Positions 1-64,000 of a stretch of DNA of 64,000 nucleotides are shown here, piece after piece. The notes beneath the pieces are model-generated. The model had not been told where the DNA came from. It saw only the letters and a program-made list of their open reading frames with translations, and searched no databases. The translations under genes and the position numbers were made by a program. This DNA comes from Pseudomonadota bacterium (GTDB lineage: Bacteria; Pseudomonadota; Gammaproteobacteria; Burkholderiales; Burkholderiaceae_C). Where the stretch lies: the NCBI GenBank assembly GCA_041694945.1, contig JBGFRU010000044.1, forward strand, positions 15,165 to 79,164, written 5' to 3'. Position 1 is the first letter of the stretch. Every line of letters begins with the position of its first letter.

Positions 1-1123
1 CGCGTATCACGTCCACCTTGAGCGGGGTGCGCAGGTACAGGCTGGTAAACAGCGCCACGGTGATGAGCAGCAAAATGGCGCCATAGACCAGGACGCGGGG
101 CCGCAGCACGCGGCGCCACATCTGGGCCCGGCTGAGCTTGTCCTGCACCCCGTTCTGGGTCGTGAAGCGCACCAGACCACGCTCGTAACCCACCTTGTCC
201 ATGACCTGGTCGCAGACGTCGGCGCAGGAGCCGCAGCCTATGCATTCGTACTGTAGCCCCTTGCGAATGTCGATGCCCGTGGGGCAAACCTGCACGCACA
301 GCGAGCAGTCGACGCAAGCGCCGAGCTTGAGCTGCGCCAGATCGGCGTTGCGCGAGCGCCGCCCGCGCGGTTCGCCGCGCTGCTCGTCGTAGGTGACGAT
401 GAGCGTGTCGCGGTCGAACATCGCGCTCTGAAAGCGCGCGTAGGGGCACATGTATTTGCACACCTGCTCGCGCATGTAGCCGGCGTTGCCGTAGGTGGCA
501 AAACCGTAGAACAGAATCCAGAAGGTTTGCCAAGGCCCGAGTTGGGCTGCCCAAACCGCCGCCCACAGCTCGTGGATGGGCGTAAAGTAGCCGACGAAGG
601 TGAAGCCGGTCCACAAGCCAAACGCGATCCAGAGCGCTTGCTTGAGGGTTTTCTTGCCGTATTTTTCCAGCGTATGGCCGGATTGATCGAGTCGCATCCG
701 GGCCGTGCGGTCGCCCTCGACCAGCTTTTCCATCCACAGATAGATTTCGGTATAGACCGTCTGCGGGCAGGCAAAGCCGCACCACAGGCGCCCGGCAACG
801 GCCGTAAACAGGAACAAGGCCAGCGCCGAGATGACCAGCAGACCGGTGAGGTAGATCAGGTCGTGCGGGTAGAGCACGAGGTTGAAGAGGTAGAAACGGC
901 GCTCTTCGAGGTCAAACAATACAGCCTGCCGGTTGTTCCATTGCAACCAGGGCAGGCCGTAGAAAACGATCTGGGTCAGCCAGACCATGGCCCAACGCCA
1001 GTTGGTAAAGACCCCCGCGACGGAACGCGGGTAGATCTTTTGCCGGTCGGCGTAGAGCGATATCTCGATTTCGTCCGGTCTGGCGGCTGAGTTGCCGCCA
1101 TCCGGTTGGGTGCTATTTGACAA
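1..1123 (-). CDS. ccoG: cbb3 oxidase maturation ferredoxin CcoG/FixG (3' end runs off the window start)
   Basis: My own minus-strand translation; it is absent from the ORF track because it has no stop in the window. Sequence: ..LYADRQKIYPRSVAGVFTNWRW..GRLWCGFACPQTVYTE..CKYMCPYARFQS..CVDCSLCVQVCPTGIDIR..CIGCGSCADVC. The Cys clusters and the position directly after ccoP fit CcoG. The only in-frame start after the ccoP stop is TTG at 1123. Confidence 0.85.
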   Translation of the reverse strand, partial: MSNSTQPDGGNSAARPDEIEISLYADRQKIYPRSVAGVFTNWRWAMVWLTQIVFYGLPWLQWNNRQAVLFDLEERRFYLFNLVLYPHDLIYLTGLLVISALALFLFTAVAGRLWCGFACPQTVYTEIYLWMEKLVEGDRTARMRLDQSGHTLEKYGKKTLKQALWIAFGLWTGFTFVGYFTPIHELWAAVWAAQLGPWQTFWILFYGFATYGNAGYMREQVCKYMCPYARFQSAMFDRDTLIVTYDEQRGEPRGRRSRNADLAQLKLGACVDCSLCVQVCPTGIDIRKGLQYECIGCGSCADVCDQVMDKVGYERGLVRFTTQNGVQDKLSRAQMWRRVLRPRVLVYGAILLLITVALFTSLYLRTPLKVDVIR

Positions 1124-1147
1124 TTGAGGAACGACGTCGAATCGGTG

Positions 1148-2053
1148 TTATTGCGGACGGTTGGATTTGGCCCACACGTAGGCGGTCAACACATGGATCT
1201 GCTGCTCGGACAGCAACACGTTTTGTGGCGGCATGACGTTCATGATGCCTTCGTTGATGCTGCGCACCACGGCATCGACGCCAAAACCATGCAGCCAGAT
1301 GTCGTCGGTGAGGTTGGGCGCGCCCATGGCGGTGTTGCCCTTGCCATCGGCGCCGTGGCAGGCGATGCAGGTGGCAAAGTTGGCCTTGCCGGCGGCTGCG
1401 CGCACGCTGTCGTGCGGCGCACCCGAGAGGCTCAACACGTAGTGCGCCACGTTGGTGACGTCCTCCGGGGAGCCCACGGCTTCGGCCAAGGGCGGCATGA
1501 CCGCCACCCGACCCTGGGTGATCGAGACCTTGATGGCCTCGGCGTCTCCGCCCCACAACCAGTCGTTGTCGGCCAGGTTGGGGAACGTCAGGCTGCCGCG
1601 ACCGTCGGCGGCGTGGCAGACGGCGCAGTTGTTCATGAACAGGCTCTCACCGATGCGCATCGCCACCGGGTCGGCGGCCAACTGCTCGACCGACTTTTGC
1701 GCAAAGGCCTCGAACTTGGGTGCCACGGCAGCGATGTTGGCGGCCTTTTCAGCCTGATACTGCCCGACTGAAGTCCAGTTCAGCAAGCCCGGGAATTTGC
1801 CAAACATCGGGTACAACAGCCCATAGATCAGGGCAAAGACGATGGTGATGACAAACATCCAGACCCACCATTTCGGCAGCGGGTTGTCTTTTTCGATGAT
1901 GTCCTCGTCCCAGACGTGGCCGGTGGAGTTGTCTTCGGTCGGTGTGACCTTGACCTTGCTGCTGTACCACAGCAGGACAAAGCAGGCCAGGATGCTGATC
2001 AGGCTCAGCCCGGCCACGTAAAAATGCCAGAATTCGCTAGTGAAGTCGCTCAT
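1148..2053 (-). CDS. ccoP: cbb3-type cytochrome c oxidase subunit III (dihaem cytochrome c)
   Basis: 301 aa with an N-terminal TM helix and two CxxCH haem motifs (CAVCH, CIACH). Follows ccoQ. Confidence 0.95.
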   Translation of the reverse strand: MSDFTSEFWHFYVAGLSLISILACFVLLWYSSKVKVTPTEDNSTGHVWDEDIIEKDNPLPKWWVWMFVITIVFALIYGLLYPMFGKFPGLLNWTSVGQYQAEKAANIAAVAPKFEAFAQKSVEQLAADPVAMRIGESLFMNNCAVCHAADGRGSLTFPNLADNDWLWGGDAEAIKVSITQGRVAVMPPLAEAVGSPEDVTNVAHYVLSLSGAPHDSVRAAAGKANFATCIACHGADGKGNTAMGAPNLTDDIWLHGFGVDAVVRSINEGIMNVMPPQNVLLSEQQIHVLTAYVWAKSNRPQ

Positions 2054-2082
2054 GATGTTTCTCTTGTGAGTGAGTGCGCGGC

Positions 2083-2220
2083 TTAATCTTCCTTGAAGGG
2101 CAGTTGGGCGGCGTCATCGAAACGGCCCTTGTTGTGCTTGGACCACGCCCACCAGACGATGCCCAAGAACACCACCAAACTGACCACGGTCACGATGCTT
2201 CGGTAGTCGTTGATATCCAT
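2083..2220 (-). CDS. ccoQ: cbb3-type cytochrome oxidase subunit IV (small membrane protein)
   Basis: Hand translation, not in the ORF track: MDINDYRSIVTVVSLVVFLGIVWWAWSKHNKGRFDDAAQLPFKED. A 45-aa single-TM peptide sitting exactly between ccoO and ccoP. Confidence 0.8.
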   Translation of the reverse strand: MDINDYRSIVTVVSLVVFLGIVWWAWSKHNKGRFDDAAQLPFKED

Positions 2221-2240
2221 GCGCTCTGCTCCTGGTCGCT

Positions 2241-2864
2241 TCAGCGCACCGCTGTGCCCAGAACCTGCAGGTAAGCGATCAGGGCATCCATCTCGGTCTT
2301 GCCCTCCACGGCAGCGGCGGCGCCGGCGACTTCCTCGTCTGTGTAGGGGTGGCCGAGCATTTGCAACACACGCAGCCGCTGCGGCATGGCCTCTGCATTC
2401 ACGGGCCGCTCAGCCAGCCAGGGGTAAGCCGGCATGTTGGAGTATGGGCGCAGCGAGCGCGGATCCATCAGGTGCTGGCGGTGCCATTCGTCGGAGTAGC
2501 GGCCACCGATGCGGTGCAAGTCCGGGCCGGTGCGCTTGGAGCCCCACTGGAACGGGCGGTCGTACACAAACTCGCCCGCGAGCGAGAAGTGGCCGTAGCG
2601 CATGGTTTCGGCGTGGAAGGGGCGAATCATCTGCGAATGGCAGGTGAAGCAGCCTTCGCGGATGTAGATATCCTTGCCCGCCAGTTGCAGCGCGGTGTAG
2701 GGCTTGAGACCCTCCACCGGCTGCGTGGTCGATTTCTTGAAGAACAGCGGAACGATCTCGACCAGGCCGCCGATCGAAATCACGGCCAGGATCAGGACGA
2801 TCATCAGAAAGCTGTTGGTCTCGACCTTTTGGTGCGAGTTGCCTTTGGTTGCATTGCTAGCCAT
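2241..2864 (-). CDS. ccoO: cbb3-type cytochrome c oxidase subunit II (monohaem)
   Basis: CFTCH haem motif and a TM anchor. I chose ATG at 2864, preceded by AGGAG, rather than the TTG at 2885 used by the ORF track. Confidence 0.93.
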
Positions 2865-2881
2865 TTTCAAGCACTCCTGAT

Positions 2882-4372
2882 TCAAGCGTGGGCCGGGGAA
2901 ACCGCCGGAATCCGGACCTGGGGCACCGGGCCAGCGCGCAAGCCCTCACGCACCGTCATCCAAACGTTCCAGGCCATGATGCACATACCAGCAAAGTACA
3001 TGAAGCCACCGACCAAACGTATCGCATAGAAGGGGTAGCTGGCGCGCACCGACTCGCTGAAGGTGAAGGCCAGGGTGCCGTCGTCGGCCAGGGCACGCCA
3101 CATCAGGCCTTGGGTCACACCGGCAATCCACATAGCGGCGATGTAGATCACGATGCCGATACAGGCGATCCAGAAGTGCAGCTCGATGGCCGGCACGGAG
3201 TACATCTTCTTCTGCCCAAACAGGCGCGGGATCAGGAAGTAGAGCGCACCCATGGAAATCAGGCCGACCCAGCCCAGCGCACCCGAGTGCACGTGGCCGA
3301 TGGTCCAGTCGGTGTAGTGGCTCAGGGCGTTGACGGTCTTGATCGACATCATCGGCCCTTCGAAGGTGGACATGCCGTAGAACGACAGCGAGACGATCAG
3401 GAAGCGCAGGATCGGGTCGTCGCGCAGCTTGTGCCAGGCACCCGAGAGGGTCATGATGCCGTTGATCATGCCGCCCCAGCTCGGCGCCAGCAGGATGAGC
3501 GAGAACACCATGCCCAGCGATTGCGTCCAGTCGGGCAGCGCGGTGTAGTGCAGGTGGTGCGGGCCGGCCCACATGTAGGTGAAGATCAGGGCCCAGAAGT
3601 GGACGATCGAGAGGCGGTAGCTGTAGATCGGGCGCTCGGCCTGCTTCGGGATGAAGTAGTACATGATGCCCAGGAAGCCCGCCGTGAGGAAGAAGCCCAC
3701 CGCGTTGTGGCCGTACCACCATTGGATCATGGCGCTTTGCACGCCGGAGTAGAGCGAATAGGCGTGCAGCAGGCCGGTGGGCACGGCCAGGCTGTTGACC
3801 ACGTGCAGCAGCGCCACCGCCAGAATGAAGGCACCGAAGAACCAGTTGGCGACGTAGATGTGGTTGATCTTGCGCGTGGCCAGCGTGCCGAAGAACACGA
3901 CCGCATACGAGACCCAGACCGCCGTGATGAGCACGTCGATCGGCCAGATCAGTTCGGCGTATTCCTGGCCCGAAGTCAGGCCCAGGGGCAGCGTGATGGC
4001 CGCAAGCACGATCACCAGTTGCCAGCCCCAGAAAGTAAATGCCGCGAGTTGCGGCAAAAAGAGCTTGGTCTGGCAGGTGCGTTGCACCACGTAGTAGCTG
4101 GTGGCAAAGAGCACACAGCCGCCGAAGGCGAAGATCACGGCGTTGGTGTGCAGCGGGCGCAGACGCCCGAACGAGAACCACTCGAGCCCGAGCTGGCCCA
4201 GGTTGAGTGCCGGCCAGATCATCTGGGCGGCGATGACCACGCCGACCAGCATCCCGACCACACCCCAGACCACCGCCATGACAGAGAACTGTCGGATGGC
4301 CTTGTCTTCATAGACACCCTGCCGGGCATCGGATACGCTGCCCGCATGGGCATCCGCCGTGATTGCACTCAT
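2882..4372 (-). CDS. ccoN: cbb3-type cytochrome c oxidase subunit I
   Basis: Polytopic haem-copper oxidase sequence (..[29 protein letters not shown]..). Start taken at ATG 4372 (MSAIT..) with AAGAGGAG 7 nt upstream. Confidence 0.95.
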
Positions 4373-4433
4373 GCACCTACTCCTCTTATTAAAAAACACC
4401 GCCAGAGTGTCGCCGCTGGCGCGGCTACGCCAT

Positions 4434-4447
4434 TTGACCTAGATCAA
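4434..4447. promoter_or_regulatory. FNR/Anr-type box TTGAC-CTAG-ATCAA upstream of ccoN
   Basis: 9/10 match to the TTGAT-N4-ATCAA palindrome. Its centre is about 68 nt upstream of the ccoN ATG and it overlaps the ccoS stop codon. Confidence 0.6.
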
Positions 4448-4581
4448 TCGTTTTTCAAAATCCGTTCGCCTTCGCGCTCGACGTTGTCGTACTGACCGTT
4501 GTACAGCGCCCACCAGAACACCCCGATGATCGCCAGCACCAGCAGCACCGACAGGGGGATCAACAACAACAAGGATTCCAT
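4444..4581 (-). CDS. ccoS: cbb3 oxidase assembly protein CcoS/FixS
   Basis: MESLLLLIPLSVLLVLAIIGVFWWALYNGQYDNVEREGERILKND. A 45-aa single-TM peptide 4 nt after the ccoI stop. The ORF-track N-terminal extension overlaps ccoI and is discarded. Confidence 0.85.
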   Translation of the reverse strand: MESLLLLIPLSVLLVLAIIGVFWWALYNGQYDNVEREGERILKND

Positions 4582-4585
4582 GGCA

Positions 4586-7072
4586 TCACCTCGCGTAGGC
4601 TGCGACCGGCAGCAGGGCCGGATCGGGGGCAGGAAAGTCGGGCAGGCGCGACAGCCGCATCGCGTTGCCGATGACCACAAAAGAGCTCAGCGCCATGCCC
4701 AAGCCGGCTAGCCAAGGCGGCACATAGCCCGCGATGGCGAGCGGCACCATGCTGCCATTGTAACTAGCCGAAAAGATCAGGTTCTGCTTGATTATGCGCA
4801 TGGTGCGCCGGGCTTGCCTCATGGTTTGTACCAATTCTGACAAACGGCCGCTTTGCACCACCAGGTCGGACTGCGACTGCGTCAGGGGCGCGCCGTGGCC
4901 GAGCGCGAACGAGACTTCGGCGCGCGCCAGCACCGGGCCGTCGTTCATGCCGTCGCCCACCATGGCGATCCGTGCCCCCTGGGCTTGCAGGGCGGCGACG
5001 ACTTCGAGCTTGCGCTCGGGGCTGGCCTCGGACACCACTTGGGTGATGCCGAGCTGCTGCGCCACGCGCTGCACCGCGCCGATCTTGTCGCCCGAGAGCA
5101 GATGGACCTGCAAGCCCATGGCGCGCAAGTCGGCCACGGCCGCGGCGGCGTCGGCGCGCACGCCTTCGTCCATGACGAAGGTGGCCAGCCAGCCCTGCTC
5201 GTCGCTGAGGTAGGCGCAGGGCGCGTCGGCGACGCTGCGCCCCTGGGCCAGCAGCTGGTCTTGATCCAGCCCGCACAGCGCCGCCGAACCGAGTTTGTAA
5301 ACGCCCCCACCGGCGCGCTCGAGCACCAAGCCGGCGCCGGGAACGTCGCGCACCAGATCGAGCGCGGCCTGCGAAGTGGCCTCTGGGGCATCGGGGGCTG
5401 CAGAAGCAGGGGCTGAAGTGGCTGTGGTGGCAGCGGGCGCAGCCGCACTGTCCGCTGGCCGTGCCCGCGCCGCAATCGCACGCGACACCGGGTGCAGCGA
5501 GGCCGCGGCCAGTGGCCAAGCCAGCTCCAGCGCTTGCTCATCTGTGAGGCCCGGGCGCACCCGCACCTCGCGCAGCACCACCCGGTCCTGGGTCAGGGTG
5601 CCGGTCTTGTCGAACACCACGGTGTCGATCCTGCACAGGGCCTCGAAGGCCAGCAGGCGCCGCACCAGGATGCCGCGCTCGGCCAAGGCCCCGGCTGCGG
5701 CCAGCATGGCCGAGGGCGTCGAGAGCGCGAGCGCACACGGACAGGTGGCCACCAGCACCGCGACCGCGATCGGCACCGCCAAGGCGGGGTCGATCTGCCA
5801 CCAGTACCAAGCGCCGAAGGCGGCGCTGAGCAAGACCGCGACCAGAAACGGCCCGGCGATGCGGTCGGCGAGCTTGACCAGCTCCGGTTTTTCGGTGGAC
5901 GCCTGCTCCATCAGCGCCACGATCTGGGCGAAACGGGTCTCGCGCCCCAGGCGCTCGATGCGCACCAGCGCCGTGCCGGACAGGTTGTAGCTGCCGGCCA
6001 CCACCGCTTGACCACGCAGCCGCGTCACTGGCTGCGATTCGCCGGTCAGCAGCGCCTCATCGACGGTGGCGCTGTCACCGAGCACGGTGGCGTCGCCCGG
6101 GAAGGCGATGCCGGCCTGCACGCGCAGCACGTCGCCCACGCGCAGGCGCTTGAGCGAGACGGTCTCGAAGCTGCCGTCGGCCAGCTGGCGCTCGCACTGC
6201 TCGGGCAGGCGGTTCATGAGCACGTCGAGCGCGCCGGCGGTGCGGTCGCGCAGGCGCGAGACCAGGTAGCGCCCACCGAGCAGGAAGAACACGAACATGG
6301 TGAGCGAATCGAACCAGATTTCGTGCCCCCAGACGCCCGTGGGGTCGAAGGTGGCGCCGGTGCTGGCGATGAAGGTCACCAGGATGCCGATCGAGACCGG
6401 CATGTCCATGCCGATGCGCCCGTGGCGCAGGTCACGCCAGGCGCTCTGAAAAAAGGGCATGCTGGAAAACAGCACCACCGGCACGCTCAGCATCCAGTTG
6501 GCCCAGCGCAGCAACTGGTCATAAACCAAGGGGATCTCGCCCGGCTCGGTGATGTAGAACGGCCACGAGTACATCATGACCTGCATGGTGCAAAAGCCGG
6601 CCACGAACAGGCGCCACATCAGCAGCCGGGTTTCGGCCAGGCGCTCCTCGACGCTGAGCGCCTGGCGCATGGGCAGCAGCCGGTAGCCGCTTTGACCGAC
6701 GTTGCGCGCCAGCGCCGAGAGCAGGGTCTGGGCCGGGTCCCAGCGCAGCGTGACGCGCCGGGTGGCGGCGTGTACCCGCACCGACTCGACGCCGCGGCGC
6801 CCGCCCAGGGCGGCTTCGACGGTTTCGGAACAGGCCGGGCAGTACATGCCCTGCACCATCAGCACCGCCTCTTGCAGTTCGCGCCCGTCAACCTGCACCG
6901 GACGGCAGAAATCCTCTTGCTCGATGGGGTCGTCGAGCACCAGGAAGTCGTCGTCAACGGTGAGCGGGCCGCGGTGCTGGCCCAAAAGGGCGCCCAGGCC
7001 CGTGGCCGTCGCTGTGCTGGCAGCCAGATCGCTGCCGGTGACGGCGGTGGAGTTCGACATGCGCGCGAGCAT
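4586..7072 (-). CDS. ccoI: copper-translocating P1B-type ATPase for cbb3 maturation (CcoI/FixI)
   Basis: N-terminal CPAC metal-binding domain, a TM CPC motif (ATCPCALALS), the DKTGTLT phosphorylation site and the GDGMND hinge. Start is uncertain (ATG 7072 or 7060; the ORF-track start at 7282 is unlikely). Confidence 0.9.
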   Translation of the reverse strand: MLARMSNSTAVTGSDLAASTATATGLGALLGQHRGPLTVDDDFLVLDDPIEQEDFCRPVQVDGRELQEAVLMVQGMYCPACSETVEAALGGRRGVESVRVHAATRRVTLRWDPAQTLLSALARNVGQSGYRLLPMRQALSVEERLAETRLLMWRLFVAGFCTMQVMMYSWPFYITEPGEIPLVYDQLLRWANWMLSVPVVLFSSMPFFQSAWRDLRHGRIGMDMPVSIGILVTFIASTGATFDPTGVWGHEIWFDSLTMFVFFLLGGRYLVSRLRDRTAGALDVLMNRLPEQCERQLADGSFETVSLKRLRVGDVLRVQAGIAFPGDATVLGDSATVDEALLTGESQPVTRLRGQAVVAGSYNLSGTALVRIERLGRETRFAQIVALMEQASTEKPELVKLADRIAGPFLVAVLLSAAFGAWYWWQIDPALAVPIAVAVLVATCPCALALSTPSAMLAAAGALAERGILVRRLLAFEALCRIDTVVFDKTGTLTQDRVVLREVRVRPGLTDEQALELAWPLAAASLHPVSRAIAARARPADSAAAPAATTATSAPASAAPDAPEATSQAALDLVRDVPGAGLVLERAGGGVYKLGSAALCGLDQDQLLAQGRSVADAPCAYLSDEQGWLATFVMDEGVRADAAAAVADLRAMGLQVHLLSGDKIGAVQRVAQQLGITQVVSEASPERKLEVVAALQAQGARIAMVGDGMNDGPVLARAEVSFALGHGAPLTQSQSDLVVQSGRLSELVQTMRQARRTMRIIKQNLIFSASYNGSMVPLAIAGYVPPWLAGLGMALSSFVVIGNAMRLSRLPDFPAPDPALLPVAAYAR

Positions 7073-7096
7073 ACCATCGGGCTTGGCCGGGCTGGC

Positions 7097-7110
7097 TTGA
7101 TTCAGATCAA
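7097..7110. promoter_or_regulatory. perfect FNR/Anr box TTGAT-TCAG-ATCAA in the ccoI/usp divergent region
   Basis: Exact match to the consensus palindrome. It lies 106 nt upstream of the usp ATG (7216) and 25 nt upstream of the first candidate ccoI ATG. Confidence 0.65.
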
Positions 7111-7215
7111 GTTTGAGGGCTATTCGTGCCTGAGCGCTGCACTTGCGGGCCGACCTGGCCCCAAAGTTGCAGGCACAATGGAGGCACCCCCATTTCTTTC
7201 TGGAGCTCCTTTGCC

Positions 7216-7659
7216 ATGTACCAACGCATCCTCGTGACCACTGACGGCTCGGAACTGTCGGATCAGGCCGTCGCACACGCACTCAAGCTCGCCAACGCGC
7301 TCTGCGCCGAACTGCTGGCGCTGCGCGTGGTCGCACCCTACCCCAAGACCTATTTCGAGGGCGGTGTGGCGCTGGCCGAAGAAGAAGTGCGGCGCATCGA
7401 ACAGCAGTGGCACGATGACGCCATGGACAGCCTGCATGCGATCCAGGCCGAGGGCCAAAAGCTTGGCGTCAAGGTGCGGCCGCTGACGGTGCAGTCGGAA
7501 CTGATCGCTGAAGCCATCATGGCGGCCGCGCAGCAGCACAAGGCCGACCTGATCATCATGGCCTCGCACGGTCGGCGTGGCCTCAAGCGTCTGCTGCTGG
7601 GCAGCGAAACCCAGCAGGTGCTGACGCACACCAGCACGCCGGTGCTGGTGCTGCGCTGA
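7216..7659 (+). CDS. universal stress protein (UspA family)
   Basis: MYQRILVTTDGSELSDQAVAHAL..ADLIIMASHGRRGLKRLLLGSETQQVLTHTSTPVLVLR, a typical Usp fold signature. Confidence 0.9.
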   Translation: MYQRILVTTDGSELSDQAVAHALKLANALCAELLALRVVAPYPKTYFEGGVALAEEEVRRIEQQWHDDAMDSLHAIQAEGQKLGVKVRPLTVQSELIAEAIMAAAQQHKADLIIMASHGRRGLKRLLLGSETQQVLTHTSTPVLVLR

Positions 7660-7692
7660 GGCCCATCGGAGTGGGCCCGTTGGGCGGCCCCT

Positions 7693-8511
7693 TCAAGCCG
7701 CAGTCGTGCGCTGCCGGTGCGCCCAGCCCCACAAGGCCGCACCGGCCAGGATCATGGGCAGGCTGAGCCACTGGCCCATGCTCAAGCCCAGCGCGAGCAG
7801 CCCCAAATGCGCGTCGGGCTCGCGGAAGAACTCGACGATGAAGCGCATGCTGCCGTAGCCAACCAGGAACGCCGCCGACACTTCGCCCAGACGCCGCGGC
7901 CCGCGCGCGTACAGCCACAGCAGCACGAACAGCAACACGCCTTCGAGCAGCGCCTGGTAGAGCTGCGAGGGGTGGCGCGGCAAGTCGCCGGCGCCGCGAA
8001 ACACCATCGCCCACGGCAGCGCCGGGTCGGCCACGCGGCCCCAGAGTTCGCCGTTGATGAAGTTGCCGATGCGCCCGCTGGCAATACCGAGCGGAATGCA
8101 GGGGGCGACGAAGTCGGTCACTTGCAACCAGTGGCAGCGCCGCCGCCAGGCAAACCACGCCATTGCCAGCAACAGGGCCAGAAAGCCGCCGTGAAAGCTC
8201 AGGCCCCCTTCCCAGACGGCAAAAATGCGCAGCGGCTCGGCCAGAAACTCGAGCGGCTTGTAGAACAGCACATAGCCCAGGCGTCCGCCGACGATGATGG
8301 CAATCACGCCCAAAAACAGCAAATCTTCCACGTCGCGCCGGCCCCAGCCCAGCGCGGCGTAACTGGGGTGGCGCAAGCGGCGCAGCGCCAGCAGGAAGAA
8401 CAGGCCAAAGGCGATCAGGTACATGAGCCCGTACCAGTGGATGGCCAGCGGCCCGAGCTGCAGCGCCACCGGGTCGATCTGCGGGTGCTGCAAAAAGGTG
8501 CTTGCGCTCAT
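7693..8511 (-). CDS. lgt: prolipoprotein diacylglyceryl transferase
   Basis: 272-aa polytopic protein with [12 protein letters not shown].. and [14 protein letters not shown] motifs. Confidence 0.93.
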
Positions 8512-8514
8512 GGC

Positions 8515-10425
8515 TCAGTCCAGCGCCGACAGATCGCGCACCGCGCCCTTGTCGGCCGACAGCACCAGCTTGGCGTAGGCCTTGAGCGCCGCCGAGACCT
8601 TGCGCGCGCGCGGCTGGGCCGGTTTCCAGCCCAGGCGGTCTTGCTCGGTGCGGCGCTGCGCCAGCTCGTCGTCGGTCACCAGCAGTTCGATGCGGCGCTG
8701 GGCGATGTCGATACGAATCCGGTCGCCGTCGCGCACCAGGCCGATGGCGCCGCCGGCGGCGGCCTCGGGTGAGGCGTGGCCGATGCTCAGGCCCGAGGTG
8801 CCGCCCGAGAAGCGCCCGTCGGTGAGCAAGGCGCAGACCTTGCCCAGCCCCTTGGACTTGAGGTACGAAGTCGGGTAGAGCATCTCTTGCATGCCGGGGC
8901 CGCCGCGTGGGCCTTCGTAGCGGATCACGACCACGTCGCCGGGCACGATCTGGTCGCTCAAAATCGCTTGCACGGCCGCGTCCTGGCTCTCGAAGACGCG
9001 CGCCGGGCCCTCGAAGGCGCGCAGGGTCGAGGTGGGCACGCTGGTGGTGTAGCGCAGTTGCTCGGCCTCGAACATGCTCTGATCGACGCCGGCGGTCTTG
9101 ACGATGCAGCCATCCAGCGCCAGGTTGCCGTAGAGCACCGCCAGCCCACCGTCGCGCGAGTAGGCGTGTTCCAGGTCGCGGATGCAGCCTTGGGCACGGT
9201 CGGTGTCCAGGCTGGGCCAGCGCTGGCTCTGGCTGAAGGCGGTCTGGCTCGGCACCCCGCCCGGTGCGGCGCGGTAGAAGGTTTGCACCTCGGCACTGGG
9301 CGCGCGTGCGATGTCCCACTGCGCCAGCGCCGCCGCCAAGCTCGGGCTGTGCACGGTGCCGCAGTGGGCGTGCAGCAGGCCGGCGCGGTCGAGCTCACCC
9401 AGAATGGCAAAAATGCCCCCGGCGCGGTGCACGTCTTCGATGTGGTAGCGGTCGGTGTTGGGTGCGACCTTGCACAGCGTGGGCACGCGGCGCGACAGGC
9501 GGTCGATGTCGGCCATGGTGAACTCGACCTCGGCCTCGCGCGCCGTGGCCAGCAGGTGCAGCACGGTGTTGGTGGAGCCGCCCATGGCAATGTCGAGCGC
9601 GATCGCGTTCTCGAAGGCCTCGAAGGTGGCGATCGAGCGCGGCAGCACCGAGGCGTCATCGCCCTCGTAGCAGCGCCGCGCCAGTTCGACGATCAGGCGT
9701 CCGGCGCGGCGAAACAGCTGCTCGCGGTCGGTGTGGGTGGCGAGCACGGTGCCGTTGCCGGGCAGGCTCAGGCCCAGGGCTTCGGTCAGGCAGTTCATCG
9801 AGTTGGCGGTGAACATGCCCGAGCACGAGCCGCAGGTGGGGCAGGCGTTGCGCTCGACTTCGGCCAGCTCGGCGTCCGACACCGAGGCGTCGGCGGCCAG
9901 CACCATGGCATCGACCAAGTCCAGCTTCTTGATCTGCACCGTCTGCTCGCCCGGCACGCTGCGCAACACCTTGCCGGCTTCCATCGGCCCGCCCGAGACG
10001 AACACCACCGGGATGTTCAGCCGCATGGCGGCCATGAGCATGCCTGGGGTGATCTTGTCGCAGTTGGAGATGCACACCAGCGCGTCGGCGCAGTGCGCGT
10101 TGACCATGTACTCGACCGAATCGGCGATCACCTCGCGACTGGGCAGCGAGTACAACATGCCGTCGTGGCCCATGGCGATGCCGTCGTCCACGGCGATGGT
10201 GTGAAACTCCTTGGCCACGCCGCCGGCGGCTTCGATCTCGCGCGCCACCAGTTGCCCCAGGTCCTTGAGGTGCACGTGGCCGGGAACGAACTGGGTGAAG
10301 CTGTTGGCGATGGCGATGATGGGCTTGTCAAAATCGCCGTCTTTCATGCCGGTGGCGCGCCACAGGGCACGGGCGCCCGCCATGTTGCGGCCAGCGGTGG
10401 AGGTTTTGGAGCGGTAGGTGGGCAT
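8515..10425 (-). CDS. ilvD: dihydroxy-acid dehydratase
   Basis: [53 protein letters not shown].. Start set at the conserved MPTYRS. Confidence 0.96.
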
Positions 10426-10543
10426 GGAAGCGTCTGCTGGAAAAGGGGGTGGCACACGATCGGGCATTATCGCTTGCAAAGCCTGCATGCCCGGCAAGAC
10501 CCTGCGGGCCGCGCCCCTGCAGGCTGCTGCGCCCGGGGGCGCA

Positions 10544-11500
10544 TCAAACCTTCGGCTGCACCTCGAAGCGCAGCGAAAAATCCACCGCCTTGAGGTCTTT
10601 GGTCAGGGCCCCGATGGAGATGCGATCGACCCCGGTTTCGGCCAGCGCGCGCACCGTCTCGAGGTTCACGCCACCCGACACCTCGAGCAGCGCCGGCCCG
10701 CTGGGGTGGGCGGCGTTGCGGCGCACCGCTTCGCGCAAGGTCGGCAAGTCCATGTTGTCGAGCAAGACCATGCGTGCGCCTGCGGTGAGCGCCTCGTCGA
10801 GCTGCGCCAGCGTCTCGACCTCGATCTGCACGAAGCGCACCGTGGCCGCCCTTTGCGCCACCCACTGCTGCGCCTGCCGCAGCACCGCCGTCACGCCGCC
10901 GGCGGCAGCGATGTGGTTTTCCTTGATCAGCACGGCGTCGTAGAGCCCGAGGCGGTGGTTGGTGCCGCCGCCGGTGCGCACCGCGTATTTTTGCGCCAGC
11001 CGCAGACCGGGCAAGGTTTTGCGCGTGTCCACGATCTGCGCCCGCGTGCCCGCCACCTGCTGCACGAAGCGCGCGGTCTGCGTGGCCACGGCGCTCAGGG
11101 TCTGCAAGAAGTTGAGCGCCGTGCGTTCGGCGCTGAGCAGGGCGCACGCGCGGCCCTCGAGGCGCAGCACCACCTGGTTGGCGGCGCAGCGTTGGCCTTC
11201 GGGCACCAGCCAATGCAGCTGCGCCTCGGGGTCGAGCGCCAGCACCGCCGCCTGCACCCACGGCGCACCGCAGAGCACCGCCGCCTCGCGCGCCAGCAAA
11301 TTCGCGCAGGCACGGCGTTCGGGGTCGATCAGGGCGGCGCTCAGGTCGCCAGTGCCCACGTCTTCGGCCAGCGCGCGCGCCACGTCGGCTTGCGCCAGCG
11401 CGGCTATGGCGGTGGGGGCGAAGGGGTCGGCAACGGGGTCGGCAACGGGGCCTGTGCAAGGCTTGGGTTCGGGGGTCGGAGCAAGGTGGGCGAGCGTCAT
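10544..11500 (-). CDS. nadC: nicotinate-nucleotide diphosphorylase (quinolinate phosphoribosyltransferase)
   Basis: [13 protein letters not shown].., [29 protein letters not shown] motifs. Confidence 0.92.
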
Positions 11501-11579
11501 GGGCCGAATTGTGCTCCAGAGTGCGGGGTATGATGGACAATCGGTGCCATTGCCCCCCTACGGCCACCCCACCCACACC

Positions 11580-12455
11580 ATGAGCGAAGCCACCGCCAGC
11601 ACCCCCTACGGCACCTTGCCTGCCGCCTCGCCGCTGCCGCCGCGCAAGCCGGTGAGCCTGCCGCGCCTGCACGAGCTGCGCCAGCGCGGCGAAAAAATCA
11701 CCATGCTCACCGCCTACGACGCCACCTTTGCCGCCGTGGCCGACAGCGCCGGGATCGAGTGCCTGCTGGTGGGCGACTCGCTCGGCATGGTCTGCCAGGG
11801 CCTGAGCAGCACGGTCGGCGTGACGCTCGACACCATGTGCTACCACACCCAGAGCGTGACGCGCGGGCTGCGCCGGGTGCAGGGCACCGCTTGGGTGATC
11901 GGCGACCTGCCCTTTGGCAGCTACCAGGAGTCGCGTGAGCAGGCCATGCGCAGCGCCACCGCGCTGATGCACGCCGGCGCGCACATGGTCAAGCTCGAAG
12001 GCGGCGGCTGGACCACCGAGGTGGTGCGCTTTTTGGTCGAGCGCGGCATCCCGGTCTGCGCGCACTTGGGGCTGACGCCGCAAACCGTGCACGCCCTGGG
12101 CGGCTACCGGGTGCAGGGGCGCAGCGAAGCCGACGCCGAACGCCTGCAAGCCCACGCGCGCGCGCTGCAGGACGCCGGCGCCACCATGCTGGTGCTCGAG
12201 ATGGTGCCGGCCCACTTGGCCAGCGCCATCACGGCGCAGCTGCCGCACTGCCACACCATCGGCATCGGCTCGGGTGCGGGCACCGCCGGGCAGGTGCTGG
12301 TGATGCACGACATGCTGGGCGTGAACCTGGGCAAGCCGCCCAAGTTTGTGCGCAACTTCATGCACGGGCACGACGGCGTGGCACAAGCCATGGCGGCCTA
12401 CGTGCGCGCGGTCAAGGAAGGCAGCTTCCCCGATCCGGCCCTGCACGCCTGGTGA
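11580..12455 (+). CDS. panB: 3-methyl-2-oxobutanoate hydroxymethyltransferase
   Basis: ..[41 protein letters not shown].. Start at ATG 11580; the upstream part of the track ORF is antisense to nadC. Confidence 0.94.
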
Positions 12456-12546
12456 GCAGGGGCGGCGCGGCGCCCCTGGCCGCGAACGCCCTGAAATCCC
12501 TTGCCCCACAAGCCCCCTATTCCCCAGCCTTTGCCCCTGCCAGCCC

Positions 12547-13410
12547 ATGCGCGTCATCCACCGCTGTTCTGAACTGCGCCAGCACCTGGCGCGCTTCGAT
12601 CGCCCCGCCTTCGTGCCCACCATGGGCAACCTGCACGCTGGCCATCTGGCTTTGGTGCGCCAAGCCCAACCGCTGGGTGATGTGACGGTGGCCAGCATCT
12701 TCGTCAACCGGCTGCAGTTTTTGCCCCACGAAGATTTCGACAGCTACCCGCGCACCTTCGAGTCCGACTGCGCCCAGCTCGAAGCCGCCGGTTGCGACCT
12801 GCTGTTTGCCCCCACAGAAACCGAGCTGTATCCGCAGCCGCAGCGCTTCAAGGTGCTGCCGCCGCCCGAGCTGGCCGACATCCTGGAGGGCCAGTTCCGG
12901 CCCGGTTTCTTTACCGGCGTGTGCACCGTGGTGCTCAAGCTGTTTGCGCTCGTGTTTGGGCAGAGCAAGGGCGGTGGCCACGCCGTTTTTGGGCAAAAGG
13001 ACTACCAGCAGTGGCTGCTGCTGCGCCAGATGGTGCAGCAACTGGCGCTGCCGGTGACCCTGCACGCCGGCCCGACCGAGCGCGCCCCCGATGGACTGGC
13101 CCTGAGCTCGCGCAACGCCTACCTGTCGTCGGCCGAGCGCGCCGAGGCGGTGCAGCTCATCCTGGCGCTGCGCCGCCTGGCCGCTGCCGTGGCCGCTGGC
13201 GCAACCGACCTGGCGGCGCTGGAGCAGCAAGCCACGGCGCAGCTCAACGGGCGCGGCTGGCAGACGGATTACCTCACGGTGCGCCGCCGCAGCGATCTGC
13301 AAGCCCCACAGGGCACAGACTGGCCGGGCGCGGCCACGGCTGGCCATTGGGTCGCCCTCGGGGCGGCGCGGCTGGGGCGCACCCGCCTGATCGACAACTG
13401 GGAGTTTTGA
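12547..13410 (+). CDS. panC: pantoate--beta-alanine ligase
   Basis: [37 protein letters not shown].. (HIGH-type motif). Follows panB. Confidence 0.94.
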
Positions 13411-13444
13411 GCCCTGACCCCGGCGACCCGCTGCGCGGCACCGC

Positions 13445-14473
13445 TCAGACGCCTTGGGCGCGCTGCTCCGGCGTCGGGTCGCGCCCCATGAGCTGCTGCA
13501 CGGCCTGCGCCGGGCTGATTTCGGCATCGAGCAGCGCCACCACCGCTTGCGTGATCGGCATCTCCACCCCCAAGGCGCGCGCGCGCTGCGCCACCGTGCG
13601 GGCGCTGTACACCCCTTCGGCCACGTGACCGAGGGCACCGAGCGCCTGCCCCAGGCTCTGGCCTTGCGCCAAACGCAGCCCCACTTGGCGGTTGCGGCTC
13701 AGGTCGCCGGTGGCGGTGAGCACCAGATCGCCCAGGCCGCTCAGGCCCATGAAGGTTTCGGCGCGTGCGCCCAACGCCAGCCCCAGGCGCACGGTTTCGG
13801 CCAGCCCGCGCGTGATCAGGGCCGCGCGCGCGTTGTGGCCCAGCTGCAGGCCGTCGCACAGCCCGGTGGCGATGGCCAGCACGTTCTTCACCGCGCCGCC
13901 GACCTCCACGCCCACCACGTCGTCGTTGGCATAGACGCGCAGTGTGCGGCTGTGCAAGGCCTGCACCAGCCGCTGGCTCACGTGCGCCTGCGCGCTGGCG
14001 GCCACCAGCGCGGTGGGCGCGCCAGCGGCCACTTCTTTGGCAAAGCTGGGGCCGCTGAGCACGCCCACGGGCAGGCTTGGGGCCACTTGCAGCGCGATCT
14101 CGTGCCCAAGCAAGCCACTGCCCTGCTCAAAGCCCTTGCACAGCCAGACCACGGGCGCATCGAGAGCGCGCAAACGCTGCAGCAGGCCGCGCAACGCCGC
14201 CATCGGGGTGCCCAGCACGATCAGGTCGTCGGCCGCGCACAGCTGCGCCAGGTCGGCTTCGTCGGCGGCGCACAACTCCAGCGCGTCGGGAAAGGCGCAG
14301 CCGGGCAGGTAGCGCGCGTTGGCACGCGTGGCCTGCATGGCCGCCACCTGCACCGGGTCGCGCGCCCACAGGCGCACCCGCTGCACCGCACTGCCCGGAG
14401 CGCCTGCAGCACGCGCCGCCGCGATGGCCAGCGCCGTGCCCCAGGCACCGGCCCCCAGCAGGGTGATCTTCAT
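13445..14473 (-). CDS. gpsA: NAD(P)H-dependent glycerol-3-phosphate dehydrogenase
   Basis: [16 protein letters not shown].. Rossmann N-terminus, ..[12 protein letters not shown].. motif. Confidence 0.94.
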
Positions 14474-14494
14474 GCCCAGCGGCGGTGCTGGGCC

Positions 14495-14965
14495 TTACTG
14501 CACCGTGGGGGCTGCAGCCGCTGTGGCCGCCGCGCCCTCGCGCTGCAGTTGCTGCTCGTACATGCTCTGAAAGTTGATCTCGGCCAGATGCACCGGCGCA
14601 AAGCCGCCGCGCTGAATCAGGTCGGCCACGTTGCCGCGCAAGTAGGGGTAGATGATCTGCGGGCAGGCGATGCCCAGGATCGGGCCCATCTGCTCTTGCG
14701 GCAGGTTGCGCAGCTCGAAAATGCCGGCCTGCCTGGCCTCGACCAGGTACAGGGTCTTGTCCTTGATCTTGGTCGTCACGGTGCAGGTCACGGTGACTTC
14801 GAACACCCCTTCGGCCAGGGGTTCGGCGGCCACCCCGAGCTGGATGTCGAGCCCCGGCTGCTCTTGCTGCAGCAGGATGTTGGGCGAATTGGGCTGCTCG
14901 AGCGAGGCCTCCTTGAGATAGACGCGCTGAATCTGGAACACCGGAACGGCAGGGGTATCGGACAT
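14495..14965 (-). CDS. secB: protein-export chaperone SecB
   Basis: [19 protein letters not shown]..; 156 aa; lies in the conserved rhodanese-grxC-secB-gpsA order. Confidence 0.93.
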
Positions 14966-15052
14966 GATGGATCTCGTGGTGGAAACAGCCGCTGGGCCTG
15001 TCGAGCCTGCAGCGGGCCAGTCAGACGCCCAAACTGGGCAGACCGAAGGCGA

Positions 15053-15307
15053 TTATGTCAGCAAGGGCAACAGCCCCCCGCGCGCATCGAGCGCGTGCAG
15101 GTCGTCGCAACCGCCGATGTGCTGGCCGTCGATGAAAATCTGCGGCACGCTGCTGCGCCCGGCGCGCTCGGTCATGGCGGCGCGCAGGTCGGGCCGGCCA
15201 TCGACGACGATCTCGTCCCACGCCTGCACCCCGCGCGCGCGCAGCAGCGCCTTGGCGCGGTGGCAGTAGGGGCAGTAATCGCTGCTGTAGAAGGTGATCT
15301 GGGCCAT
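15053..15307 (-). CDS. grxC: glutaredoxin 3
   Basis: [39 protein letters not shown], with a CPYC active site. 84 aa after trimming the track ORF. Confidence 0.93.
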
Positions 15308-15338
15308 GTGCAAGCTCTCGCGTCTGTTGGGCGCCGCA

Positions 15339-15776
15339 TCAGCCCTTGCCCGGCGGCCCCTTTTGCACCGGCAAGGCCGCCGCACGCCAAGCCCCCATGC
15401 CGCCGGCCAGCGTGTGCACTTTCTCGAACCCGAGCTTTTTGGCCACGCCTGCGGCGCGCTTGGAGCGGATGCCCGAGGCGCACACCAGCAGCAGCGGCGT
15501 GGCCTTGTTCTTGACCGTTTGCGACAAGCGCTTGTCCAGCTCGTCAAGCGGCACGTGCTTAGCCAGACCAATGTGTCCGGCGGCGTATTCGTCGAGCGAG
15601 CAGACGTCGATGACCACCGCTTTTTCGCGGTTGATGAGCTGCACCGCCTCGTTGGGCGTCAGGCTGCCGGCACCGCCGCCACTGCTCAACATCGGCCACA
15701 CCAGCAGCGCCAGCGCCGTCACGGCGATCAGCACCAACACCCAATTTTGCAAAATGAAATCCACGACTGTCCTCAA
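15339..15776 (-). CDS. membrane-anchored rhodanese-domain sulfurtransferase
   Basis: N-terminal TM helix followed by a rhodanese domain with the active-site loop [10 protein letters not shown]. Confidence 0.85.
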
Positions 15777-15845
15777 AACACGAGCAGCCGGTATTTTAGA
15801 ATCACATCCTCATCCAGCCCCGCCCACACGCAAGAAATTCCCCCC

Positions 15846-16589
15846 ATGCACAAGCTCGTCCTGATCCGCCACGGCGAATCCATCTGGAATCTCGAAAACC
15901 GCTTCACCGGCTGGACCGACGTGGACCTCACCCCCACCGGCGTGGCGCAGGCACTGGCGGCCGGGCAGTTGCTCAAGGCAGAGGGCTGGGAATTCGACCT
16001 TTGCCACACCAGCGTGCTCAAGCGCGCCGTCCACACCCTGAACCACTGCCTCGACGCCATGGACCGCGCCTGGCTGCCAGTGCTCAAAGACTGGCGCCTC
16101 AACGAGCGCCACTACGGCGCCCTGCAAGGGCTCAACAAAGCCGAAACGGCGCGCCAGTACGGTGAGGCGCAGGTGCTGCTGTGGCGGCGCAGCTACGACA
16201 CGCCGCCGCCACCCCTGGCTGCCGACGACGCCCGCAGCGAGCGCACCGACCGCCGTTACGCCGCCCTCGCACCGCACCAGGTGCCCCTGACCGAATGCCT
16301 CAAGGACACGGTGGCGCGCATGGTGCCCTACTGGGAGCAGACGCTGGCGCCGGCCATTGCCAGCGGGCAGCGGGTGCTGGTGTCGGCGCACGGCAATTCG
16401 ATCCGGGCCCTGATCAAGCACCTCGACGGCGTGTCCGACGCCGACATCGTGCAGCTCAACATCCCCAACGGCATCCCGCTGGTGTATGAGTTCGACGCCG
16501 CGCTGCGCCCGCTGCGGCGCCACTACCTGGGCGATGCCGCAGCGGCCGAGGCCGCGGCCGCCGCCGTGGCGCGCCAAAGCCGTGCCTGA
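15846..16589 (+). CDS. gpmA: 2,3-bisphosphoglycerate-dependent phosphoglycerate mutase
   Basis: [28 protein letters not shown].. (RHGE motif). Start at ATG 15846. Confidence 0.95.
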
Positions 16590-16717
16590 TCGGCGCCGGG
16601 CCCGGGCGCAGCCCCGCCCAGTGGCGGCAACGGTTTTTCCCGGGAACGCAATGCGCCCCCCACTCTCCAAGCGCTATAGTGCGTGTGCGTTGCCCACTGC
16701 GGGCAGAGGTTGAGCAA

Positions 16718-18184
16718 ATGGGATACAAATTGAAAGTCGCGGGTTGGATCGCCGTCGGTGCCTTGGCCGGCGCCCTCACCACCATCCAGTTGCAGGCGGT
16801 GGCGCGCGGGGCTGTGACGCCGCTGCCGCTGGAGCAGTTGCAGCAGTTGGCCGCCGTCTATGGCATCATCAAGAGCGATTTTGTCAAGCCGGTGGACGAC
16901 ACCCAGCTCATCCACGACGCCATTTCGGGCATGGTCTCGGGGCTGGATCCGCACTCGCAATTTTTCGACCCCCAGGAATTCCGCGAATTCCGCGAAGGCA
17001 CCGCCGGCCGCTTCGTGGGCGTGGGCATCGAAATCTCGATGGAAGACGGGCTGGTCAAGGTGGTCTCGCCGATCGAGGGCTCGCCCGCCTTTCGCGCCGG
17101 CCTGATGGCCAACGACCTCATCAGCCAGATCGACGACACGCCGGTGCGCGGCATGACCATCGGTGAAGCGGTGCGGCGCATGCGCGGCGAACCCAACACC
17201 CAGGTGCGTCTGATGATCATGCGGCGCAGCGAAAACCGCAGCTTCAGCGTCACCATCACGCGCCAGGAGATTCGCACCCAGAGCGTGCGCAGCCGCATGA
17301 TCGAGCCCGGTTACGCCTGGGTGCGGGTGTCGCAGTTCCAGGAGCGCACGATCGAAGATTTTGCGCGCCAGGTGCAGGCCCTCTACCAGCAAGACCCGCA
17401 GCTGCGCGGGCTGGTGCTCGACTTGCGCAACGACCCCGGCGGCCTGCTCGATGCGGCGGTCGCCATGTCGGCCGCCTTCCTGCCCGAAAACGCGGTGGTG
17501 GTCAGCACCAACGGCCAGTTGCCCGAGAGCCGCGCCACCTTCCGCGCCGCGCCGCGCTACTACCTGCGCGCCGGCCCAGACCACATCCAGCGCCTGACCG
17601 AGGCCACCCAAGGCCGCTTGCGCACCGTGCCGCTGGTCGTGCTGGTCAATGAGGGCTCGGCTTCGGCGAGCGAAATCGTGGCCGGGGCGCTGCAGGACCA
17701 CCGCCGCGCCACCCTCATGGGCAGCCAGACCTTTGGCAAGGGCTCGGTGCAAACCGTGCGCCCGCTCGGGCCCGACACCGCACTCAAGCTGACCACTGCG
17801 CATTACTTCAGCCCCAGCGGCCGCGCCATTCAAGACCGCGGCATCGTGCCCGACCTCTGGCTCGACGAAACCGCTGCGGGTGACGTGCTGGCCGCCCTGC
17901 GCCCACGCCAGGCCGACATCAGCGCCGGCCGCAACGGCGCCCCGGCGCGCGAACTCAGCGAGGAAGAACGGGCCCGCGAGCGCCAGCGCGAACTGGAGCG
18001 CGAAGCGGCGCGCCAGCGGCTCGAAGAGCAGCAGCGCCTCTCGCCCGGCCAGCGCCTGCTGCCCGAGTTTGGCTCGGCCGAAGATTTCCAGCTGCGCCAA
18101 GCGCTCAACCACCTGCAGGGCCTGCCGGTGCAGGTGAGCCAGAGCGCACGCGAACGCCCGGCTGCAGCGCGCAGCGCCAACTGA
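16718..18184 (+). CDS. ctpA: carboxy-terminal processing (S41) protease
   Basis: Signal/TM N-terminus, a PDZ region (GIEISMEDGLVKVVSPIEGSPAFRAGL), and S41 core motifs (DLRNDPGG.., GSASASEIVAGALQD, TFGKGSVQ). Confidence 0.92.
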   Translation: MGYKLKVAGWIAVGALAGALTTIQLQAVARGAVTPLPLEQLQQLAAVYGIIKSDFVKPVDDTQLIHDAISGMVSGLDPHSQFFDPQEFREFREGTAGRFVGVGIEISMEDGLVKVVSPIEGSPAFRAGLMANDLISQIDDTPVRGMTIGEAVRRMRGEPNTQVRLMIMRRSENRSFSVTITRQEIRTQSVRSRMIEPGYAWVRVSQFQERTIEDFARQVQALYQQDPQLRGLVLDLRNDPGGLLDAAVAMSAAFLPENAVVVSTNGQLPESRATFRAAPRYYLRAGPDHIQRLTEATQGRLRTVPLVVLVNEGSASASEIVAGALQDHRRATLMGSQTFGKGSVQTVRPLGPDTALKLTTAHYFSPSGRAIQDRGIVPDLWLDETAAGDVLAALRPRQADISAGRNGAPARELSEEERARERQRELEREAARQRLEEQQRLSPGQRLLPEFGSAEDFQLRQALNHLQGLPVQVSQSARERPAAARSAN

Positions 18185-18196
18185 AAGCCGCCCGCC

Positions 18197-19018
18197 TTGC
18201 CCAACCAGACCGCCCTGCCCGATCTGAGCGACGCGCAGCTGCTGCGCTACTCGCGCCACATTTTGCTCGACGAATTCGGCATCGCCGGGCAGCAGCGTTT
18301 GCTGGCGGCGCACGCCGTGGTGGTCGGGGCCGGTGGACTGGGCTCGCCGGTGGCGTTGTATTTGGCGGCAGCCGGCGTCGGGCGCATCAGCCTGGTCGAT
18401 CACGACGCGGTCGATGGCACCAATCTGCAGCGCCAGATTGCCCACACCCAAGAGCGCATCGGCTGGCCCAAGGTGGAATCGGCGGCGCTGGCCATGCGCG
18501 CCCTCAACCCCGAACTGCGCATCGACACCTGGGCGCAGCGCGCTGAACCGGCGTTGCTCGATCAACTGCTGTCATCGGCCCATGTGCTGCTCGATTGCAG
18601 CGACAACTTCGCCACCCGCCACATCCTCAACCGCGCCAGCGTGCGCCACCGGGTGCCGCTGGTCTCGGGTGCGGCGATCCGCTTCGACGGCCAGCTGGCG
18701 GTGTACGACCCGCGCCAGCCGGCCTCGCCCTGCTACGCCTGCGTGTTCCCCGAAGCCCAGGCCCCCGAAGAGACGCGCTGCGCCACGCTGGGCGTGCTGG
18801 CGCCGCTGGTAGGGCTGGTGGGGTCGATGCAGGCCGCCGAAGCGCTCAAGCTGCTGTCGGGCATGGGCTCGAATCTGGTCGGGCGCCTGCTGTTGCTCGA
18901 CGCCCTGCGCAGCGATTTTCAGCCGCTGCAGCTGGCGCGCGACCCCGGCTGCCCGGTGTGCGGGGAGTCATCGGGGCGGCGGCGCGCCGCCCAGGCCACC
19001 CTCAGGCCCGACCGATGA
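18197..19018 (+). CDS. moeB: HesA/MoeB/ThiF-family adenylyltransferase (MoeB-like)
   Basis: RYSRHILLDEFGIAGQQRL..VVGAGGLGSPVALYLAAAGVGRISLVDHD..NLQRQ, with CYAC and CPVC zinc motifs. TTG start, uncertain. Confidence 0.85.
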   Translation: MPNQTALPDLSDAQLLRYSRHILLDEFGIAGQQRLLAAHAVVVGAGGLGSPVALYLAAAGVGRISLVDHDAVDGTNLQRQIAHTQERIGWPKVESAALAMRALNPELRIDTWAQRAEPALLDQLLSSAHVLLDCSDNFATRHILNRASVRHRVPLVSGAAIRFDGQLAVYDPRQPASPCYACVFPEAQAPEETRCATLGVLAPLVGLVGSMQAAEALKLLSGMGSNLVGRLLLLDALRSDFQPLQLARDPGCPVCGESSGRRRAAQATLRPDR

Positions 19019-19427
19019 TGCAGGCCGTGGCCATCAGCTCTTCGAGCAGTGCCAGCGACACCCGGCCCGACATGCCGTAGGGGTTGAATTCGGGTTTTTC
19101 GCAGTACTTGAGCACCACCGAGGTGTTGAGCCGACTCAGGTTCACCTGCCCCATGGTCCAACCGCCAAAACGGCGCTCGGCTATTTCCTCGTAGTGCAGC
19201 AGCTCGACGTCGGTGTGGCGCGCATCGGCCACGATCTGGCGATAGAGCCGATTCACGGCCCCCCGCCCGCCCTCGATGGCTTGTACGTAAATGCCGCCGC
19301 CATAACACAGGATGCCGGTGATGCCGTTTTGCAGATTGTGCAGGCGCGCAGTGGCCAAAATCGACTCGATCGAGGCCTCGAGGTCACGCTCGCACGCGCG
19401 GCTGACGTAGAGCAGGCGCACCAGCAT
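19002..19427 (-). CDS. short BLUF-domain blue-light FAD photoreceptor
   Basis: MLVRLLYVSRA..SIESILATARLHNLQNGITGILCYGGGIYVQAIEGGRGAVNRLYRQI..D.RH.DVELL, matching the BLUF Y / Q / W-M signature layout. 141 aa. Confidence 0.88.
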   Translation of the reverse strand: MLVRLLYVSRACERDLEASIESILATARLHNLQNGITGILCYGGGIYVQAIEGGRGAVNRLYRQIVADARHTDVELLHYEEIAERRFGGWTMGQVNLSRLNTSVVLKYCEKPEFNPYGMSGRVSLALLEELMATACIIGRA

Positions 19428-20153
19428 TCATTTACCCCTGGAAATGAGCGACAGGAATTCGCGCCGCAAGTTGCTGTCCTTGAGGAACACGCCGCGCATG
19501 ACCGAGTTGATCATGCGGCTGTCCATGTCCTTGACGCCGCGCCAGGCCATGCAGTAGTGGCTGGCCTCCATCACGATCGCCAAGCCATCGGGCTGGGTTT
19601 TTTCCTGGATCAGGTCGGCCAGTTGCACCACGGCTTCTTCCTGGATTTGCGGCCGCCCCATGACCCATTCGGCCAAGCGGGCGTATTTGGACAGGCCGAT
19701 GACGTTGGTGTGCTCGTTGGGCAAGACCCCGATCCAGATTTGGCCGATCACCGGACACAGGTGGTGGCTGCAGGCGCTGCGCACGGTGATCGGGCCCACG
19801 ATCATGAGCTCGTTGAGGTGCTCGGCATTGGGGAATTCGGTGATCGCCGGAGCGTGCACGTAGCGGCCGGCAAACACCTCTTTGAGGTACATCTTGGCCA
19901 CGCGGCGCGCGGTTTGGTCGGTGTTGTGGTCGTGTGCGGTGTCGATCACCATGCTGTCGAGCACGGCCTGCATTTTGCCGGTCACCTCCTCGAGCAGGGC
20001 CTCGAGCTCGCCGGGCCGCACAAAGTCGGCGATGTTGTCGTTGGCGTGAAAGCGCTTGCGCGCCGCCTGCAGGCGCTGGCGAATCACGACCGACATCGGC
20101 TGACCGGTTTCGCTCTCGGCCGCAGGGGTGGGGGTGGGGGCTTGCATGAGCAT
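19428..20153 (-). CDS. folE: GTP cyclohydrolase I
   Basis: ..ITVRSACSHHLCPVIGQIWIGVLP..VIGLSKYARLAEW...RPQIQEE..HYCMAWRGV.. Start at ATG 20153; the track ORF's 340-aa N-terminal extension overlaps clsB out of frame. Confidence 0.93.
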   Translation of the reverse strand: MLMQAPTPTPAAESETGQPMSVVIRQRLQAARKRFHANDNIADFVRPGELEALLEEVTGKMQAVLDSMVIDTAHDHNTDQTARRVAKMYLKEVFAGRYVHAPAITEFPNAEHLNELMIVGPITVRSACSHHLCPVIGQIWIGVLPNEHTNVIGLSKYARLAEWVMGRPQIQEEAVVQLADLIQEKTQPDGLAIVMEASHYCMAWRGVKDMDSRMINSVMRGVFLKDSNLRREFLSLISRGK

Positions 20154-20179
20154 GGGCTGCGATCCTATCAGCTTCACAC

Positions 20180-21421
20180 CTAGTAGCGGTAGCCGCCCAA
20201 ATAAAGCAGGGCGCGCATAAGGCCAAACGCCACCCGATCCAGCAGCCGTTGCTGCCACGGGCGGCTGGCCAAGCGCAGCGCATCGACGCGTTCGCCCGCG
20301 TGCGCCATCAACTCGGCCAAGCGCTCGCGCAGCAAGCTGGCAAAGGCCGCGTCGCGCGTGACCACGTTGGCCTCGCGCGTGAGCAGCAGGCTCACCGGGT
20401 CGAGGTTGGTCGAACCCACCGTGGCCCAGCGCTGGTCCACCACCGCCACCTTGGCATGCAAGGAGCTGGGCGCATATTCGAAAATCTCGATCCCGGCCGC
20501 CAGCAACTGGTGATAGACCGGGCGCGCCGCGTGGTATTGCAAAAAGCGCTCGTACTTGCCGTGCAGCAGCAGCCGCACCCGCACCCCGCGCTGGGCCGCG
20601 CGCACCAGCGCCCGGCGCAGCCGCCGCCCGGGAATGAAGTAGGCGTTGGCGATCACGATCTCGCTGCGCGCCAGTTCGATCGCGGCCAAGTAGGCGCGCT
20701 CGATGTCGTGCCGGTTGCGCACGTTGTCGCGCAGCAAGAACGCGGCCGCCGCACCGTTGACCGACTGCTCCAGTTGCGGCCGCCCAGGGTGCACCGCGTG
20801 CTCCCACCACGGCCAGGGCTCGGACTGCGGCATGCCGGCGCGCAGCGCCTGCCAGGCGGCCCGAAAGGCGTGCCGGCGCGCCGCACTCAGCGCCTGCAGC
20901 CGCCACCAAAGCTGCTCCATCGCCTCTTGCATATCGTCCAGCAACGGGCCGCTGACCTGCAGCGCGTAGTCGAGCCTGGGGGCGCTCAGGCGCCCGAGCA
21001 CCACGTCGTCGCGGTCGTCGATCAGGTTGATGCCGCCGCAAAATCCCAGCACGCCATCGACGATGCACAGCTTGCGGTGCAGGCGGCGCCAGTTGCGCGG
21101 CAGCAGCAGCCCGATGGGCCCCAAGGGCCGATAAACGCGCCACTGCACCCCGGCCGCTTCGAGCCGGGCGCGCCACTCAGGCGGCGGTTTGGGCGTGCCG
21201 AAGGCGTCGGTCACCAGCCGCACCGTGACCCCGCGCTGCGCCGCGCGCTCGAGCGCCTGCGCCACCTGCAGCGCATCGTGCGCGAACTCGAAAATGTAGG
21301 TTTCCACGTGCACCAGGTGCTGCGCACGGTCGATGGCCAGCGCCATGGCCGCAAACAGCGCTGCACCGCCTTCGAGCAGGCGCAACCGGTGACCGCTGCG
21401 CATGGGGTGCTTCATGGCCAA
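20180..21421 (-). CDS. clsB: phospholipase D-family cardiolipin synthase (ClsB-like)
   Basis: Two HKD motifs: HRKLCIVDG..GGINL and HAKVAVVDQRWATVGSTNLD. Confidence 0.9.
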   Translation of the reverse strand: MAMKHPMRSGHRLRLLEGGAALFAAMALAIDRAQHLVHVETYIFEFAHDALQVAQALERAAQRGVTVRLVTDAFGTPKPPPEWRARLEAAGVQWRVYRPLGPIGLLLPRNWRRLHRKLCIVDGVLGFCGGINLIDDRDDVVLGRLSAPRLDYALQVSGPLLDDMQEAMEQLWWRLQALSAARRHAFRAAWQALRAGMPQSEPWPWWEHAVHPGRPQLEQSVNGAAAAFLLRDNVRNRHDIERAYLAAIELARSEIVIANAYFIPGRRLRRALVRAAQRGVRVRLLLHGKYERFLQYHAARPVYHQLLAAGIEIFEYAPSSLHAKVAVVDQRWATVGSTNLDPVSLLLTREANVVTRDAAFASLLRERLAELMAHAGERVDALRLASRPWQQRLLDRVAFGLMRALLYLGGYRY

Positions 21422-22143
21422 CCCAGTTCGGCAATCAGCGGCAGGTGGTCCGACATGCTGCGCCAGGCCTTGCCGTGCGGCACCTGCGCGTGCAGCAGGC
21501 GCAGGCCGCGCACATACACCCGGTCCAGGTACAGCAGCGGCAGCCGGGCCGGGAAGGTGGGCAGGCGAATGTCCTCGAAGGTGTGCAGGCCCAACAGCGC
21601 CATGGGCTTGTGCAGGCGCTGGTCCCAGTCGTTGAAATCGCCCGCCACCACCAGCGCCTCATGGTCCGGCACGTGCTGCTGCACGAAGCGCCCCAGCGCC
21701 TGCACCTGGCGCGCGCGGCTGGCCGGAATCAGGCTCAGGTGCACCACCACCACATGCACCGGGCGCTGCTGCACCTGCAGCGTGGCGTGCAGCATGCCGC
21801 GGCGCTCGAAGCGCAGGTCGGTCACGTCGTGGTGGCCGTGGCCCAGCACCGGCCAGCGGCTCAGCAGCGCGTTGCCGTGCTCGCCGTGGCGCGTGACCAC
21901 GTTGCTGCGGTAAATGGCCTCGTAGCCTTCGGGCGCCAAAAAATTGGCTTGGTCGCCGGCGGGCCAGTGGGCAAAGGCGCGCTGCATCTTGCGGTTGAGG
22001 CCGCGCACCTCCTGCAGGCAGACCAGATCGGCGTCGAACTGCTCGACCGCGTGCACCAGGTTGTGGATTTCGAGCCGGCGCGCCGGGCCCAGCCCTTGTA
22101 CGCCCTTGTGGATGTTGTAGGTGGCAACGCGCAGCGAGTTCAT
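21412..22143 (-). CDS. endonuclease/exonuclease/phosphatase (EEP) family protein
   Basis: MNSLRVATYNIHKG.., ..DLVCLQEV.., ..SDHLPLIAEL. A 10-nt overlap with clsB mirrors the ybhP-clsB pairing of E. coli. Confidence 0.88.
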   Translation of the reverse strand: MNSLRVATYNIHKGVQGLGPARRLEIHNLVHAVEQFDADLVCLQEVRGLNRKMQRAFAHWPAGDQANFLAPEGYEAIYRSNVVTRHGEHGNALLSRWPVLGHGHHDVTDLRFERRGMLHATLQVQQRPVHVVVVHLSLIPASRARQVQALGRFVQQHVPDHEALVVAGDFNDWDQRLHKPMALLGLHTFEDIRLPTFPARLPLLYLDRVYVRGLRLLHAQVPHGKAWRSMSDHLPLIAELGWP

Positions 22144-22300
22144 GTGCCTATCATGCCAGCAAACTCATGCCAGCAAGCCCTGCTGCAGCGCGGGGGCAGG
22201 CTGCGGCCCTTGGGCTGGGCGCCCTGCGGGGTCGGGCGTTGGCGGGTTCAAGTTCTGGATGCAAGCCGCGCCGGGCGCAAGAATATTTGCGACTGCGCAC

Positions 22301-22327
22301 TCAAGTTTGCGCGCCCGCACCCGAAAA
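22301..22327 (+). promoter_or_regulatory. candidate sigma-28 (FliA) promoter of the first flagellin
   Basis: TCAAGTTT-N11-CCCGAAAA compared with the consensus TAAAGTTT-N11-GCCGATAA. Lies about 108 nt upstream of the fliC ATG. Confidence 0.55.
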
Positions 22328-22435
22328 CCCACATAACGGACTTGCACAGGGGTTCGTCGTCAAGCCAGCATGGGGTTGGTTTTGACCCTCCGGCCCAGCC
22401 GGAGTGATTCGTCACTGCTTCCAAGGAGCTGCATC

Positions 22436-23287
22436 ATGGTCATGTCCATCAACACCAACGTCAACTCGCTCACCGCGCAACGCAACGCCATGGCCACGCA
22501 AAACTCGCTGGCCGTCTCGATGCAACGGCTCTCGTCGGGCTTGCGCGTCAACAGCGCCAAGGACGACGCCGCCGGCTTGGCCATTGCCGAGCGCATGAAC
22601 GTCCAGGTGCGCGGCATGAACGTCGCCATTCGCAACGCCAACGACGGCATCTCGCTGGCGCAAACCGCCGAGGGCGGCTTGGCCACCATGGCCGACATGC
22701 TGCAGCGCATGCGCGAGCTGGCGGTGCAGTCGATCAACTCCACCAACACCTCGGCCGACATCAATGCGCTGAACCAGGAATTCACCCAGTTGCGCGACGA
22801 AGTCAACCGCACCATGAGCGCCGTGCAGTTCAACGGCACCAGCCTCTTTACCACCACCGCCAGCTTCGACTTCCAGGTGGGCGCCAATTCGGGCCAGACC
22901 ATCACCATTGCGGGTACCGCAATCAACCTCGCTGCCACAGGTGGCGGCATGTCGGGTGTGACGCAAGGGACCGGCGCTGCCTCTGGCCTCAATACCACCG
23001 CCAACTCGGCCAACGCAGCCGTGCTGACCACGCTCGATACCGCGATTGCCACCATCAACACCACCCGCGCCACCCTGGGTGCCGTGCAAAGCCGGTTCGA
23101 AAACACCATCAGCTACCTGCGTGGCGCGGTCGAGAACCAAGCTGCAGCCCGTGGCCGCATCATGGACGCCGACTTTGCCGCCGAAACCGCGAACCTGAGC
23201 CGCACGCAAATTCTGCAGCAGGCTGGCACCGCCATGATCGCGCAGGCCAACCAGTTGCCGCAAGGCGTGCTGGCCCTGCTGCGCTGA
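22436..23287 (+). CDS. fliC: flagellin (short, 283 aa)
   Basis: MVMSINTNVNSLTAQRN..LSSGLRVNSAKDDAAGLAIAERM.. at the N-terminus and ..TQILQQAGTAMIAQANQLPQGVLALLR at the C-terminus. AAGGAG lies 7 nt upstream of the ATG. Confidence 0.95.
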   Translation: MVMSINTNVNSLTAQRNAMATQNSLAVSMQRLSSGLRVNSAKDDAAGLAIAERMNVQVRGMNVAIRNANDGISLAQTAEGGLATMADMLQRMRELAVQSINSTNTSADINALNQEFTQLRDEVNRTMSAVQFNGTSLFTTTASFDFQVGANSGQTITIAGTAINLAATGGGMSGVTQGTGAASGLNTTANSANAAVLTTLDTAIATINTTRATLGAVQSRFENTISYLRGAVENQAAARGRIMDADFAAETANLSRTQILQQAGTAMIAQANQLPQGVLALLR

Positions 23288-23322
23288 AGGGGCGCGGGCG
23301 CATCAGCTCAAGGCTTGATCGG

Positions 23323-23356
23323 GGCCGGCTGGCAACAGCCGGCCTTGGCGCTTGTT
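23323..23356 (+). terminator. possible intrinsic terminator after fliC
   Basis: GGCCGGCTG-gcaa-CAGCCGGCC hairpin followed by ttggcgcttgtt. The U tract is weak. Confidence 0.35.
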
Positions 23357-23511
23357 GCGCGCCAGCGCCAAGCTGGCCGGCTGGCCTTGGACGCCAGTCG
23401 GCAAAACTGAGCTTGGAGCCAGCCCCTTTTTCGACTTGGCCACGGCGGCAGGAACTGCTATAAACAAGCGTTGGCGCCCCCTTCGCCTCAACCTCCCTGC
23501 AGGAGTGCACC

Positions 23512-24969
23512 ATGGCCCTCTCATCTCCCGGCATCGGCAGCGGCCTCGATGTCAACGCCATCGTCAACCAGTTGGTGGCGCTGGAGCGGCGCCCGATCCA
23601 GCAACTGCAAACCCTGGCCAGCGGCCTGCAGACGCGCATTTCGGCCTACGCCAGCGTGCGTTCCGACCTTGCCGCCCTGCAAGACGCCGCCAACCGCCTG
23701 CTCGACCCGGGCCTGTGGGGCACGCGCAGCTTCAGCTCCAGCAACGCCCAGGCCGTCGGCGGCAGCGCGGCGGCTTCGGCCCTGGTGGGCAACTTCTCGG
23801 TGCAGGTGGCAAGGTTGGCGCAAACCCAGGGCGCGGTCAGCAGCGCGCGCGCCATCGACACGCCCCTGGGAGCCGACGGCACGCTCGACATCCGCGTCGG
23901 CACCTGGAGCGGCAACGCCTTTGCCGGCGGCGCAGCGGTGTCGGTGGCGGTGCAGGCCGCTGACACCTTGACCACGCTGGCGCAGCGCATCAACAGCACC
24001 CCGAACGTGGGCGTGAGCGCCTTGGTGGTGCGCAGCGGCGGGCAGGAACAGCTCTTGTTGCGCAGCAGCAACACCGGAGCCGCAGCGGGTTTTGAGGTGC
24101 GCGCGCGCGACGCCGGCGGCGCTCCCGTGACCGACGGCACCAGCGCCCTGGGCGCCCTGAACCACTTCCACAGCGGCACAACACTGGTGGGCATGAGCCG
24201 CACCCAAGACGCGCTCGACGCCCAGTTCAGTCTCGACGGCATTGCGCTCAATTCGCCCACCAACACCGTGCGCGACCCGGTGCCCGGCATCACGCTCAAC
24301 CTGCTCGCCCCCACCACGCCCAGTCTGCCCGGCAGCCCAGCCACGGCGGCGCAGGTATCGGTGCAAGAAAACAACACCGTGGTGCGCGAAGCGATTGAAG
24401 CTTTTCGCAGCGCCTTCAACCGCATCCAGTCCACCCTGGCCAACCTGACCCGGGTGGACCCTGCCGGGCGCAACAATGGCCCGCTGCAAGGCGACGCCAC
24501 CGCCATCGGGCTGCAGAACATGCTGCGCCAGATGGTCGGCAGCCCGGGCGGGCCGGCAGGCGCGGCCTTGGGCCGACTGAGCGACATGGGACTGCAACTG
24601 CAGCGCGACGGCAGCCTGAGCGTCAACAGCGCCCGGCTCGACGCCGCACTGCAAAACCCCAGCGGCCTGCGCAGCTTGCTCGCCGATGTGGCCAGCGGCT
24701 CCAACCCGCCTGGCGTGGCGCGGCGCATTCGCGACTTTGCGCTCGCCGCCAACGGCATCGACGGCGCCGTCACCGGGCGCAACAACGCCTTGCAAGCTGC
24801 GGTCGAGCGCAAGCAGGACCGCATCGAACAGATGGAAGAACGCGTGGCGCGCACCCGCGCCAACCTGCTGGCGCAGTACAGCCGACTCGACACCTCGCTG
24901 GGCGCCATCAACGGCCTGGGTGCCTTCGTCAACCAGCAACTGGCGCAGTGGAACCGCAGCAGCGGCTGA
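23512..24969 (+). CDS. fliD: flagellar filament cap protein (HAP2)
   Basis: MALSSPGIGSGLDVNAIVNQLVALERRPIQQLQ.. and a C-terminal ..RYSRLDTSLGAINGL.. pattern. Confidence 0.93.
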   Translation: MALSSPGIGSGLDVNAIVNQLVALERRPIQQLQTLASGLQTRISAYASVRSDLAALQDAANRLLDPGLWGTRSFSSSNAQAVGGSAAASALVGNFSVQVARLAQTQGAVSSARAIDTPLGADGTLDIRVGTWSGNAFAGGAAVSVAVQAADTLTTLAQRINSTPNVGVSALVVRSGGQEQLLLRSSNTGAAAGFEVRARDAGGAPVTDGTSALGALNHFHSGTTLVGMSRTQDALDAQFSLDGIALNSPTNTVRDPVPGITLNLLAPTTPSLPGSPATAAQVSVQENNTVVREAIEAFRSAFNRIQSTLANLTRVDPAGRNNGPLQGDATAIGLQNMLRQMVGSPGGPAGAALGRLSDMGLQLQRDGSLSVNSARLDAALQNPSGLRSLLADVASGSNPPGVARRIRDFALAANGIDGAVTGRNNALQAAVERKQDRIEQMEERVARTRANLLAQYSRLDTSLGAINGLGAFVNQQLAQWNRSSG

Positions 24970-25010
24970 TGGCATAGCGGCGCGCACAAGCGCACAAATA
25001 CCCCGCGAGT

Positions 25011-25035
25011 GCCCCGTTTATCGGGGCTTTGTGTT
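25011..25035 (+). terminator. intrinsic terminator after fliD
   Basis: GCCCCG-tttat-CGGGGC hairpin followed by tttgtgtt. Confidence 0.55.
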
Positions 25036-25152
25036 GCTTGCGGCTGGCCACAATTGCTCCAACACCCGGTGAGTCTGGTTGCAGCGGCAACCGCTTCCAG
25101 CCGAGTGGATTGAACCCTCAAGCCTCAATCGCAATTCCACCGGAGCATCCCC

Positions 25153-26016
25153 ATGGCCATGACCATCAACACCAACGTCATGTCGCTCAATGCGCAGCGC
25201 AACACCGTCAATACCCAGAACCAGATGGCGACGACGATGCAGCGCCTCTCATCGGGCCTGCGCGTCAACAGCGCCAAGGACGACGCTGCTGGCCTAGCCA
25301 TTGCCGAACGCATGAACACCCAGGTGCGCGGCATGAATGTCGCCATCCGCAACGCCAACGACGGCATCTCGCTCGCGCAGGTAGCGGAAGGCGGCTTGGC
25401 CACCATGGCCGAAATGCTGCAACGCATGCGCGAGCTCGCCGTGCAAGCCATCAACTCCACCAACACCACCGGCACCGACGGCGACCTGGGGGCGCTGAAC
25501 CAGGAGTTCACGCAGTTGCGCGAAGAAGTCAACCGCACCATCAACGCGGTGCAGTTCAACGGCACCAACCTCTTTACCACCACCGCCAGCTTCGACTTCC
25601 AGGTGGGGGCCAATTCGGGCCAGACGATCACCATTGCCGGCACGGCGCTCAACATCAACGCCAGCACCGGCGGCATGTCGGGTGTGACGCAAACCACCGG
25701 GGTGGCATCGAGCCTGAACACCTCTGCCAACTCGGCCAACGCCGCCGTCCTGACGGCGCTGGATTCGGCCATCGGCACCATCAACGCCACCCGCGCCACG
25801 CTGGGTGCGGTGCAAAGCCGGTTCGAAAACACCATCAGCTACCTGCGCACTGCAGTGGAAAACCAGGCCGCCGCGCGTGGGCGCATCATGGATGCCGACT
25901 TTGCCGCCGAAACCGCCAACCTGAGCCGCACACAAATCCTGCAACAGGCCGGAACCGCTATGATCGCGCAAGCCAACCAGATTCCGCAGGGTGTGCTGCG
26001 GCTGTTGCAAGGCTGA
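25153..26016 (+). CDS. fliC: flagellin paralogue (287 aa)
   Basis: MAMTINTNVMSLNAQRN..LSSGLRVNSAKDDAAGLAIAERM.. through ..IAQANQIPQGVLRLLQG. Roughly 85-90% identical by eye to the first copy over the conserved N-terminal stretch I compared. Confidence 0.95.
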   Translation: MAMTINTNVMSLNAQRNTVNTQNQMATTMQRLSSGLRVNSAKDDAAGLAIAERMNTQVRGMNVAIRNANDGISLAQVAEGGLATMAEMLQRMRELAVQAINSTNTTGTDGDLGALNQEFTQLREEVNRTINAVQFNGTNLFTTTASFDFQVGANSGQTITIAGTALNINASTGGMSGVTQTTGVASSLNTSANSANAAVLTALDSAIGTINATRATLGAVQSRFENTISYLRTAVENQAAARGRIMDADFAAETANLSRTQILQQAGTAMIAQANQIPQGVLRLLQG

Positions 26017-26072
26017 AGATGGTCAATCTGCACTAATCTCATGCCGGTGCGGGGCGCTGGCCGATCATCTGG

Positions 26073-29000
26073 ATGCACGAACCCATGAAAAAAACGCTGG
26101 CTCGCTTGCTCGATCTTCCCACCAGTGCGTCCAGCTACCGTGTATCAGCCCATCCCTATTACATCGTCGCGCCCGACTACGCCGAAAGCTCGGCGGGCGT
26201 GCGCTTGCTGCACGAGTTGTGCAGCCTGCTCAACCAGATCGGCTATCCGGCTTACATTGCTGCGGCGCGCACCGACGGCACGCTGTGGACGCCGCAACTG
26301 ACACCGGCCATCAAGCTGGCACACTGGCAGGCGCACAAGGTGCCGATCGTGGTCTATCCCGAGGTATCGGCCAGCCACGCCATGGAACTGGGTCTGCCGG
26401 TTCGATTTTTGCTCTACTATCCCGGCGTACACGGCGGCCCCAAATCCTTCGACGCCGACACGCTGGTGTTCAAACTCGGTGCCGACGTGCTCTACCCCGG
26501 CGGGCACGGCCTGGAACTGCCAACCATCAAGACCGAGCTGTTTTGCCCCCCCCAGGAGCCCAAGCCACGCGACCGGGTGCTCTACTACTACAACCGCTAC
26601 AGCGGCAAAGTGCGCGATTTCGGCCCCAACGCAACCGAAATATCACCTAAAAAACCCAAAACCCTGGCCGAAACGGCGGCACTCTACCAAAGCGCCAGCG
26701 TGCTCTACTGCTACGAATACTCCACCGCGGCGCAGGAGGCGCGGCTGTGCGGCTGCCCAGTGGTGTACCTGCCCAACCCAGAGTCCTTGCCCAAGCTTGA
26801 CCCGATCATCGGCTTCTGGGGCATGAATGGCGTCGCTTGGGGCGACGAACCGGAAGCCGTGCTGCAAGCGCGTGCCAGCGTGCATCTGTTTGCCAGCGAT
26901 TACGCCCAGCGCCTGGCCCACTGGCACCAAGACGTGCTGCACTTCGTAGAAAGCACCCAATCCGCCGCCGCCGCCCTGCCCTTCGAGCGCGCCTGGCCCC
27001 AAGCCACCCTCGACCGCCTGCCCGGCGTTTACACCACCGCCACCGACCTGGCGGCGCGCGCCGACCGCCTGCACTGGCAGACCCTGCACAAGCAGTACGC
27101 CCAGTGGTGCCAGCGCAGCTCGCTGCGTGAGATCGACGCCGACATTTACGCCGAGCACCTGGCCGCAGGCCGGGTGCAGCCGCTGAGCGTGGTCATCGAC
27201 CAGCGCGGTGCCGGCACCGACGCGCTGGCCGACACGCTCGACAGCCTGAGCCAATGCCTGGGCCAGCCTGCGGCGCTGCACATCGTGGCGCACGAACCGG
27301 CGCCAGCGGCCCTGACCGACGCCCCCGGCGTTGCCTGGCACCAGCTGGCGGCTGGCGGGTCTTTGGCGGCACTGGAGCTGCACAGCGCCTGGACGCTGCT
27401 GCTGCGCAGCGGCACCCGCTTGAGCCCGCGCGCTCTGATCGAATGGGGTCTGGCACCGGCGCAGTTCCCCCAAGCCGTGCTCATCTACGCCGACGAAGAC
27501 CTGCAACACCCCGACGAGCAGCAGCGCTACCCGTTTTTCAAACCCGACGCCAACGTCGAGCTGCTGCGCTGCATCAATTACCTTGGCCCGGCCGTGGCGC
27601 TGCACACCGAGGTCTGGCAGCAACTCGGCGCACCCCTGCCCGGTGCCGAGCTGTACGCTGCCGCGCTGGCGCTGCTGCAGCAGCACGGCCGCGCGGCGCT
27701 GGGCCACATCAGCACCGTGCTGGCGCACGCCGCACCGGACGCAGCTTGCGCCGCCCAGGAAGCGCGCGAGTTCGACGCCGTGCAGGCGCTGCTCGTGCCC
27801 AGCGTGGCTTCGCGCCTGCAACCCCTGCCGCGCCTGGGCACCTGGCTGCCCGAGCACGCGCTGCACGGCCAGCCACAGGTCTCGCTGGTGGTGCCCAGCG
27901 GCTTGCAGACCGGTTATCTGCGCAGCCTGCTGCAAGCCACGGCCAAACTCGACGACCTGCCACTGCATGAAGTGATCGTGGTCTGCCAGCAGGCACAGGC
28001 CGACGAAGTGGCGCTCGCTTGCGCGGGCAGCGTGCGCGTGCCCCTGCACTGCGTCACCCTGCCCGATGGCGAATACCAACACGCCGCCGCACTCAACGCC
28101 GGCGTGGCGCGTGCCAGCGGCGAGTTCGTACTGATCTGCGACGACGACACCGAGGCGCTGCACGCCGGCTGGCTGGCGCGGCTGGTGGCGATCGCGCAGC
28201 AAAGCGACGTCGGTCTGGTGGCTCCGCGCCTGCTATCGTCCAAAGACCGCGACCCCAAGGTGGTGGGCGGGCCGGTGCTGCTGGGCATCCAGGGGCTGGC
28301 GGCGAGCTACTGTGGCCAGGAGCAGTGGCTAGACGAAGCCGGCGTCTATTCGCGCCTGCAACTGACGCAGGACTGCAGCGCCGTGGCCGGCCACTGCTTC
28401 GTGCTGCGCAAAGCGCACTGGGAGCGCGTGGGCGGCCTGCGCGCCGAGCGCTATCCGCTCTACTTGCCGGTGCTCGACCTGTGCCTGCGCCTGAGCGCGC
28501 TCGGGCTGCGCCACGTCTGGACGCCCTTGAGCAACTGGGTACACCACGGCGGCAAGACGCTCGAGCAGCGCCGCCACGACATCCACGACAAGGTGCGCCT
28601 GATCGATCAGGAACTGGCCGAACGCCAGCAGTTGCTCGCCGACTGGGCCGCCGAGCTGGCGCACGACCCCCACTACAACCGGCAGCTGTCGCTGCTCAAA
28701 CCCTTTGACATCGAAGCCGACATCGTGATCGACTGGAACCCGCAGCGGCGCGACCGGCCGCGGGTGCTGGCGCTGCCGCTGCGCAGCGGGGCCGGCCAGT
28801 ACCGGGTGGTCGAACCGCTCAACGCGCTCCAGGACGCCGGACTGGTGCAAAGCTGCGTCGTCATGCCCTTGCCCGGCGGCGCCAGCCGGGTGCTGCAGCC
28901 GCTCGAACTGCGCCGTGCCGAACCCGATCTGCTGGTGCTGCAGCACTCGGTGGACGACGCGCAGCTCAACCAGGTGCGCCACTACAAAAGCACCGCCCCA

Positions 29001-29777
29001 AGCATACCCATCGTGCAGATGGTCGATGACCTGTTGGGCGAAGTGCCCGAGAAACACCCCAACCGCGTGTTCCAGAGTCGCGAAGGGCACCAACGCATGG
29101 TGCACGCCTTGCGCGCCAGCGACCGCCTGATCGTCACCACGGCAGCGCTGCAGCAGCACTACGGCCAGTACCTGAGCGATGTGCGGCTGGTGCCCAACAG
29201 CCTCGACACCCAGTGGTTTGGGCTCGAACCCAAGCGCAACCCGCCCGGGGCGCGGCTGCGCATCGGCTGGGTCGGGGCCGGCCAGCACCAGGGCGATCTG
29301 GAACTGATCGAGCCCGTCGTAGCCGAGTTTGCATCCGAGGTTGACTGGGTGTTTATGGGCATGTGCACCGACGGCATCCGGCCCCACCTCAAAGAGTTTC
29401 ATGGCTTCGTCTCGATCGCCGACTACCCGGCCAAAATGGCCAGCCTGGGGCTGGACATCGCCATCGCGCCGCTCGAAGACAACCTGTTCAACCGCTGCAA
29501 GAGCAACCTGCGCCTGCTCGAATACGGCGCCATGGGCTGGGCGGTGGCGTGCTCCGATGTCGCCACTTACCGCACCGATGAGCCTCCGGTGCTGCGCTGC
29601 GCCAGCCTCGACGACTGGCGTGCCGCGCTGCGCCGGCTCATCGACCAGCCCGACGAACGCGCCCGCCTGGGCGCTGCCTTGCACCTCTGGGTGCAGCGCA
29701 ACTACGCCTTGCGCGGCTTGCAGCAGCGCTGGTTCGAAGCCTTGTTTGCCCCCACTCCTGAGGCCCCACAGCCATGA
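26073..29777 (+). CDS. giant multidomain glycosyltransferase (unknown N-terminal domain + GT2-like modules + GT1/GT-B-like C-terminal domain); putative flagellin glycosyltransferase
   Basis: 1234 aa. GT2 signature VSLVVPSG..NAGVARASGEFVLICDDDTEAL, and a second degenerate GT-A-like block LSVVIDQRG. The C-terminal region (RIGWVGAGQHQGDLELI.., NRCKSNLRLLEYGAMGW) resembles the GT-B fold. Sits directly after a flagellin gene. Confidence 0.75.
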   Translation: MHEPMKKTLARLLDLPTSASSYRVSAHPYYIVAPDYAESSAGVRLLHELCSLLNQIGYPAYIAAARTDGTLWTPQLTPAIKLAHWQAHKVPIVVYPEVSASHAMELGLPVRFLLYYPGVHGGPKSFDADTLVFKLGADVLYPGGHGLELPTIKTELFCPPQEPKPRDRVLYYYNRYSGKVRDFGPNATEISPKKPKTLAETAALYQSASVLYCYEYSTAAQEARLCGCPVVYLPNPESLPKLDPIIGFWGMNGVAWGDEPEAVLQARASVHLFASDYAQRLAHWHQDVLHFVESTQSAAAALPFERAWPQATLDRLPGVYTTATDLAARADRLHWQTLHKQYAQWCQRSSLREIDADIYAEHLAAGRVQPLSVVIDQRGAGTDALADTLDSLSQCLGQPAALHIVAHEPAPAALTDAPGVAWHQLAAGGSLAALELHSAWTLLLRSGTRLSPRALIEWGLAPAQFPQAVLIYADEDLQHPDEQQRYPFFKPDANVELLRCINYLGPAVALHTEVWQQLGAPLPGAELYAAALALLQQHGRAALGHISTVLAHAAPDAACAAQEAREFDAVQALLVPSVASRLQPLPRLGTWLPEHALHGQPQVSLVVPSGLQTGYLRSLLQATAKLDDLPLHEVIVVCQQAQADEVALACAGSVRVPLHCVTLPDGEYQHAAALNAGVARASGEFVLICDDDTEALHAGWLARLVAIAQQSDVGLVAPRLLSSKDRDPKVVGGPVLLGIQGLAASYCGQEQWLDEAGVYSRLQLTQDCSAVAGHCFVLRKAHWERVGGLRAERYPLYLPVLDLCLRLSALGLRHVWTPLSNWVHHGGKTLEQRRHDIHDKVRLIDQELAERQQLLADWAAELAHDPHYNRQLSLLKPFDIEADIVIDWNPQRRDRPRVLALPLRSGAGQYRVVEPLNALQDAGLVQSCVVMPLPGGASRVLQPLELRRAEPDLLVLQHSVDDAQLNQVRHYKSTAPSIPIVQMVDDLLGEVPEKHPNRVFQSREGHQRMVHALRASDRLIVTTAALQQHYGQYLSDVRLVPNSLDTQWFGLEPKRNPPGARLRIGWVGAGQHQGDLELIEPVVAEFASEVDWVFMGMCTDGIRPHLKEFHGFVSIADYPAKMASLGLDIAIAPLEDNLFNRCKSNLRLLEYGAMGWAVACSDVATYRTDEPPVLRCASLDDWRAALRRLIDQPDERARLGAALHLWVQRNYALRGLQQRWFEALFAPTPEAPQP

Positions 29778-30553
29778 AAGTCTGCCAATGCGACCGCCAG
29801 TATTTTTACCAGATCTTGGGCGTGGCATTTACGGCACTGAAACAACTGCCACGCGTTGCCGAACTGGGTGTGTTGCGCGGTGAAAACGCGGCCCGGCTCT
29901 ACGAGGCGCTCAAACCTCAGAGCCTGTTGCTGGTGGATCCCTGGAGCAGCGCCGCCACCGCGCTGGCCACGCAAAGCTTTGACGACGCGGTGCCTTGGAT
30001 CGATCCACCCCAAGCCTACTCCTCGTACTACGGCGGCGATCTGGCAGACCAGGCCACTTTTGATCGACTCCACGAGGAATGCCGGGTGCGTTTCGCCGCC
30101 CACCCCAATGTCGAAATCATGCGCTTGAGCACTGCCGCCGCCATCAAGGCCTTGAAGCAGCGCGCCGAGCCGCCGCTGGACCTGATCTATATCGACGCCA
30201 ACCACCAATACGAGTGGATTTTGCGCGATCTGCTGGAGTGGAGCGAGCTGTGCGCGCCCGACGGCGTGCTCATGCTCAACGACTGCTGCCACAGCCCGGC
30301 CGGGGTGCGACAGAACCTGGGCGTGCTCGAGGCCGTGAGCGCCTTTGTCAAGCGCAGCCCATTCATCCCGGTGCTGCTGACCCACACCGATTGGTCCGAC
30401 CTGGTCCTGTGCCGCAGTGCCGGCGTCATGGAGCTTTTGCTCGACCAAGTGGTGCGCAGCATCGACTTGCGCTACGTCGAGGTGCCGCACCAGCTCCTGC
30501 CGGCGGCGCGTGTGGTTCAATCGGCCCATGGCATCAACATCAGCTTCAAGTGA
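29774..30553 (+). CDS. class I SAM-dependent methyltransferase (TylF/CmcI-like sugar O-methyltransferase type)
   Basis: VAELGVLRGENA.. (G-x-G-like motif I) and LIYIDANHQYEW... ATGA overlap with the glycosyltransferase stop. Confidence 0.7.
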   Translation: MKVCQCDRQYFYQILGVAFTALKQLPRVAELGVLRGENAARLYEALKPQSLLLVDPWSSAATALATQSFDDAVPWIDPPQAYSSYYGGDLADQATFDRLHEECRVRFAAHPNVEIMRLSTAAAIKALKQRAEPPLDLIYIDANHQYEWILRDLLEWSELCAPDGVLMLNDCCHSPAGVRQNLGVLEAVSAFVKRSPFIPVLLTHTDWSDLVLCRSAGVMELLLDQVVRSIDLRYVEVPHQLLPAARVVQSAHGINISFK

Positions 30554-31223
30554 GCCCATACCCTGGGCACGCCCCACCCCTTGGGACGCTTTGATTCTGG
30601 GCTGCCCGACTTTTGAGCTCTGCGATGCAAATGCCGCCACCTTGCTGCGCGCCTCGCAGCAGCCGGGCCACTACACGGTGCGCGTCGATCCGCTGGCCTG
30701 CACCCAAGCGCTGCACAACCACGGCTTCTACTACTGCGACACGCTGATCGAGCCCTACTGCCGGCCCGATTGGCTGCGCGAGCATCCCCACCCAGAGGTC
30801 GGTTTGCTGCCCCACCCCCCCCTGAACGAACTGTTGGCCATCGCCAGCGGGGCTTTTGTCCATGGCCGCTTTCACCGCGACCCCCGCATCGGCCGCGCAC
30901 AGGCCGAGGCACGCTACGCTCGGTGGCTCGAGCAACTGCACGCCAGCGGCAAAGTCTGGGGTCTGACCTGGCAGCAGGACTTGCAGGCCTTTGTTGCAGT
31001 TGAGGGCAACCAATTGGTGCTGCATGCCACGGCCAGCCATGCACGTGGCCAAGGCAAATCGAAATTCCTTTGGTCAGCTTTGTGTCGCCTGCTCTTCGAG
31101 CGTGGCCACGCTGAAGTGCGCAGCTCGATTTCGGCCAGCAACCTGGCCGTGCTCAATCTCTACGCCTCCCTCGGGTTCAAGTTCCGCCATGCACTAGACA
31201 TCTACCACCGTCTGACGCCATGA
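30528..31223 (+). CDS. WecD-like dTDP-4-amino-4,6-dideoxyhexose N-acyltransferase (GNAT)
   Basis: About 231 aa. ..FVHGRFHRDPRIGRAQAEARYARWLEQ.. resembles the WecD/RffC core. GNAT C-terminus ..GQGKSKFLW..SNLAVLNLYASLGF. Followed by a WecE-like gene, as in the wecD-wecE pair. Confidence 0.7.
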   Translation: MASTSASSEPIPWARPTPWDALILGCPTFELCDANAATLLRASQQPGHYTVRVDPLACTQALHNHGFYYCDTLIEPYCRPDWLREHPHPEVGLLPHPPLNELLAIASGAFVHGRFHRDPRIGRAQAEARYARWLEQLHASGKVWGLTWQQDLQAFVAVEGNQLVLHATASHARGQGKSKFLWSALCRLLFERGHAEVRSSISASNLAVLNLYASLGFKFRHALDIYHRLTP

Positions 31224-32350
31224 ACATTCCGTTCAACAAACCCTACATGACGGGCAAGGAGCTGTACTACATTGCCGAGGCCCATTTCAACGGCAAACTC
31301 GCCGGCGACGGCCCCTTTACCCGGCGCTGCCACGAGTGGCTCGAACAGCGCACCGGCACGCGCAAGGCGCTGCTGACGCATTCATGCACCGCGGCACTGG
31401 AGATGGCGGCGCTGCTGCTCGATCTGGCCCCGGGCGATGAAGTCATCATGCCGTCCTACACCTTTGTTTCGACCGCCAATGCCTTTGTGCTGCGCGGCGC
31501 AACGCCGGTATTCGTTGACATTCGGCCCGATACCCTCAATATCGACGAGACGCTGATCGAAGCGGCCATTACACCGCGCACCCGGGCCATTGTCGTCGTG
31601 CATTACGCGGGTGTGGGTTGCGAGATGGACGCCGTCATGGCCATAGCCCAGCGCCACGGTTTGTTCGTGGTAGAAGACGCCGCACAGGGGCTGATGGCCA
31701 GCTACCGCGGACGCGCCCTGGGCTCGATCGGGCATCTGGGCTGCCTGAGCTTTCACGAAACCAAGAACATCATCTCGGGCGAAGGCGGGGCCTTGCTGGT
31801 GAACGACCCGCGCTGGCTGGAGCGGGCCGAAATCTTGCGCGAAAAAGGCACCAACCGCAGCCAGTTCTTTCGCGGCGAAGTCGACAAATACACTTGGTGC
31901 GACGTCGGGTCGAGCTTTTTGCCGGGCGAGTTGGTAGCGGCTTTTCTGTGGGCACAGATGCAGGAAGCCGACCGCATCACGGCGCAGAGGCTGGAACTCT
32001 GGCAGCGCTACGACCGTTTTTTTTCGGCCGCCAGCCGCTCGCTGCGCTTCGATCGCCCCTATGTGGCACCGCACTGCCAGCACAACGCCCACATGTACGC
32101 CATCCGCCTGCGCGACCTGGAGCAGCGCAGCGCTTTCATCGGGCAGCTCAAGCAGCAAGGCATACACAGCGTGTTTCACTATGTGCCGCTGCATTCAGCC
32201 CCGCTCGGCCAGCGCCTGGGGCGGTGTGTGGGCACGCTGGAAACCACGCAGCGCGAGTCCGAGCGCCTGGTGCGTTTGCCACTGTGGCTGGGGCTGGAGG
32301 CGCAACTCGAGCATGTGCTGGCTGCGATCGATGGCTTCGTTGCCGAATGA
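31220..32350 (+). CDS. DegT/DnrJ/EryC1-family dTDP-4-keto-6-deoxyhexose aminotransferase (WecE/VioA-like)
   Basis: MNIPFNKPYMTGKELYYIAEAH..THSCTAALEMAALLLDL.PGDEVIMPSYTFVSTANAF..FHETKNI (PLP lysine context). Confidence 0.88.
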   Translation: MNIPFNKPYMTGKELYYIAEAHFNGKLAGDGPFTRRCHEWLEQRTGTRKALLTHSCTAALEMAALLLDLAPGDEVIMPSYTFVSTANAFVLRGATPVFVDIRPDTLNIDETLIEAAITPRTRAIVVVHYAGVGCEMDAVMAIAQRHGLFVVEDAAQGLMASYRGRALGSIGHLGCLSFHETKNIISGEGGALLVNDPRWLERAEILREKGTNRSQFFRGEVDKYTWCDVGSSFLPGELVAAFLWAQMQEADRITAQRLELWQRYDRFFSAASRSLRFDRPYVAPHCQHNAHMYAIRLRDLEQRSAFIGQLKQQGIHSVFHYVPLHSAPLGQRLGRCVGTLETTQRESERLVRLPLWLGLEAQLEHVLAAIDGFVAE

Positions 32351-32481
32351 GGCTGCCGCCCTTGGACGCCAAGCGCGCGCCTTCACCAGCTCAGGCACCG
32401 GCCGGAACTGGCCTGGGCTCAAGTTGCACCAGCTCGCGGCCGATATAAGGGCATCACCACTGCTTGCCCCAGGTCAGCTCC

Positions 32482-33039
32482 ATGAACCCAGCCGCCCACC
32501 GCTCTGCCCGTGCCTATGCCAGCGTCGGATTCGAGAGCCGCGCCGACGGCAGCGGCCCGCACGAGGTCGTCACCCTGCTGTTCGAGGGCCTGCTCGAGCG
32601 CATCCAGCTGAGCAAGCTGGCGCTGGAGCAGCGCGATGTGGACAACAAAATCCGCCACATCAACAAGGCCCTGCAGATTCTGGGCGAGGGCCTGCGCACG
32701 CACCTCGACACCAAGGCCGGCGGTGAGCTGGCACAGCAGCTCGACAGCCTCTACGCCTACTGCTCGGTGCGCCTGCTGGATGCCAACGCGCACAACGACG
32801 CCGCCGCGCTCGACGAAGTGCACGGCTTGCTCAAACCGGTGGCCGACGCCTGGCGCGAATGCCGGCCGCCATCCGGGGCACCAGGAGCCCATGCGTTTGC
32901 CGCAGCGGCAGCGCCAGCCAGCGCCAGCCCTGCCAAGAATGAGACGGCCACCTACCCACCCAACCCTGCACCCAGCTATGGTTCCGGGCGCAGTGGCGGC
33001 TCGAGCTTGGGTGGGGCGCTGCTGCGCTACGCTGCGTAA
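32482..33039 (+). CDS. fliS: flagellar export chaperone FliS with a long low-complexity C-terminal tail
   Basis: ..AYASVGFESRADGSGPHEVVTLLFEGLLERI..AL.ILGEGLRTHLD...GGELAQQLDSLYAYCSVRLLDAN.. Start at ATG 32482; the track uses TTG 32464. Confidence 0.88.
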   Translation: MNPAAHRSARAYASVGFESRADGSGPHEVVTLLFEGLLERIQLSKLALEQRDVDNKIRHINKALQILGEGLRTHLDTKAGGELAQQLDSLYAYCSVRLLDANAHNDAAALDEVHGLLKPVADAWRECRPPSGAPGAHAFAAAAAPASASPAKNETATYPPNPAPSYGSGRSGGSSLGGALLRYAA

Positions 33040-33053
33040 GCGACAGGCAGGCA

Positions 33054-33095
33054 AAGCCGCCAGAAGCGAAGGTTTCTGGCGGCTTTTCTGTATTT
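33054..33095. terminator. hairpin terminator between fliS and tRNA-Lys
   Basis: AAGCCGCCAGAA-gcgaagg-TTCTGGCGGCTT followed by ttctgtatttt on the + strand. Confidence 0.6.
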
Positions 33096-33171
33096 TGGTA
33101 GGTCGTGCAGGATTCGAACCTGCGACCAACGGATTAAAAGTCCGCTGCTCTACCAACTGAGCTAACGACCC
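33096..33171 (-). tRNA. tRNA-Lys (anticodon UUU)
   Basis: Reverse complement is GGGTCGTTAGCTCAGTTGGTAGAGCAGCGGACTTTTAATCCGTTGGTCGCAGGTTCGAATCCTGCACGACCTACCA. It folds as a cloverleaf by hand, with anticodon loop CTTTTAA, T-loop GGTTCGAATCC, and an encoded CCA. Confidence 0.93.
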
Positions 33172-33267
33172 ACTCTGCTTGACAACGCCGATAACCAACG
33201 CCGCCAAGCCTCGCATTATATCCTGTTTTTTAGCCTTTGCGGCCTGTTTTTGTGTAGCGGGCTGCGC

Positions 33268-34188
33268 TTATCGGGTTCGGGCTTGCTTGCGCCCAGGGTC
33301 TTTCGCCCCAGACGTCCGCACTTCCCCCGCCAAACGCTCCAGCACCCATGAGGCCGCCGCCATGCCAAAGCCCGCCGTCACCGCCACGCTGGAGCCGTAA
33401 CCGTGGCAGTTGAGGCTGCCGTCGCCTGCACCCTGCACACCGCAGGCAGGGTCGGGTGGGGCCACGGGTTCGCGGCTGAACACGCAGGCCAGCCCCATCG
33501 GCCCGCGCGCGGCTGCGGCACGGACACGGCGCAGACTGGAGCGCAGCCGGGCCAGCAGCGGGTCGTGGGTGACGGCGGACAAATCGGCGATCTCGATGCG
33601 CTGCGCCTGCCGCTTGCCACCGGCGGCGCCGCAGGTGATGAAGTGCGGCCGGGCTTGCAAGGCCCAAGCCGCCAGCGCTTCCTTGGCGCTGCGCTGGTCG
33701 CAGGCGTCGATCAGGGCCTGTGGCAAGCCGTTGCGGTCCTCGATCTGCTGCCGCAGCGCGCCCCAGTTGGCGGGCGTGACGAACTCGTCCAGCGCGTGCA
33801 CCTGCGCGGCCGGGTTGATCTGGGCGATGCGCTGCTGCATGGCCTGCACCTTGGACTGCCCCAGGGTGCCGTTGAGGGCGTGCAGCTGGCGGTTGACGTT
33901 GGACTCGGCCACGTGGTCGAGGTCGATCAGCGTCAGACGCCCGACGCCGCTGCGCGCCAGCGCCTCGGCCGCCCACGAACCCACGCCCCCGATGCCGACC
34001 ACCACCACATGGGCATCAAAAATGCGCTGCGCCCCAGCGGCACCGTAGAGGCGGCGCAAGGCGCCAAAACGGCGCTCGAAGCCCTCGAAAGGCTCAGCCA
34101 CAGCAGGCCTCTGTTCGGGGGTCGAAGGCTGGGCAACTGCGGGCTCGAGGAGCGCGGGCTCGATGGCCAGCGGCGCGGTTTCAGCCAC
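33268..34188 (-). CDS. tcdA: tRNA threonylcarbamoyladenosine dehydratase (ThiF-family, TcdA/CsdL)
   Basis: ..RRFGALRRLYGAAGAQRIFDAHVVVVGIGGVGSWAAEALARSGVGRLTLIDLDHVAESNVNRQ.. Start uncertain: GTG 34188 overlaps the yeeE stop, and the track ATG is at 34239. Confidence 0.85.
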   Translation of the reverse strand: MAETAPLAIEPALLEPAVAQPSTPEQRPAVAEPFEGFERRFGALRRLYGAAGAQRIFDAHVVVVGIGGVGSWAAEALARSGVGRLTLIDLDHVAESNVNRQLHALNGTLGQSKVQAMQQRIAQINPAAQVHALDEFVTPANWGALRQQIEDRNGLPQALIDACDQRSAKEALAAWALQARPHFITCGAAGGKRQAQRIEIADLSAVTHDPLLARLRSSLRRVRAAAARGPMGLACVFSREPVAPPDPACGVQGAGDGSLNCHGYGSSVAVTAGFGMAAASWVLERLAGEVRTSGAKDPGRKQARTR

Positions 34189-35317
34189 GCTCGAGCAGCC
34201 AGATCTGGAAACGCAGCCCGCCCACCGCCCCCAGGCCAATGCCCGCCACAGCGATCAGGCTGCCCAGGCTCAGGGTCGAGAGGCCCGAGAGGCCCTGCCC
34301 GATGGTGCAGCCCATCGCCGTCACGCCGCCCACCCCCATGCACACGGCGCCGACCAGGTGCAAGGCGGTGTCCTGGGTGCTGCGAAAGCCCTCCCAGTAA
34401 AAGCCGCGGCTCAGCAACGCATAAGCCAAGGAACCCAGCACCACCCCCAGCACCGACACCACCCCGAGGGTGAGGACCCTGGAGGCGTCGCTGAAAAAAA
34501 TCAGCCACTGGAGCGCGTAGGCCATGGGCGCAGTGAAGGTGAGCGACTCCATGACGCCGGTGTTGGTGGCCAGAAACACTGGATCCAGCGTCTCGGGGTG
34601 CTCGGGGACGAAGGCCAGCACGCCCGTGACCCACCACAGCGCCACCACCGTGGCACCGATGCCGATTCCGGCCAGGCAGTTGTCGGGCGAGGAACGAAAA
34701 TCACGGCTGGCCAGCGCCCAGACGATCAGGGCCACGCCGACCAGCCCGGCCAGCCCCAGCGCCGCACCCGGCGCGCCCCACAGCCCCGCCAGCCACAGGG
34801 GCAAGGCGCTGCTGCCATCCAGATCCAGCGCCACCTGATCGATGGTCTGGTGGCGCAGCACCGCCGTCACGCCACTCAGGGTGGCGTAGGCTGCAAAACC
34901 CATGACGAAGAAAACCACCAGCGATTTGAGGTTGCCGGCGCCGATGCGCACCAGCGTCTTGCTGCCGCAACCCGATGCCAGCACCATGCCAAAGCCAAAC
35001 ATGGCCCCACCGACGAGGGCCGACAGCCACAGCACCCGGCTGCCGCCGTAGATGGTTTGCGTCGGATCGATCCAGCCCAGCGCCGCCATGCCATAAAAGC
35101 CGAGCATGGCGACACCGGCCGCCATGCCCCACATGCGCAGGCGCGTCCAGTCGCCCATGTTGACGACATCGCTGATGGCGCCCATGGTGCAAAAATGGGT
35201 GCGCTGGGCCAGGGCGCCAAACACGAAAGCGACCGCAAAGGCGGCCCACAGCACAAGGCTGGCTTGCGCTTGGAGATCAGACATTTCCATGGCCAGCGAT
35301 TGTAGTGGCCCCAGCAT
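34181..35317 (-). CDS. YeeE/YedE-family sulfur-compound (thiosulfate) transporter
   Basis: Polytopic protein with two repeats carrying conserved Cys contexts (..RTHFCTMGAISD.. and ..GVTAMGCTIGQGLSG..). Confidence 0.85.
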   Translation of the reverse strand: MLGPLQSLAMEMSDLQAQASLVLWAAFAVAFVFGALAQRTHFCTMGAISDVVNMGDWTRLRMWGMAAGVAMLGFYGMAALGWIDPTQTIYGGSRVLWLSALVGGAMFGFGMVLASGCGSKTLVRIGAGNLKSLVVFFVMGFAAYATLSGVTAVLRHQTIDQVALDLDGSSALPLWLAGLWGAPGAALGLAGLVGVALIVWALASRDFRSSPDNCLAGIGIGATVVALWWVTGVLAFVPEHPETLDPVFLATNTGVMESLTFTAPMAYALQWLIFFSDASRVLTLGVVSVLGVVLGSLAYALLSRGFYWEGFRSTQDTALHLVGAVCMGVGGVTAMGCTIGQGLSGLSTLSLGSLIAVAGIGLGAVGGLRFQIWLLERG

Positions 35318-35404
35318 TTGCCTGCCTATTTGCGGCCCCCGACCGGGCCCAGGCTGCGACGCAGGCCGTGAACCCTACACGGCAGGCGCGCAAGGCCAAT
35401 CCGC

Positions 35405-36262
35405 TCAGCGCAGCCGCGCCAGCCGCTCGCGCGCCACGGCGGCGGCTTCGGTGTTGGGGTGCGCCTGGATCAGCTCTTGCAGGGCAGCTCGGGCGGCCCG
35501 GTTGTCGCGCTGCGCGATGTGCGCATTGGCGATGCCGAGCAAGGCGTCGGGCACCCGCGGGTGGCGCGGCGAAGCAGCGATCATGCGCCTGAAGGTTTCG
35601 ACGGCTGCGGCGTGCTGGCGCGCCGCATACTGCGCGTTGCCCTGCCAATACAGGGCCGGCACCACGTAGCCGCTGCGCGGAAACTGCGCCACCACCTCGC
35701 CAAACAGGCGTGCTGCGCGCTCAAACTCGGAGGCGCGCAGCACCACCATGGCGGCGTCGAAAGCCTGCACCTCTTCGGGCCGCGCCTGAAACTCCACCCC
35801 CTCGACGGTGACGGTGAGCGGCTCCAGCGGACGCAGGCGCTGGTCGAGCTGTCCCTGCCAGTCGCGCTGCAAATCGCGCTGCTGGCGCTGCAGCTCGGCC
35901 ACCAGGTGCGCCAGGCGCTCGTTGTGCCCGCGCAGTTCGGCCAATTCGCGGCGCAGGGCGTCGTTTTGCGCCCCGATCTCGACCAGATTGCGGCGCAGAC
36001 CCAGCAGTTCTTCGTCGAAGCGCTGGATGAGCTCGGTTTGCTGCTGCCGCAACTGCTGTTGCTGCTGCTGCTGGGCTTGGGTGGCTTGCTCGGCCGTCAC
36101 CCGGTTGGCCTCGACGCGCTCGCGCAGATCGATGATCGCACGTCGGGCCTGGTCGTCGCCGCCAAACAGCTGCGCCTGCGCCGGCAAGGCCGCAGCCAGC
36201 AGCGCCAGCAGCAGACCCCATGCGCCCAGACGGGCGCCAGCAAAGGTGGAACGTGCAGGCAT
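35405..36262 (-). CDS. cpoB: Tol-Pal system protein CpoB/YbgF
   Basis: Signal peptide (..LLLALLAAALPAQA), a Q-rich coiled coil, and C-terminal TPR repeats. The ATG at 36262 lies 1 nt downstream of the pal TGA stop (36266..36264). Confidence 0.88.
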   Translation of the reverse strand: MPARSTFAGARLGAWGLLLALLAAALPAQAQLFGGDDQARRAIIDLRERVEANRVTAEQATQAQQQQQQQLRQQQTELIQRFDEELLGLRRNLVEIGAQNDALRRELAELRGHNERLAHLVAELQRQQRDLQRDWQGQLDQRLRPLEPLTVTVEGVEFQARPEEVQAFDAAMVVLRASEFERAARLFGEVVAQFPRSGYVVPALYWQGNAQYAARQHAAAVETFRRMIAASPRHPRVPDALLGIANAHIAQRDNRAARAALQELIQAHPNTEAAAVARERLARLR

Positions 36263-36263
36263 G

Positions 36264-36914
36264 TCAGCGATAAACCAGTTCGACGCGGCGGTTTTGGCTG
36301 TGTGCGGCTTCGTCGGTGCCGGCGTTGGCCGGTTTTTCTTCGCCAAAACTGACCGCCTCCATCTGCGCGTCCTGCACCCCCATCAGGGCGAGCGAGCGGC
36401 GCACCGCTTCGGCGCGCTTTTGGCCCAGCGCGAGGTTGTATTCGCGGCCGCCGCGCTCGTCGGTGTGGCCCTCGAGCGCCACGCGGCGCTGGCGGTCGGC
36501 CGCCAGAAAGCGCGCGTGCCCTTCGAGCAAGGGAACGAATTCGGCGCGCACGGTGTATTGGTCGAAATCAAAAAACACCAAGCGCGCCAAGTGTGCCGGC
36601 TGCTGCCCAATGGCGGTGGTGCCAGCCTGCGCCGGGGCCACGGCGCGCTGATCCACCGCTGCCGCTCCAGCCGGCGCGGCCGGTGCAACCCCGATTTGCT
36701 GCACCGGCACGGCGGTGCGGTCTTGCACCGGCACGTCTTCGGCCAAATTGACGTTGGAACCGCAGGCGGCCAAAAGCAGGGCCGCACACAGCACGGCGGC
36801 GGCTTGGAGCGGGCGCGTGAGCGGCCGGGGGCGCAAGCTGGCGCGCTTGCCACCGGTGTCAAAAAGATTGCCGAAATGGGTACCAAAGAGTGATTGCATG
36901 ATGGTCATGAACAT
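36264..36914 (-). CDS. pal: peptidoglycan-associated lipoprotein Pal
   Basis: Lipobox LLLAACGS and an OmpA-like domain (VFFDFDQYTV..LEGHTDERGGREYNLALGQKRAEAV..NRRVELV). The exact start is uncertain. Confidence 0.92.
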   Translation of the reverse strand: MFMTIMQSLFGTHFGNLFDTGGKRASLRPRPLTRPLQAAAVLCAALLLAACGSNVNLAEDVPVQDRTAVPVQQIGVAPAAPAGAAAVDQRAVAPAQAGTTAIGQQPAHLARLVFFDFDQYTVRAEFVPLLEGHARFLAADRQRRVALEGHTDERGGREYNLALGQKRAEAVRRSLALMGVQDAQMEAVSFGEEKPANAGTDEAAHSQNRRVELVYR

Positions 36915-37099
36915 GAAAATGAATGGATCCGAAGCCTTCAGAGGCTGAGAGGCAATTGGGCGTGACCGAAAGGGCGCACCAAAGCGCCGCCGGCAAGACG
37001 CAAAGCACAGCCGTAGCCCGAGCTACGGCGCGCATTTGCAACGCCGCAGGCGGTATTTTGGAGCGTCAAGGCGGGCATGACTGATTGCCTTTCAGCCTC

Positions 37100-38434
37100 T
37101 TAGCGCTGAAACGGCCCCCAATCGGGCTCGCGGACGCCGCCCGGCGCGCTGGCCAGCCGGGTTTTGATGCGGCCATCGAGCGAGGTGGTCATCAACACTT
37201 CACGGCCTTGCGCTTGGGTGGCGTACATGATCAGGCGGCTGTTGGGTGCAAAACTGGGGCTTTCGTCGGCGCTGGTGTCGGTCAAGGGGGTGATGCGGCC
37301 ATTGGCCAGTTCCATCACGCAGACCCGAAACGCGCCCCCGATGCGCGAGATGTAAGCCAACCAACGGCCGTCGGGGCTGACGGCCGGCGAGATGTTGTAG
37401 TTGCCTTCAAACGTGACGCGGGCCACGTCGGCACCCGCCGGCGTCATGCGGTAGATCTGCGGCGAGCCACCGCGGTCGCTCACAAAATACACCGTGCGCC
37501 CATCGGGGGTGAAGGCCGGTTCGGTTTCGATGCCGCTGGTTTGGGTGATGCGCTGCGGCTGCCCGCCACCGGCGGCGTCGATGGCAAAAATCTGCGACGA
37601 GCCACCAAAGGTGAGCGTGGCCAGCAGCCGCCGGCCATCGGGTGACCACGCCGGGGCGCTGTTGGAGCCGCGAAAGCCGGCCAGCAAGCGGCGGCGCCCA
37701 GTGGCCACTTCGTGGGTGTAAATGACCGGCCGACGCGCCTCGAACGACACGTAAGCCAGCTGTTGCCCATTGGGCGACCAAGCCGGCGAGATGATCGGCT
37801 CGGCGCTGGCCAGAGCGGTTTGGGCGTTTTCGCCGTCGGCATCGGCCACCCACAGGTTGTGGCGCTCGCCGTGGCGCGAGATGTAGGCGATGCGGGTGGC
37901 AAAAACACCCGGGTCGCCGGTCAGGCGCTCATAGACATAATCCGACAGGCGGTGCGCCGCCAGCCGCAGGTCGCTGGCGGGCACGGGGAAGCTCAAGCCC
38001 CCGAGGTCTTGCGCCCGCACCACGTCCCAGAGCCTGAAGCGCACATCGAAGCGCCCATCGGCCAAGCGGTTCACGCTGCCGGTGATGAGCGCATCGACAC
38101 CAGCGGCGCGCCAAGGGGCTAGGTCGGGCCGGGCGGTTTCGTCGAGGATGGCGCTGCCCCCGGGGAGGGCACGCAGCTGGCCGCTGCGCTCGAGGTTGGC
38201 GCGCACGATCGCCGGCACATCTTGCGGCAGCCCGGTGGCCAGCCGAAACGGGGCGATGGCAAAGGGGATCTGCTGCAAGCCGACCCCGGTGACCTCGACC
38301 CGAAACTGCGCCTGCGCCGGCCCCCACGCGCCCAAGGCCAAGCCCGAGCCGCCCAGCGCCGCCAAGGCGTGAAAACGGCGCCGGGTGAGGCCAGATAGCG
38401 GAGGAACGGGCATTTGCAAGGGTGTCTGGTGCAT
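37100..38434 (-). CDS. tolB: Tol-Pal system beta-propeller protein TolB
   Basis: N-terminal signal with RRRF, then repeated ..SPAWSPDG..LAY.S/..P.FSPDG.. propeller blades. Start trimmed to ATG 38434. Confidence 0.93.
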   Translation of the reverse strand: MHQTPLQMPVPPLSGLTRRRFHALAALGGSGLALGAWGPAQAQFRVEVTGVGLQQIPFAIAPFRLATGLPQDVPAIVRANLERSGQLRALPGGSAILDETARPDLAPWRAAGVDALITGSVNRLADGRFDVRFRLWDVVRAQDLGGLSFPVPASDLRLAAHRLSDYVYERLTGDPGVFATRIAYISRHGERHNLWVADADGENAQTALASAEPIISPAWSPNGQQLAYVSFEARRPVIYTHEVATGRRRLLAGFRGSNSAPAWSPDGRRLLATLTFGGSSQIFAIDAAGGGQPQRITQTSGIETEPAFTPDGRTVYFVSDRGGSPQIYRMTPAGADVARVTFEGNYNISPAVSPDGRWLAYISRIGGAFRVCVMELANGRITPLTDTSADESPSFAPNSRLIMYATQAQGREVLMTTSLDGRIKTRLASAPGGVREPDWGPFQR

Positions 38435-38656
38435 GAATCGAGAAGCAAAAACAGTGGAAAGCGGCCGGGCTTGGCTGGCAAGCTGCCAGCGCCCCAGCCA
38501 CCGGCGCATCAGACCGATAATAGCGGAAGTGCTGCGCTTCGTACCTGCTGGGTGAGGCCGTAAGCCCCTAAAGTTCCCCTGCTCGCCCCGCAGCCGGCGC
38601 GCCGCAGGCCACACCACGGCAGCGCTTGCTGCCCGCAGTTTTTACACGCTCCGATC

Positions 38657-40447
38657 TTGCACGACCGCCCTGCCCCTGCCCACGAGGCCGCCCACACCGC
38701 CCCGACCGATGCCCGCTCCCTAGGCCAACGCCTGCTGCGGGTCTGGCCCTATTTTCGTTTGCACAAGGGTGCGCTGGGGCTGGCTTTTCTGGGCGCGCTC
38801 ATCGCCGCGCTCACCGAGCCCGCGATCCCGGCGCTGCTGCAAATCCTGCTCGACGAAGGCTTTGTGGCCGGCAGCTTTCCGCTCTGGTTGGTGCCGGTGG
38901 CGCTGATGGGGCTGTTTGCCGTGCGCGGCTTGGCCACCTTTGCCGCCAAGTACGCGCTCAGCTACGTGGCGGCGGGGGCCATGGTGCAGTTGCGCCGCGC
39001 CATGTTCGAGCGCCTCAACGACGCCGAACTGACGCTGTTTGGCGAGCAAAGCGCCAGCAAGCTCTCCAACACCCTGGTCTATGAGGTGCAGACCGGGGCC
39101 CACATGCTGGTCAACAGCGTGCTGACGCTGGTGCGCGATGTGCTCACCGTGATCGCGCTGCTGGCCTATCTGCTGTTTTTGAACTGGCAGCTGACCCTGA
39201 TCGTGCTGGCGCTGTTTCCGCCGCTGGCTTGGGTGATGCGGGTGCTCTCCAAGCGCCTGTACCGCCTGACGCGCAGCAGCCAACTGGCCACCGACGAGCT
39301 GGCCTATGTGGTGGAAGAAAACGCGCTGGCGCACCGCGTGGTGCGGCTGCACGGGGCCCAGGCGCAGCAGACGCAGCGCTTTGACCGACTCAACCTGGTG
39401 CTGCGCCGGCTGGCGCTCAAGGCCACCGTGGCCGGGGCCGCCGTGGCCCCGCTGACGCAGATGCTGGCCGCCGCCGCGCTGTCCACGGTGATCATGATTG
39501 CGCTCTGGCAAAGTGCGACCAGCGGCGTGACGGTGGGCAGCTTCGTCGGCTTTGTCACCGCCATGCTCATGCTCATCAGCCCGATCCGCCAACTGGCCGA
39601 CCTCGTGACCCCGATCACGCGCGGGCTGGCAGCACTCGAGCGCGCGCTGGAGCTGATCGAGCACACCCCGGTGCAGCGCGGCGGCACGCACCGCACCGAC
39701 CGCGCCGTCGGGCGCTTGAGCCTGGAGCAGGTCTGGGTGCAGTACGGCAGCAAAGACGACGCGGCGTTGCGCGGCATCAACCTCGAGGTGGCGGCTGGCG
39801 AGGTGGTGGCGCTGGTGGGCCCCTCGGGCTCGGGCAAAACCACCTTGGCCAACTTGCTGCCGCGTTTTGTCGAGGCCAGCGCCGGCACGCTGCGGCTCGA
39901 TGCCGTGGCCCTGCCCGACTGGGATCTGGCCAGCCTGCGGCGCCAGTACGCCATGGTCAGCCAAGACGTGGTGATGTTCAACGACACCCTGGCGGCCAAC
40001 GTGGCCCTGGGCGCCGAGTTCGACGAGGAACGGGTGCGCCAGGCGCTGGAATCGGCCAACTTGGGCGAGCTGCTGCAGACCCTGCCGCAGGGCATGCACA
40101 CCGCGGTGGGGCACAACGCCACCGAGCTCTCGGGCGGCCAGCGCCAGCGGCTGGCGATTGCGCGCGCGATCTACAAAGACGCACCGATCCTGATCTTGGA
40201 CGAAGCCACTTCGGCGCTGGACAACGAATCCGAGCGCCTGGTGCAAGAGGCGCTGCAGCGGCTGATGCGCGGGCGCACGACGCTGGTGATCGCGCACCGG
40301 CTCTCGACCATCGAACACGCCGACCGCGTGCTGGTGCTGGCGCAAGGCCAGATCGTCGAGCAGGGCCGCCACGAGGCGCTGCTGGCCGCCAACGGCGTGT
40401 ATGCGCGGCTCCACGCGCTCAGCTTGGGGGGCAAATGGTCGGAATGA
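38657..40447 (+). CDS. msbA: lipid A export ABC transporter permease/ATPase MsbA
   Basis: Six-TM domain plus an NBD with Walker A GPSGSGKTT, signature LSGGQRQR and Walker B ILILDEATSALD. TTG start, uncertain. Confidence 0.92.
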   Translation: MHDRPAPAHEAAHTAPTDARSLGQRLLRVWPYFRLHKGALGLAFLGALIAALTEPAIPALLQILLDEGFVAGSFPLWLVPVALMGLFAVRGLATFAAKYALSYVAAGAMVQLRRAMFERLNDAELTLFGEQSASKLSNTLVYEVQTGAHMLVNSVLTLVRDVLTVIALLAYLLFLNWQLTLIVLALFPPLAWVMRVLSKRLYRLTRSSQLATDELAYVVEENALAHRVVRLHGAQAQQTQRFDRLNLVLRRLALKATVAGAAVAPLTQMLAAAALSTVIMIALWQSATSGVTVGSFVGFVTAMLMLISPIRQLADLVTPITRGLAALERALELIEHTPVQRGGTHRTDRAVGRLSLEQVWVQYGSKDDAALRGINLEVAAGEVVALVGPSGSGKTTLANLLPRFVEASAGTLRLDAVALPDWDLASLRRQYAMVSQDVVMFNDTLAANVALGAEFDEERVRQALESANLGELLQTLPQGMHTAVGHNATELSGGQRQRLAIARAIYKDAPILILDEATSALDNESERLVQEALQRLMRGRTTLVIAHRLSTIEHADRVLVLAQGQIVEQGRHEALLAANGVYARLHALSLGGKWSE

Positions 40448-40488
40448 AATGGTTGGAATGAAGCCCGGCCGGGCGCCACCCAAAGGCG

Positions 40489-42066
40489 CTACAACAGCAC
40501 GATATCGTACTGGTCGGGGCGCAGCGCGGCCTCGCTTTGCAGCGAAATCGGCTTGCCGATGAACTCGCTCAAGCCCGCTAGGTGTGCGCTTTCTTCGTCG
40601 AGCAAGAGCTCGATCACCGGCGCCGCCGCGACGATGCGAAACTCGCGCGGACTGAAGGCGCGCGCCTCGCGCAAAATTTCGCGCAGGATGTCGTAGCAGA
40701 CGCTGCGTGCGGTTTTGACGCGCCCGCTGCCGCCGCAAGTCGGGCAGCTTTCGCTCAGCATCTGCGCCAGCGACTCGCGGTTGCGCTTGCGCGTCATCTC
40801 GAGCAGCCCGAGCTGCGAAAACGCGCCGGTGCTGGTCTTGACGCGGTCGCGCGCCAGTTGCTTGCGCAGCTCGGCCAACACCGCCTCGCGGTGCGCCTCG
40901 CGCAGCATGTCGATGAAATCGACGATCACGATCCCGCCTAGGTTGCGCAGCCGCAACTGGCGCGCAATCGCTTGCGTGGCCTCGAGGTTGGTGCGAAAAA
41001 CGGTGTCGTCGAAGTTGCGCGCCCCGACAAAACCGCCGGTGTTGACGTCGATCGTGGTCAGCGCCTCGGTCTGGTCGATCACCAGGTAGCCGCCCGATTT
41101 GAGCTCGACCCGGCGCCCGAGCGCGCGCGCGATTTCTTCGTCGATCTGGTACAGATCAAAAATCGGGCGCTCGCCGCGGTAGTGGCCGATGCGCTCGAGC
41201 ATGGCGGGCATGTAGGCGCGGGCAAACTGCTGCAACTGGGCAAACTGCTCCAACGAATCGACTTGGATCGATTGCGTCTCGGCGCTGGCGAGGTCGCGCA
41301 GCACGCGCTGCAACAGGCTCAAATCCTGCTGCAACAGGCTGGGGGCGGGCAAGCGCGCCGCCGCCGCCTTGATGTGGGCCCAGATTTTGCGCAGGTAGGC
41401 CACGTCTTCGGCCAGCTCCTCGTCGCTGGCGTCTTCGGCGTTGGTGCGCAGAATGAAGCCGCCGCCCTCGCCCGCCGTGAGCGCTTGCAGGCGCTGGCGC
41501 AGAGCCTCGCGCTGCGCGGGCGGGATTTTTTGCGACACACCCAGATGCTGATCCTGCGGCAAAAACACCAGCTGGCGGCCGGCGATGCTGATCTGCGCCG
41601 TCAGGCGCGCGCCCTTGGAGCCGATCGGGTCTTTGAGCACCTGCACCAGCAGCGCCTGGCCCTCGAACAGCTGGCGCTCGATGGGCAAGGCGCCGCTGGC
41701 CTCGGTGGGCGCTGCGGCTTGCTCTGCGGCCTCTGGTGTGCCTAGCGTGGCTGGTGTGGCCTCCGCGGTTGGCACCGCTGGCGCGGCAGCAGCAGCTGGC
41801 GCGGCCGGGCGCTCTTTGCCCAGATGGCGGGCGCTGATGTTGGGCAGCAGGTCGGCCACGTGCAAAAAAGCGGCGCGCTCAAGCCCGATGTCGATGAAGG
41901 CCGACTGCATGCCTGGCAGCACGCGCGCCACCTTGCCCAGATAGACGTTGCCCACCAGGCCGCGTTCGAGGGCGCGCTCGATGTGCACCTCTTGCACCGC
42001 GCCGTGCTCGACCACCGCCACCCGCGTCTCTTGCGGCGACCAGTTGATGAGGATGTCTTGGGTCAT
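40489..42066 (-). CDS. rng: ribonuclease G (RNase E/G family)
   Basis: MTQDILINWSPQETRVAVVEHGAVQEVHIER....LVGNVYLGKVARVLPGMQSAFIDIG (S1 domain), ..IDVNTG.. catalytic core, CPTCGGSG zinc link. Confidence 0.93.
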   Translation of the reverse strand: MTQDILINWSPQETRVAVVEHGAVQEVHIERALERGLVGNVYLGKVARVLPGMQSAFIDIGLERAAFLHVADLLPNISARHLGKERPAAPAAAAAPAVPTAEATPATLGTPEAAEQAAAPTEASGALPIERQLFEGQALLVQVLKDPIGSKGARLTAQISIAGRQLVFLPQDQHLGVSQKIPPAQREALRQRLQALTAGEGGGFILRTNAEDASDEELAEDVAYLRKIWAHIKAAAARLPAPSLLQQDLSLLQRVLRDLASAETQSIQVDSLEQFAQLQQFARAYMPAMLERIGHYRGERPIFDLYQIDEEIARALGRRVELKSGGYLVIDQTEALTTIDVNTGGFVGARNFDDTVFRTNLEATQAIARQLRLRNLGGIVIVDFIDMLREAHREAVLAELRKQLARDRVKTSTGAFSQLGLLEMTRKRNRESLAQMLSESCPTCGGSGRVKTARSVCYDILREILREARAFSPREFRIVAAAPVIELLLDEESAHLAGLSEFIGKPISLQSEAALRPDQYDIVLL

Positions 42067-42107
42067 GGGGGGATTTTTGGTTGGGGGGCTGGGGGGCTGG
42101 CGGCGGC

Positions 42108-42737
42108 CTAGGGCAGCGCCAGACCGGCGGCGCGCAGCAGCTGCGCCGTTTCATAGGCCGGCAGCCCGACGATGCCGCTGTGGCTGCCGCTGATGCGCCG
42201 AATCCACTGGCTGGCGCGGCCCTGGATGGCGTAGGCCCCGGCCTTGCCCAGCGGCTCGCCGCTGGCCACGTAGCGCCCGATCTCGGCAGCGCTCCAGGGC
42301 GCGAACTCGACCGTGGAGCGGCTCAAGGCCTGCCAGACCTGGCCTTGGTGCGCCAGCGCCACGGCAGTGAGCACCCAGTGGCGCTGCCCGGCCAGGCGCT
42401 GCAGCATCTGCGCGGCCGCGGCGGCGTCGGCGGGTTTGCCGAAGATCTCGCGCCCGAGGGCGACCGTGGTGTCGGCGCACAACACCGGCCCCGGCGGCCA
42501 GCCCCGGCGCTCGAGCCGCTGCAGCGCCGCCTGCAGCTTGAGCCGGGTCACGCGCTGCACGTAGCGCGCCGGCGCCTCGTGCGGCCGCACGGCTTCCAGG
42601 GCCTCGAGGGCGTGCAAATCTGGCTCGGTCTCGGGCAGCAGCGGCTCGGCACGCCAGCCCCACTGCGCCAGCAGCTCGCGCCGGCGCGGGCTTTGCGAAG
42701 CCAGGTACAGCCAAGGGGCGGCAGCGTGGTCGGGCAT
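42108..42737 (-). CDS. maf: Maf-family nucleoside triphosphate pyrophosphatase
   Basis: LYLASQSPRRRELL.. and ..KAGAYAIQG.. motifs. Confidence 0.9.
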   Translation of the reverse strand: MPDHAAAPWLYLASQSPRRRELLAQWGWRAEPLLPETEPDLHALEALEAVRPHEAPARYVQRVTRLKLQAALQRLERRGWPPGPVLCADTTVALGREIFGKPADAAAAAQMLQRLAGQRHWVLTAVALAHQGQVWQALSRSTVEFAPWSAAEIGRYVASGEPLGKAGAYAIQGRASQWIRRISGSHSGIVGLPAYETAQLLRAAGLALP

Positions 42738-42743
42738 CGGCGT

Positions 42744-43211
42744 TTACTCGCGGTGGTAGGGGTGCCCGGCGTTGAGCGACCAGGCGCGGTAGAGTTGCTC
42801 GATCAGCAGCAGGCGCGCCAGCGCGTGCGGCAAGGTGAAGTCGGACAGGCGCAGGCTCTGCTGCGCAGCGGCCTTCAAGGCCGGGTCGATGCCGTCTGGG
42901 CCACCCATGAGCAGCGCCACGTCGACGCCCTGCTGCTGCCACTGCTGCCACTGGCGCGCCAGCGCGACCGTGGTGCAGGCGCTGCCGCGCTCGTCGAGCA
43001 GCACCAGCCGCGCCCCTTTGGGCAGCGCCGCTTCGATGCGCGCGCGCTCGGCCGCCAGCAGCTGCTCGACCGCCTTGTGGCCGCGCGGCTCGGCCTTGAC
43101 CGTGCGCAACTCGAAGCGCGCCTCGGGCGGCAGCCGCTTGGCGAAATCGTCGCAGGCGGCTTGCGCCCAATCGGGCAGGCGCTGCCCTACGGCGACGAGC
43201 ACCAGCTTCAT
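42744..43211 (-). CDS. rlmH: 23S rRNA (pseudouridine1915-N3)-methyltransferase
   Basis: [27 protein letters not shown]... ..LMGGPDG.. ..[29 protein letters not shown] (SPOUT). Confidence 0.93.
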
Positions 43212-43957
43212 GTCTTGGGCGGGGCGGGCTGGCGCGGCCTGGTCGCCTTGGCGGGCTTGGCCTTGGGCGCATCCTCAGCGGCTTTGGCCTTGGCGGGCTT
43301 GGCTTTGGCGGGTTTGGCCTTGGGCGCATCCTCAGCGGCTTTGGCCTTGGCGGGCTTGGCTTTGGCGGGCTTGGCCTTGGGCGCATCCTCAGCGGCTTTG
43401 GCCTTGGCGGGCTTGGCTTTGGGCTGGTCGGCGACGGGTTTGTCCTTGGCGGCGGCGGGTCGGGCCGCCGGGGCCGGCGCGCCAACCTTCAAGCGCACCG
43501 GCTTGCTGCCCCAGATTTCTTCCAGCCGGTAGTACTGGCGGATGCTGGGCTGCATCACGTGCACCACCACCGCACCGCAGTCCACGACGATCCACTCGCC
43601 GTTTTCTTCGCCCTCCACCCGCGGCTTGTCAAAGCCGGCCTCGCGCACCGCGTCGCACACGCTGGCCGCCAGCGCCTTGGTCTGCCGGTTGGAGGTGCCG
43701 CTGGCCACGATCACGCGCTCGAACAGCGCCGACAGCGCCTCGGTGTTGAAAACCCGGATGTCTTGCGCCTTCACGTCCTCCAGGCCATCGACGGCGGCGC
43801 GCTGCAGCTTTTGGGTATTGCGCTTGGCGGTGCTCTCGCTCTGCGGGCTGGCGGCTGGGGCGCCCAAGCTGGCCAGGACGGCTGAAGCCGCCGCGGTGCC
43901 GCGGCTGTTGGGGCCAGCGGTCTGGCGGCTGGGTGCGCTGCGGGTTGGGCTGCTCAT
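43208..43957 (-). CDS. rsfS: ribosome silencing factor RsfS with a repetitive Lys/Ala/Pro-rich C-terminal tail
   Basis: Core ..[68 protein letters not shown], then the tail ..[22 protein letters not shown].. repeated. The ATG overlaps the nadD stop (ATGA). Confidence 0.85.
43241..43425. repeat. 57-bp (19-codon) tandem repeat, about 3 copies, inside the rsfS 3' region
   Basis: Unit GCCTTGGGCGCATCCTCAGCGGCTTTGGCCTTGGCGGGCTTGGCTTTGGCGGG(T/C)TTG starts at 43260, 43317 and 43374. Confidence 0.9.
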
Positions 43958-44694
43958 TCTGGCTGTAGGTAAAGGTGATGATCGGAAATATACCGCGCCA
44001 CGGCGGCCGGCACCAGCAGCTCGAGCGCGGGTGCCGCCTGGTGAGGCAGGTGCAATCGGCCGGGGTTGGCCTGGTCTGCAGGGCGGGTGCAATCCCCTTG
44101 GCCGCCTGGGGCGGCGCCCACGCCGCTCGAGCCACCCGAGCGCTGCACGCGCGCGCGCACCGCCGTGGCGCTGATCGGGTGCAGCGGCATGTGCAGGCGC
44201 GCGAAAGGCAGATCGACGCCGCTCAGATCGGGCTCGGCCACCGGCCCGTCGGCCACCCTGCCGTCGGCGTGCAGGGGCCGATTGGCCACCGCCAGCGTGG
44301 CATGGCGCAGCACCTCCTGCCAGCGCTGCCAGCTCTGGAAAGCGAGCAGCTGGTCGGCCCCCAACACCAGAAAAAGCTGCGCCCCCGGGTGTTCGGCGGC
44401 CAGTTCTTGCAAGGTGTCGGCGGTGTAGCTGGGGCCGGGGCGGTGGGTTTCGCGCGCGTCGATGTGCACGCGCTCGAGCCCATCAAAGGCCAGCCTGCAC
44501 ATCGCCAACCGGTGCGGCGCGGGCGTGAGCGGGCGGCTTTTGTGCCAGGCGTGGCCGGTTGGCAAAATGAGCAGCGCGTCGAGCGCCAGCTGGGCCAGCG
44601 CCGTTTCGGCCAGCGCCCGGTGCGCCCAGTGCGGCGGATCGAAGGCGCCACCAAACACGCCGATGCGCTGCGCGGCCGCTGGGGTGGCGCTCAC
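43954..44694 (-). CDS. nadD: nicotinate-nucleotide adenylyltransferase
   Basis: [21 protein letters not shown].. (H/TxGH motif) and ..[10 protein letters not shown].. The GTG start overlaps the hemF stop (GTGA). Contains an apparent internal insertion; see findings. Confidence 0.88.
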
Positions 44695-45611
44695 AACCAG
44701 TCTCGCCGCAGCAAAAACTCGCTCGTCAGCCGGTGCTCGGGCGTGCCCACCGCCGGTTGTTCCTGGTAAGCCCAGCGCACCAGCGGCGGCATCGAAAGCA
44801 GAATGGATTCGCTGCGCCCGCCCGATTGCAGGCCAAAGTGGGTGCCCCGGTCCCACACCAGGTTGAATTCGACGTAGCGGCCGCGCCGGTAGAGCTGAAA
44901 CTGGCGCTCGCGCTCGCCGTAGGGCGTGTCGCGGCGCCGCTGCACCAGCGGCAGGTAGGCGTGCAAGAAGGCGTCGCCCACCGCTTGGGTGAGCGCCAGC
45001 CCACCCTCGAAGCCGAGTTCGGACAGGTCGTCGTAGAAGATGCCGCCGATGCCACGCGCTTCGTTGCGGTGTTTGAGGAAAAAATAATCGTCGCACCAGG
45101 CTTTGAAGCGCGGGTATTTGTCGGCGCCAAAGGGGGACAGGGCGGCGGCGCAGGTGCGGTGAAAGTGCTGCGCGTCTTCCTCGAAACCGTAATAGGGCGT
45201 GAGGTCCATGCCGCCGCCAAACCAGCTCACCGGCGCGCCGCCACCCGACGGCAACGCCGTGATCTGGCGCACGTTCATGTGCACCGTGGGCACGTAGGGG
45301 TTGCGCGGATGAAACACCAGCGAAACGCCCAGCGCCTCGAACGGGGCCCCAGCCAGTTCGGGCCGGTGCTGCGTGGCCGAGGGCGGCAGGCGCTGGCCTT
45401 GCACATGCGAAAAGCCGCAACCGGCGCGCTCGAACACCGCGCCGCCTTCCAGAATCTGCGTCACGCCGTTGCCTTGCAAGGGCTCGCCGGGGGCCTTTTC
45501 CCAAGCGTCGGAGACAAAGCTCTGGCCGTCGATCTCGGTGATGGCCGAGGTGATGCGCTGCTGCAAGCCCAGCAGGTAGTCGCGCATGGCGGCCGTGGGC
45601 GCGCCGCTCAT
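44691..45611 (-). CDS. hemF: oxygen-dependent coproporphyrinogen-III oxidase
   Basis: ..[13 protein letters not shown].., ..[13 protein letters not shown].., ..[16 protein letters not shown]. Confidence 0.94.
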
Positions 45612-46900
45612 GCGGGCAAGGCCCTAAAGCCGATGTCGTGTCGGTATTGCATGCCGGGGTAGTGTACGCCCTGCACCAGTTGGTAGGCGCGGCGTTGCGC
45701 TTGCGCCACGTCGGCCCCGAGCGCGGTGGCGCAGAGCACGCGCCCGCCGGCGGTGCACAGCCGCCCCTGCTGCAAGGCCGTGCCGGCGTGGAACAGCACG
45801 GCATCTGGGCTATCAGGGGCGGTGAGTGCGATGGCGTCGCCCGTGCGTGGCTGCTGGGGGTAGCCGTGCGCGGCCAGCACCACGCCCAGCGCCACGCGCT
45901 CATCCCATTGCAGCTCGATCTCGTGCAGGCGCTGCTCGGTGGCCGCCAGCAACACCGCGGCCAGATCGCTTTGCAGGCGCAGCAGGATCGGTTGCGTTTC
46001 GGGGTCGCCCAAGCGGCAGTTGAACTCGAGCGTGCGCACGCTGCCGTCGGGGCCGATCATCAGCCCGGCGTAGAGGAAGCCGGTGTAGGGGATGCCGTCG
46101 GCGGCCATGCCGCGCAGCGTCGGCAAAATCACCTCGTCGAGCGCGCGCTGGTGCACCTCGGGCGTGACCACCGGGGCCGGCGAGTAGGCCCCCATGCCGC
46201 CGGTGTTGGGGCCCTGGTCGGCGTCGAGCAGGCGCTTGTGGTCTTGGCTGCTGGCCAGCGCCAGCGCTTGCACGCCGTCGCAGAGCACGATGAAGCTGGC
46301 TTCTTCGCCCTGCAAAAAGGCTTCGATCACCACCCGCGCGCCGCCGGCGTTGTGGGCCAGCCCCGGCGCTTGGCCTTGCAGCATGAAATCGATGGCGGCG
46401 TGCGCCTCGGCCAGCGTCTGCGCCACCACCACGCCCTTGCCAGCGGCCAAGCCATCGGCCTTGACCACGATCGGCGCGCCCATTTGCTCCACGTAGGCGT
46501 GGGCGGCGGGTGCTTCGGCAAAGACTTGGTAGGCCGCTGTCGGGATGCCGTGGCGCTGCATGAAGGCCTTGGAAAAGGCCTTGGAGCTCTCGAGCTGCGC
46601 CGCCGCCTGCGTGGGGCCAAAGATGCGCAAGCCCTGGGCGCGAAAGACATCGACGATGCCCGCCGCCAGCGGCCCCTCGGGGCCGACCACGGTCAGGGCG
46701 ATGCCCTGCTGCTGCGCCCAGCGCGCGAGCTCGGTCGGGTCGCTGATCGGCACGTTTTGCAGCGCCGGGTCGAGCGCGGTGCCGCCGTTGCCCGGCGCCA
46801 CATAAACCTGCGCCACGCGCGGCGACTGCTTGAGCTTCCAGGCCAGCGCGTGTTCGCGCCCGCCACCGCCGACCACCAGCACCTTGAGTTCTGCGTTCAT
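45608..46900 (-). CDS. purD: phosphoribosylamine--glycine ligase
   Basis: [33 protein letters not shown].. ATP-grasp core. Confidence 0.95.
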
Positions 46901-47625
46901 GGGTTGAGTTCTGCGTTGTGATAGACGTTTTGCACGTCGTCGAGGTCTTCTAGGGCGTCGAGCAGTTTTTGCATGCGCAGCGCCTCGTCGCCGCTCAAGG
47001 CCACCGGGTTGTCGGCGCGCAGCGTCACTTCGGCCAGTTCGGGGCGCAGGCCCGCGCCTTGCAGCGCCTGCTGCACGGCCTCGAAATCGGTCACCGCCGT
47101 GAGCACCTCGAAAGCGCCGTCGTCGCTGCCGAGCACGTCTTCGGCCCCGGCTTCCAGCGCCACCTCGAACAGCCGCTCTTCGGGCACGCCGGGGGCGAAG
47201 ATGAACTGACCGCAGTGCTTGAACTGGAACGCCACCGAGCCCTCGGTGCCCAGGTTGCCGCCGTGCTTGCTGAAGGCGTGGCGCACTTCGGCCACCGTGC
47301 GCACGCGGTTGTCGGTCATGGTTTCGACGATCACGGCCGCACCGGCGATGCCGTAGCCCTCGTAACGGATCTCCTCGTACTGCACGCCTTCGAGGTTGCC
47401 CGTGGCCTTGTCTATGTTGCGCTTGATGGTGTCGGCCGGCATATTGGCCGCCTTGGCCTTGTCGATCGCCAGCCGCAGGCGCGGGTTGGCCGCCGCGTCG
47501 CCGCCGCCGCCTTGACGCGCCGCCACCATGATTTCGCGGATCACGCGGGTCCAGACCCGGCCGCGTTTTTCATCCTGGCGCCCCTTGCGGTGCTGGATGT
47601 TGGCCCATTTGGAATGCCCTGCCAT
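46897..47625 (-). CDS. YebC/PmpR-family transcriptional regulator
   Basis: [22 protein letters not shown]... Confidence 0.93.
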
Positions 47626-47714
47626 GGCTCAAGCCTCGAATGGATAAAAAATTGGGGCTGCCGCCCGAAGCGGTGGCAGCAAACCCTCCATTGTAAGGGG
47701 CTGGAGGGTGGGGG

Positions 47715-49205
47715 CTAGGTCAGGGCCTCGGCCAGGGTCTGAGAGTAGTCGTGCAATTCGCCCAGAATGGCTTCGGCGCGTTCGTCGCCGCGCTCGCCGG
47801 CCTGCTCGGCCAGCTCGTCGATGCGCGCCATCTGGCGCTCCAGCGTCAGCGCCCCGCCTTGGCCATGCAGCAGCCGCGCCTGGCAGTGCGCGCGCCAGCG
47901 CGCCTGTTCGTCGGCACTGAGCAGCTCGGGGAAATTGCGCGCCCGATAGCGCCACACCAGCTCGGCCAGGCGCGGGTCGTCAAATGGCGTGCGCGTCCAC
48001 GCCGGGCCGTCGGCTGGTTGCTGGCGCAACTCCAGCAGGCGCAGGCGGTCGGCGTCGCCCACGAAGCCACCATACAGATCCTGCTCGGGGTCTGGCTGGG
48101 CGGCGGTCTGAGCAGCCGCGTGGGCGGTTTGGGTGCCGCCGTCGCGCTCATAGACCGCGCGCCAGAGCGCGCTCAAATCGGGCAACATCGCGGCGCGCTC
48201 GGCGTGGCGCAGCCCCTGCTCCAGATCGATGCCCCAGCGCTGCGCCAGCTCGGGGCGCAGGGTTTTGAGTGTGCCCACCACCATGGGCGATTTGTTCAGG
48301 TGCACGCTCTTGAGCGGCAGGCGCTTGACCCCCGCAGGCAGGTCCTCAGGGCGCACAAAGAGCCGCGCGCGCACCTCGGCGGCGTTGAGCGTGGCCAGCT
48401 CGGCGGGGTCGTGGGCCAGGTCCCAGGCCAGCAGCTCGTTGCGGTTGCTGGGGTGGCTGGCCAGCGGCCACATCAGCGCCAGGCAGCCGCGCTCGGGCGG
48501 GAAAAACCCCGACACGTGCAAAAAAGGCTGGGCCCGCTGCGGCGTGGTCGGCAGCCCCAGCTCGTGCGCCACCTGCTCTTTTTTGTGCAGACCAAAGGCA
48601 AAGTCGAACAAACGCGGCTGGCGCTGGCGCAGCAGCCGCGCCAAGCCCAGCGTCGCGTACACATCGGACAGGGCATCGTGCGCCGCCCCGTGCTCGATGC
48701 CGTTGGCGCGCGCCAGGTCTTCGAGCCTGAAGCTGGGCCGGCCGTCGGCCTTGAGCGGCCACTGCAAGCCCTCGGGGCGCAGGGCGTAGCACAGGCGCAG
48801 CACGTCGAGCAGATCCCAGCGGCCGCAGCCGTTTTTCCACTCGCGCGCGTAGGGGTCGAGCAGGTTGCGCCAGAGCATGAAGCGGGTGAATTCGTCGTCA
48901 AAGCGGATTGAGTTGAAACCCACGCCCACGGTGCCGGGCTGCCCCAGCTCGGCCTCGATGCGCTGGGCGAACTCGTGCTCGGGCAGGCCGTGTTGCAGGC
49001 ACTGCTGCGGCGTGATGCCGGTGATGAGGCAGCTCTCGGGGTCGGGCAGATAGTCGGGCGCCGGGCGGCAGTAGAACATCAGCGGCGCGCCGATGGGGTT
49101 GAGCTCGGCGTCGGTGCGCACGGCGCCAAACTGCGCCGGCCGATCCAGCCGCGCCTTGGCGCCAAAGGTTTCGTAGTCGTGCCAAAGAAAGGTGTGTGGC
49201 TTCAT
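47715..49205 (-). CDS. sbcB: exodeoxyribonuclease I
   Basis: FLWHDYETFG....DRPAQFGAVRTD.., ..GFNSIRFDDEFTRFMLWRN.., ..AHDALSDVYATL (DEDDh exonuclease motifs). Confidence 0.93.
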   Translation of the reverse strand: MKPHTFLWHDYETFGAKARLDRPAQFGAVRTDAELNPIGAPLMFYCRPAPDYLPDPESCLITGITPQQCLQHGLPEHEFAQRIEAELGQPGTVGVGFNSIRFDDEFTRFMLWRNLLDPYAREWKNGCGRWDLLDVLRLCYALRPEGLQWPLKADGRPSFRLEDLARANGIEHGAAHDALSDVYATLGLARLLRQRQPRLFDFAFGLHKKEQVAHELGLPTTPQRAQPFLHVSGFFPPERGCLALMWPLASHPSNRNELLAWDLAHDPAELATLNAAEVRARLFVRPEDLPAGVKRLPLKSVHLNKSPMVVGTLKTLRPELAQRWGIDLEQGLRHAERAAMLPDLSALWRAVYERDGGTQTAHAAAQTAAQPDPEQDLYGGFVGDADRLRLLELRQQPADGPAWTRTPFDDPRLAELVWRYRARNFPELLSADEQARWRAHCQARLLHGQGGALTLERQMARIDELAEQAGERGDERAEAILGELHDYSQTLAEALT

Positions 49206-49425
49206 GAGGTGCTATTAAAGCCCAAGTCGTGCGCGGCCCTGGGTGGCAGCGAAACCGCCAGCTCATCCCCAGCTGGCACAGCGCCCCCTCGACCGCGGGC
49301 CGGTTGCGCCCGCCCGATGCGTTATGCTGGCAGACTCCTGCCGCACCCCGCCCCGTTGCTTCGCTCTTGCTGCCCGCCTTGCTGCCGATGACTGTCTCGC
49401 TCTCTGCCCCGATTTGCGCCACGCC

Positions 49426-50460
49426 ATGAACCCCTCATTGCCCCCTGCTGCCCCGGAGCAGCCCCCGGTTTGGCACCCCAACCGCAGGCTGGTGCTGCGC
49501 GGCGCATTGGCCAGTCTGGGCGCCTTGGGCAGCCTGGGGCTGAGCGGCTGCGCCGAAGCGCCGCACCAAACCGTGGCGCTGGGCTACGGCGGCGTGCTGT
49601 CGATGCGCCTGAGCGCCGACGGCGAGCAGGTGCTGGTCGGCTCGGTGCAGCAAGGCGCCGGGCTGTGGCACTGGCGCACCCAGCAGCGCCTGGCCACCCT
49701 GAGCCACGCCGAGCAAGAGCTGGCGCAGGTGTTTGCCAGCGCCTTTGCCCCAGACGGCACGCGCGGTGTGACGGCCGAGCGCCACAACCTGGTGCATTGG
49801 GATTTGGGCACTGGCCGCGTGCTTGGCCACTGGAGCGCACAGGCCAGCGTACGCAGCGTGGCGGTGGCCAACCGGGGCCGACGCATTCTGGCCGGCCTGA
49901 ACTCGCGCGAAGCCTGGCTGCTCGACGGCCACAACGTGCGCCTGCCGGTGGTCATCCCGCACGCCGAGGCGGTGCGCGCGGTGGACATCAGCGCCGACGC
50001 GGCCTTGGGCGCGACCGGCGCCGACGACGGCCTGCTGCGCGCTTGGGACCTGGAGCGGGGCGCGGCCTTCATCACTTGGAAATTCGAGGCCCCGGTGACC
50101 ACCGCCGTGTTCTCGCCCGACCGGCGGCTCCTGTTTGCCGGCCCGGCGCACGGCCAAGGGCGGATCTGGGACCTGGCCCAGGGCACCGTGCTGCACCCGA
50201 CCTTGGGCGGAGTGCGCGGCGGCTTCAGCCAGGCGCGGTTTTCGGCCGATGGCGCGCTGCTGCTCACCGCCGCCGCCAACGGCCAGATCAACCTGTGGAC
50301 GGTGCAAAGCGGGCAGCTGCGGCAAAGCTGGCAACTGCCGCGCTCGCCCTTGGACCGCACCGAGCGCCCGGGCGTGCTCGATATCGGCTTCGATGCGCAA
50401 ACCCGTCAGGTGCTGGTCGCCGCGACCAGCGGCCAAGTGCTGGTCTGGCGGCTGGGTTGA
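49426..50460 (+). CDS. WD40/beta-propeller repeat lipoprotein
   Basis: N-terminus ..RRLVLRGALASLGALGSLGLSGC (Tat-like RR plus a lipobox), then repeated ..LL.TAAADG....W blades. Start at ATG 49426. Confidence 0.75.
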   Translation: MNPSLPPAAPEQPPVWHPNRRLVLRGALASLGALGSLGLSGCAEAPHQTVALGYGGVLSMRLSADGEQVLVGSVQQGAGLWHWRTQQRLATLSHAEQELAQVFASAFAPDGTRGVTAERHNLVHWDLGTGRVLGHWSAQASVRSVAVANRGRRILAGLNSREAWLLDGHNVRLPVVIPHAEAVRAVDISADAALGATGADDGLLRAWDLERGAAFITWKFEAPVTTAVFSPDRRLLFAGPAHGQGRIWDLAQGTVLHPTLGGVRGGFSQARFSADGALLLTAAANGQINLWTVQSGQLRQSWQLPRSPLDRTERPGVLDIGFDAQTRQVLVAATSGQVLVWRLG

Positions 50461-50501
50461 GCCCCAGCCCCAGCCCCCAGCCCCCAGCCCAGCATCGGTC
50501 T

Positions 50502-52850
50502 TCAGTCGGCCGTGGCCTCTTCGGGTTCGGCCGGTTCGGCGCGGGCTTGGCGCTCTTTTTTGCTCAGCGGCTGAATGTCGAGCTTGACTTCGGGCTTTTC
50601 TGGGTTGCTGGTGTCGATGTCCACCTCGAGCCGCCCGCCTTCGGTCAGGCGGCCAAACAGCAGCTCGTCGGCCAGCGAGCGCCGGATGGTGTCCTGGATC
50701 AGGCGCTGCATCGGGCGCGCGCCCATCAGCGGGTCGAAGCCCTTGGCGGCCAGGTGCTTGCGCAAGGCGTCGCTGAAGCTGACCTCGACCTTTTTCTCGG
50801 CCAGTTGCTGCTCGAGCTGCAGCAGGAATTTGTCCACCACGCGCATGATGACCTGCTCATCGAGCGCCTTGAAGCCGACGATGGCGTCGAGCCGGTTGCG
50901 AAACTCGGGCGTGAACAGGCGCTTGATGTCGGCCATTTCGTCGCCGGCCTGGCGCACGTTGGTGAAACCGATGGCCGCCTTGTTCATGGTCTCGGCGCCG
51001 GCGTTGGTGGTCATGATCAGGATCACGTTGCGAAAATCCGCCTTGCGCCCGTTGTTGTCGGTCAGGGAGCCGTGGTCCATCACCTGCAGCAGCACGTTGA
51101 AAATGTCGGGGTGCGCCTTCTCGATCTCGTCGAGCAGCAGCACACAGTGCGGCTTCTTGCTGATGGCCTCGGTGAGCAAGCCACCCTGGTCGAAACCCAC
51201 ATAGCCGGGGGGCGCGCCGATCAGCCGGCTCACGGCGTGGCGCTCCATGTATTCCGACATATCGAAGCGCGTCAGCTCGATGCCCAGGATGAAGGCCAGT
51301 TGCTTGGCGGCCTCGGTCTTGCCCACGCCGGTGGGGCCGCTGAACAGAAAGGCGCCGATCGGCTTGTCGGGCTTGCCCAGCCCCGAGCGCGCCATTTTCA
51401 CGCTGGCCGCCAGCAGTTCCAGCGCCTTGTCTTGCCCGAACACCACCGCCTTGAGGTCGCGCTCCAGGGTTTGCAGCTTGCCGCGGTCGTCGCTGCTCAC
51501 GCTGGCGGGCGGAATGCGCGCGATCTTGGCGACGATTTCCTCCACCTCGGCCTTGCCGATGGTTTTCTTGCGCTTGGACGGGGTGAGGATGCGCTGCGCC
51601 GCGCCGGCCTCGTCGATCACGTCGATGGCCTTGTCGGGCAGATGGCGGTCGTTGATGTACTTGGCCGACAGCTCGGCCGCCGCCTGCAGCGCCGCCGCCG
51701 CGTACTTGACGCTGTGGTGCTCTTCGAAACGGCTTTTCAGGCCCTTGAGAATGTCGATGGTCTGCGCCACCGTGGGCTCGACCACATCGATTTTCTGGAA
51801 GCGGCGGCTGAGCGCGGCGTCTTTCTCGAAAATGCCCCGGTACTCGGTGAAGGTGGTGGCGCCGATGCACTTGAGCACGCCGCTCGAGAGCGCCGGCTTG
51901 AGCAGGTTGGAGGCATCGAGCGTGCCGCCCGAGGCCGCACCGGCGCCGATCAGGGTGTGGATCTCGTCGATGAACAAAATCGCGTTGGGCTTGTCTTTGA
52001 GCGACTTGAGCACGCCCTTGAGGCGCTGCTCGAAATCGCCGCGGTACTTGGTGCCCGCCAGCAGCGAACCCATGTCGAGCGCATAGACGGTGGCCTCGGC
52101 CAGCACCTCGGGCACTTCTTTTTGCACGATGCGCCAGGCCAGGCCCTCGGCGATCGCCGTCTTGCCCACCCCGGCCTCGCCCACCAGCAGCGGGTTGTTC
52201 TTGCGCCGGCGGCACAGAATCTGGATCACGCGCTCGACCTCGTAGTCGCGGCCGATGAGAGGGTCGATCTTGCCGTCGCGCGCCAGCACGTTGAGGTTTT
52301 GCGTGAACTGCTCGAGCGGCGAGGCCTTCTCGGGGGCTTTGCTCTCGCCACTGGCTTCCTCGTTGTCGGCGGCGCCGCCGCCCTCGGAGGGCTTGGCGGG
52401 CTCGGGCGGGTCGCTCTTCTTGATGCCGTGGGCGATGTAGTTGACCACGTCGAGCCGGCTCACGCCCTGCTGGTGCAGGTAGTAAACGGCGTGCGAGTCT
52501 TTCTCGCCAAAGATCGCCACCAGCACATTGGCGCCGGTGACTTCCTTCTTGCCGTTGCCGGTGCTCTGCACGTGCATGATGGCGCGCTGGATCACGCGCT
52601 GGAAGCCCAGCGTGGGCTGGGTGTCGACCTCGTCGGCCCCGGCGACCTGAGGCGTGTTGTCCTTGATGAAGTGCGACAAGGACTTGCGCAACTCGTCAAG
52701 TTTGGCCGAACAGGCGCGCAACACATCGGCGGCGCTGGGGTTGTCGAGCAGGGCCAACAGCAGGTGCTCGACGGTGATGAATTCGTGGCGCTGCTGGCGC
52801 GCTTCCACGAAGGCCATGTGCAAGCTGACTTCGAGTTCCTGGGCGATCAT
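50502..52850 (-). CDS. clpA: ATP-dependent Clp protease ATP-binding subunit ClpA
   Basis: Clp N-domain ([15 protein letters not shown]....[14 protein letters not shown]) and two AAA+ modules ([18 protein letters not shown]). Confidence 0.95.
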
Positions 52851-52928
52851 GGTGCGTTTCCTTCAGTCTAGCCTGTAATTTACTGCGATTTGCGGCATCT
52901 GTGCGCAGCAATTGGGGCAAATCCGCCC

Positions 52929-53267
52929 TTATTCAATGGGTTCAGACACGCACTGCAGCGGGTGGCCGTGGTGCGCCGCGGCTTGCAGCACCTGATCGAC
53001 CTTGGTCTGGGCCACGTCGCGCGTGAACACGCCACACACCCCTCGCCCTTCGAGGTGGATTTTGAGCATGATCTGGGTCGCGTGCTCGCGGTCTTTGTTG
53101 AAAAACTCCTGCAGCACCTGCACCACGAACTCCATCGGGGTGAAGTCGTCGTTGAGCAGCAGCACCTGGTGCAGCTTGGGTGGGCGCACGCGCTGGCGGC
53201 GGCGCTCGAGCACCGTGGCACCGTCGTCTGCAGGCAACCGTGGTTTGAGGTCGGGCTGAATAGGCAT
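52929..53267 (-). CDS. clpS: ATP-dependent Clp protease adaptor ClpS
   Basis: ..[27 protein letters not shown].....A.QIML.IH..G... Confidence 0.93.
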
Positions 53268-53347
53268 AGCGGAATTTTACGCAGCTATACGTTCGCCTGC
53301 AGGCTGTCTGAACTGACTTAGGGGCAGGCTGGGGCAGGAAAACACCA

Positions 53348-53513
53348 CCGCAGCCGTCTTTCCACGCGTACGCGCACGGGTCACGCAGGTTGCGCCAGAG
53401 CAGGAAGCGCGTGAACTCGTGGTAAAACCCGATGCAGTTGCAGCCCACCACCCGTGCTGCCGTGCGGCAGTGGAGCTCGATCGGCGCGCCTATGGGCCGC
53501 AACTCGGCACCGG
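53348..53513 (-). pseudogene. decayed fragment of an exodeoxyribonuclease I (sbcB) paralogue
   Basis: Hand alignment of DNA and protein to sbcB at 48820-49110: ..PIGAPIELHCR..[internal deletion]..VGCNCIGFYHEFTRFLLWRNLRDPCAYAWKDGCG versus sbcB ..PIGAPLMFYCR.....VGVGFNSIRFDDEFTRFMLWRNLLDPYAREWKNGCG. Only about 55 codons remain. Confidence 0.75.
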
Positions 53514-53514
53514 C

Positions 53515-54471
53515 TTACGGCACCGGCATCAGGAAGTTCTGGCTGATGCGCTGCCCGAGCAGGCTGACGCGGTCGAGGAACTGCGTCAGAAAGGCGTGCA
53601 AGCCGTTGGCCAGGATCTCTTCCACACGGCCAAATTGCAATTCGGCGCGCAACTTGCCGGCGTGGCGCTCGGTTTCGGCCGACGACTCGTTGCGCACGGC
53701 GCGCAGGTTGTTCACCACCTCGTTCATGCACGCCAGCAGGCTGCGTGGCATATCGGGGCGCAGAATCAGCAGTTCAGCCACACGTTCGGGCGTGATCAGG
53801 GTGCGGTAGACCTTGCGGTAGACGTCAAAGGCGCTGACGCTGCGCAGAATCGCGCTCCAATGGTAAAAATCCAGTTCTTGCTCGGGCCGCCCCATGCTGC
53901 CGTAGAGCTCGTTGTGGGCACTCTGAAACTTGACGTCGATCAGCCGCGCGGTGTTGTCGGCGCGCTCCAGGAAGGTGCCCAGGCGGTAAAAGTGAAACGC
54001 CTCGTCTTGCAGCATGGTGCCTACCGCCACCCCGCGCGAGAGGTGCGAGCGGTACTTGACCCATTCAAAAAACTCCGACGGGTCCTTGGCTATGCTGGCA
54101 TTGCGCAATCGGCGCTGCAGCTCAAGCCAGGTCTGGTTTTGCGTCTCCCACAGCTCGGTGGTCAGGACGCCGCGCACGGCGCGGGCGTTTTCGCGCGCGG
54201 CACGCAGGCAACTGACGATGCTCGACGGGCTGTCTTCGTTGCACACCATGAAGTGCAGCACCTTGGCCGGGGTGACTTCGCCGTACTGCTGCTGGTAGGC
54301 CGGCATCAGCTCGCAAATGCGCAACAGCCCGGCCCAACCAGCCTCGGCCATGGCGCTGGGTTGCGGCAACAAGGCGCTTTGGTGGTTGACGTCGAGGATG
54401 CGCGCGGTGTTTTCGGCGCGTTCGGTGTAGCGCGCCATCCAGAACAGGTGGTCGGCAGTGCGTGACAACAT
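53515..54471 (-). CDS. alpha-E domain protein (COG2307/DUF403 type)
   Basis: MLSRTADHLFWMARYTERAENTARILDV.. and a second ..FHFYRLGTFLERADNTARLIDVK.. repeat. Start trimmed to ATG 54471. Confidence 0.88.
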   Translation of the reverse strand: MLSRTADHLFWMARYTERAENTARILDVNHQSALLPQPSAMAEAGWAGLLRICELMPAYQQQYGEVTPAKVLHFMVCNEDSPSSIVSCLRAARENARAVRGVLTTELWETQNQTWLELQRRLRNASIAKDPSEFFEWVKYRSHLSRGVAVGTMLQDEAFHFYRLGTFLERADNTARLIDVKFQSAHNELYGSMGRPEQELDFYHWSAILRSVSAFDVYRKVYRTLITPERVAELLILRPDMPRSLLACMNEVVNNLRAVRNESSAETERHAGKLRAELQFGRVEEILANGLHAFLTQFLDRVSLLGQRISQNFLMPVP

Positions 54472-54485
54472 GGCTCGCGTCTCCG

Positions 54486-55934
54486 TCAGGTTTCCAGTAT
54501 CCAGGTGTCTTTGGTGCCGCCGCCCTGGGACGAGTTGACCACCAGCGAGCCGGCCTTGAGCGCAACCCGCGTCAGGCCGCCGGGCACGATTTGCACTTTC
54601 TTGCCGCTCAGCACAAAGGGCCGCAGGTCGATGTGGCGTGGCGCAATGCCTTCCTCGACGTAGGTTGGGCAGGTCGACAGGCTCAGGGTAGGCTGGGCGA
54701 TGTAGCCTTGCGGGTTGGCCAGCAGCGCGGCGCGGAAGGCCTCGATTTCTGCACCGCTGGCCGCCGGGCCCACCAACATGCCGTAGCCGCCAGCCCCGTG
54801 CACCTCCTTGACCACGAGCTCCTTCAGGTGCGCCAGCATGTAGGCCAAATCCTCGCTGTTGCGGCCCTGAAAGGTCGGTACGTTTTGCAGGATCGGGCGC
54901 TCGCCGAGGTAAAACTCGATCATCTGCGGCACGTAGGGGTAGATCGACTTGTCGTCGGCCACGCCGGTGCCGATGGCATTGCAAAGCGTCACGCGGCCTT
55001 TGCGGTAGGCCTGCAGCAAGCCCGGGCAGCCGAGGGTGGAGTCGCTCCGAAAGGCGTTCGGGTCCAGGAAGTCGTCGTCGACGCGGCGGTAAATCACGTC
55101 GATGCGGCGCGGGCCGCGCGTAGTGCGCATGTAGACGAAGTCGTCCTTGACGAACAAGTCCTGGCCTTCCACCAGCTCGACGCCCATTTGTTGCGCCAGG
55201 AAGGCGTGCTCGAAATAGGCGCTGTTGTACATGCCGGGCGTGAGCAAGACCACAGTCGGCTCGGTGGTATGGGCCGGGCTGACGGCGCGCAGGGTGTCGA
55301 GCAACCAGTCCGGGTAGTGGTCGACCGGCGCGACGCGGTTTTCGCTGAACAGTGCGGCAAACAGGCGCATCATCATCTTGCGGTCTTCGAGCATGTAGCT
55401 CACGCCGCTGGGCACGCGCAGGTTGTCTTCGAGCACGTAGTACTCGGCCCCCTCGGCGCTGCCGGGGCGCGGCGCGCGCACGATGTCGATGCCCGCAATG
55501 TGCGCGTAGACGCCGCCACGCACGGCCACGCCGCGCATTTCGGGCCGCAACTGCGCGTTGCCGGCGATCTGTTCCTGCGGCACGATGCCCGCGCGCACAA
55601 TTTCCTGGCCGTGGTAGATGTCGTGGATGAAGCGGTTCAGGGCATTGACGCGCTGGATCAGCCCTTGCTCGATGCTGCGCCACTCGTGCGCCGGGATCAC
55701 GCGCGGAATCAGGTCAAAGGGGATCAGGCGTTCGGTACCAGCACCGTTTTCGTCCTTCTCGCCATAGACCGCAAAGGTGATGCCGACGCGGCGAAAAATC
55801 ATCTCGGCTTGCTCGCGCATGTCGGCCATGGCCGCGGCGGGCTGCTCGGCCAGCCAGCGTGCATAGGCCTGGTAGTGCGCCCGTACCTGCCCGCAGGCGT
55901 CGTACATTTCGTCGTATGGAAGGGGGCTGCTCAT
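54486..55934 (-). CDS. circularly permuted type-2 ATP-grasp protein (COG2308 type)
   Basis: MSSPLPYDEMYD..IPFDLIPRVI...W..IE.GL.QRV.ALN.F..DIY..Q.I...G..P....; ..VLLTPG.YNSAYFEH.FLA..MG..LVEG.DL.V....V.M.T..G..R.DVIYRR.DD.FLDP; ..VN..G.G.ADDK..Y.YVP. Start at ATG 55934; the 577-aa upstream part of the track ORF is antisense to the next gene. Confidence 0.88.
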   Translation of the reverse strand: MSSPLPYDEMYDACGQVRAHYQAYARWLAEQPAAAMADMREQAEMIFRRVGITFAVYGEKDENGAGTERLIPFDLIPRVIPAHEWRSIEQGLIQRVNALNRFIHDIYHGQEIVRAGIVPQEQIAGNAQLRPEMRGVAVRGGVYAHIAGIDIVRAPRPGSAEGAEYYVLEDNLRVPSGVSYMLEDRKMMMRLFAALFSENRVAPVDHYPDWLLDTLRAVSPAHTTEPTVVLLTPGMYNSAYFEHAFLAQQMGVELVEGQDLFVKDDFVYMRTTRGPRRIDVIYRRVDDDFLDPNAFRSDSTLGCPGLLQAYRKGRVTLCNAIGTGVADDKSIYPYVPQMIEFYLGERPILQNVPTFQGRNSEDLAYMLAHLKELVVKEVHGAGGYGMLVGPAASGAEIEAFRAALLANPQGYIAQPTLSLSTCPTYVEEGIAPRHIDLRPFVLSGKKVQIVPGGLTRVALKAGSLVVNSSQGGGTKDTWILET

Positions 55935-56291
55935 GGTGACAGGGGGAGGCAAACGGTGCGCTCCTGCAAGCCTGCCAAGCAAAATCCAGGCCAGCCCTGC
56001 CGGCAGCGGCCCTGGTTTGTTGCTTGGCCCCATCGCCCTCCCTCTCCCCCTGCCCTTGCCCCAGGCACGCAGCCCAACGCACCGCGCTGGGGCAAACGCC
56101 GCACAAGCTGCACCATCTTGGGCCTGCGCCGGGTTGCCATGCCCGGTGCCGGGGCGCAGCGGCTGCAATGAGCCCTGGCGCAATCCTTGCTTGCATGCAC
56201 AGTGCCCGCTTGCCAGCAAGCGCTTGCCCCGCGCGGGTGGCGCTGCCGGCCCGCCCTTTACCGGTGCAACCCAAATCAGCGAAAGTCTGCC

Positions 56292-59200
56292 ATGCCGATC
56301 CATGTTGCCCTCAACCACGTCACCCACTACCGCTACGACCGCTGGGTGAAACTGGCCCCGCAGGTGCTGCGGCTGCGCCCGGCACCGCACACGCGCTCGC
56401 AGGTGCTGTCGTACGCGCAACGCATCGAGCCTGCCGAGCATTTCATCAACTGGCAGCAAGACCCGTTCGCCAATTACCTGGCCCGGGTGGTGTTCCCGCA
56501 GCCCATGCGCAGCTTTCAGGTCACCATCGATCTGGTGCTGGAAATGGCGGTGCACAACCCGTTCGACTTCTTTCTGGAGCCCTACGCCGAAACCTTCCCC
56601 TTTGCCTACCCGAGCGACTTGCAGACCGAACTGGCACCTTACCTGGAAGCCGCCCCAGCCGGGCCGCACTTGCAGGCATATCTGGCCCCCACGCGCGCCC
56701 AGTTGGCGGGCGCAGCGGCGCGCACGGTGGACTTTCTGGTCGCGCTCAACCAGCAACTGCAACGCGATATTGCCTACACCATACGGCTCGAACCTGGTGT
56801 GCAAACGCCGGAACAAACCTTGGGCCGCGCCACCGGCTCGTGCCGCGACAGCGCCTGGCTGCTGGTGCAGATGCTGCGCCAGTTGGGGCTGGCGGCGCGC
56901 TTCGTCTCGGGCTACCTGATTCAACTCAAGCCCGACGTCAAGCCCACCGACGGCCCGGCTGGCGCGGCGCAGGACTTTTGCGACCTGCACGCCTGGTGCG
57001 AGGTCTATTTGCCCGGCGCGGGCTGGATCGGGCTCGACCCGACCTCGGGCCTGCTGGCTGGCGAGGGCCATATTCCCCTGGCCTGCACGCCACAGCCTTC
57101 GAGCGCGGCCCCGATCAGCGGTGCGCTGGACGAATGCGAAGTCGCGTTCGAGCACCAGATGCGGCTCGAGCGCGTACACGAAAGCGCGCGCGTGACCAAG
57201 CCCTACAGCGAGGCGCAGTGGCAGGCAATTCATGCTTTGGGGCAGCAAGTCGACGCCGAGCTCGAGCGCGGCGACGTGCGCCTGACCATGGGCGGCGAGC
57301 CCACGTTCGTCAGCAGCAGCGAGCGCGACGCGCCGCAGTGGAACACCACTGCGCTGGGCCCGAGCAAGCGCCGCTACGCGCTGGAGCTGCTGCAGCGCTT
57401 GCGCGAACGCTACGGCGCCGGCGGCATCGTCCATTTGGGCCAGGGCAAGTGGTACCCGGGCGAGCCCCTGCCGCGCTGGGCGCTGTCGCTCTACTGGCGC
57501 ACCGACGCCGAGCCGATCTGGCACAACCCGGCGCTGCTGGACGGCGAACACGCGCCCCAGCGCTGCGACAGCGCCGACGCACAGCGCTTCATCGCTGCCT
57601 TGGCGCAGCGCCTCGGCCTGGGTTTGGAGACCGTCCAGCCGGCTTACGAAGACAGTTGGTACCACCTCTGGCGCGAAGGCCGACTGCCGCTCAACGTGGA
57701 CCCGCTCGAAGCCCGGCTCGACGACGAACTCGAACGCGCCCGCCTGCGCCGCGTCTTTCGCCAGGGGCTGGACGCCGTGGTCGGCTACGCCCTGCCCTTG
57801 CAGGCACAGCCCGCTGCGCCGGGCTCGTGTGCCGCCAGCAGCCGTTGGCGCAGCGGGCCTTGGTTCCTGCGCGAGCAGCGCCTGTACCTGATTCCTGGCG
57901 ATTCACCCATGGGCTACCGCCTGCCGCTGGACGCGCTGCCCTGGGTGGCAGCGAGCGACTGCCCCTTGCCCACCGAGCCCGACCCGGCTCAGCCACGCCC
58001 CGACTTACCCGCCGCCAGCGCCCTGCGCCTACGCTATGCGCAGCCTCCCCTGGGCAGCGCCGCAGCGCCGGCTGTGGCGGCGCGCATGCCGCAGCGCGGT
58101 GAATCTGCCGCCTGGCTGGTGCGCACCGCCCTGTGCGTGGAAGCGCGCGACCCGCAACGCGGCAACGGCTGCGAACCCGACCCCAAGGAGGGCAGTGCGC
58201 CGCAGTCGTGCCTGTACGTCTTCATGCCACCGCTGCCCGAGCTGGAAGACTACCTCGACCTGCTCGCCGCCGTCGAGGCCACGGCCGCGCAGTTGGGGCT
58301 GCCGATCGTGCTGGAGGGCTACCCACCGCCACGCGATGCGCGCTTGCAGATGCTGCAAGTCACACCCGACCCAGGCGTGATCGAGGTCAACATCCACCCG
58401 GCCCGGCATTGGGGTGAACTGGTCGAACGCACCGAGTTTTTGTACGAGGCGGCGCAGCAAGTGGGCTTGTGCGCCGAGAAGTTCCTCATCGACGGGCGCC
58501 ACACCGGCACCGGGGGCGGCAACCATTTCGTGCTCGGTGCAGCCACGCCGCTCGACAGCCCCTTTTTGCGCCGCCCCGAATTGTTGGCCAGCCTGCTGGC
58601 CTACTGGCACAACCACCCCAGCCTGAGCTACCTGTTCAGCGGCCTGTTCATCGGCCCGACCAGCCAGGCCCCGCGCGTGGACGAAGCGCGCAACGACCAG
58701 GTGTACGAGCTCGAGATCGCACTCAGCCAGATCGAACGCAGCCGCGAACTTTACGGGCAGCAGATGCCGCCCTGGCAAGTGGACCGCTGCTTGCGCAACA
58801 TCCTGGTCGATGTCAGCGGCAACACGCACCGCAGCGCGTTCAGCATCGACAAGCTGTACAGCCCCGACGGGCCGAGTGGACGCTTGGGGCTGCTCGAACT
58901 GCGCGCTTTCGAGATGCCACCGCACGCGCGCATGAGCCTGGTGCAGCAACTGCTGTTGCGCGCACTCGTGGCCCGGTTCTGGCAGCAACCTGGGCGCGCT
59001 CGCCTCACGCGCTGGGGCACCCAACTGCACGACCGCTTCCTGCTGCCGACTTTTGTGCGCCTGGACTTTGAGGACGTACTCGACGACCTGGCGCAACACG
59101 GCTTTGGTTTTGAACGCGCCTGGTTCGAGCCGCACTTCGAGTTTCGCTTTCCACTCATCGGCCAACTGGCGGCGCGCGGCATGGTGCTGACGCTGCGCCA

Positions 59201-59654
59201 CGCGCTCGAACCCTGGCATGTGCTGGGCGAGGAAGGCTCGACCCACGGCACCGTGCGCTACGTCGATTCTTCCGTCGAGCGGCTGGAGGTCAAGCTCAGC
59301 GGCTACAACGACAGCCGCTATGCTCTGGGCGTCAACGGGCGCGCGCTGCCGCTGCACCCCAGTGGCCTGGCGGGCGAATACGTGGCTGGCGTGCGCTTCA
59401 AGGCCTGGAACCCGGCTTCCAGCCTGCACCCGGGCGTGGGCGTGCACGCACCCCTGACCTTCGACATTTTCGACACCTGGCTGGGGCGCTCGGTGGGCGG
59501 CTGCCAATACCACGTCATGCACCCGGGCGGGCGCAACCACGAACGCCTGCCAGTCAACGCCTTCGAAGCCGAGAGCCGGCGCCTGGAACGCTTCTTCCGC
59601 ATGGGGCACACCCCGGGCACGCTGGCGCTGCAAGCCACGCAGCCGAGCCGGTAG
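56292..59654 (+). CDS. large transglutaminase-family protein (N-terminal transglutaminase-like cysteine-protease core + long DUF2126-type C-terminal region)
   Basis: MPIHVALNHVTHYRYDR.V.L.PQV.RLRP..H; Cys-His-Asp core context GSCRDSAWLLVQMLR..G..ARFVSGY / DLHAWCEVYLPGAGWIGLDPTSG. 1120 aa from ATG 56292. Confidence 0.88.
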   Translation: MPIHVALNHVTHYRYDRWVKLAPQVLRLRPAPHTRSQVLSYAQRIEPAEHFINWQQDPFANYLARVVFPQPMRSFQVTIDLVLEMAVHNPFDFFLEPYAETFPFAYPSDLQTELAPYLEAAPAGPHLQAYLAPTRAQLAGAAARTVDFLVALNQQLQRDIAYTIRLEPGVQTPEQTLGRATGSCRDSAWLLVQMLRQLGLAARFVSGYLIQLKPDVKPTDGPAGAAQDFCDLHAWCEVYLPGAGWIGLDPTSGLLAGEGHIPLACTPQPSSAAPISGALDECEVAFEHQMRLERVHESARVTKPYSEAQWQAIHALGQQVDAELERGDVRLTMGGEPTFVSSSERDAPQWNTTALGPSKRRYALELLQRLRERYGAGGIVHLGQGKWYPGEPLPRWALSLYWRTDAEPIWHNPALLDGEHAPQRCDSADAQRFIAALAQRLGLGLETVQPAYEDSWYHLWREGRLPLNVDPLEARLDDELERARLRRVFRQGLDAVVGYALPLQAQPAAPGSCAASSRWRSGPWFLREQRLYLIPGDSPMGYRLPLDALPWVAASDCPLPTEPDPAQPRPDLPAASALRLRYAQPPLGSAAAPAVAARMPQRGESAAWLVRTALCVEARDPQRGNGCEPDPKEGSAPQSCLYVFMPPLPELEDYLDLLAAVEATAAQLGLPIVLEGYPPPRDARLQMLQVTPDPGVIEVNIHPARHWGELVERTEFLYEAAQQVGLCAEKFLIDGRHTGTGGGNHFVLGAATPLDSPFLRRPELLASLLAYWHNHPSLSYLFSGLFIGPTSQAPRVDEARNDQVYELEIALSQIERSRELYGQQMPPWQVDRCLRNILVDVSGNTHRSAFSIDKLYSPDGPSGRLGLLELRAFEMPPHARMSLVQQLLLRALVARFWQQPGRARLTRWGTQLHDRFLLPTFVRLDFEDVLDDLAQHGFGFERAWFEPHFEFRFPLIGQLAARGMVLTLRHALEPWHVLGEEGSTHGTVRYVDSSVERLEVKLSGYNDSRYALGVNGRALPLHPSGLAGEYVAGVRFKAWNPASSLHPGVGVHAPLTFDIFDTWLGRSVGGCQYHVMHPGGRNHERLPVNAFEAESRRLERFFRMGHTPGTLALQATQPSR

Positions 59655-59682
59655 GCCTGTTCGAATTGTTTGCGACGCGTGA

Positions 59683-60834
59683 TCACATTGCGTGCGACGG
59701 AACTGGGTTTTGTTCGGATTGCGTGCGACATTCGGCGGCGTTTTGCTCGGATTGCGTGTGACATTGGGCGGCGTTTTGCTCGGATTGCGTGCGACATTGG
59801 GCGGCAGTTTTACGGGCGAGGATGAGGTCGCCCAGGGCGGATTCGACACTGCGGCGGGCGCTGCAGTGTTTGGCGTAGGCAAGGAAGGACTTGACGCGCT
59901 GGCGCACGTAGTCGAGGTCGATGTGGCCGTCGTGGTAGTCGGCGGCCATGTGCTTGAAGGCCAGGCGCGCGCGCTTGATGTTGCGCTTGCGCGGCAGGAT
60001 GTGGGTGGGCCAGATGCGGTAGCCGCAAAAGTCGATGCCGCGCTGCCAGGGATGGATGCCGGTCTTGGGGTTGAGCGTCAGGGCCAGGCCATTGACGGCT
60101 GCACCGAGATCGCGCAGGGCGCGCTGTGCGCTGGCTTTGTCGGGCAGGATGGCGACAAAGTCGTCCATGTAGCGGGCGTAGAAGCGCAGACCGAGTTCGT
60201 CTTTGGCGATGTGGTCGAGCCGGTTGAGCACGATGTTGGCGGCGAGCTGACTGGTGAGCGCACCGACGGGCAGGCCGACTCCGCCTTCGTGGCCGTAGCC
60301 GCCGATGACGGCGCGCCAGAGCCAGAGCACGTCGCGGTCGGCGATGGTGCGCTCGATTTCTGCCATAAGGACGTCGTGCCGGATGCTGGCGAAGTATTTG
60401 CTGATATCGGCCTTGAGGACGTAGGCGCGCTCGCCCCAGGCGCGCTTGGCAACGCGCATGAAGTGTTGCACACGCGCCACAGCCGCTTGCGTGCCTTTGC
60501 CGCTGCGGCAGGCGTAGGTGTCGGCGATGAAGCCGGCCTCGAACAGGGGTTCGACGCGGCGCACCAGGGCGTGGTGCAGCACGCGGTCGGCAAAGGGCGG
60601 GGCTTGAATCTGGCGCCGCTTGGGCTCGAAGACGACGAAGGCGCGCGCGGCGCCGGGCTGCCAACTGCGCCAAACGAGGTGGTTGTGCAGGTTGATGAGG
60701 TTTTCTTCGAGGTTGAGGGCGTAGCGCATGACGTCGGGGCTGTAGCGCTTGCCCATGCGCGCAGCGCGGTAGGCGGCGTGCAGGTTTTCGAAGGCGATGA
60801 GATCAGGCCAAAGGCCGTTGTGGGTGCGGGGCAT
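59683..60834 (-). CDS. DGR reverse transcriptase
   Basis: Collinear with my recollection of the Bordetella phage BPP-1 bRT: ..LWPDLIAFENLHAAYRAARMGKR.., FVVFEPKRRQI.AP.F.DRVLHHAL, YACRSGKGTQAAV, LKADISKYF.SI.H, GLPVGALTSQLAANIVLN (DGR-specific I/VGxxxSQ motif), FYARYMDDFV (YMDD catalytic box), IDFCGYRIWPTH.LPRKRNIKRA. Confidence 0.95.
   Translation of the reverse strand: MPRTHNGLWPDLIAFENLHAAYRAARMGKRYSPDVMRYALNLEENLINLHNHLVWRSWQPGAARAFVVFEPKRRQIQAPPFADRVLHHALVRRVEPLFEAGFIADTYACRSGKGTQAAVARVQHFMRVAKRAWGERAYVLKADISKYFASIRHDVLMAEIERTIADRDVLWLWRAVIGGYGHEGGVGLPVGALTSQLAANIVLNRLDHIAKDELGLRFYARYMDDFVAILPDKASAQRALRDLGAAVNGLALTLNPKTGIHPWQRGIDFCGYRIWPTHILPRKRNIKRARLAFKHMAADYHDGHIDLDYVRQRVKSFLAYAKHCSARRSVESALGDLILARKTAAQCRTQSEQNAAQCHTQSEQNAAECRTQSEQNPVPSHAM
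59687..59816. repeat. four tandem ~33-bp repeats at the extreme 3' end of the RT ORF
   Basis: Units start at 59687, 59718, 59751 and 59784, with consensus ATTGCGTGCGACATTGGGCGGCGTTTTGCTCGG. They translate in the RT frame as AAQC(R/H)TQSEQN repeats. Confidence 0.9.
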
Positions 60835-61136
60835 GGGTCAGGCGTCGAATAGGTGCGGCACCGCTTTCTTCAGCAGTCGCTCGCGGCATTCTTGTTCCAC
60901 CTCGTCCTTGAGCAGCCGGGTCATGTGCTGCAGACCCTTGTGCAGCACCTCGGTCTGCACCGAAACCGGCACGGGCGGGTCAGAGTCCATGTCTACAGCC
61001 AACGTGCACCGACCGTCCAGCATGTCGGCTGTATCGCGCAGCCACTGGCCCAGACCGGCAAGGGTCGGGAGCAAGGCCCCAAAGGATGCGCGCTGGACGC
61101 GCGCCCGGTGGGCGACGCGCCTGCTGGCGTGGGTCG
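60835..61136 (-). ncRNA. DGR spacer between TR and RT (expected part of the TR-containing template RNA)
   Basis: Called by position, by analogy with characterised DGRs. About 300 nt, which is longer than the BPP-1 spacer as I remember it. Also contains a coding-like ORF; see findings. Confidence 0.5.
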
Positions 61137-61243
61137 TTTGCGAGGCGGCCGCCGATGTTCGTGTTCGCATTCGACGCGGCGTTGTTGAGGTTGAGATAGA
61201 ACAGACCGGCGTTCGCGCCGTTGCCCCAATTGCCGCCGTTATA
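61137..61243 (-). repeat. DGR template repeat (TR)
   Basis: 107-bp match to 62236..62342. The minus-strand reading is rich in AAY codons: YNGGNWGNGANAGLFYLNLNNAASNANTNIGGRLA. Confidence 0.93.
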
Positions 61244-61280
61244 AGCCTTGCCCCTTTGTTTGATTGCAACAAGGTCTAAT

Positions 61281-61640
61281 TCATGCGCTTGCCCCTTCGT
61301 GCTTTATCCAGGCACCGACCATGGCGCCGATTTCGTTGATGTGGCGCATCCAGACGCCCAACCGATGGCTGTTGATGTAAGCGGCGCGGTGCGCCTTGCG
61401 CACCAGGCCGCGCAGCAATTCGATTTCCACGTCAAGGTCAAACAGGGCAGCCGCTTTCTGGCGCCGTTTCCAGGCGACGATGGTCAGGCGCAGCAGCCGG
61501 TTCATTGCGGCGCGCAGGTCGGCGCAAAGCAGATGGCGCTCCAGGCGTGGAAATTGGTGCAGCACGGTATGGGTGTAGGCATCGAGCTCTTCGAGCTTGG
61601 TCAGCAAGGCCAAATACGGGGCGGGCTGCGCCACACTCAA
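61281..61640 (-). CDS. avd: DGR accessory variability determinant (Avd, four-helix-bundle family)
   Basis: About 119 aa, helical and basic: ..LEELDAYTHTVLHQFPRLERHLLCADLRAAMNRLLRLTIVAWKRR...EIELLRGLVRKAH...YINSHRLGVWMRHINEIGAMVGAWIKH. Sits between the target gene and the TR. Start is TTG 61640 or GTG 61634, abutting the stop of the preceding ORF. Confidence 0.85.
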   Translation of the reverse strand: MSVAQPAPYLALLTKLEELDAYTHTVLHQFPRLERHLLCADLRAAMNRLLRLTIVAWKRRQKAAALFDLDVEIELLRGLVRKAHRAAYINSHRLGVWMRHINEIGAMVGAWIKHEGASA

Positions 61641-62095
61641 GCCGCCTGCTCGATGGCGCGCAGATCGGCCGCGTCGGGCGCGCTCGAGTTGGCCCAGTCG
61701 CGCACGGCGTTGATGTAGGTGGCCATGGCCTTGCGCTCGGCGGCGGGGCCGTCGCGCAGCAGATTGAGCTGGCGGTGGATTGGATAGCGCGCCTGGATGG
61801 CGGCGGCAGCCAGGCGGTTGACCTCGGCCAGGCGCTCGGCGGCAGCAGCGGCCTCGACGGCGGTGGCATCGGGCTCGAGATCGAGTTCGCCGAGCAGGGT
61901 GCAGGCGGCAAGGTCGCAGGCCGGGATGTCTTGCGCCACGCCGGGGATGCGCGCCGAAATGAACAGCCCGTCGGCGCGGTAGTCGGCGGGCACGGCCCAG
62001 ACGCAGACGGTGGATGCGACTGCGAGTGTGGGCAGGGCGATGGCGTGCTCTGCGCCCTGGTGGCTCAAGTGCAGGGTGCGGTTTTCAATGTGCAT
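61637..62095 (-). CDS. hypothetical protein encoded between the DGR target gene and avd
   Basis: 152 aa, strong GC3 codon bias, AGGAG 7 nt upstream of the ATG at 62095, stop fused to the avd start. I recognise no family. Confidence 0.65.
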   Translation of the reverse strand: MHIENRTLHLSHQGAEHAIALPTLAVASTVCVWAVPADYRADGLFISARIPGVAQDIPACDLAACTLLGELDLEPDATAVEAAAAAERLAEVNRLAAAAIQARYPIHRQLNLLRDGPAAERKAMATYINAVRDWANSSAPDAADLRAIEQAA

Positions 62096-62175
62096 GGAAA
62101 GGCTCCTGGGGGTTGGGGTTGATGATGGGGTGCGGCACGCGCATCAAGCCGCGCGGCTGCATGCGCGCCGGGGCC

Positions 62176-62192
62176 GCCCCGCTCGGCGGGGC
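62176..62192 (-). other. GC-rich hairpin downstream of the VR (candidate DGR target-recognition cruciform or terminator stem)
   Basis: GCCCCGC-tcg-GCGGGGC, a 7-bp stem with a 3-nt loop and no following U tract. It begins 37 nt past the target-gene stop codon on the minus strand. Confidence 0.45.
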
Positions 62193-62228
62193 AGCCCAAC
62201 AGCCACATGACGCAGGCCACATGACGCC

Positions 62229-64000
62229 TTACACCTTTGCGAGGCGGCCGCCGACGGTCGTGCTCGCAGTCGACGCGGCGTCGTTGAGGTAGAGATAGAA
62301 CAGACCGGCGTGCGCGCCGTCGCCCCAACCGCCGCCGTGATACGCGACGCAGTTGGGCGCTTGCCAATAGTGGTCGCCAAAGCTGCCCTGGCCGGATGCA
62401 GCCACGGCGTCGGGCACAAAGACTGCGCCCAGGTTGACTAGCCCGGCGCTGTCGCTGGCCATAGTGAGCGGTGCGCCGCTGGCCGGGGCGGTGCGGCTGC
62501 TGGTCTGGTAGCTGCGCTGGCCGTCGGTGCCCCAGATGCGGTAGCGCGAGCTGGCATCGGTCTGCAAGCCGTCGAGCATCTGCCAGACGTTGCCCCAGAG
62601 GCCAACGATGCCGCGCCAGGTGGCCTGCGCCACGGTGGCGTGGTCGACGTTGAGTGCGCTTGAGCCCGCCACATGGCCTTGACCGATGAGAGCCTGGCTG
62701 TCGGAGCCGCCCAGCTCGATCAGGGCCAGCATCTGGATGGCGCCGAGCTGGTACACGTCCCAGAGCGCAAAGCCGGTCACGCCGCCGGTGTTGCGCGCGT
62801 TGGCGCGCGCCTGCATGGTCGGGAAGTCGATCGACACCAGCGGCGCAACACCACCCACCGAGCCCAGGCGTGTTCCGCCGTCGTTGGTGCCCTGGAACTT
62901 GCCGACCCAGAATTGCGCAATCTGCGCCCCGGCGTGCATGAAGGCCGGGTGGACGGCAAAGTTGGCCGCCGGCTGGTCGGAGATGAGCCAAAAACGCCGC
63001 CCGGCGTGCGGCCCGCTGGGCACGGTGCCGGTGCGAAAGAAAAAGCGCGGCACGCGCACCATGGCCTGGCCGTCGATGGTCTGGTCGACGATGCCGGCAT
63101 AGACCGGGTGGTTGGCGAAGGTGGCGGTGGTGGTGCTGAGGTTGTTGAAGTGCTCGTCGACGCGCTGCCAGGCCCCGGCCCCGCCGCCGGTGGCGGTTTG
63201 CACGATGCCAATGATGTGCGCGAACTGCTGGCGCGTGGTGAAGGCCACATCCGCCGACCATTCGGATGCCCCCAGGCTGGTGCCGGTGTGGCGCACGCGC
63301 AACACGTACTGCGTTTGCCCGGCCAGCAGCACACCGGCGGGCAGGGTGAGGCTGGTGCGAGCGGCTGCGCTGGCGCCCGAATCCCACAGCGGCGCGGCCC
63401 AGGTGCCGCTGCTCAAGCGCAATTGCCATTGGCTGGAGGCATGGGCGTCGGCGCCGCCGGTGGTGGCGAAGGCGGCGGTCTGGAAGGTGGGCTGCTCGGG
63501 CACATCCGTCTGCCCCGGCGTGGGCGCAATGACAGCCGGGGTGTTGACAAAGGCGTAGCTGGCGCGGGTGGTGAAGCTGCTGCTGGCCGACCAGTCAGAG
63601 ACCAGGCCGGCGGCGTCGGTGACGCGCGCACGCACGTGGAAGGTGGTATTGACCGGCAGCACCCCGGCTGGCACCGAGAAGGTGAGCGCGGCGCGCGGCC
63701 CGCTGTCGTGCAGCACGGTGGCGAAGGTGGCGTTGGTGCTGATCTGGAACTGGGTCGAGGCAAAGGCGTTGCCCGCCGGGCTGGCAAAGCCCGCCACCGA
63801 CAGGGTGGGCGTCTCCACCACGTTGGTGGCACCGTTGGCGGGCGCGTTGATGACAGGCGCAGCCGGGCGCATGGCGGGGTTGACGAAGCCGGCCTGCCCG
63901 GTGGCGCTGCCCAGGGCCACGAGGTGGCGGATGGTCATGGCTTCGCCCGCGACTTCCAGGCGCAAAAAGCCGTCGCCGCGCATGGGCACGAGGTACTCGA
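62229..64000 (-). CDS. DGR target (variable) protein: two Fn3/Ig-like repeats + C-terminal CLec/FGE-like fold carrying the VR; the 5' end may be outside the window
   Basis: 586 aa from ATG 63989, and the frame stays open to position 64000. The C-terminus ..WRGIVGLWGNVWQMLDG.....YHGGGWGDGAHAGLFYLYLNDAASTASTTVGGRLAKV is typical of Mtd-like C-type-lectin-fold DGR targets. Confidence 0.88.
   Translation of the reverse strand, partial: EYLVPMRGDGFLRLEVAGEAMTIRHLVALGSATGQAGFVNPAMRPAAPVINAPANGATNVVETPTLSVAGFASPAGNAFASTQFQISTNATFATVLHDSGPRAALTFSVPAGVLPVNTTFHVRARVTDAAGLVSDWSASSSFTTRASYAFVNTPAVIAPTPGQTDVPEQPTFQTAAFATTGGADAHASSQWQLRLSSGTWAAPLWDSGASAAARTSLTLPAGVLLAGQTQYVLRVRHTGTSLGASEWSADVAFTTRQQFAHIIGIVQTATGGGAGAWQRVDEHFNNLSTTTATFANHPVYAGIVDQTIDGQAMVRVPRFFFRTGTVPSGPHAGRRFWLISDQPAANFAVHPAFMHAGAQIAQFWVGKFQGTNDGGTRLGSVGGVAPLVSIDFPTMQARANARNTGGVTGFALWDVYQLGAIQMLALIELGGSDSQALIGQGHVAGSSALNVDHATVAQATWRGIVGLWGNVWQMLDGLQTDASSRYRIWGTDGQRSYQTSSRTAPASGAPLTMASDSAGLVNLGAVFVPDAVAASGQGSFGDHYWQAPNCVAYHGGGWGDGAHAGLFYLYLNDAASTASTTVGGRLAKV
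62236..62342 (-). repeat. DGR variable repeat (VR) at the 3' end of the target gene
   Basis: 107 bp aligned to the TR with 11 mismatches, all opposite TR adenines. The 3' end carries a shared GC-rich 14-mer (GGCGGCCGCCTCGC), a position analogous to an IMH element. Confidence 0.93.

Follow-up and report, generated by a model that had tools for sequence, protein, structure and literature searches.

The window analysed here, a stretch of 64,000 nucleotides, ends in a diversity-generating retroelement (DGR), very probably a phage-borne one that varies the receptor-binding tail-fibre tip of a Mu-like transposable prophage. On the minus strand, the order is target gene with C-terminal VR, 152-aa ORF, avd, TR, 302-nt spacer and reverse transcriptase (RT), and both the ORF list (59683-60834, 383 aa; 61281-61640, 119 aa; 61637-62095, 152 aa; 62229-63989) and the repeat search bear out the mtd-avd-TR-brt order of the BPP-1 DGR that an earlier note on this DNA had proposed at these coordinates, with a TR-RT spacer put there at ~300 nt. 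By analogy with BPP-1, we infer that the benefit would go to the phage, via host-range switching, and not to the bacterium. Mu-like phages with a DGR at their right end are already known from GenBank and the literature, and the element is not a new chromosomal system.

The earlier note had called the DGR chromosomal while raising the possibility of a prophage to the right of the window, and it is the second suggestion that held: the DGR forms the last module, at the right end, of a Mu-like transposable prophage that is complete, measures 38,113 bp and is already recorded in IMG/VR as a provirus. The left end carries a repressor (phrog_3037), a transposase (phrog_310, E 4.8e-36) and a DNA transposition protein (phrog_296, E 2.7e-29; a MuB-like ATPase), with a weak match to Mu-transpos_C. 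The Mu-type genes of the prophage include GemA, Mor, Phage_Mu_Gp27, Portal_Mu, Phage_Mu_F, Mu-like_Pro and Phage_tail_S, and there are also terminase, protease, capsid/head, sheath, tube and lysis genes, the tail being contractile with a PAAR spike. It is because the prophage has a transposase that no integrase had been found. The left neighbours in the window, DUF2126, CP_ATPgrasp, Alpha-E and ClpS/ClpA, are host genes.

The prophage is flanked by a 4-bp direct repeat, CCGG (59648-59651 in the window, and 3880-3883 in the left-end locus L152). The right terminal inverted repeat (59652-59676; TAGGccTGTTCGaATTGttTGCGAC, read inward) is identical to the left end (L152 3884-3908) at 20 of 25 positions, and the truncated host gene, DUF2126, takes its TAG stop from the first three bases of this right repeat. 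Five same-orientation copies of GTCGCAnnnAATnnGAnC lie on the minus strand at 59659-59795, three of them as 33-nt tandem units (59707-59810), and overlap the last ~42 codons of the RT. All five matches to this motif in the 64 kb are found here, against 0.32 expected, and inverted copies stand at the left end (L152 3891-3908 and 4008-4025); the copies are candidate transposase-binding sites of the right end. The convergent, 28-bp abutment on a "transglutaminase" gene that had been described earlier is correct as to the gap (59655-59682), which is phage terminal repeat, but the two are not merely adjacent: the prophage sits in the 3' end of that gene (DUF2126) and has removed its last 11 codons, and in silico removal of the prophage together with one CCGG restores the reading frame. 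Mu itself makes a 5-bp target-site duplication. No such 5-bp repeat flanks this prophage, where the 4-bp CCGG would be 5 bp only if one copy had mutated; the insertion is otherwise precise.

The target gene (62229..64000, minus strand) has no upstream stop inside the window and runs off its end; this is the 3' two-thirds of a gene encoding an 855-aa tail fibre in the parent contig, which would reach window position 64796. Inspection beyond position 64000 for phage tail genes, as had been advised, located a Mu/P2-type tail module in the parent contig, in which the target gene comes after gpJ, gpI and fibre genes. The fibre is composed of Ig/FN3-like repeats and a C-terminal 340-aa C-type-lectin-fold domain bearing the VR, and it matches phrog_5302 'tail protein' (E 3e-33). 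In a profile search the C-terminal domain matched TaqVP (E 1.3e-10), and Foldseek with the AF2 model (pLDDT 95.5) placed TaqVP 5vf4 (E 3.6e-14), TvpA 2y3c and Mtd 1yu0-4 at the top; as modelled, the VR is displayed on the C-type-lectin fold of known DGR variable proteins. While TaqVP (Thermus aquaticus, PDB 5VF4) is both the best structural and the best profile match to this domain, and shares the GG.W..G..AGL...... motif in the VR, its sequence identity is 19% and the TM-score 0.57, and it is not a phage fibre. ORF152 (61637..62095, minus strand) is a lineage-conserved gene, always found after the fibre gene. Conservation covers its N-terminal 105 aa and extends to 12 related loci and to 35 database proteins; the latter are 193 aa long and have Pfam HI1402_helical as their C-terminal half. 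The AF2 model of ORF152 (pLDDT 88) had no significant structural match.

The TR (61137..61243, minus strand) has 107 nt with 27 adenines, including those of 8 AAC and 2 AAT codons, and the VR (62236..62342, minus strand) makes up the last 35 codons of the target gene. They form a direct repeat (61137-61246 and 62236-62345) of 89% identity, and neither the window nor the whole prophage contains a second TR or VR. Divergence at adenines only, as stated in the earlier note, was borne out: over the 107-nt core, 11 of 11 mismatches are at TR adenines, the chance of 11 random positions all falling on A being 4.2e-8 with 27 A in 107 nt, and none of the 80 non-A positions is mismatched in the VR. Nearly all of the TR adenines occupy the first or second position of AAC/AAT codons, which precludes new stop codons and puts ~1e14 protein variants within reach. 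The G/C-rich 3' end of the VR (GGCGGCCGCCTCGCAAA) is common to the TR, and past it the two diverge. A GC-rich hairpin with a 3-nt loop (62171..62197, minus strand) stands 38 nt downstream of the end of the homology, and is present in 11 of 11 elements at 34-39 nt, with compensatory changes in the stem. This IMH-like end and the downstream hairpin are putative cis elements of target recognition.

The comparison of VRs among related strains, likewise proposed earlier, could draw on a second assembly, NCBI MAG GCA_040752095.1 (here L157), in which this prophage occupies the identical site. The two VRs differ at 14 positions, 12 of which are at TR adenines; the other 2 are where the TRs themselves differ, and at both of these each VR matches its own TR. 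With A-site differences between the assemblies and each VR tracking its own TR, the cassette has therefore been diversified recently. The differences sit within a 1.4-kb patch, ~5% divergent, that also covers ORF152, avd and the TR, and because of this they may have arrived by recombination instead of arising in the window copy. The VRs of the JGI and Logan assemblies are identical.

Judged by its sequence, the RT (59683..60834, minus strand) is a member of the DGR clade. The YMDD box and the GxxxSQ motif (VGALTSQ) that had been noted are readable in the translation, and the suggested profile searches for DGR-RT and Avd gave phrog_1423 at E 2e-126 (RVT_1 at E 5.9e-20) and NF033474 at 98.7 bits. 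Its best PDB match is the 328-aa RT of 8ub7-8ube (E 4.5e-51), a chain that is, in length and in protein, the BPP-1 bRT, and the RT is 39.8% identical to BPP-1 brt. Matches to group II and retron-type PDB chains are at ~1e-20 (the next class at 1.4e-20), i.e. 30 orders of magnitude weaker than that to 8ub7. The conserved core of the 383-aa protein extends to near residue 340, after which the last ~42 codons read through the end repeats of the prophage, likely transposase-binding. This 42-residue repeat-encoded tail is missing from the RTs of the relatives, and in one of them (L009) these repeats come after the RT stop and are non-coding. The avd gene (accessory variability determinant; 61281..61640, minus strand) encodes 119 aa and scores above the cut-off of 80 bits for the NCBIfam equivalog NF033474 DivGenRetAVD, with further matches to Pfam bAvd (E 3e-24) and phrog_3206. 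A search for group II or retron RNA in Rfam found none.

The 302-nt spacer between the TR and the RT (60835..61136, minus strand) has two distinct parts. Homology to the ~155-nt spacers of the relatives is confined to the first ~75-80 nt (about 61060-61136), a part that contains a first hairpin (GGCGCGUCGCC-CACC-GGGCGCGCGUCC; 61095..61121, minus strand) with covariation: in 11 sequences 92% of cells are paired and 3 pairs show compensatory changes. By analogy, this hairpin corresponds by position to the Avd-binding stem-loop in the BPP-1 DGR RNA. A second element is a long-range duplex between the spacer strand GCCUUGC-U-CCC (61067..61077, minus strand) and a strand just upstream of the TR (GGGGCAAGGC; 61245..61254, minus strand), between the avd stop and the TR. 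It is 96% paired, with compensatory changes in 4 of 10 pairs and a conserved bulged U, while a slid register is at most 58% paired; it would be the analogue of the BPP-1 avd:Sp 'cPRT stop' duplex (bioRxiv 10.1101/2023.10.23.563531). The ten closest relatives have, as the 3' half of their spacer, a linker with an invariant GTCGAAGAT and a 49-nt stem-loop, which by analogy correspond in position to the RT-binding elements of BPP-1. Both are absent from the window spacer, which has unrelated coding sequence instead: a fragment (60838..61074, minus strand) that encodes roughly the C-terminal 70 aa of a phage protein from an uncharacterised family of ~95-aa members. The fragment has 53 homologues at E<=1e-3 (best 5.8e-14), is covered by the family profile at positions 25-94 only, i.e. 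is a 5'-truncated family member, and is in frame with the RT, with TGA CCC alone between them. No such fragment was seen in the spacers of any of the relatives compared. Thus, of the earlier statement that all components are intact, the part on the RT and avd stands, as neither has a frameshift, while the spacer has had its 3' half replaced and the RT ends in a 42-codon tail of end repeats.

By analogy with BPP-1, it can be envisioned that an RNA running from the end of avd through the TR and spacer would be bound by an RT-Avd complex, that cDNA synthesis would be primed from the spacer and would stop at the duplex of the spacer with the segment upstream of the TR, and that adenines would be copied with random misincorporation. 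The cDNA would then replace the VR, guided by its G/C-rich 3' end and the downstream hairpin.

Whether the window copy can still follow such a pathway is the question posed by the spacer, and because its 3' half is replaced, the present activity of this copy is uncertain. It can be hypothesized that the DGR was recently inactivated, in that recombination or an insertion replaced the RT-binding part of the spacer with the fragment of a small phage gene, so that no cDNA would be made and the VR would be frozen. The ten closest relatives strongly conserve the 3' half of their ~155-nt spacer, where the window has ~230 nt of unrelated coding sequence; in BPP-1, cDNA synthesis is abolished when the RT-binding elements are deleted, and loss of the corresponding stem-loop does away with RT binding as well (bioRxiv 10.1101/2023.10.23.563531); and the identity of the JGI and Logan VRs would fit as well. 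Against this, the RT, avd, TR, 5' spacer elements, IMH-like end and hairpin are all intact without a frameshift, the VR has kept the TR base at each of the 80 non-A positions, and the two assemblies that differ at A-sites of the VR, each matching its own TR, both have the unusual spacer. Nor is the length alone abnormal, the spacers of more distant DGRs being 150-273 nt, and a stable hairpin is predicted in the window spacer at a similar distance from the TR, even though the overall fold does no better than shuffles. We consider inactivation possible, though on balance unlikely.

The remaining alternatives concern what the element is. The view of a free-standing chromosomal DGR diversifying a bacterial cell-surface ligand-binding protein draws on the lack of phage genes to the left inside the window, but the contig context refuted it: the cassette is enclosed by the terminal inverted repeats of the 38-kb prophage, whose excision in silico restores the host gene, its target comes after gpJ, gpI and a fibre gene and has a match in a phage tail protein family, and its relatives are placed likewise in other proviruses and in Mu-like phages that have been cultured. 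This reading is thus highly improbable, and we give equally little credence to a domesticated tailocin or defective remnant, in which the DGR would diversify a bacteriocin-like particle. The contractile tail module with its PAAR spike would suit the latter, but the prophage has both of its ends and genes for terminase, portal, protease, capsid, lysis, repressor and transposase A and B, it is as large as a Mu-like genome, and a near-identical copy exists in a second assembly. It is scarcely conceivable that the RT is that of a retron, group II intron or antiviral DRT system with a coincidental repeat pair; NCBIfam/PADLOC matches to group II, Drt3a, retron and UG-type RT models do occur, but all of them are sub-threshold and far below the curated cut-offs, while the best solved relative is by 30 orders of magnitude a DGR RT, an Avd equivalog adjoins the gene, the TR/VR pair differs at A only (P = 4e-8), and Rfam yielded neither type of RNA.

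With BPP-1, the phage-borne DGR described here shares the gene order (target with C-terminal VR, avd, TR, spacer, RT) and the presence of Avd, the RT (39.8% identity to brt, best match to the solved bRT chain), TR/VR differences confined to adenines, at AAC codons, a CLec-fold variable domain, a G/C-rich VR 3' end with a downstream hairpin, and an upstream:spacer duplex with a bulged U like that of avd:Sp 'cPRT stop'. However, BPP-1 is a podovirus with an integrase-type lifestyle, and the window element belongs to a Mu-like transposable myovirus; its target has 855 aa with Ig-like repeats where Mtd has 381 aa, target and avd are separated by an additional gene (152 aa), and the spacer is 302 nt with its 3' half replaced, as opposed to 140 nt. 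The hairpin, with its 3-nt loop ~38 nt from the VR, and the repeat-encoded C-terminal tail of the RT are also unlike BPP-1.

DGRs in Mu-like or transposable phages have been described (PMC9769972, PMC6199706, PMC5883640, PMC12135933). In the case of Chromohalobacter phage YPCBV-1 (OP380511), a Mu transposase, AAA ATPase, Gam and GemA are at the left, head and tail are Mu-type, and the last three genes, 64 bp from the record end, are target, Avd and RT, but no ORF intervenes after the target, a 349-aa SUMF1-type protein. Other right-end DGRs of Mu-like phages are those of Bacillus phage BalMu-1, the Bacteroides hankyphage and Faecalibacterium phage Lagaffe. The RTs of these four phages are 35-44% identical to the window RT, and the window element differs in its host clade (Burkholderiales) and is only distantly related in sequence. 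Closer is an IMG/VR lineage (L004-L014), with RTs 65-75% and targets 44-74% identical at full length, the same order of fibre, 193-aa ORF, avd, TR, spacer and RT, the 5' spacer elements and hairpin in common, and the RT often at the provirus edge. Its members differ in their ~155-nt spacer with conserved linker and stem-loop, in RTs of 340-347 aa and in a 193-aa rather than 152-aa accessory ORF, some having an additional 116-aa ORF. Among other related elements, A-biased TR/VR pairs were found in 20 of the 20 examined.

All the open reading frames that the earlier note had listed for a diversity-generating retroelement (DGR) were found on the minus strand where it had placed them: a 383-aa reverse transcriptase (RT, 59683-60834), the accessory gene avd (61281-61640, 119 aa), a 152-aa frame, here ORF152 (61637-62095), and a long target frame ending at 62229, which has no upstream stop inside the window and is therefore cut by the window edge. 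The top direct repeat returned by a repeat finder paired 61137-61246 with 62236-62345, and the 107-nt homologous core, with minus as the coding strand, gives the template repeat (TR, 61137-61243) and the variable repeat (VR, 62236-62342). The claim that the two diverge at adenines only held, as all 11 mismatches are A in the TR; with 27 of its 107 nt being A, 11 random positions would all fall on A with P = 4.2e-8. By codon position, 13 of the TR adenines are at position 1, 13 at position 2 and 1 at position 3, with 8 AAC and 2 AAT among the adenine-bearing codons. No stop codon can be reached by substitution at these adenines, and the computed number of reachable protein variants is ~1.5e14. 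When the whole prophage and the window were scanned with A positions ignored, no second VR or TR turned up beyond this pair.

The RT matches RVT_1 and phrog_1423 (E 2e-126), and its scores with the group II, retron and DRT models of NCBIfam and PADLOC are all far under the cut-offs. Within the PDB it comes closest to a 328-aa reverse transcriptase (8ub7-8ube, E 4.5e-51), whose entries we take to be the bRT-Avd-RNA cryo-EM ones from the study of the RNA of Bordetella phage BPP-1; the next matches, to group II and "retron-type" RTs, reach about 1e-20. The motif VGALTSQLAAN aligns with IGSLTSQLFAN of the 8ub7-8ube enzyme, and YMDD is found in both. Avd scores 98.7 bits against the cut-off of 80 in the NCBIfam DGR Avd equivalog model and also matches Pfam bAvd and phrog_3206, with no PDB match by sequence at E<=0.01. 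Rfam gave no match at E<=1 in 59600-64000. The assignment as a DGR is secure, and the observation as a whole is confirmed.

The description of the element as chromosomal, on the other hand, is refuted, since the DGR is a module of a Mu-like prophage with transposase, portal and tail genes. An exact look-up of the 152-aa protein led to a 256-kb JGI metagenome contig and a Logan contig, both 100% identical to the window. On the JGI contig the target gene encodes 855 aa, and past position 64000, where the earlier note had left the presence of a prophage open, there is a tail module: upstream of the target lie genes for tape measure, gpU, gpX, gpD, baseplate V, PAAR, gpW, gpJ, gpI and a 127-aa fibre protein. 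The prophage also encodes sheath, tube, Gp37, capsid, cement protein, a Mu-like protease and a G-type morphogenesis protein, together with Mu F, Portal_Mu, large terminase, Mu gp27, holin, an M15 endolysin, Mor and GemA. At its far end are a MuB-like ATPase (phrog_296), a 697-aa transposase (phrog_310, E 4.8e-36) and a divergent CI-type repressor. The IMG/VR provirus IMGVR_UViG_3300045454_000107 covers 33.7 kb, with the RT at its very edge. A scan of metagenome contigs with the early region gave no match, and the left end was traced via GemA, for which the 99%-identical P0001 stops at a contig edge and the cluster member P0072 led to the JGI contig. In the gene order, a gene with a PAAR motif separates baseplate V from W (locus L001, 4209-4511), and terminase and portal have a collagen-repeat protein between them (15787-16563 of L152, the contig region holding the left end).

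Both prophage ends are flanked by CCGG (59648-59651 and L152 3880-3883). The left end (L152 3884-3908) reads TAGGgaTGTTCGgATTGcaTGCGAC and the right end (59652-59676, inward, plus strand) reads TAGGccTGTTCGaATTGttTGCGAC. When the prophage and one CCGG are removed in silico, ...QPSR is joined to EFPYTFDLRRP*, and the restored C-terminus carries the Pfam DUF2126 match to 826/826 (550.2 bits), compared with 814/826 (534 bits) for the present protein; DUF2126 orthologues in 14 Burkholderiales genomes finish ...SREFPFTLDLR*. The end repeats and the restored host reading thus place a prophage of 38,113 bp within the 3'-terminal part of the DUF2126 "transglutaminase" gene (window 56187-59654, plus strand), for which the predicted empty insertion site is ...AGCCGGGAGTTC.... 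The insertion, between the codons for SR and EF, cost the gene 11 codons, and the TAG at which it now stops is supplied by the outermost three bases of the phage. Beyond the prophage, 38 kb off, lies the rest of the operon (L152 322-3776), with genes for an 853-aa CP_ATPgrasp/Alpha-E protein and for a 296-aa transglutaminase. The closest matches of the host genes are in Tepidimonas (79%) and Hydrogenophaga (78%). Integration is not tRNA-linked, because there is no tRNA in 50000-64000.

Classical Mu makes a 5-bp duplication and has TG at its tip. In this prophage, in contrast, 4 bp (CCGG) are duplicated at the target, and the conserved TG is found 6 nt in from the ends. We also weighed a model with TG/CA ends and a 5-bp duplication and dropped it, as its flanks mismatch and the host protein is restored by the CCGG model only. 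Immediately inward of the left terminal repeat, and still upstream of the gene for the repressor, there is a 10-nt tandem repeat, GTGGCGTGAA, in three copies (L152 3925-3957), which may be an operator or host-factor site.

The right end also bears on how the RT terminates. The motif GTCGCAnnnAATnnGAnC has five copies in the 64-kb window (0.32 expected), all within 59659-59795 and in one orientation, and inverted copies at the left end (L152 3891-3908 and 4008-4025). Within the RT frame, a 33-nt tandem repeat (59707-59810) codes for AAQCRTQSEQN three times. Because the RTs of relatives stop earlier, at 340-347 aa, because one IMG/VR provirus relative (L009) has these repeats after the RT stop, and because the left-end copies are inverted, the repeats are best read as putative transposase-binding sites of the right end, where binding by the transposase itself is something that we infer. 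The last ~42 RT codons are best read, in turn, as incidental read-through into the end repeats. That an RT tail derived from transposase-binding repeats would link retrohoming to replication of the Mu type is an improbable alternative. The end-repeat motif is also found inside the prophage with 0-1 mismatch (L152 7959-7976, 10596-10613, 14061-14078 and 17830-17847), and L152 holds 6 matches where 0.05 are expected.

The target protein matches phrog_5302 "tail protein" (E 3e-33). A profile built from its last 340 residues in 22 related loci matches PDB 5VF4 (E 1.3e-10), TaqVP, the DGR variable protein of Thermus aquaticus, the match running through three collinear segments and taking in the VR. 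An AlphaFold2 model of the C-terminal domain (pLDDT 95.5) has as its closest PDB structures TaqVP (E 3.6e-14), PvdO, TvpA (2y3c) and Mtd (1yu0-1yu4). The VR is thus carried by a C-type-lectin fold, as is typical of DGR targets.

The neighbouring ORF152 can be described mainly through its relatives. Its N-terminal 105 residues are conserved right after the fibre gene in 12 related loci and in 35 database proteins, typically of 193 aa, most of which have as their C-terminal half the Pfam domain HI1402_helical and also phrog_2618, annotated as of unknown function; this helical part is shortened in the window. ORF152 itself had no Pfam, NCBIfam or PADLOC match and only non-significant PHROG matches (E 0.096 and 0.42). 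Its model (pLDDT 88) consists of a small beta domain and helices, for which a structure search gave nothing significant, the best PDB match being the DnaK substrate-binding domain (E 0.22) and the best viral ones an uncharacterised phage protein (E 1.2e-3) and a tail assembly chaperone (E 0.2). In the light of these structural scores a chaperone role is a guess from position, and it is likewise from position that ORF152 could act in fibre assembly or as an accessory. Since it also follows a fibre gene in a P2-like context, it goes with the fibre rather than with the DGR. In the closest relatives an extra membrane-like ORF of 116 aa (phrog_34710; L004 9014-9364) lies between the 193-aa ORF and avd, and this ORF is absent from the window and from L009.

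Comparison of 11 aligned elements of this lineage pointed to conserved RNA elements around the TR. A 10-nt stretch just ahead of the TR (61245-61254) base-pairs with spacer positions 61067-61077, leaving a conserved bulged U; 96% of cells are paired and 4 of the 10 pairs show compensatory changes, while every shuffle scored lower and a slid register gave <=58% of cells paired. This duplex parallels the avd:Sp duplex of BPP-1, which has an unpaired U and forms the "cPRT stop" (bioRxiv 10.1101/2023.10.23.563531), and thus offers comparative support for such a stop from a lineage distant from that phage. Covariation is seen in the first hairpin of the spacer (61095-61121) as well, and a GC-rich hairpin with a 3-nt loop and compensatory stem changes lies 34-39 nt past the VR in 11/11 elements.

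Past the duplex strand, the relatives' spacers, of ~155 nt, hold a linker with an invariant GTCGAAGAT and a 49-nt stem-loop. By position these match the thumb-ring and RT-binding elements of BPP-1, the loss of which abolishes cDNA synthesis in that phage (bioRxiv 10.1101/2023.10.23.563531). In the window this conserved 3' half is absent, and ~230 nt of unrelated sequence stand in its place; as shuffled versions of the whole spacer have MFE folds just as stable (z = 0.07), we claim no structure for the replaced part. The replacement codes for a homologue of positions 25-94 of an uncharacterised protein family of ~95 aa (53 homologues, best E 5.8e-14), which has no Pfam or PHROG family and whose alignment was too divergent for a locus scan. 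The few contexts recovered for these homologues are phage-like; three are on short contigs where the neighbours, small phage genes, are uninformative, one of them beside a terminase-like gene. The spacer ORF, of 78 aa, is in the RT frame, split from it only by TGA CCC (60835-60840), and its earliest possible start is a TTG at 61074, inside the duplex strand; read-through of the TGA would extend the RT N-terminus by about 80 residues. That the DGR works with a non-canonical, partly coding spacer, the replacement RNA being a non-homologous equivalent or the small ORF a new accessory part, strikes us as improbable. The natural replacement could nevertheless serve to test which elements of the spacer a DGR can do without.

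As to activity, an exact search with the RT showed that an NCBI MAG, GCA_040752095.1, has this prophage inserted in the identical place. Across 11 kb the copies do not differ outside a 1.4-kb patch, which carries 69 substitutions (L158 3351-4759 against L157 in the two assemblies, window about 61077-62485) and spans the end of the target gene, ORF152, avd, the TR and 61 nt at the start of the spacer. Their VRs differ at 14 positions, 12 of them TR adenines, and the other 2 coincide with the two differences between the TRs, each VR agreeing with its own TR. This natural, near-identical prophage pair shows the pattern expected of TR-to-VR transfer with A-mutagenesis; A-biased TR/VR pairs were also found in 20/20 related elements examined. 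The patch looks like recombination with a related cassette, or like co-existing strain variants. If recombination is the source, the diversification may have occurred in the donor phage. The present activity of this copy, which the earlier note had thought possible, is uncertain.

The RT is 39.8% identical to the BPP-1 brt, 46% to the closest RT of a cultured phage and up to 75% to those of uncultured relatives. In Chromohalobacter phage YPCBV-1, the Mu transposase is on the left and target-Avd-RT ends 64 bp from the right end of the record, and similar RT matches were found in BalMu-1 and in Vibrio and Pseudoalteromonas phages. Since Mu-like or transposable phages with the DGR last are already known, and DGRs have been described in hankyphage, Lagaffe and YPCBV-1 (PMC9769972, PMC6199706, PMC5883640, PMC12135933), the element is a further case of a known arrangement, in a Burkholderiales host. 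Beyond annotation it is of little consequence, as one more case of tail-fibre hypermutation in a transposable phage; the gain in annotation is a 38-kb Mu-like prophage with exact ends on a Burkholderiales contig and a truncated host DUF2126 gene. Some relatives carry a tandem pair of RTs, 60% identical (L015 8288-8971 and 10001-10678; also L016 and L017), and in these three loci the tandem RTs come with two TR-like copies, that is, two DGR cassettes side by side.

Follow-up and report, generated by a model that had tools for sequence, protein, structure and literature searches.

Architecture of the locus

The sequence that we analyzed (the window, 64,000 nucleotides [nt]) carries, in minus-strand order, a tail-fibre gene ending in a variable repeat (VR), ORF152, avd (accessory variability determinant), a template repeat (TR), a spacer, and a DGR reverse transcriptase (RT) gene, as follows:

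62229 to 64000, minus strand: target gene, tail fibre; an open reading frame (ORF) whose C-terminal 586 codons lie in the window, the gene running past the window end
62236 to 62342, minus strand: VR, encoding YHGGGWGDGAHAGLFYLYLNDAASTASTTVGGRLA, the extreme C terminus of the fibre
61637 to 62095, minus strand: ORF152, function not assigned; a conserved 152-amino-acid (aa) gene between target and avd
61281 to 61640, minus strand: avd; matches Pfam bAvd (3e-24), NCBIfam, and PHROG 3206
61137 to 61243, minus strand: TR, reading YNGGNWGNGANAGLFYLNLNNAASNANTNIGGRLA, with 10 AAY codons
59683 to 60834, minus strand: DGR RT; matches RVT_1 (6e-20) and PHROG 1423 (2e-126)
59707 to 59811, no strand assigned: 33-nt unit repeated 3.2 times in tandem where provirus and chromosome meet

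IMG/VR already contains the window sequence, which forms the end of a 33.7-kb provirus there (UViG_3300045454_000107). The provirus call stops at 59683, the RT stop codon, which puts the DGR at the provirus end; the host chromosome is GC-rich and proteobacterial. A tail module lies upstream of the target (tube, tape measure, gpU, gpX, gpD, gpV, gpW, gpJ, and gpI, from called genes and Pfam matches), and the target gene directly follows P2-type baseplate genes. From these tail genes, the match of the target to PHROG 5302 ("tail protein"; E 3e-33), and the IMG/VR call, we read the target as the tail fibre of a P2-type contractile-tailed prophage, with a tailocin also possible. The 33-nt tandem repeats are probably attachment-region (integrase arm-type) repeats outside the DGR.

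The RT has a conserved core of residues 1 to ∼345 (relatives match residues 1 to ∼340 to 347), and its last ∼40 residues, which are absent from relatives, are read from the tandem repeats. Other short direct repeats are found at the same place in relatives, with apparent tRNA 3′ ends in two cases. RTs of the DGR clade are marked by YxDD and by (I/V/L)GxxxSQ, which replaces the QGxxxSP of group II introns (PMC6328139). The window RT has YMDD and VGALTSQ, which are conserved, together with R74, in comparison to the BPP-1 bRT, and it is 40% identical to bRT over residues 1 to 290; these marks and the PHROG 1423 match place it in the DGR clade. As a group II intron, retron, or Drt type, the protein scored below the curated NCBIfam cutoffs of those families. 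Avd scored 98.7 bits against the NCBIfam DivGenRetAVD equivalog NF033474 (cutoff, 80) and 85.9 bits against Pfam bAvd (cutoff, 40). Neither the RT nor Avd gave a sign of belonging to a different class of retroelement.

ORF152 had no match in Pfam, PHROG, or NCBIfam, and its structural model (pLDDT 78) had none in a Foldseek search. The protein has an N-terminal beta domain, in which the motifs WxVPxxYRADGLF and PACDLAAC are invariant, and a helical tail after it. Its homologues are ∼193 aa long and carry PF27318, and in two related loci (L014 and L015) the gene is placed after the RT gene.

Template and variable repeats differ only at adenines

An ungapped alignment of the TR with the VR at an offset of 1,099 covers 107 bases with 11 mismatches, at TR positions 61156, 61158, 61164, 61170, 61183, 61192, 61213, 61222, 61230, 61231, and 61240. 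Every mismatch is a T on the plus strand, which is an A on the coding (minus) strand of the TR, and the VR carries coding-strand G at six of these positions, C at four, and T at one. Coding-strand adenines occupy 27 of the 107 TR positions: 24 lie between 61140 and 61243, of which 13 are unchanged, and the rest are a terminal AAA. All 80 non-adenine TR positions are identical in the VR, and the probability that 11 random mismatches would all fall on adenines is 4.2e-8 (hypergeometric). The initial annotation had described this repeat pair, and the repeated alignment returned its coordinates and offset, the same 11 mismatch sites all on template adenines, the VR letters C, G, or A on the plus strand, and the 13 unchanged adenines; the two peptides that it quoted and its count of 10 AAY Asn codons in the TR translation are correct as well. 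Substitutions at non-adenine TR positions, which it had named as evidence against its reading, were not seen in the alignment.

The homology ends abruptly on both sides, as had also been claimed. At the 5′ boundary, the next mismatch is at 61244 (coding T in the TR versus G in the VR), and at the 3′ boundary the homology stops 3 nt beyond the shared 14-mer GGCGGCCGCCTCGC and 7 nt short of the end of the target ORF, whose stop codon closes at 62229. The VR spans the 37th to the 3rd codons from the ORF end (about the last 35 codons). The TR is noncoding and lies next to the RT gene, with the avd stop codon at 61281 on one side and the RT start at 60834 on the other. No further copy of the TR was found by blastn within the 64-kb window, and the repeat-end 18-mer has no third exact copy in the whole 33.7-kb provirus. 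All 24 internal TR adenines are at codon position 1 or 2. Variation at TR adenines affects 14 codons, 10 of them AAY, and cannot create a stop codon; the number of amino acid combinations, proposed earlier as a follow-up count, comes to ∼1.5e14 peptides.

The same bias is seen in all relatives for which a TR could be identified. The fibre was found in at least 137 viral contigs. Among 96 related loci, 52 yielded a TR/VR pair with adenine bias under a filter requiring ≥70% of mismatches to be on TR adenines; pooled over these 52 loci, 86% of 644 mismatches are on adenines, with adenine making up 23.5% of the TRs. Variability across 52 homologous fibres is concentrated in the adenine-containing codons, whose columns are hypervariable (2.65 bits versus 0.69 bits for other VR columns; Mann-Whitney P of 2e-7). 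The family consists of betaproteobacterial and Pseudomonas prophage DGRs, with members in Gulbenkiania mobilis, Bordetella hinzii, Castellaniella, and IMG/VR contigs.

A second allele, in the metagenome-assembled genome (MAG) GCA_040752095.1 (98% identical), has two non-adenine TR substitutions that are mirrored exactly in its VR. Between the window and this allele, 12 VR differences fall on TR adenines, and the other 2 copy the allele's TR substitutions. The TR and VR therefore exchange sequence, in a direction that the mirroring alone does not give. The two alleles are otherwise identical outside a block of 1.4 kb (61076 to 62484) that is 5% different. Most of the nucleotide differences in this block are silent (19 nt give 4 aa changes in ORF152, and 21 nt give 2 in Avd), which indicates a real allele and not an assembly error.

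The variable repeat ends a C-type-lectin-fold domain

Full-length homologues set the complete target protein at 855 aa. Its layout is two Ig-like repeats (Pfam Ig_Rha78A_N was matched) followed by a C-type-lectin-fold receptor-binding domain. The C-terminal domain was modelled with AF2 (pLDDT 95.5), and the top Foldseek matches were Thermus aquaticus TaqVP (PDB 5VF4; E 3e-14, TM 0.58), followed by Mtd, PvdO, TvpA, and EgtB; TaqVP was also the best sequence match (E 5e-5). The window VR aligns to TaqVP chain residues 348 to 381, and the VR of TaqVP is residues 341 to 381 (PMC6328139). By fold and by this homologous VR position, the target is a variable protein on a C-type-lectin scaffold. Both proteins have the VR at the extreme C terminus in a common GGxWGxG...AGL...GxR framework, and the T. 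aquaticus DGR is, as in the window, a prophage-borne avd-TR-RT cassette (PMC6328139). The domains are 18 to 20% identical. TaqVP is a free-standing protein of 381 residues with 9 variable residues and 3e9 variants, whereas the lectin domain in the window is joined to a long fibre that carries Ig-like repeats, and 14 of its codons are variable, for 1.5e14 variants.

Three elements lie at the 3′ end of the VR and beyond it:

62239 to 62252, minus strand: GC-rich 14-mer GGCGGCCGCCTCGC, IMH-like, at the 3′ end of the VR, with an identical TR copy at 61140 to 61153
62202 to 62227, minus strand: GCGTCATGTGGC, present twice in direct orientation after the stop codon and before the hairpin, recognized from sequence only
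62176 to 62192, no strand assigned: GC-rich inverted repeat GCCCCGC-cga-GCGGGGC, with a 7-bp stem, 43 nt past the end of the VR homology

The homology stops 3 nt past the 14-mer in all relatives. A GTCATGT-type motif pair is kept between the target stop codon and the hairpin in many of them, and the GCGTCATGTGGC copies are candidates for a VR-specific part of the target-recognition sequence. The inverted repeat corresponds to the hairpin/cruciform that DGR targets are expected to have on their downstream side. Its stem covaries (19 different stem sequences among 36 distinct relatives), and a search that required perfect pairing recovered a stem of ≥6 bp in 45 of 47 loci, with loops of CGA, CAA, GATA, GAAA, or GAGA among relatives. 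Known DGR hairpins have a 4-nt GRNA loop consensus and lie 4 to 34 bp from the VR (PMC3240598). The window has both a GC-rich IMH-like element and the downstream GC hairpin, with a loop (3-nt CGA, not GRNA) and a distance (43 nt) that depart from this consensus.

The proximal RNA is conserved, and the distal spacer is replaced

The RNA features of the TR and spacer are as follows:

61243 to 61254, minus strand: GGGGCAAGGCUU, upstream strand of a long-range RNA duplex, spanning the 5′ TR edge; its partner is spacer nt 58 to 69 (61068 to 61079)
61059 to 61136, minus strand: conserved proximal spacer RNA, comprising P1, the 3′ duplex strand (61068 to 61079), and the start of P2
About 60837 to 61058, minus strand: captured phage early-region gene fragment, codons about 22 to 94, i.e., the 3′ three-quarters of a small gene

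Of 24 family members compared, most preserve the long-range duplex through compensatory changes; this duplex is the counterpart of the "cPRT Stop" duplex of the BPP-1 RNP (bioRxiv 10.1101/2023.10.23.563531). Stem-loop P1, at 61095 to 61121, occupies the position of the Avd-binding stem-loop, and P1, P2, and the long-range duplex covary across relatives. A covariance model built from 34 relatives matches window positions 61016 to 61156 (67.8 bits; E 6e-15): model positions 1 to 100 align well, and positions 101 to 143, the distal spacer, have no alignment in the window. In the 34 relatives, the distal spacer is a nearly invariant single strand, GAAGAUnAACAG, plus a long GGGCGCUGC...GCGGCGCCC stem-loop. 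The window has the Avd-binding stem-loop and the TR-bracketing duplex, as seen in P1, the duplex, and the covariance match, and lacks the distal Thumb Ring and RT-binding stem-loop. Its spacer is 302 nt long, versus ∼150 nt in relatives.

The fragment in the place of the distal spacer ends 3 nt ahead of the RT ATG, and gene callers list it as an ORF of 50, 78, or 110 aa. It has 53 representative homologues (best E, 6e-14), and its 77% DNA identity to two loci (L168 and L174) begins exactly at 61058. The homologous genes elsewhere are in phage early operons and not beside DGRs; the captured copy is without its own N terminus and start codon. In the window, the fragment folds into a stable 10-bp hairpin (−20.1 kcal/mol versus −12.4 ± 2.8 kcal/mol for shuffles), about where the lost stem-loop would have been. 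This hairpin is not formed in the homologous genes elsewhere; being peculiar to the window copy, it could substitute for the lost distal element. The reading of the locus as a DGR in the initial annotation holds, and the replacement of the distal spacer RNA had been missed there.

The block diverged from the GCA_040752095.1 allele ends at the junction with the captured fragment, so that the allelic VR differences may stem from a donor phage with an intact spacer and predate the present arrangement.

Comparison with BPP-1 and with the 855-aa fibre family

The window has much in common with the prototype, BPP-1 (mtd-avd-TR-brt): the gene order, a VR in the last codons of a C-type-lectin-fold phage receptor-binding protein, an AAY-rich TR, Avd and an RT with (I/V)GxLTSQ and YMDD, a GC-rich 14-mer at the repeat end with a GC hairpin downstream of the VR, a spacer stem-loop right after the TR with a TR-bracketing duplex, and a cassette at the genome end beside the attachment site. 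The differences are several. The BPP-1 target is the 381-aa Mtd of a short-tailed phage, whereas the window has an 855-aa fibre on a P2-type contractile tail and the extra conserved ORF152 between target and avd. The BPP-1 homology continues via the 21-bp IMH/IMH* segment, its hairpin has a GAAA loop and lies a few nucleotides from the VR, and its Avd is only 23% identical to that of the window. BPP-1 also has the Thumb-Ring and RT-binding part of the spacer, where the window has foreign sequence; in vitro, deletion of the corresponding Sp83-140 or Sp96-140 in BPP-1 abolishes cDNA synthesis. The BPP-1 RNA was not detected by the covariance model built from the window's relatives. The distal spacer, a feature of the BPP-1 RNP and of the window's DGR clade, is outside the usual definition of a DGR and bears on activity, not on membership.

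The window is a member of an uncharacterized family of DGRs with 855-aa "Ig-like domain-containing" fibres (fibre 45 to 76%, RT 65 to 76%, and Avd 73 to 78% identical), with which it shares the ORF152 homologue (∼193 aa there versus 152 aa in the window), the repeat end, the hairpin position, and the proximal spacer. The family keeps the conserved distal spacer motifs, whereas the window has the captured fragment. Some relatives have a second VR ∼30 kb away that is served by the same TR, and the window's provirus has none; some carry two tandem avd-RT cassettes. DGRs are well catalogued, and the adenine signature is textbook; the unusual point here is that the distal helper RNA is replaced by a piece of another phage gene.

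Interpretation

We read the repeat pair, with a probability of about 0.92, as the template and variable repeats of a DGR that lies terminally in a 33.7-kb provirus whose contractile-tail module is of the P2 type. That adenine-specific divergence is the signature of mutagenic retrohoming, as initially proposed, is supported here, and all DGR parts that could be tested are present in the expected order. The evidence consists of the adenine-only pattern, the protein parts, the fold, the hairpin, the proximal RNA elements, and the TR-VR exchange in two alleles; from it we infer the enzymology and a role in receptor switching. On the BPP-1 model, RNA over the avd 3′ end, TR, and spacer would fold around an RT-Avd complex, and the TR would be reverse transcribed faithfully except opposite adenines. 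The mutagenized cDNA would then replace the VR, targeted via the GC-rich repeat end, the VR-specific downstream sequence, and the GC hairpin, and the TR would stay unchanged. Because the TR adenines, spread over 14 codons, never occupy a third codon position, each homing event would redraw the ligand-binding face of the lectin domain, and this peptide diversity presumably lets the phage change its receptor specificity.

The element may or may not be active at present, because a nearly invariant distal spacer has been replaced and its BPP-1 counterpart is essential. It is quite conceivable, at somewhat under even odds, that the DGR was freshly disabled and is now "frozen": after past retrohoming, the spacer replacement would have stopped cDNA synthesis and fixed the VR, with RT and Avd not yet decayed. 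The missing segment, nearly invariant in 34 relatives and with a counterpart that is essential in vitro, argues for this, as do the sharp junction at 61058 with a gene found otherwise only in phage early operons, captured without its N terminus and start codon, and the divergence block that stops at the junction, so that import from another phage can account for the VR differences. However, TR and VR are still the same at all 80 non-adenine positions, the RT, Avd, and captured fragment all keep open reading frames, the window-specific hairpin could replace the lost element, and the need for a distal spacer was tested in BPP-1 only, whose RNA the family covariance model misses.

It is very improbable that the pair is an assembly artefact, i.e., a chimeric metagenomic contig joining strain variants at the repeat. 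The window does come from a metagenome contig, repeats and hypervariable sites can confuse assemblers, and a MAG that is identical elsewhere is 5% different over 1.4 kb; but the same sequence, including the VR, is in a JGI assembly, an IMG/VR provirus, and a Logan assembly of a sequencing run, the same architecture is found in isolate genomes (e.g., Gulbenkiania mobilis DSM 18507 and Bordetella hinzii LMG 13501), and the diverged block is mostly synonymous. Least likely of all, and already refuted by the mismatch statistics, is a plain duplication or gene-conversion tract that drifted by normal mutation with no retroelement: ∼100-nt direct repeats do arise by duplication and the region recombined with a diverged allele, but about one-quarter of differences would be expected on adenines where 11 of 11 were seen (P = 4e-8), all differences are at codon position 1 or 2 with the adenines always in the noncoding copy, the same adenine bias occurs in 52 related loci, and the template copy has Avd on one side and a DGR-type RT on the other.

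With the pair taken as a DGR, it is a minority possibility, which we hold to be rather unlikely, that the element still diversifies its fibre without the distal spacer, with the captured fragment acting as a substitute RT-binding element or its truncated product as a new accessory factor. If so, the RNA scaffold of DGRs would be modular and replaceable in nature.

The template and variable repeats differ only at template adenines

The repeat finder returned one direct repeat of 110 nt with a spacing of 1099, and base-by-base comparison aligned 107 bases of the template repeat (TR, 61137-61243) with the variable repeat (VR, 62236-62342, at the 3' end of the tail-fibre target gene), with 11 mismatches. 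All 11 are plus-strand T in the copy at 61137-61243, that is, minus-strand (coding) A, and the TR has 27 adenines in 107 nt. The probability that 11 random mismatches would all hit TR adenines is 4.2e-8, and the non-adenine positions are identical throughout (80/80). The initial annotation had listed these mismatches and placed every one on a template adenine; all 11 positions were reproduced exactly upon re-alignment. Codon position 1 or 2 holds all 24 internal TR adenines. Translation of the minus strand bore out the quoted peptides, YNGGNWGNGANAGLFYLNLNNAASNANTNIGGRLA for the TR (with 10 AAY codons) and YHGGGWGDGAHAGLFYLYLNDAASTASTTVGGRLA for the VR, and a count of the variable-codon combinations, which the annotation had proposed, gave ~1.5e14 peptides specifiable by the TR, with no stop codon reachable. 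The homology ends abruptly on both sides, as had been described: its 5' edge is set by a T/G mismatch at 61244, and on the 3' side it stops 3 nt past GGCGGCCGCCTCGC, with the same GCAAA marking the end of TR/VR homology in all relatives. No further copy of the repeat lies within the 64-kb window, and an exact search with the 18-mer repeat end found no third copy in the whole provirus, leaving it with one VR.

A complete set of cassette genes accompanies the repeats

The gene order on the minus strand is target, ORF152, Avd, TR, spacer (302 nt) and reverse transcriptase (RT). The features are as follows.

62229 to beyond 64000, minus strand: target (fibre) ORF
62202-62227, minus strand: direct repeat GCGTCATGTGGC (GTCATGTG repeats), two copies, downstream of the fibre stop codon and ahead of the GC hairpin
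62176-62192: GC-rich inverted repeat GCCCCGC-cga-GCGGGGC
61637-62095, minus strand: ORF152, 152 aa
61281-61640, minus strand: Avd
60838-61058, minus strand: captured fragment, the last three-quarters of a small gene of phage early regions, forming the distal half of the spacer
59683-60834, minus strand: RT, 383 aa
59707-59811: tandem repeat with a 33-nt unit, GTTTTGCTCGGATTGCGTGCGACATTGGGCGGC, 3.2 copies, at the provirus/chromosome junction

Avd scores above the curated thresholds of two profiles, Pfam bAvd and the NCBIfam equivalog DivGenRetAVD. The RT matches PHROG 1423 (2e-126) and is 40% identical to bRT of BPP-1, the Bordetella phage with the prototype diversity-generating retroelement (DGR), with YMDD, VGALTSQ and Arg74 conserved; its scores against the models for group II introns, retrons and Drt fall far short of their cutoffs. 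ORF152 has no Pfam, PHROG or NCBIfam match, and a Foldseek search of BFVD with its AF2 model (pLDDT 78) gave nothing significant; its homologues, of ~193 aa, carry PF27318, which is outside the Pfam set searched. In the closest relatives, these homologues are likewise found between the fibre gene and avd, and in two more distant loci (L014 and L015) they lie after the RT; ORF152 therefore accompanies the fibre and the DGR without being fixed within the cassette. Possible roles are those of a DGR accessory protein and of a fibre chaperone, the idea of a chaperone for tail-fibre assembly being based on position only.

The VR encodes the hypervariable part of a predicted C-type-lectin domain

The window holds the last 586 codons of the target, the full-length homologues of which have 855 aa. 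An AlphaFold model of the last 331 fibre residues (pLDDT 95.5) has as its best structural match TaqVP, the variable protein of a Thermus aquaticus DGR (E 3e-14), to which the fibre domain is closest, followed by Mtd of BPP-1, PvdO, TvpA and EgtB. Together, the structures matched by the model represent the FGE-type C-type-lectin fold, which is thus the predicted fold of the domain. The variable residues were assessed by homology to the TaqVP VR, which comprises residues 341-381 (PMC6328139), and by column entropy across homologues. The VR aligned by sequence with TaqVP residues 348-381, and in 52 homologous fibres the mean column entropy was 2.65 bits for the 14 adenine-containing codons versus 0.69 for the other VR columns.

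In nearly all relatives, a perfect GC-rich inverted repeat follows the end of TR/VR homology by 33 to 43 nt. A perfect stem of ≥6 bp was present in 45 of the 47 loci searched (perfect pairing was a requirement of the search), with 19 different stem sequences among 36 distinct sequences and with loops of CGA or CAA in the clade of the window and GATA, GAAA or GAGA elsewhere. Retrohoming in BPP-1 requires a hairpin/cruciform with a GC stem of 7 to 10 bp and a GRNA loop, 4 to 34 bp from the VR (PMC3240598), which the hairpin in the window resembles, with slight departures in loop and distance. Many relatives also keep a similar GTCATGT pair at the counterpart of 62202-62227, and this conservation suggests a candidate protein- or cDNA-recognition site.

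The proximal template RNA is conserved by compensatory changes

An alignment of the TR 3' end and the spacer from 35 family members revealed a stem-loop directly after the TR (P1), the pairing of which is maintained by many compensatory pairs, and a second, likewise compensated stem-loop (P2). In addition, bases across the TR 5' edge pair with spacer nt 58-69 in a 12-bp long-range duplex; of 24 members examined for it, most preserve it by compensatory changes. P1, and the long-range duplex with P2, match by position the Avd-binding stem-loop and the cPRT-Stop duplex plus stem-loop of the BPP-1 RNP (bioRxiv 10.1101/2023.10.23.563531); BPP-1 was undetected by the family spacer covariance model, so that what is compared is position and pairing pattern rather than aligned sequence. 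This model, from the build of which the window was excluded, matches 61016-61156 (67.8 bits, E 6e-15), with model positions 1-100 aligning well. Its weak match at 10120-10188 was dismissed as a coding region merely resembling the repeat end. An Rfam scan of 59000-64000 (E≤1) gave no match, so no curated family matches the spacer RNA. A promoter/terminator consensus scan gave nothing useful, the sole terminator-like matches being the same short stem in the TR and the VR.

A fragment of an unrelated phage gene replaces the distal spacer

In all 34 relatives (34/34), P2 is followed by an A-rich single strand (GAAGAUnAACAG) and then by a long interrupted stem-loop, at the positions of the Thumb Ring and the RT-binding stem-loop of BPP-1, in which deletion of Sp83-140 or Sp96-140 abolishes cDNA synthesis (bioRxiv 10.1101/2023.10.23.563531). 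The window is without both elements, nearly invariant though they are in the 34 relatives. From 61058 down to 60837, it instead carries DNA with 77% identity to codons 22-94 of a small gene (~95-100 aa), whose family (53 representative homologues, no Pfam or PHROG assignment) has the motif WLR..A..DGR..LA..M.S.PP.P...G..HM.RL. Its locations elsewhere are phage early operons, where ERF, YqaJ, primase and repressor genes accompany it, and a conjugative-pilus cluster. The captured fragment is without the family's N-terminal ~20 residues and its own start codon and ends 3 nt ahead of the RT ATG; gene callers annotate it as an ORF of 50, 78 or 110 aa. We rejected this small spacer ORF as a DGR accessory gene, since its homologues are never beside a DGR. 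The fragment copy in the window, and only this copy, can form a 10-bp hairpin about where the lost stem-loop would lie (−20.1 kcal/mol versus −12.4 ± 2.8 for shuffles).

A second allele documents TR-VR exchange

The same locus is present in MAG GCA_040752095.1 (L001) and matches the window perfectly over the RT, the captured fragment and 7.4 kb of chromosome, and again in the part of the fibre gene upstream of 62484. Between these identical regions, of >10 kb on each side, lies a diverged block of 1.4 kb (~5%) that covers the VR, the TR and everything between them, together with 60 nt of spacer; window 61076-62484 and L001 12313-13718 differ at 75 positions, mostly synonymous. Of 14 differences between the two VRs, 12 are on TR adenines, and the remaining two (62268 and 62266) are the substitutions that distinguish the two TRs (61169 and 61167). 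Each VR thus follows its own TR, which is direct evidence of TR-VR sequence exchange, and the adenine-only pattern gives its direction as TR to VR.

The block 61076-62484 looks like a recombination tract. Its spacer-side edge coincides with the junction of the foreign fragment, as expected of a block acquired through homologous recombination with a phage whose spacer was normal. Because the block ends at this junction, the allelic VR differences are no proof of activity in the present arrangement. That the DGR is now inactive in this arrangement is a tentative reading, to which we give slightly less than even odds. A Logan contig that carries ORF152 (L163) is identical to the window across 13.5 kb and hence supplies no independent VR allele.

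The DGR lies at the edge of a P2-type provirus

The window is identical to the 256-kb JGI metagenome contig Ga0484005_000047, and from 59683 onward to the end of the 33.7-kb IMG/VR provirus UViG_3300045454_000107. The genes upstream of the target encode tape-measure, gpU, gpX, gpD, gpV, PAAR, gpW, gpJ, gpI and tail-fibre N-terminal proteins, identifying the target as the fibre of a P2-type contractile tail. The PAAR-motif gene (4209-4511 of the source contig L162) is just past the window end, between the gpV-like spike and gpW-like baseplate genes. The provirus call stops at the RT stop codon, beyond which lie chromosomal transglutaminase, ATP-grasp, ClpS and ClpA genes.

The RT ORF reads through the 33-nt repeats at this junction, giving a 40-residue tail of 11-aa repeats that is found in no relative; the window has no other copies of the unit. 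At the provirus edge of relatives, there are different short direct repeats and, in two (L003 and L006), apparent tRNA 3' ends. The 33-nt repeats are probably integrase arm-type or attachment-site (attachment-region) repeats. A Mu-like transposable phage end was set aside, as L003 and L006 apparently end beside tRNA 3' ends, an arrangement that would indicate insertion of the integrase type. Another tandem repeat, GC-rich and with a 57-nt unit (3.1 copies, 98% identity), is found at 43248-43460, with overlapping 21- and 42-nt periodicities.

Relatives form a large prophage DGR family

Relatives were collected as 80 loci each from a genome scan (RT query) and a viral-contig scan (fibre query), among the matches listed. 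The closest include loci of Burkholderiaceae, Azonexus, Gulbenkiania, Bordetella hinzii and Castellaniella, and at least 137 IMG/VR contigs carry the fibre. A VR/TR pair with ≥70% of mismatches on TR adenines, our adenine-bias filter, was present in 52 of 96 loci examined; in these filtered loci, 86% of 644 pooled mismatches (edge ones included) are on TR adenines, though adenine makes up 23.5% of the TRs. INPHARED contains no close phage (best fibre match, 26%, Yersinia fEV-1; best RT match, 46%). The element belongs to a large, barely described betaproteobacterial and Pseudomonas prophage DGR family, of which no characterised member was found.

In at least two related proviruses (L083/L132 and L113/L152), one TR also matches a second VR ~30 kb off in a different fibre-like gene on the same contig, with 11/13 and 9/9 mismatches, respectively, on TR adenines. 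Four loci (L003, L010, L011 and L012) have two tandem avd-RT cassettes; the second TR-like sequence (L010 to L012) and spacer (L003 and L010) strongly match the family model, and the first is far more divergent.

Standing of the element

Ever since BPP-1, phages have been known to carry tail-fibre DGRs that act on C-type-lectin targets, and catalogues compiled from metagenomes list large numbers of them. Every DGR-defining feature that could be tested here was found, which supports the initial interpretation of the repeat pair; on this analysis, the element is one that appears to work like the BPP-1 DGR. As a DGR, it is nothing new in kind, and its provirus is already in IMG/VR. It is a clean, well-annotated example, and its prophage family now has a definable set of conserved RNA elements, a definable hairpin and an extra conserved gene, ORF152. 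Experiment might be worthwhile for one feature only, the replaced distal spacer, a natural, ready-made test of whether RNA elements essential in BPP-1 are needed in other DGRs.
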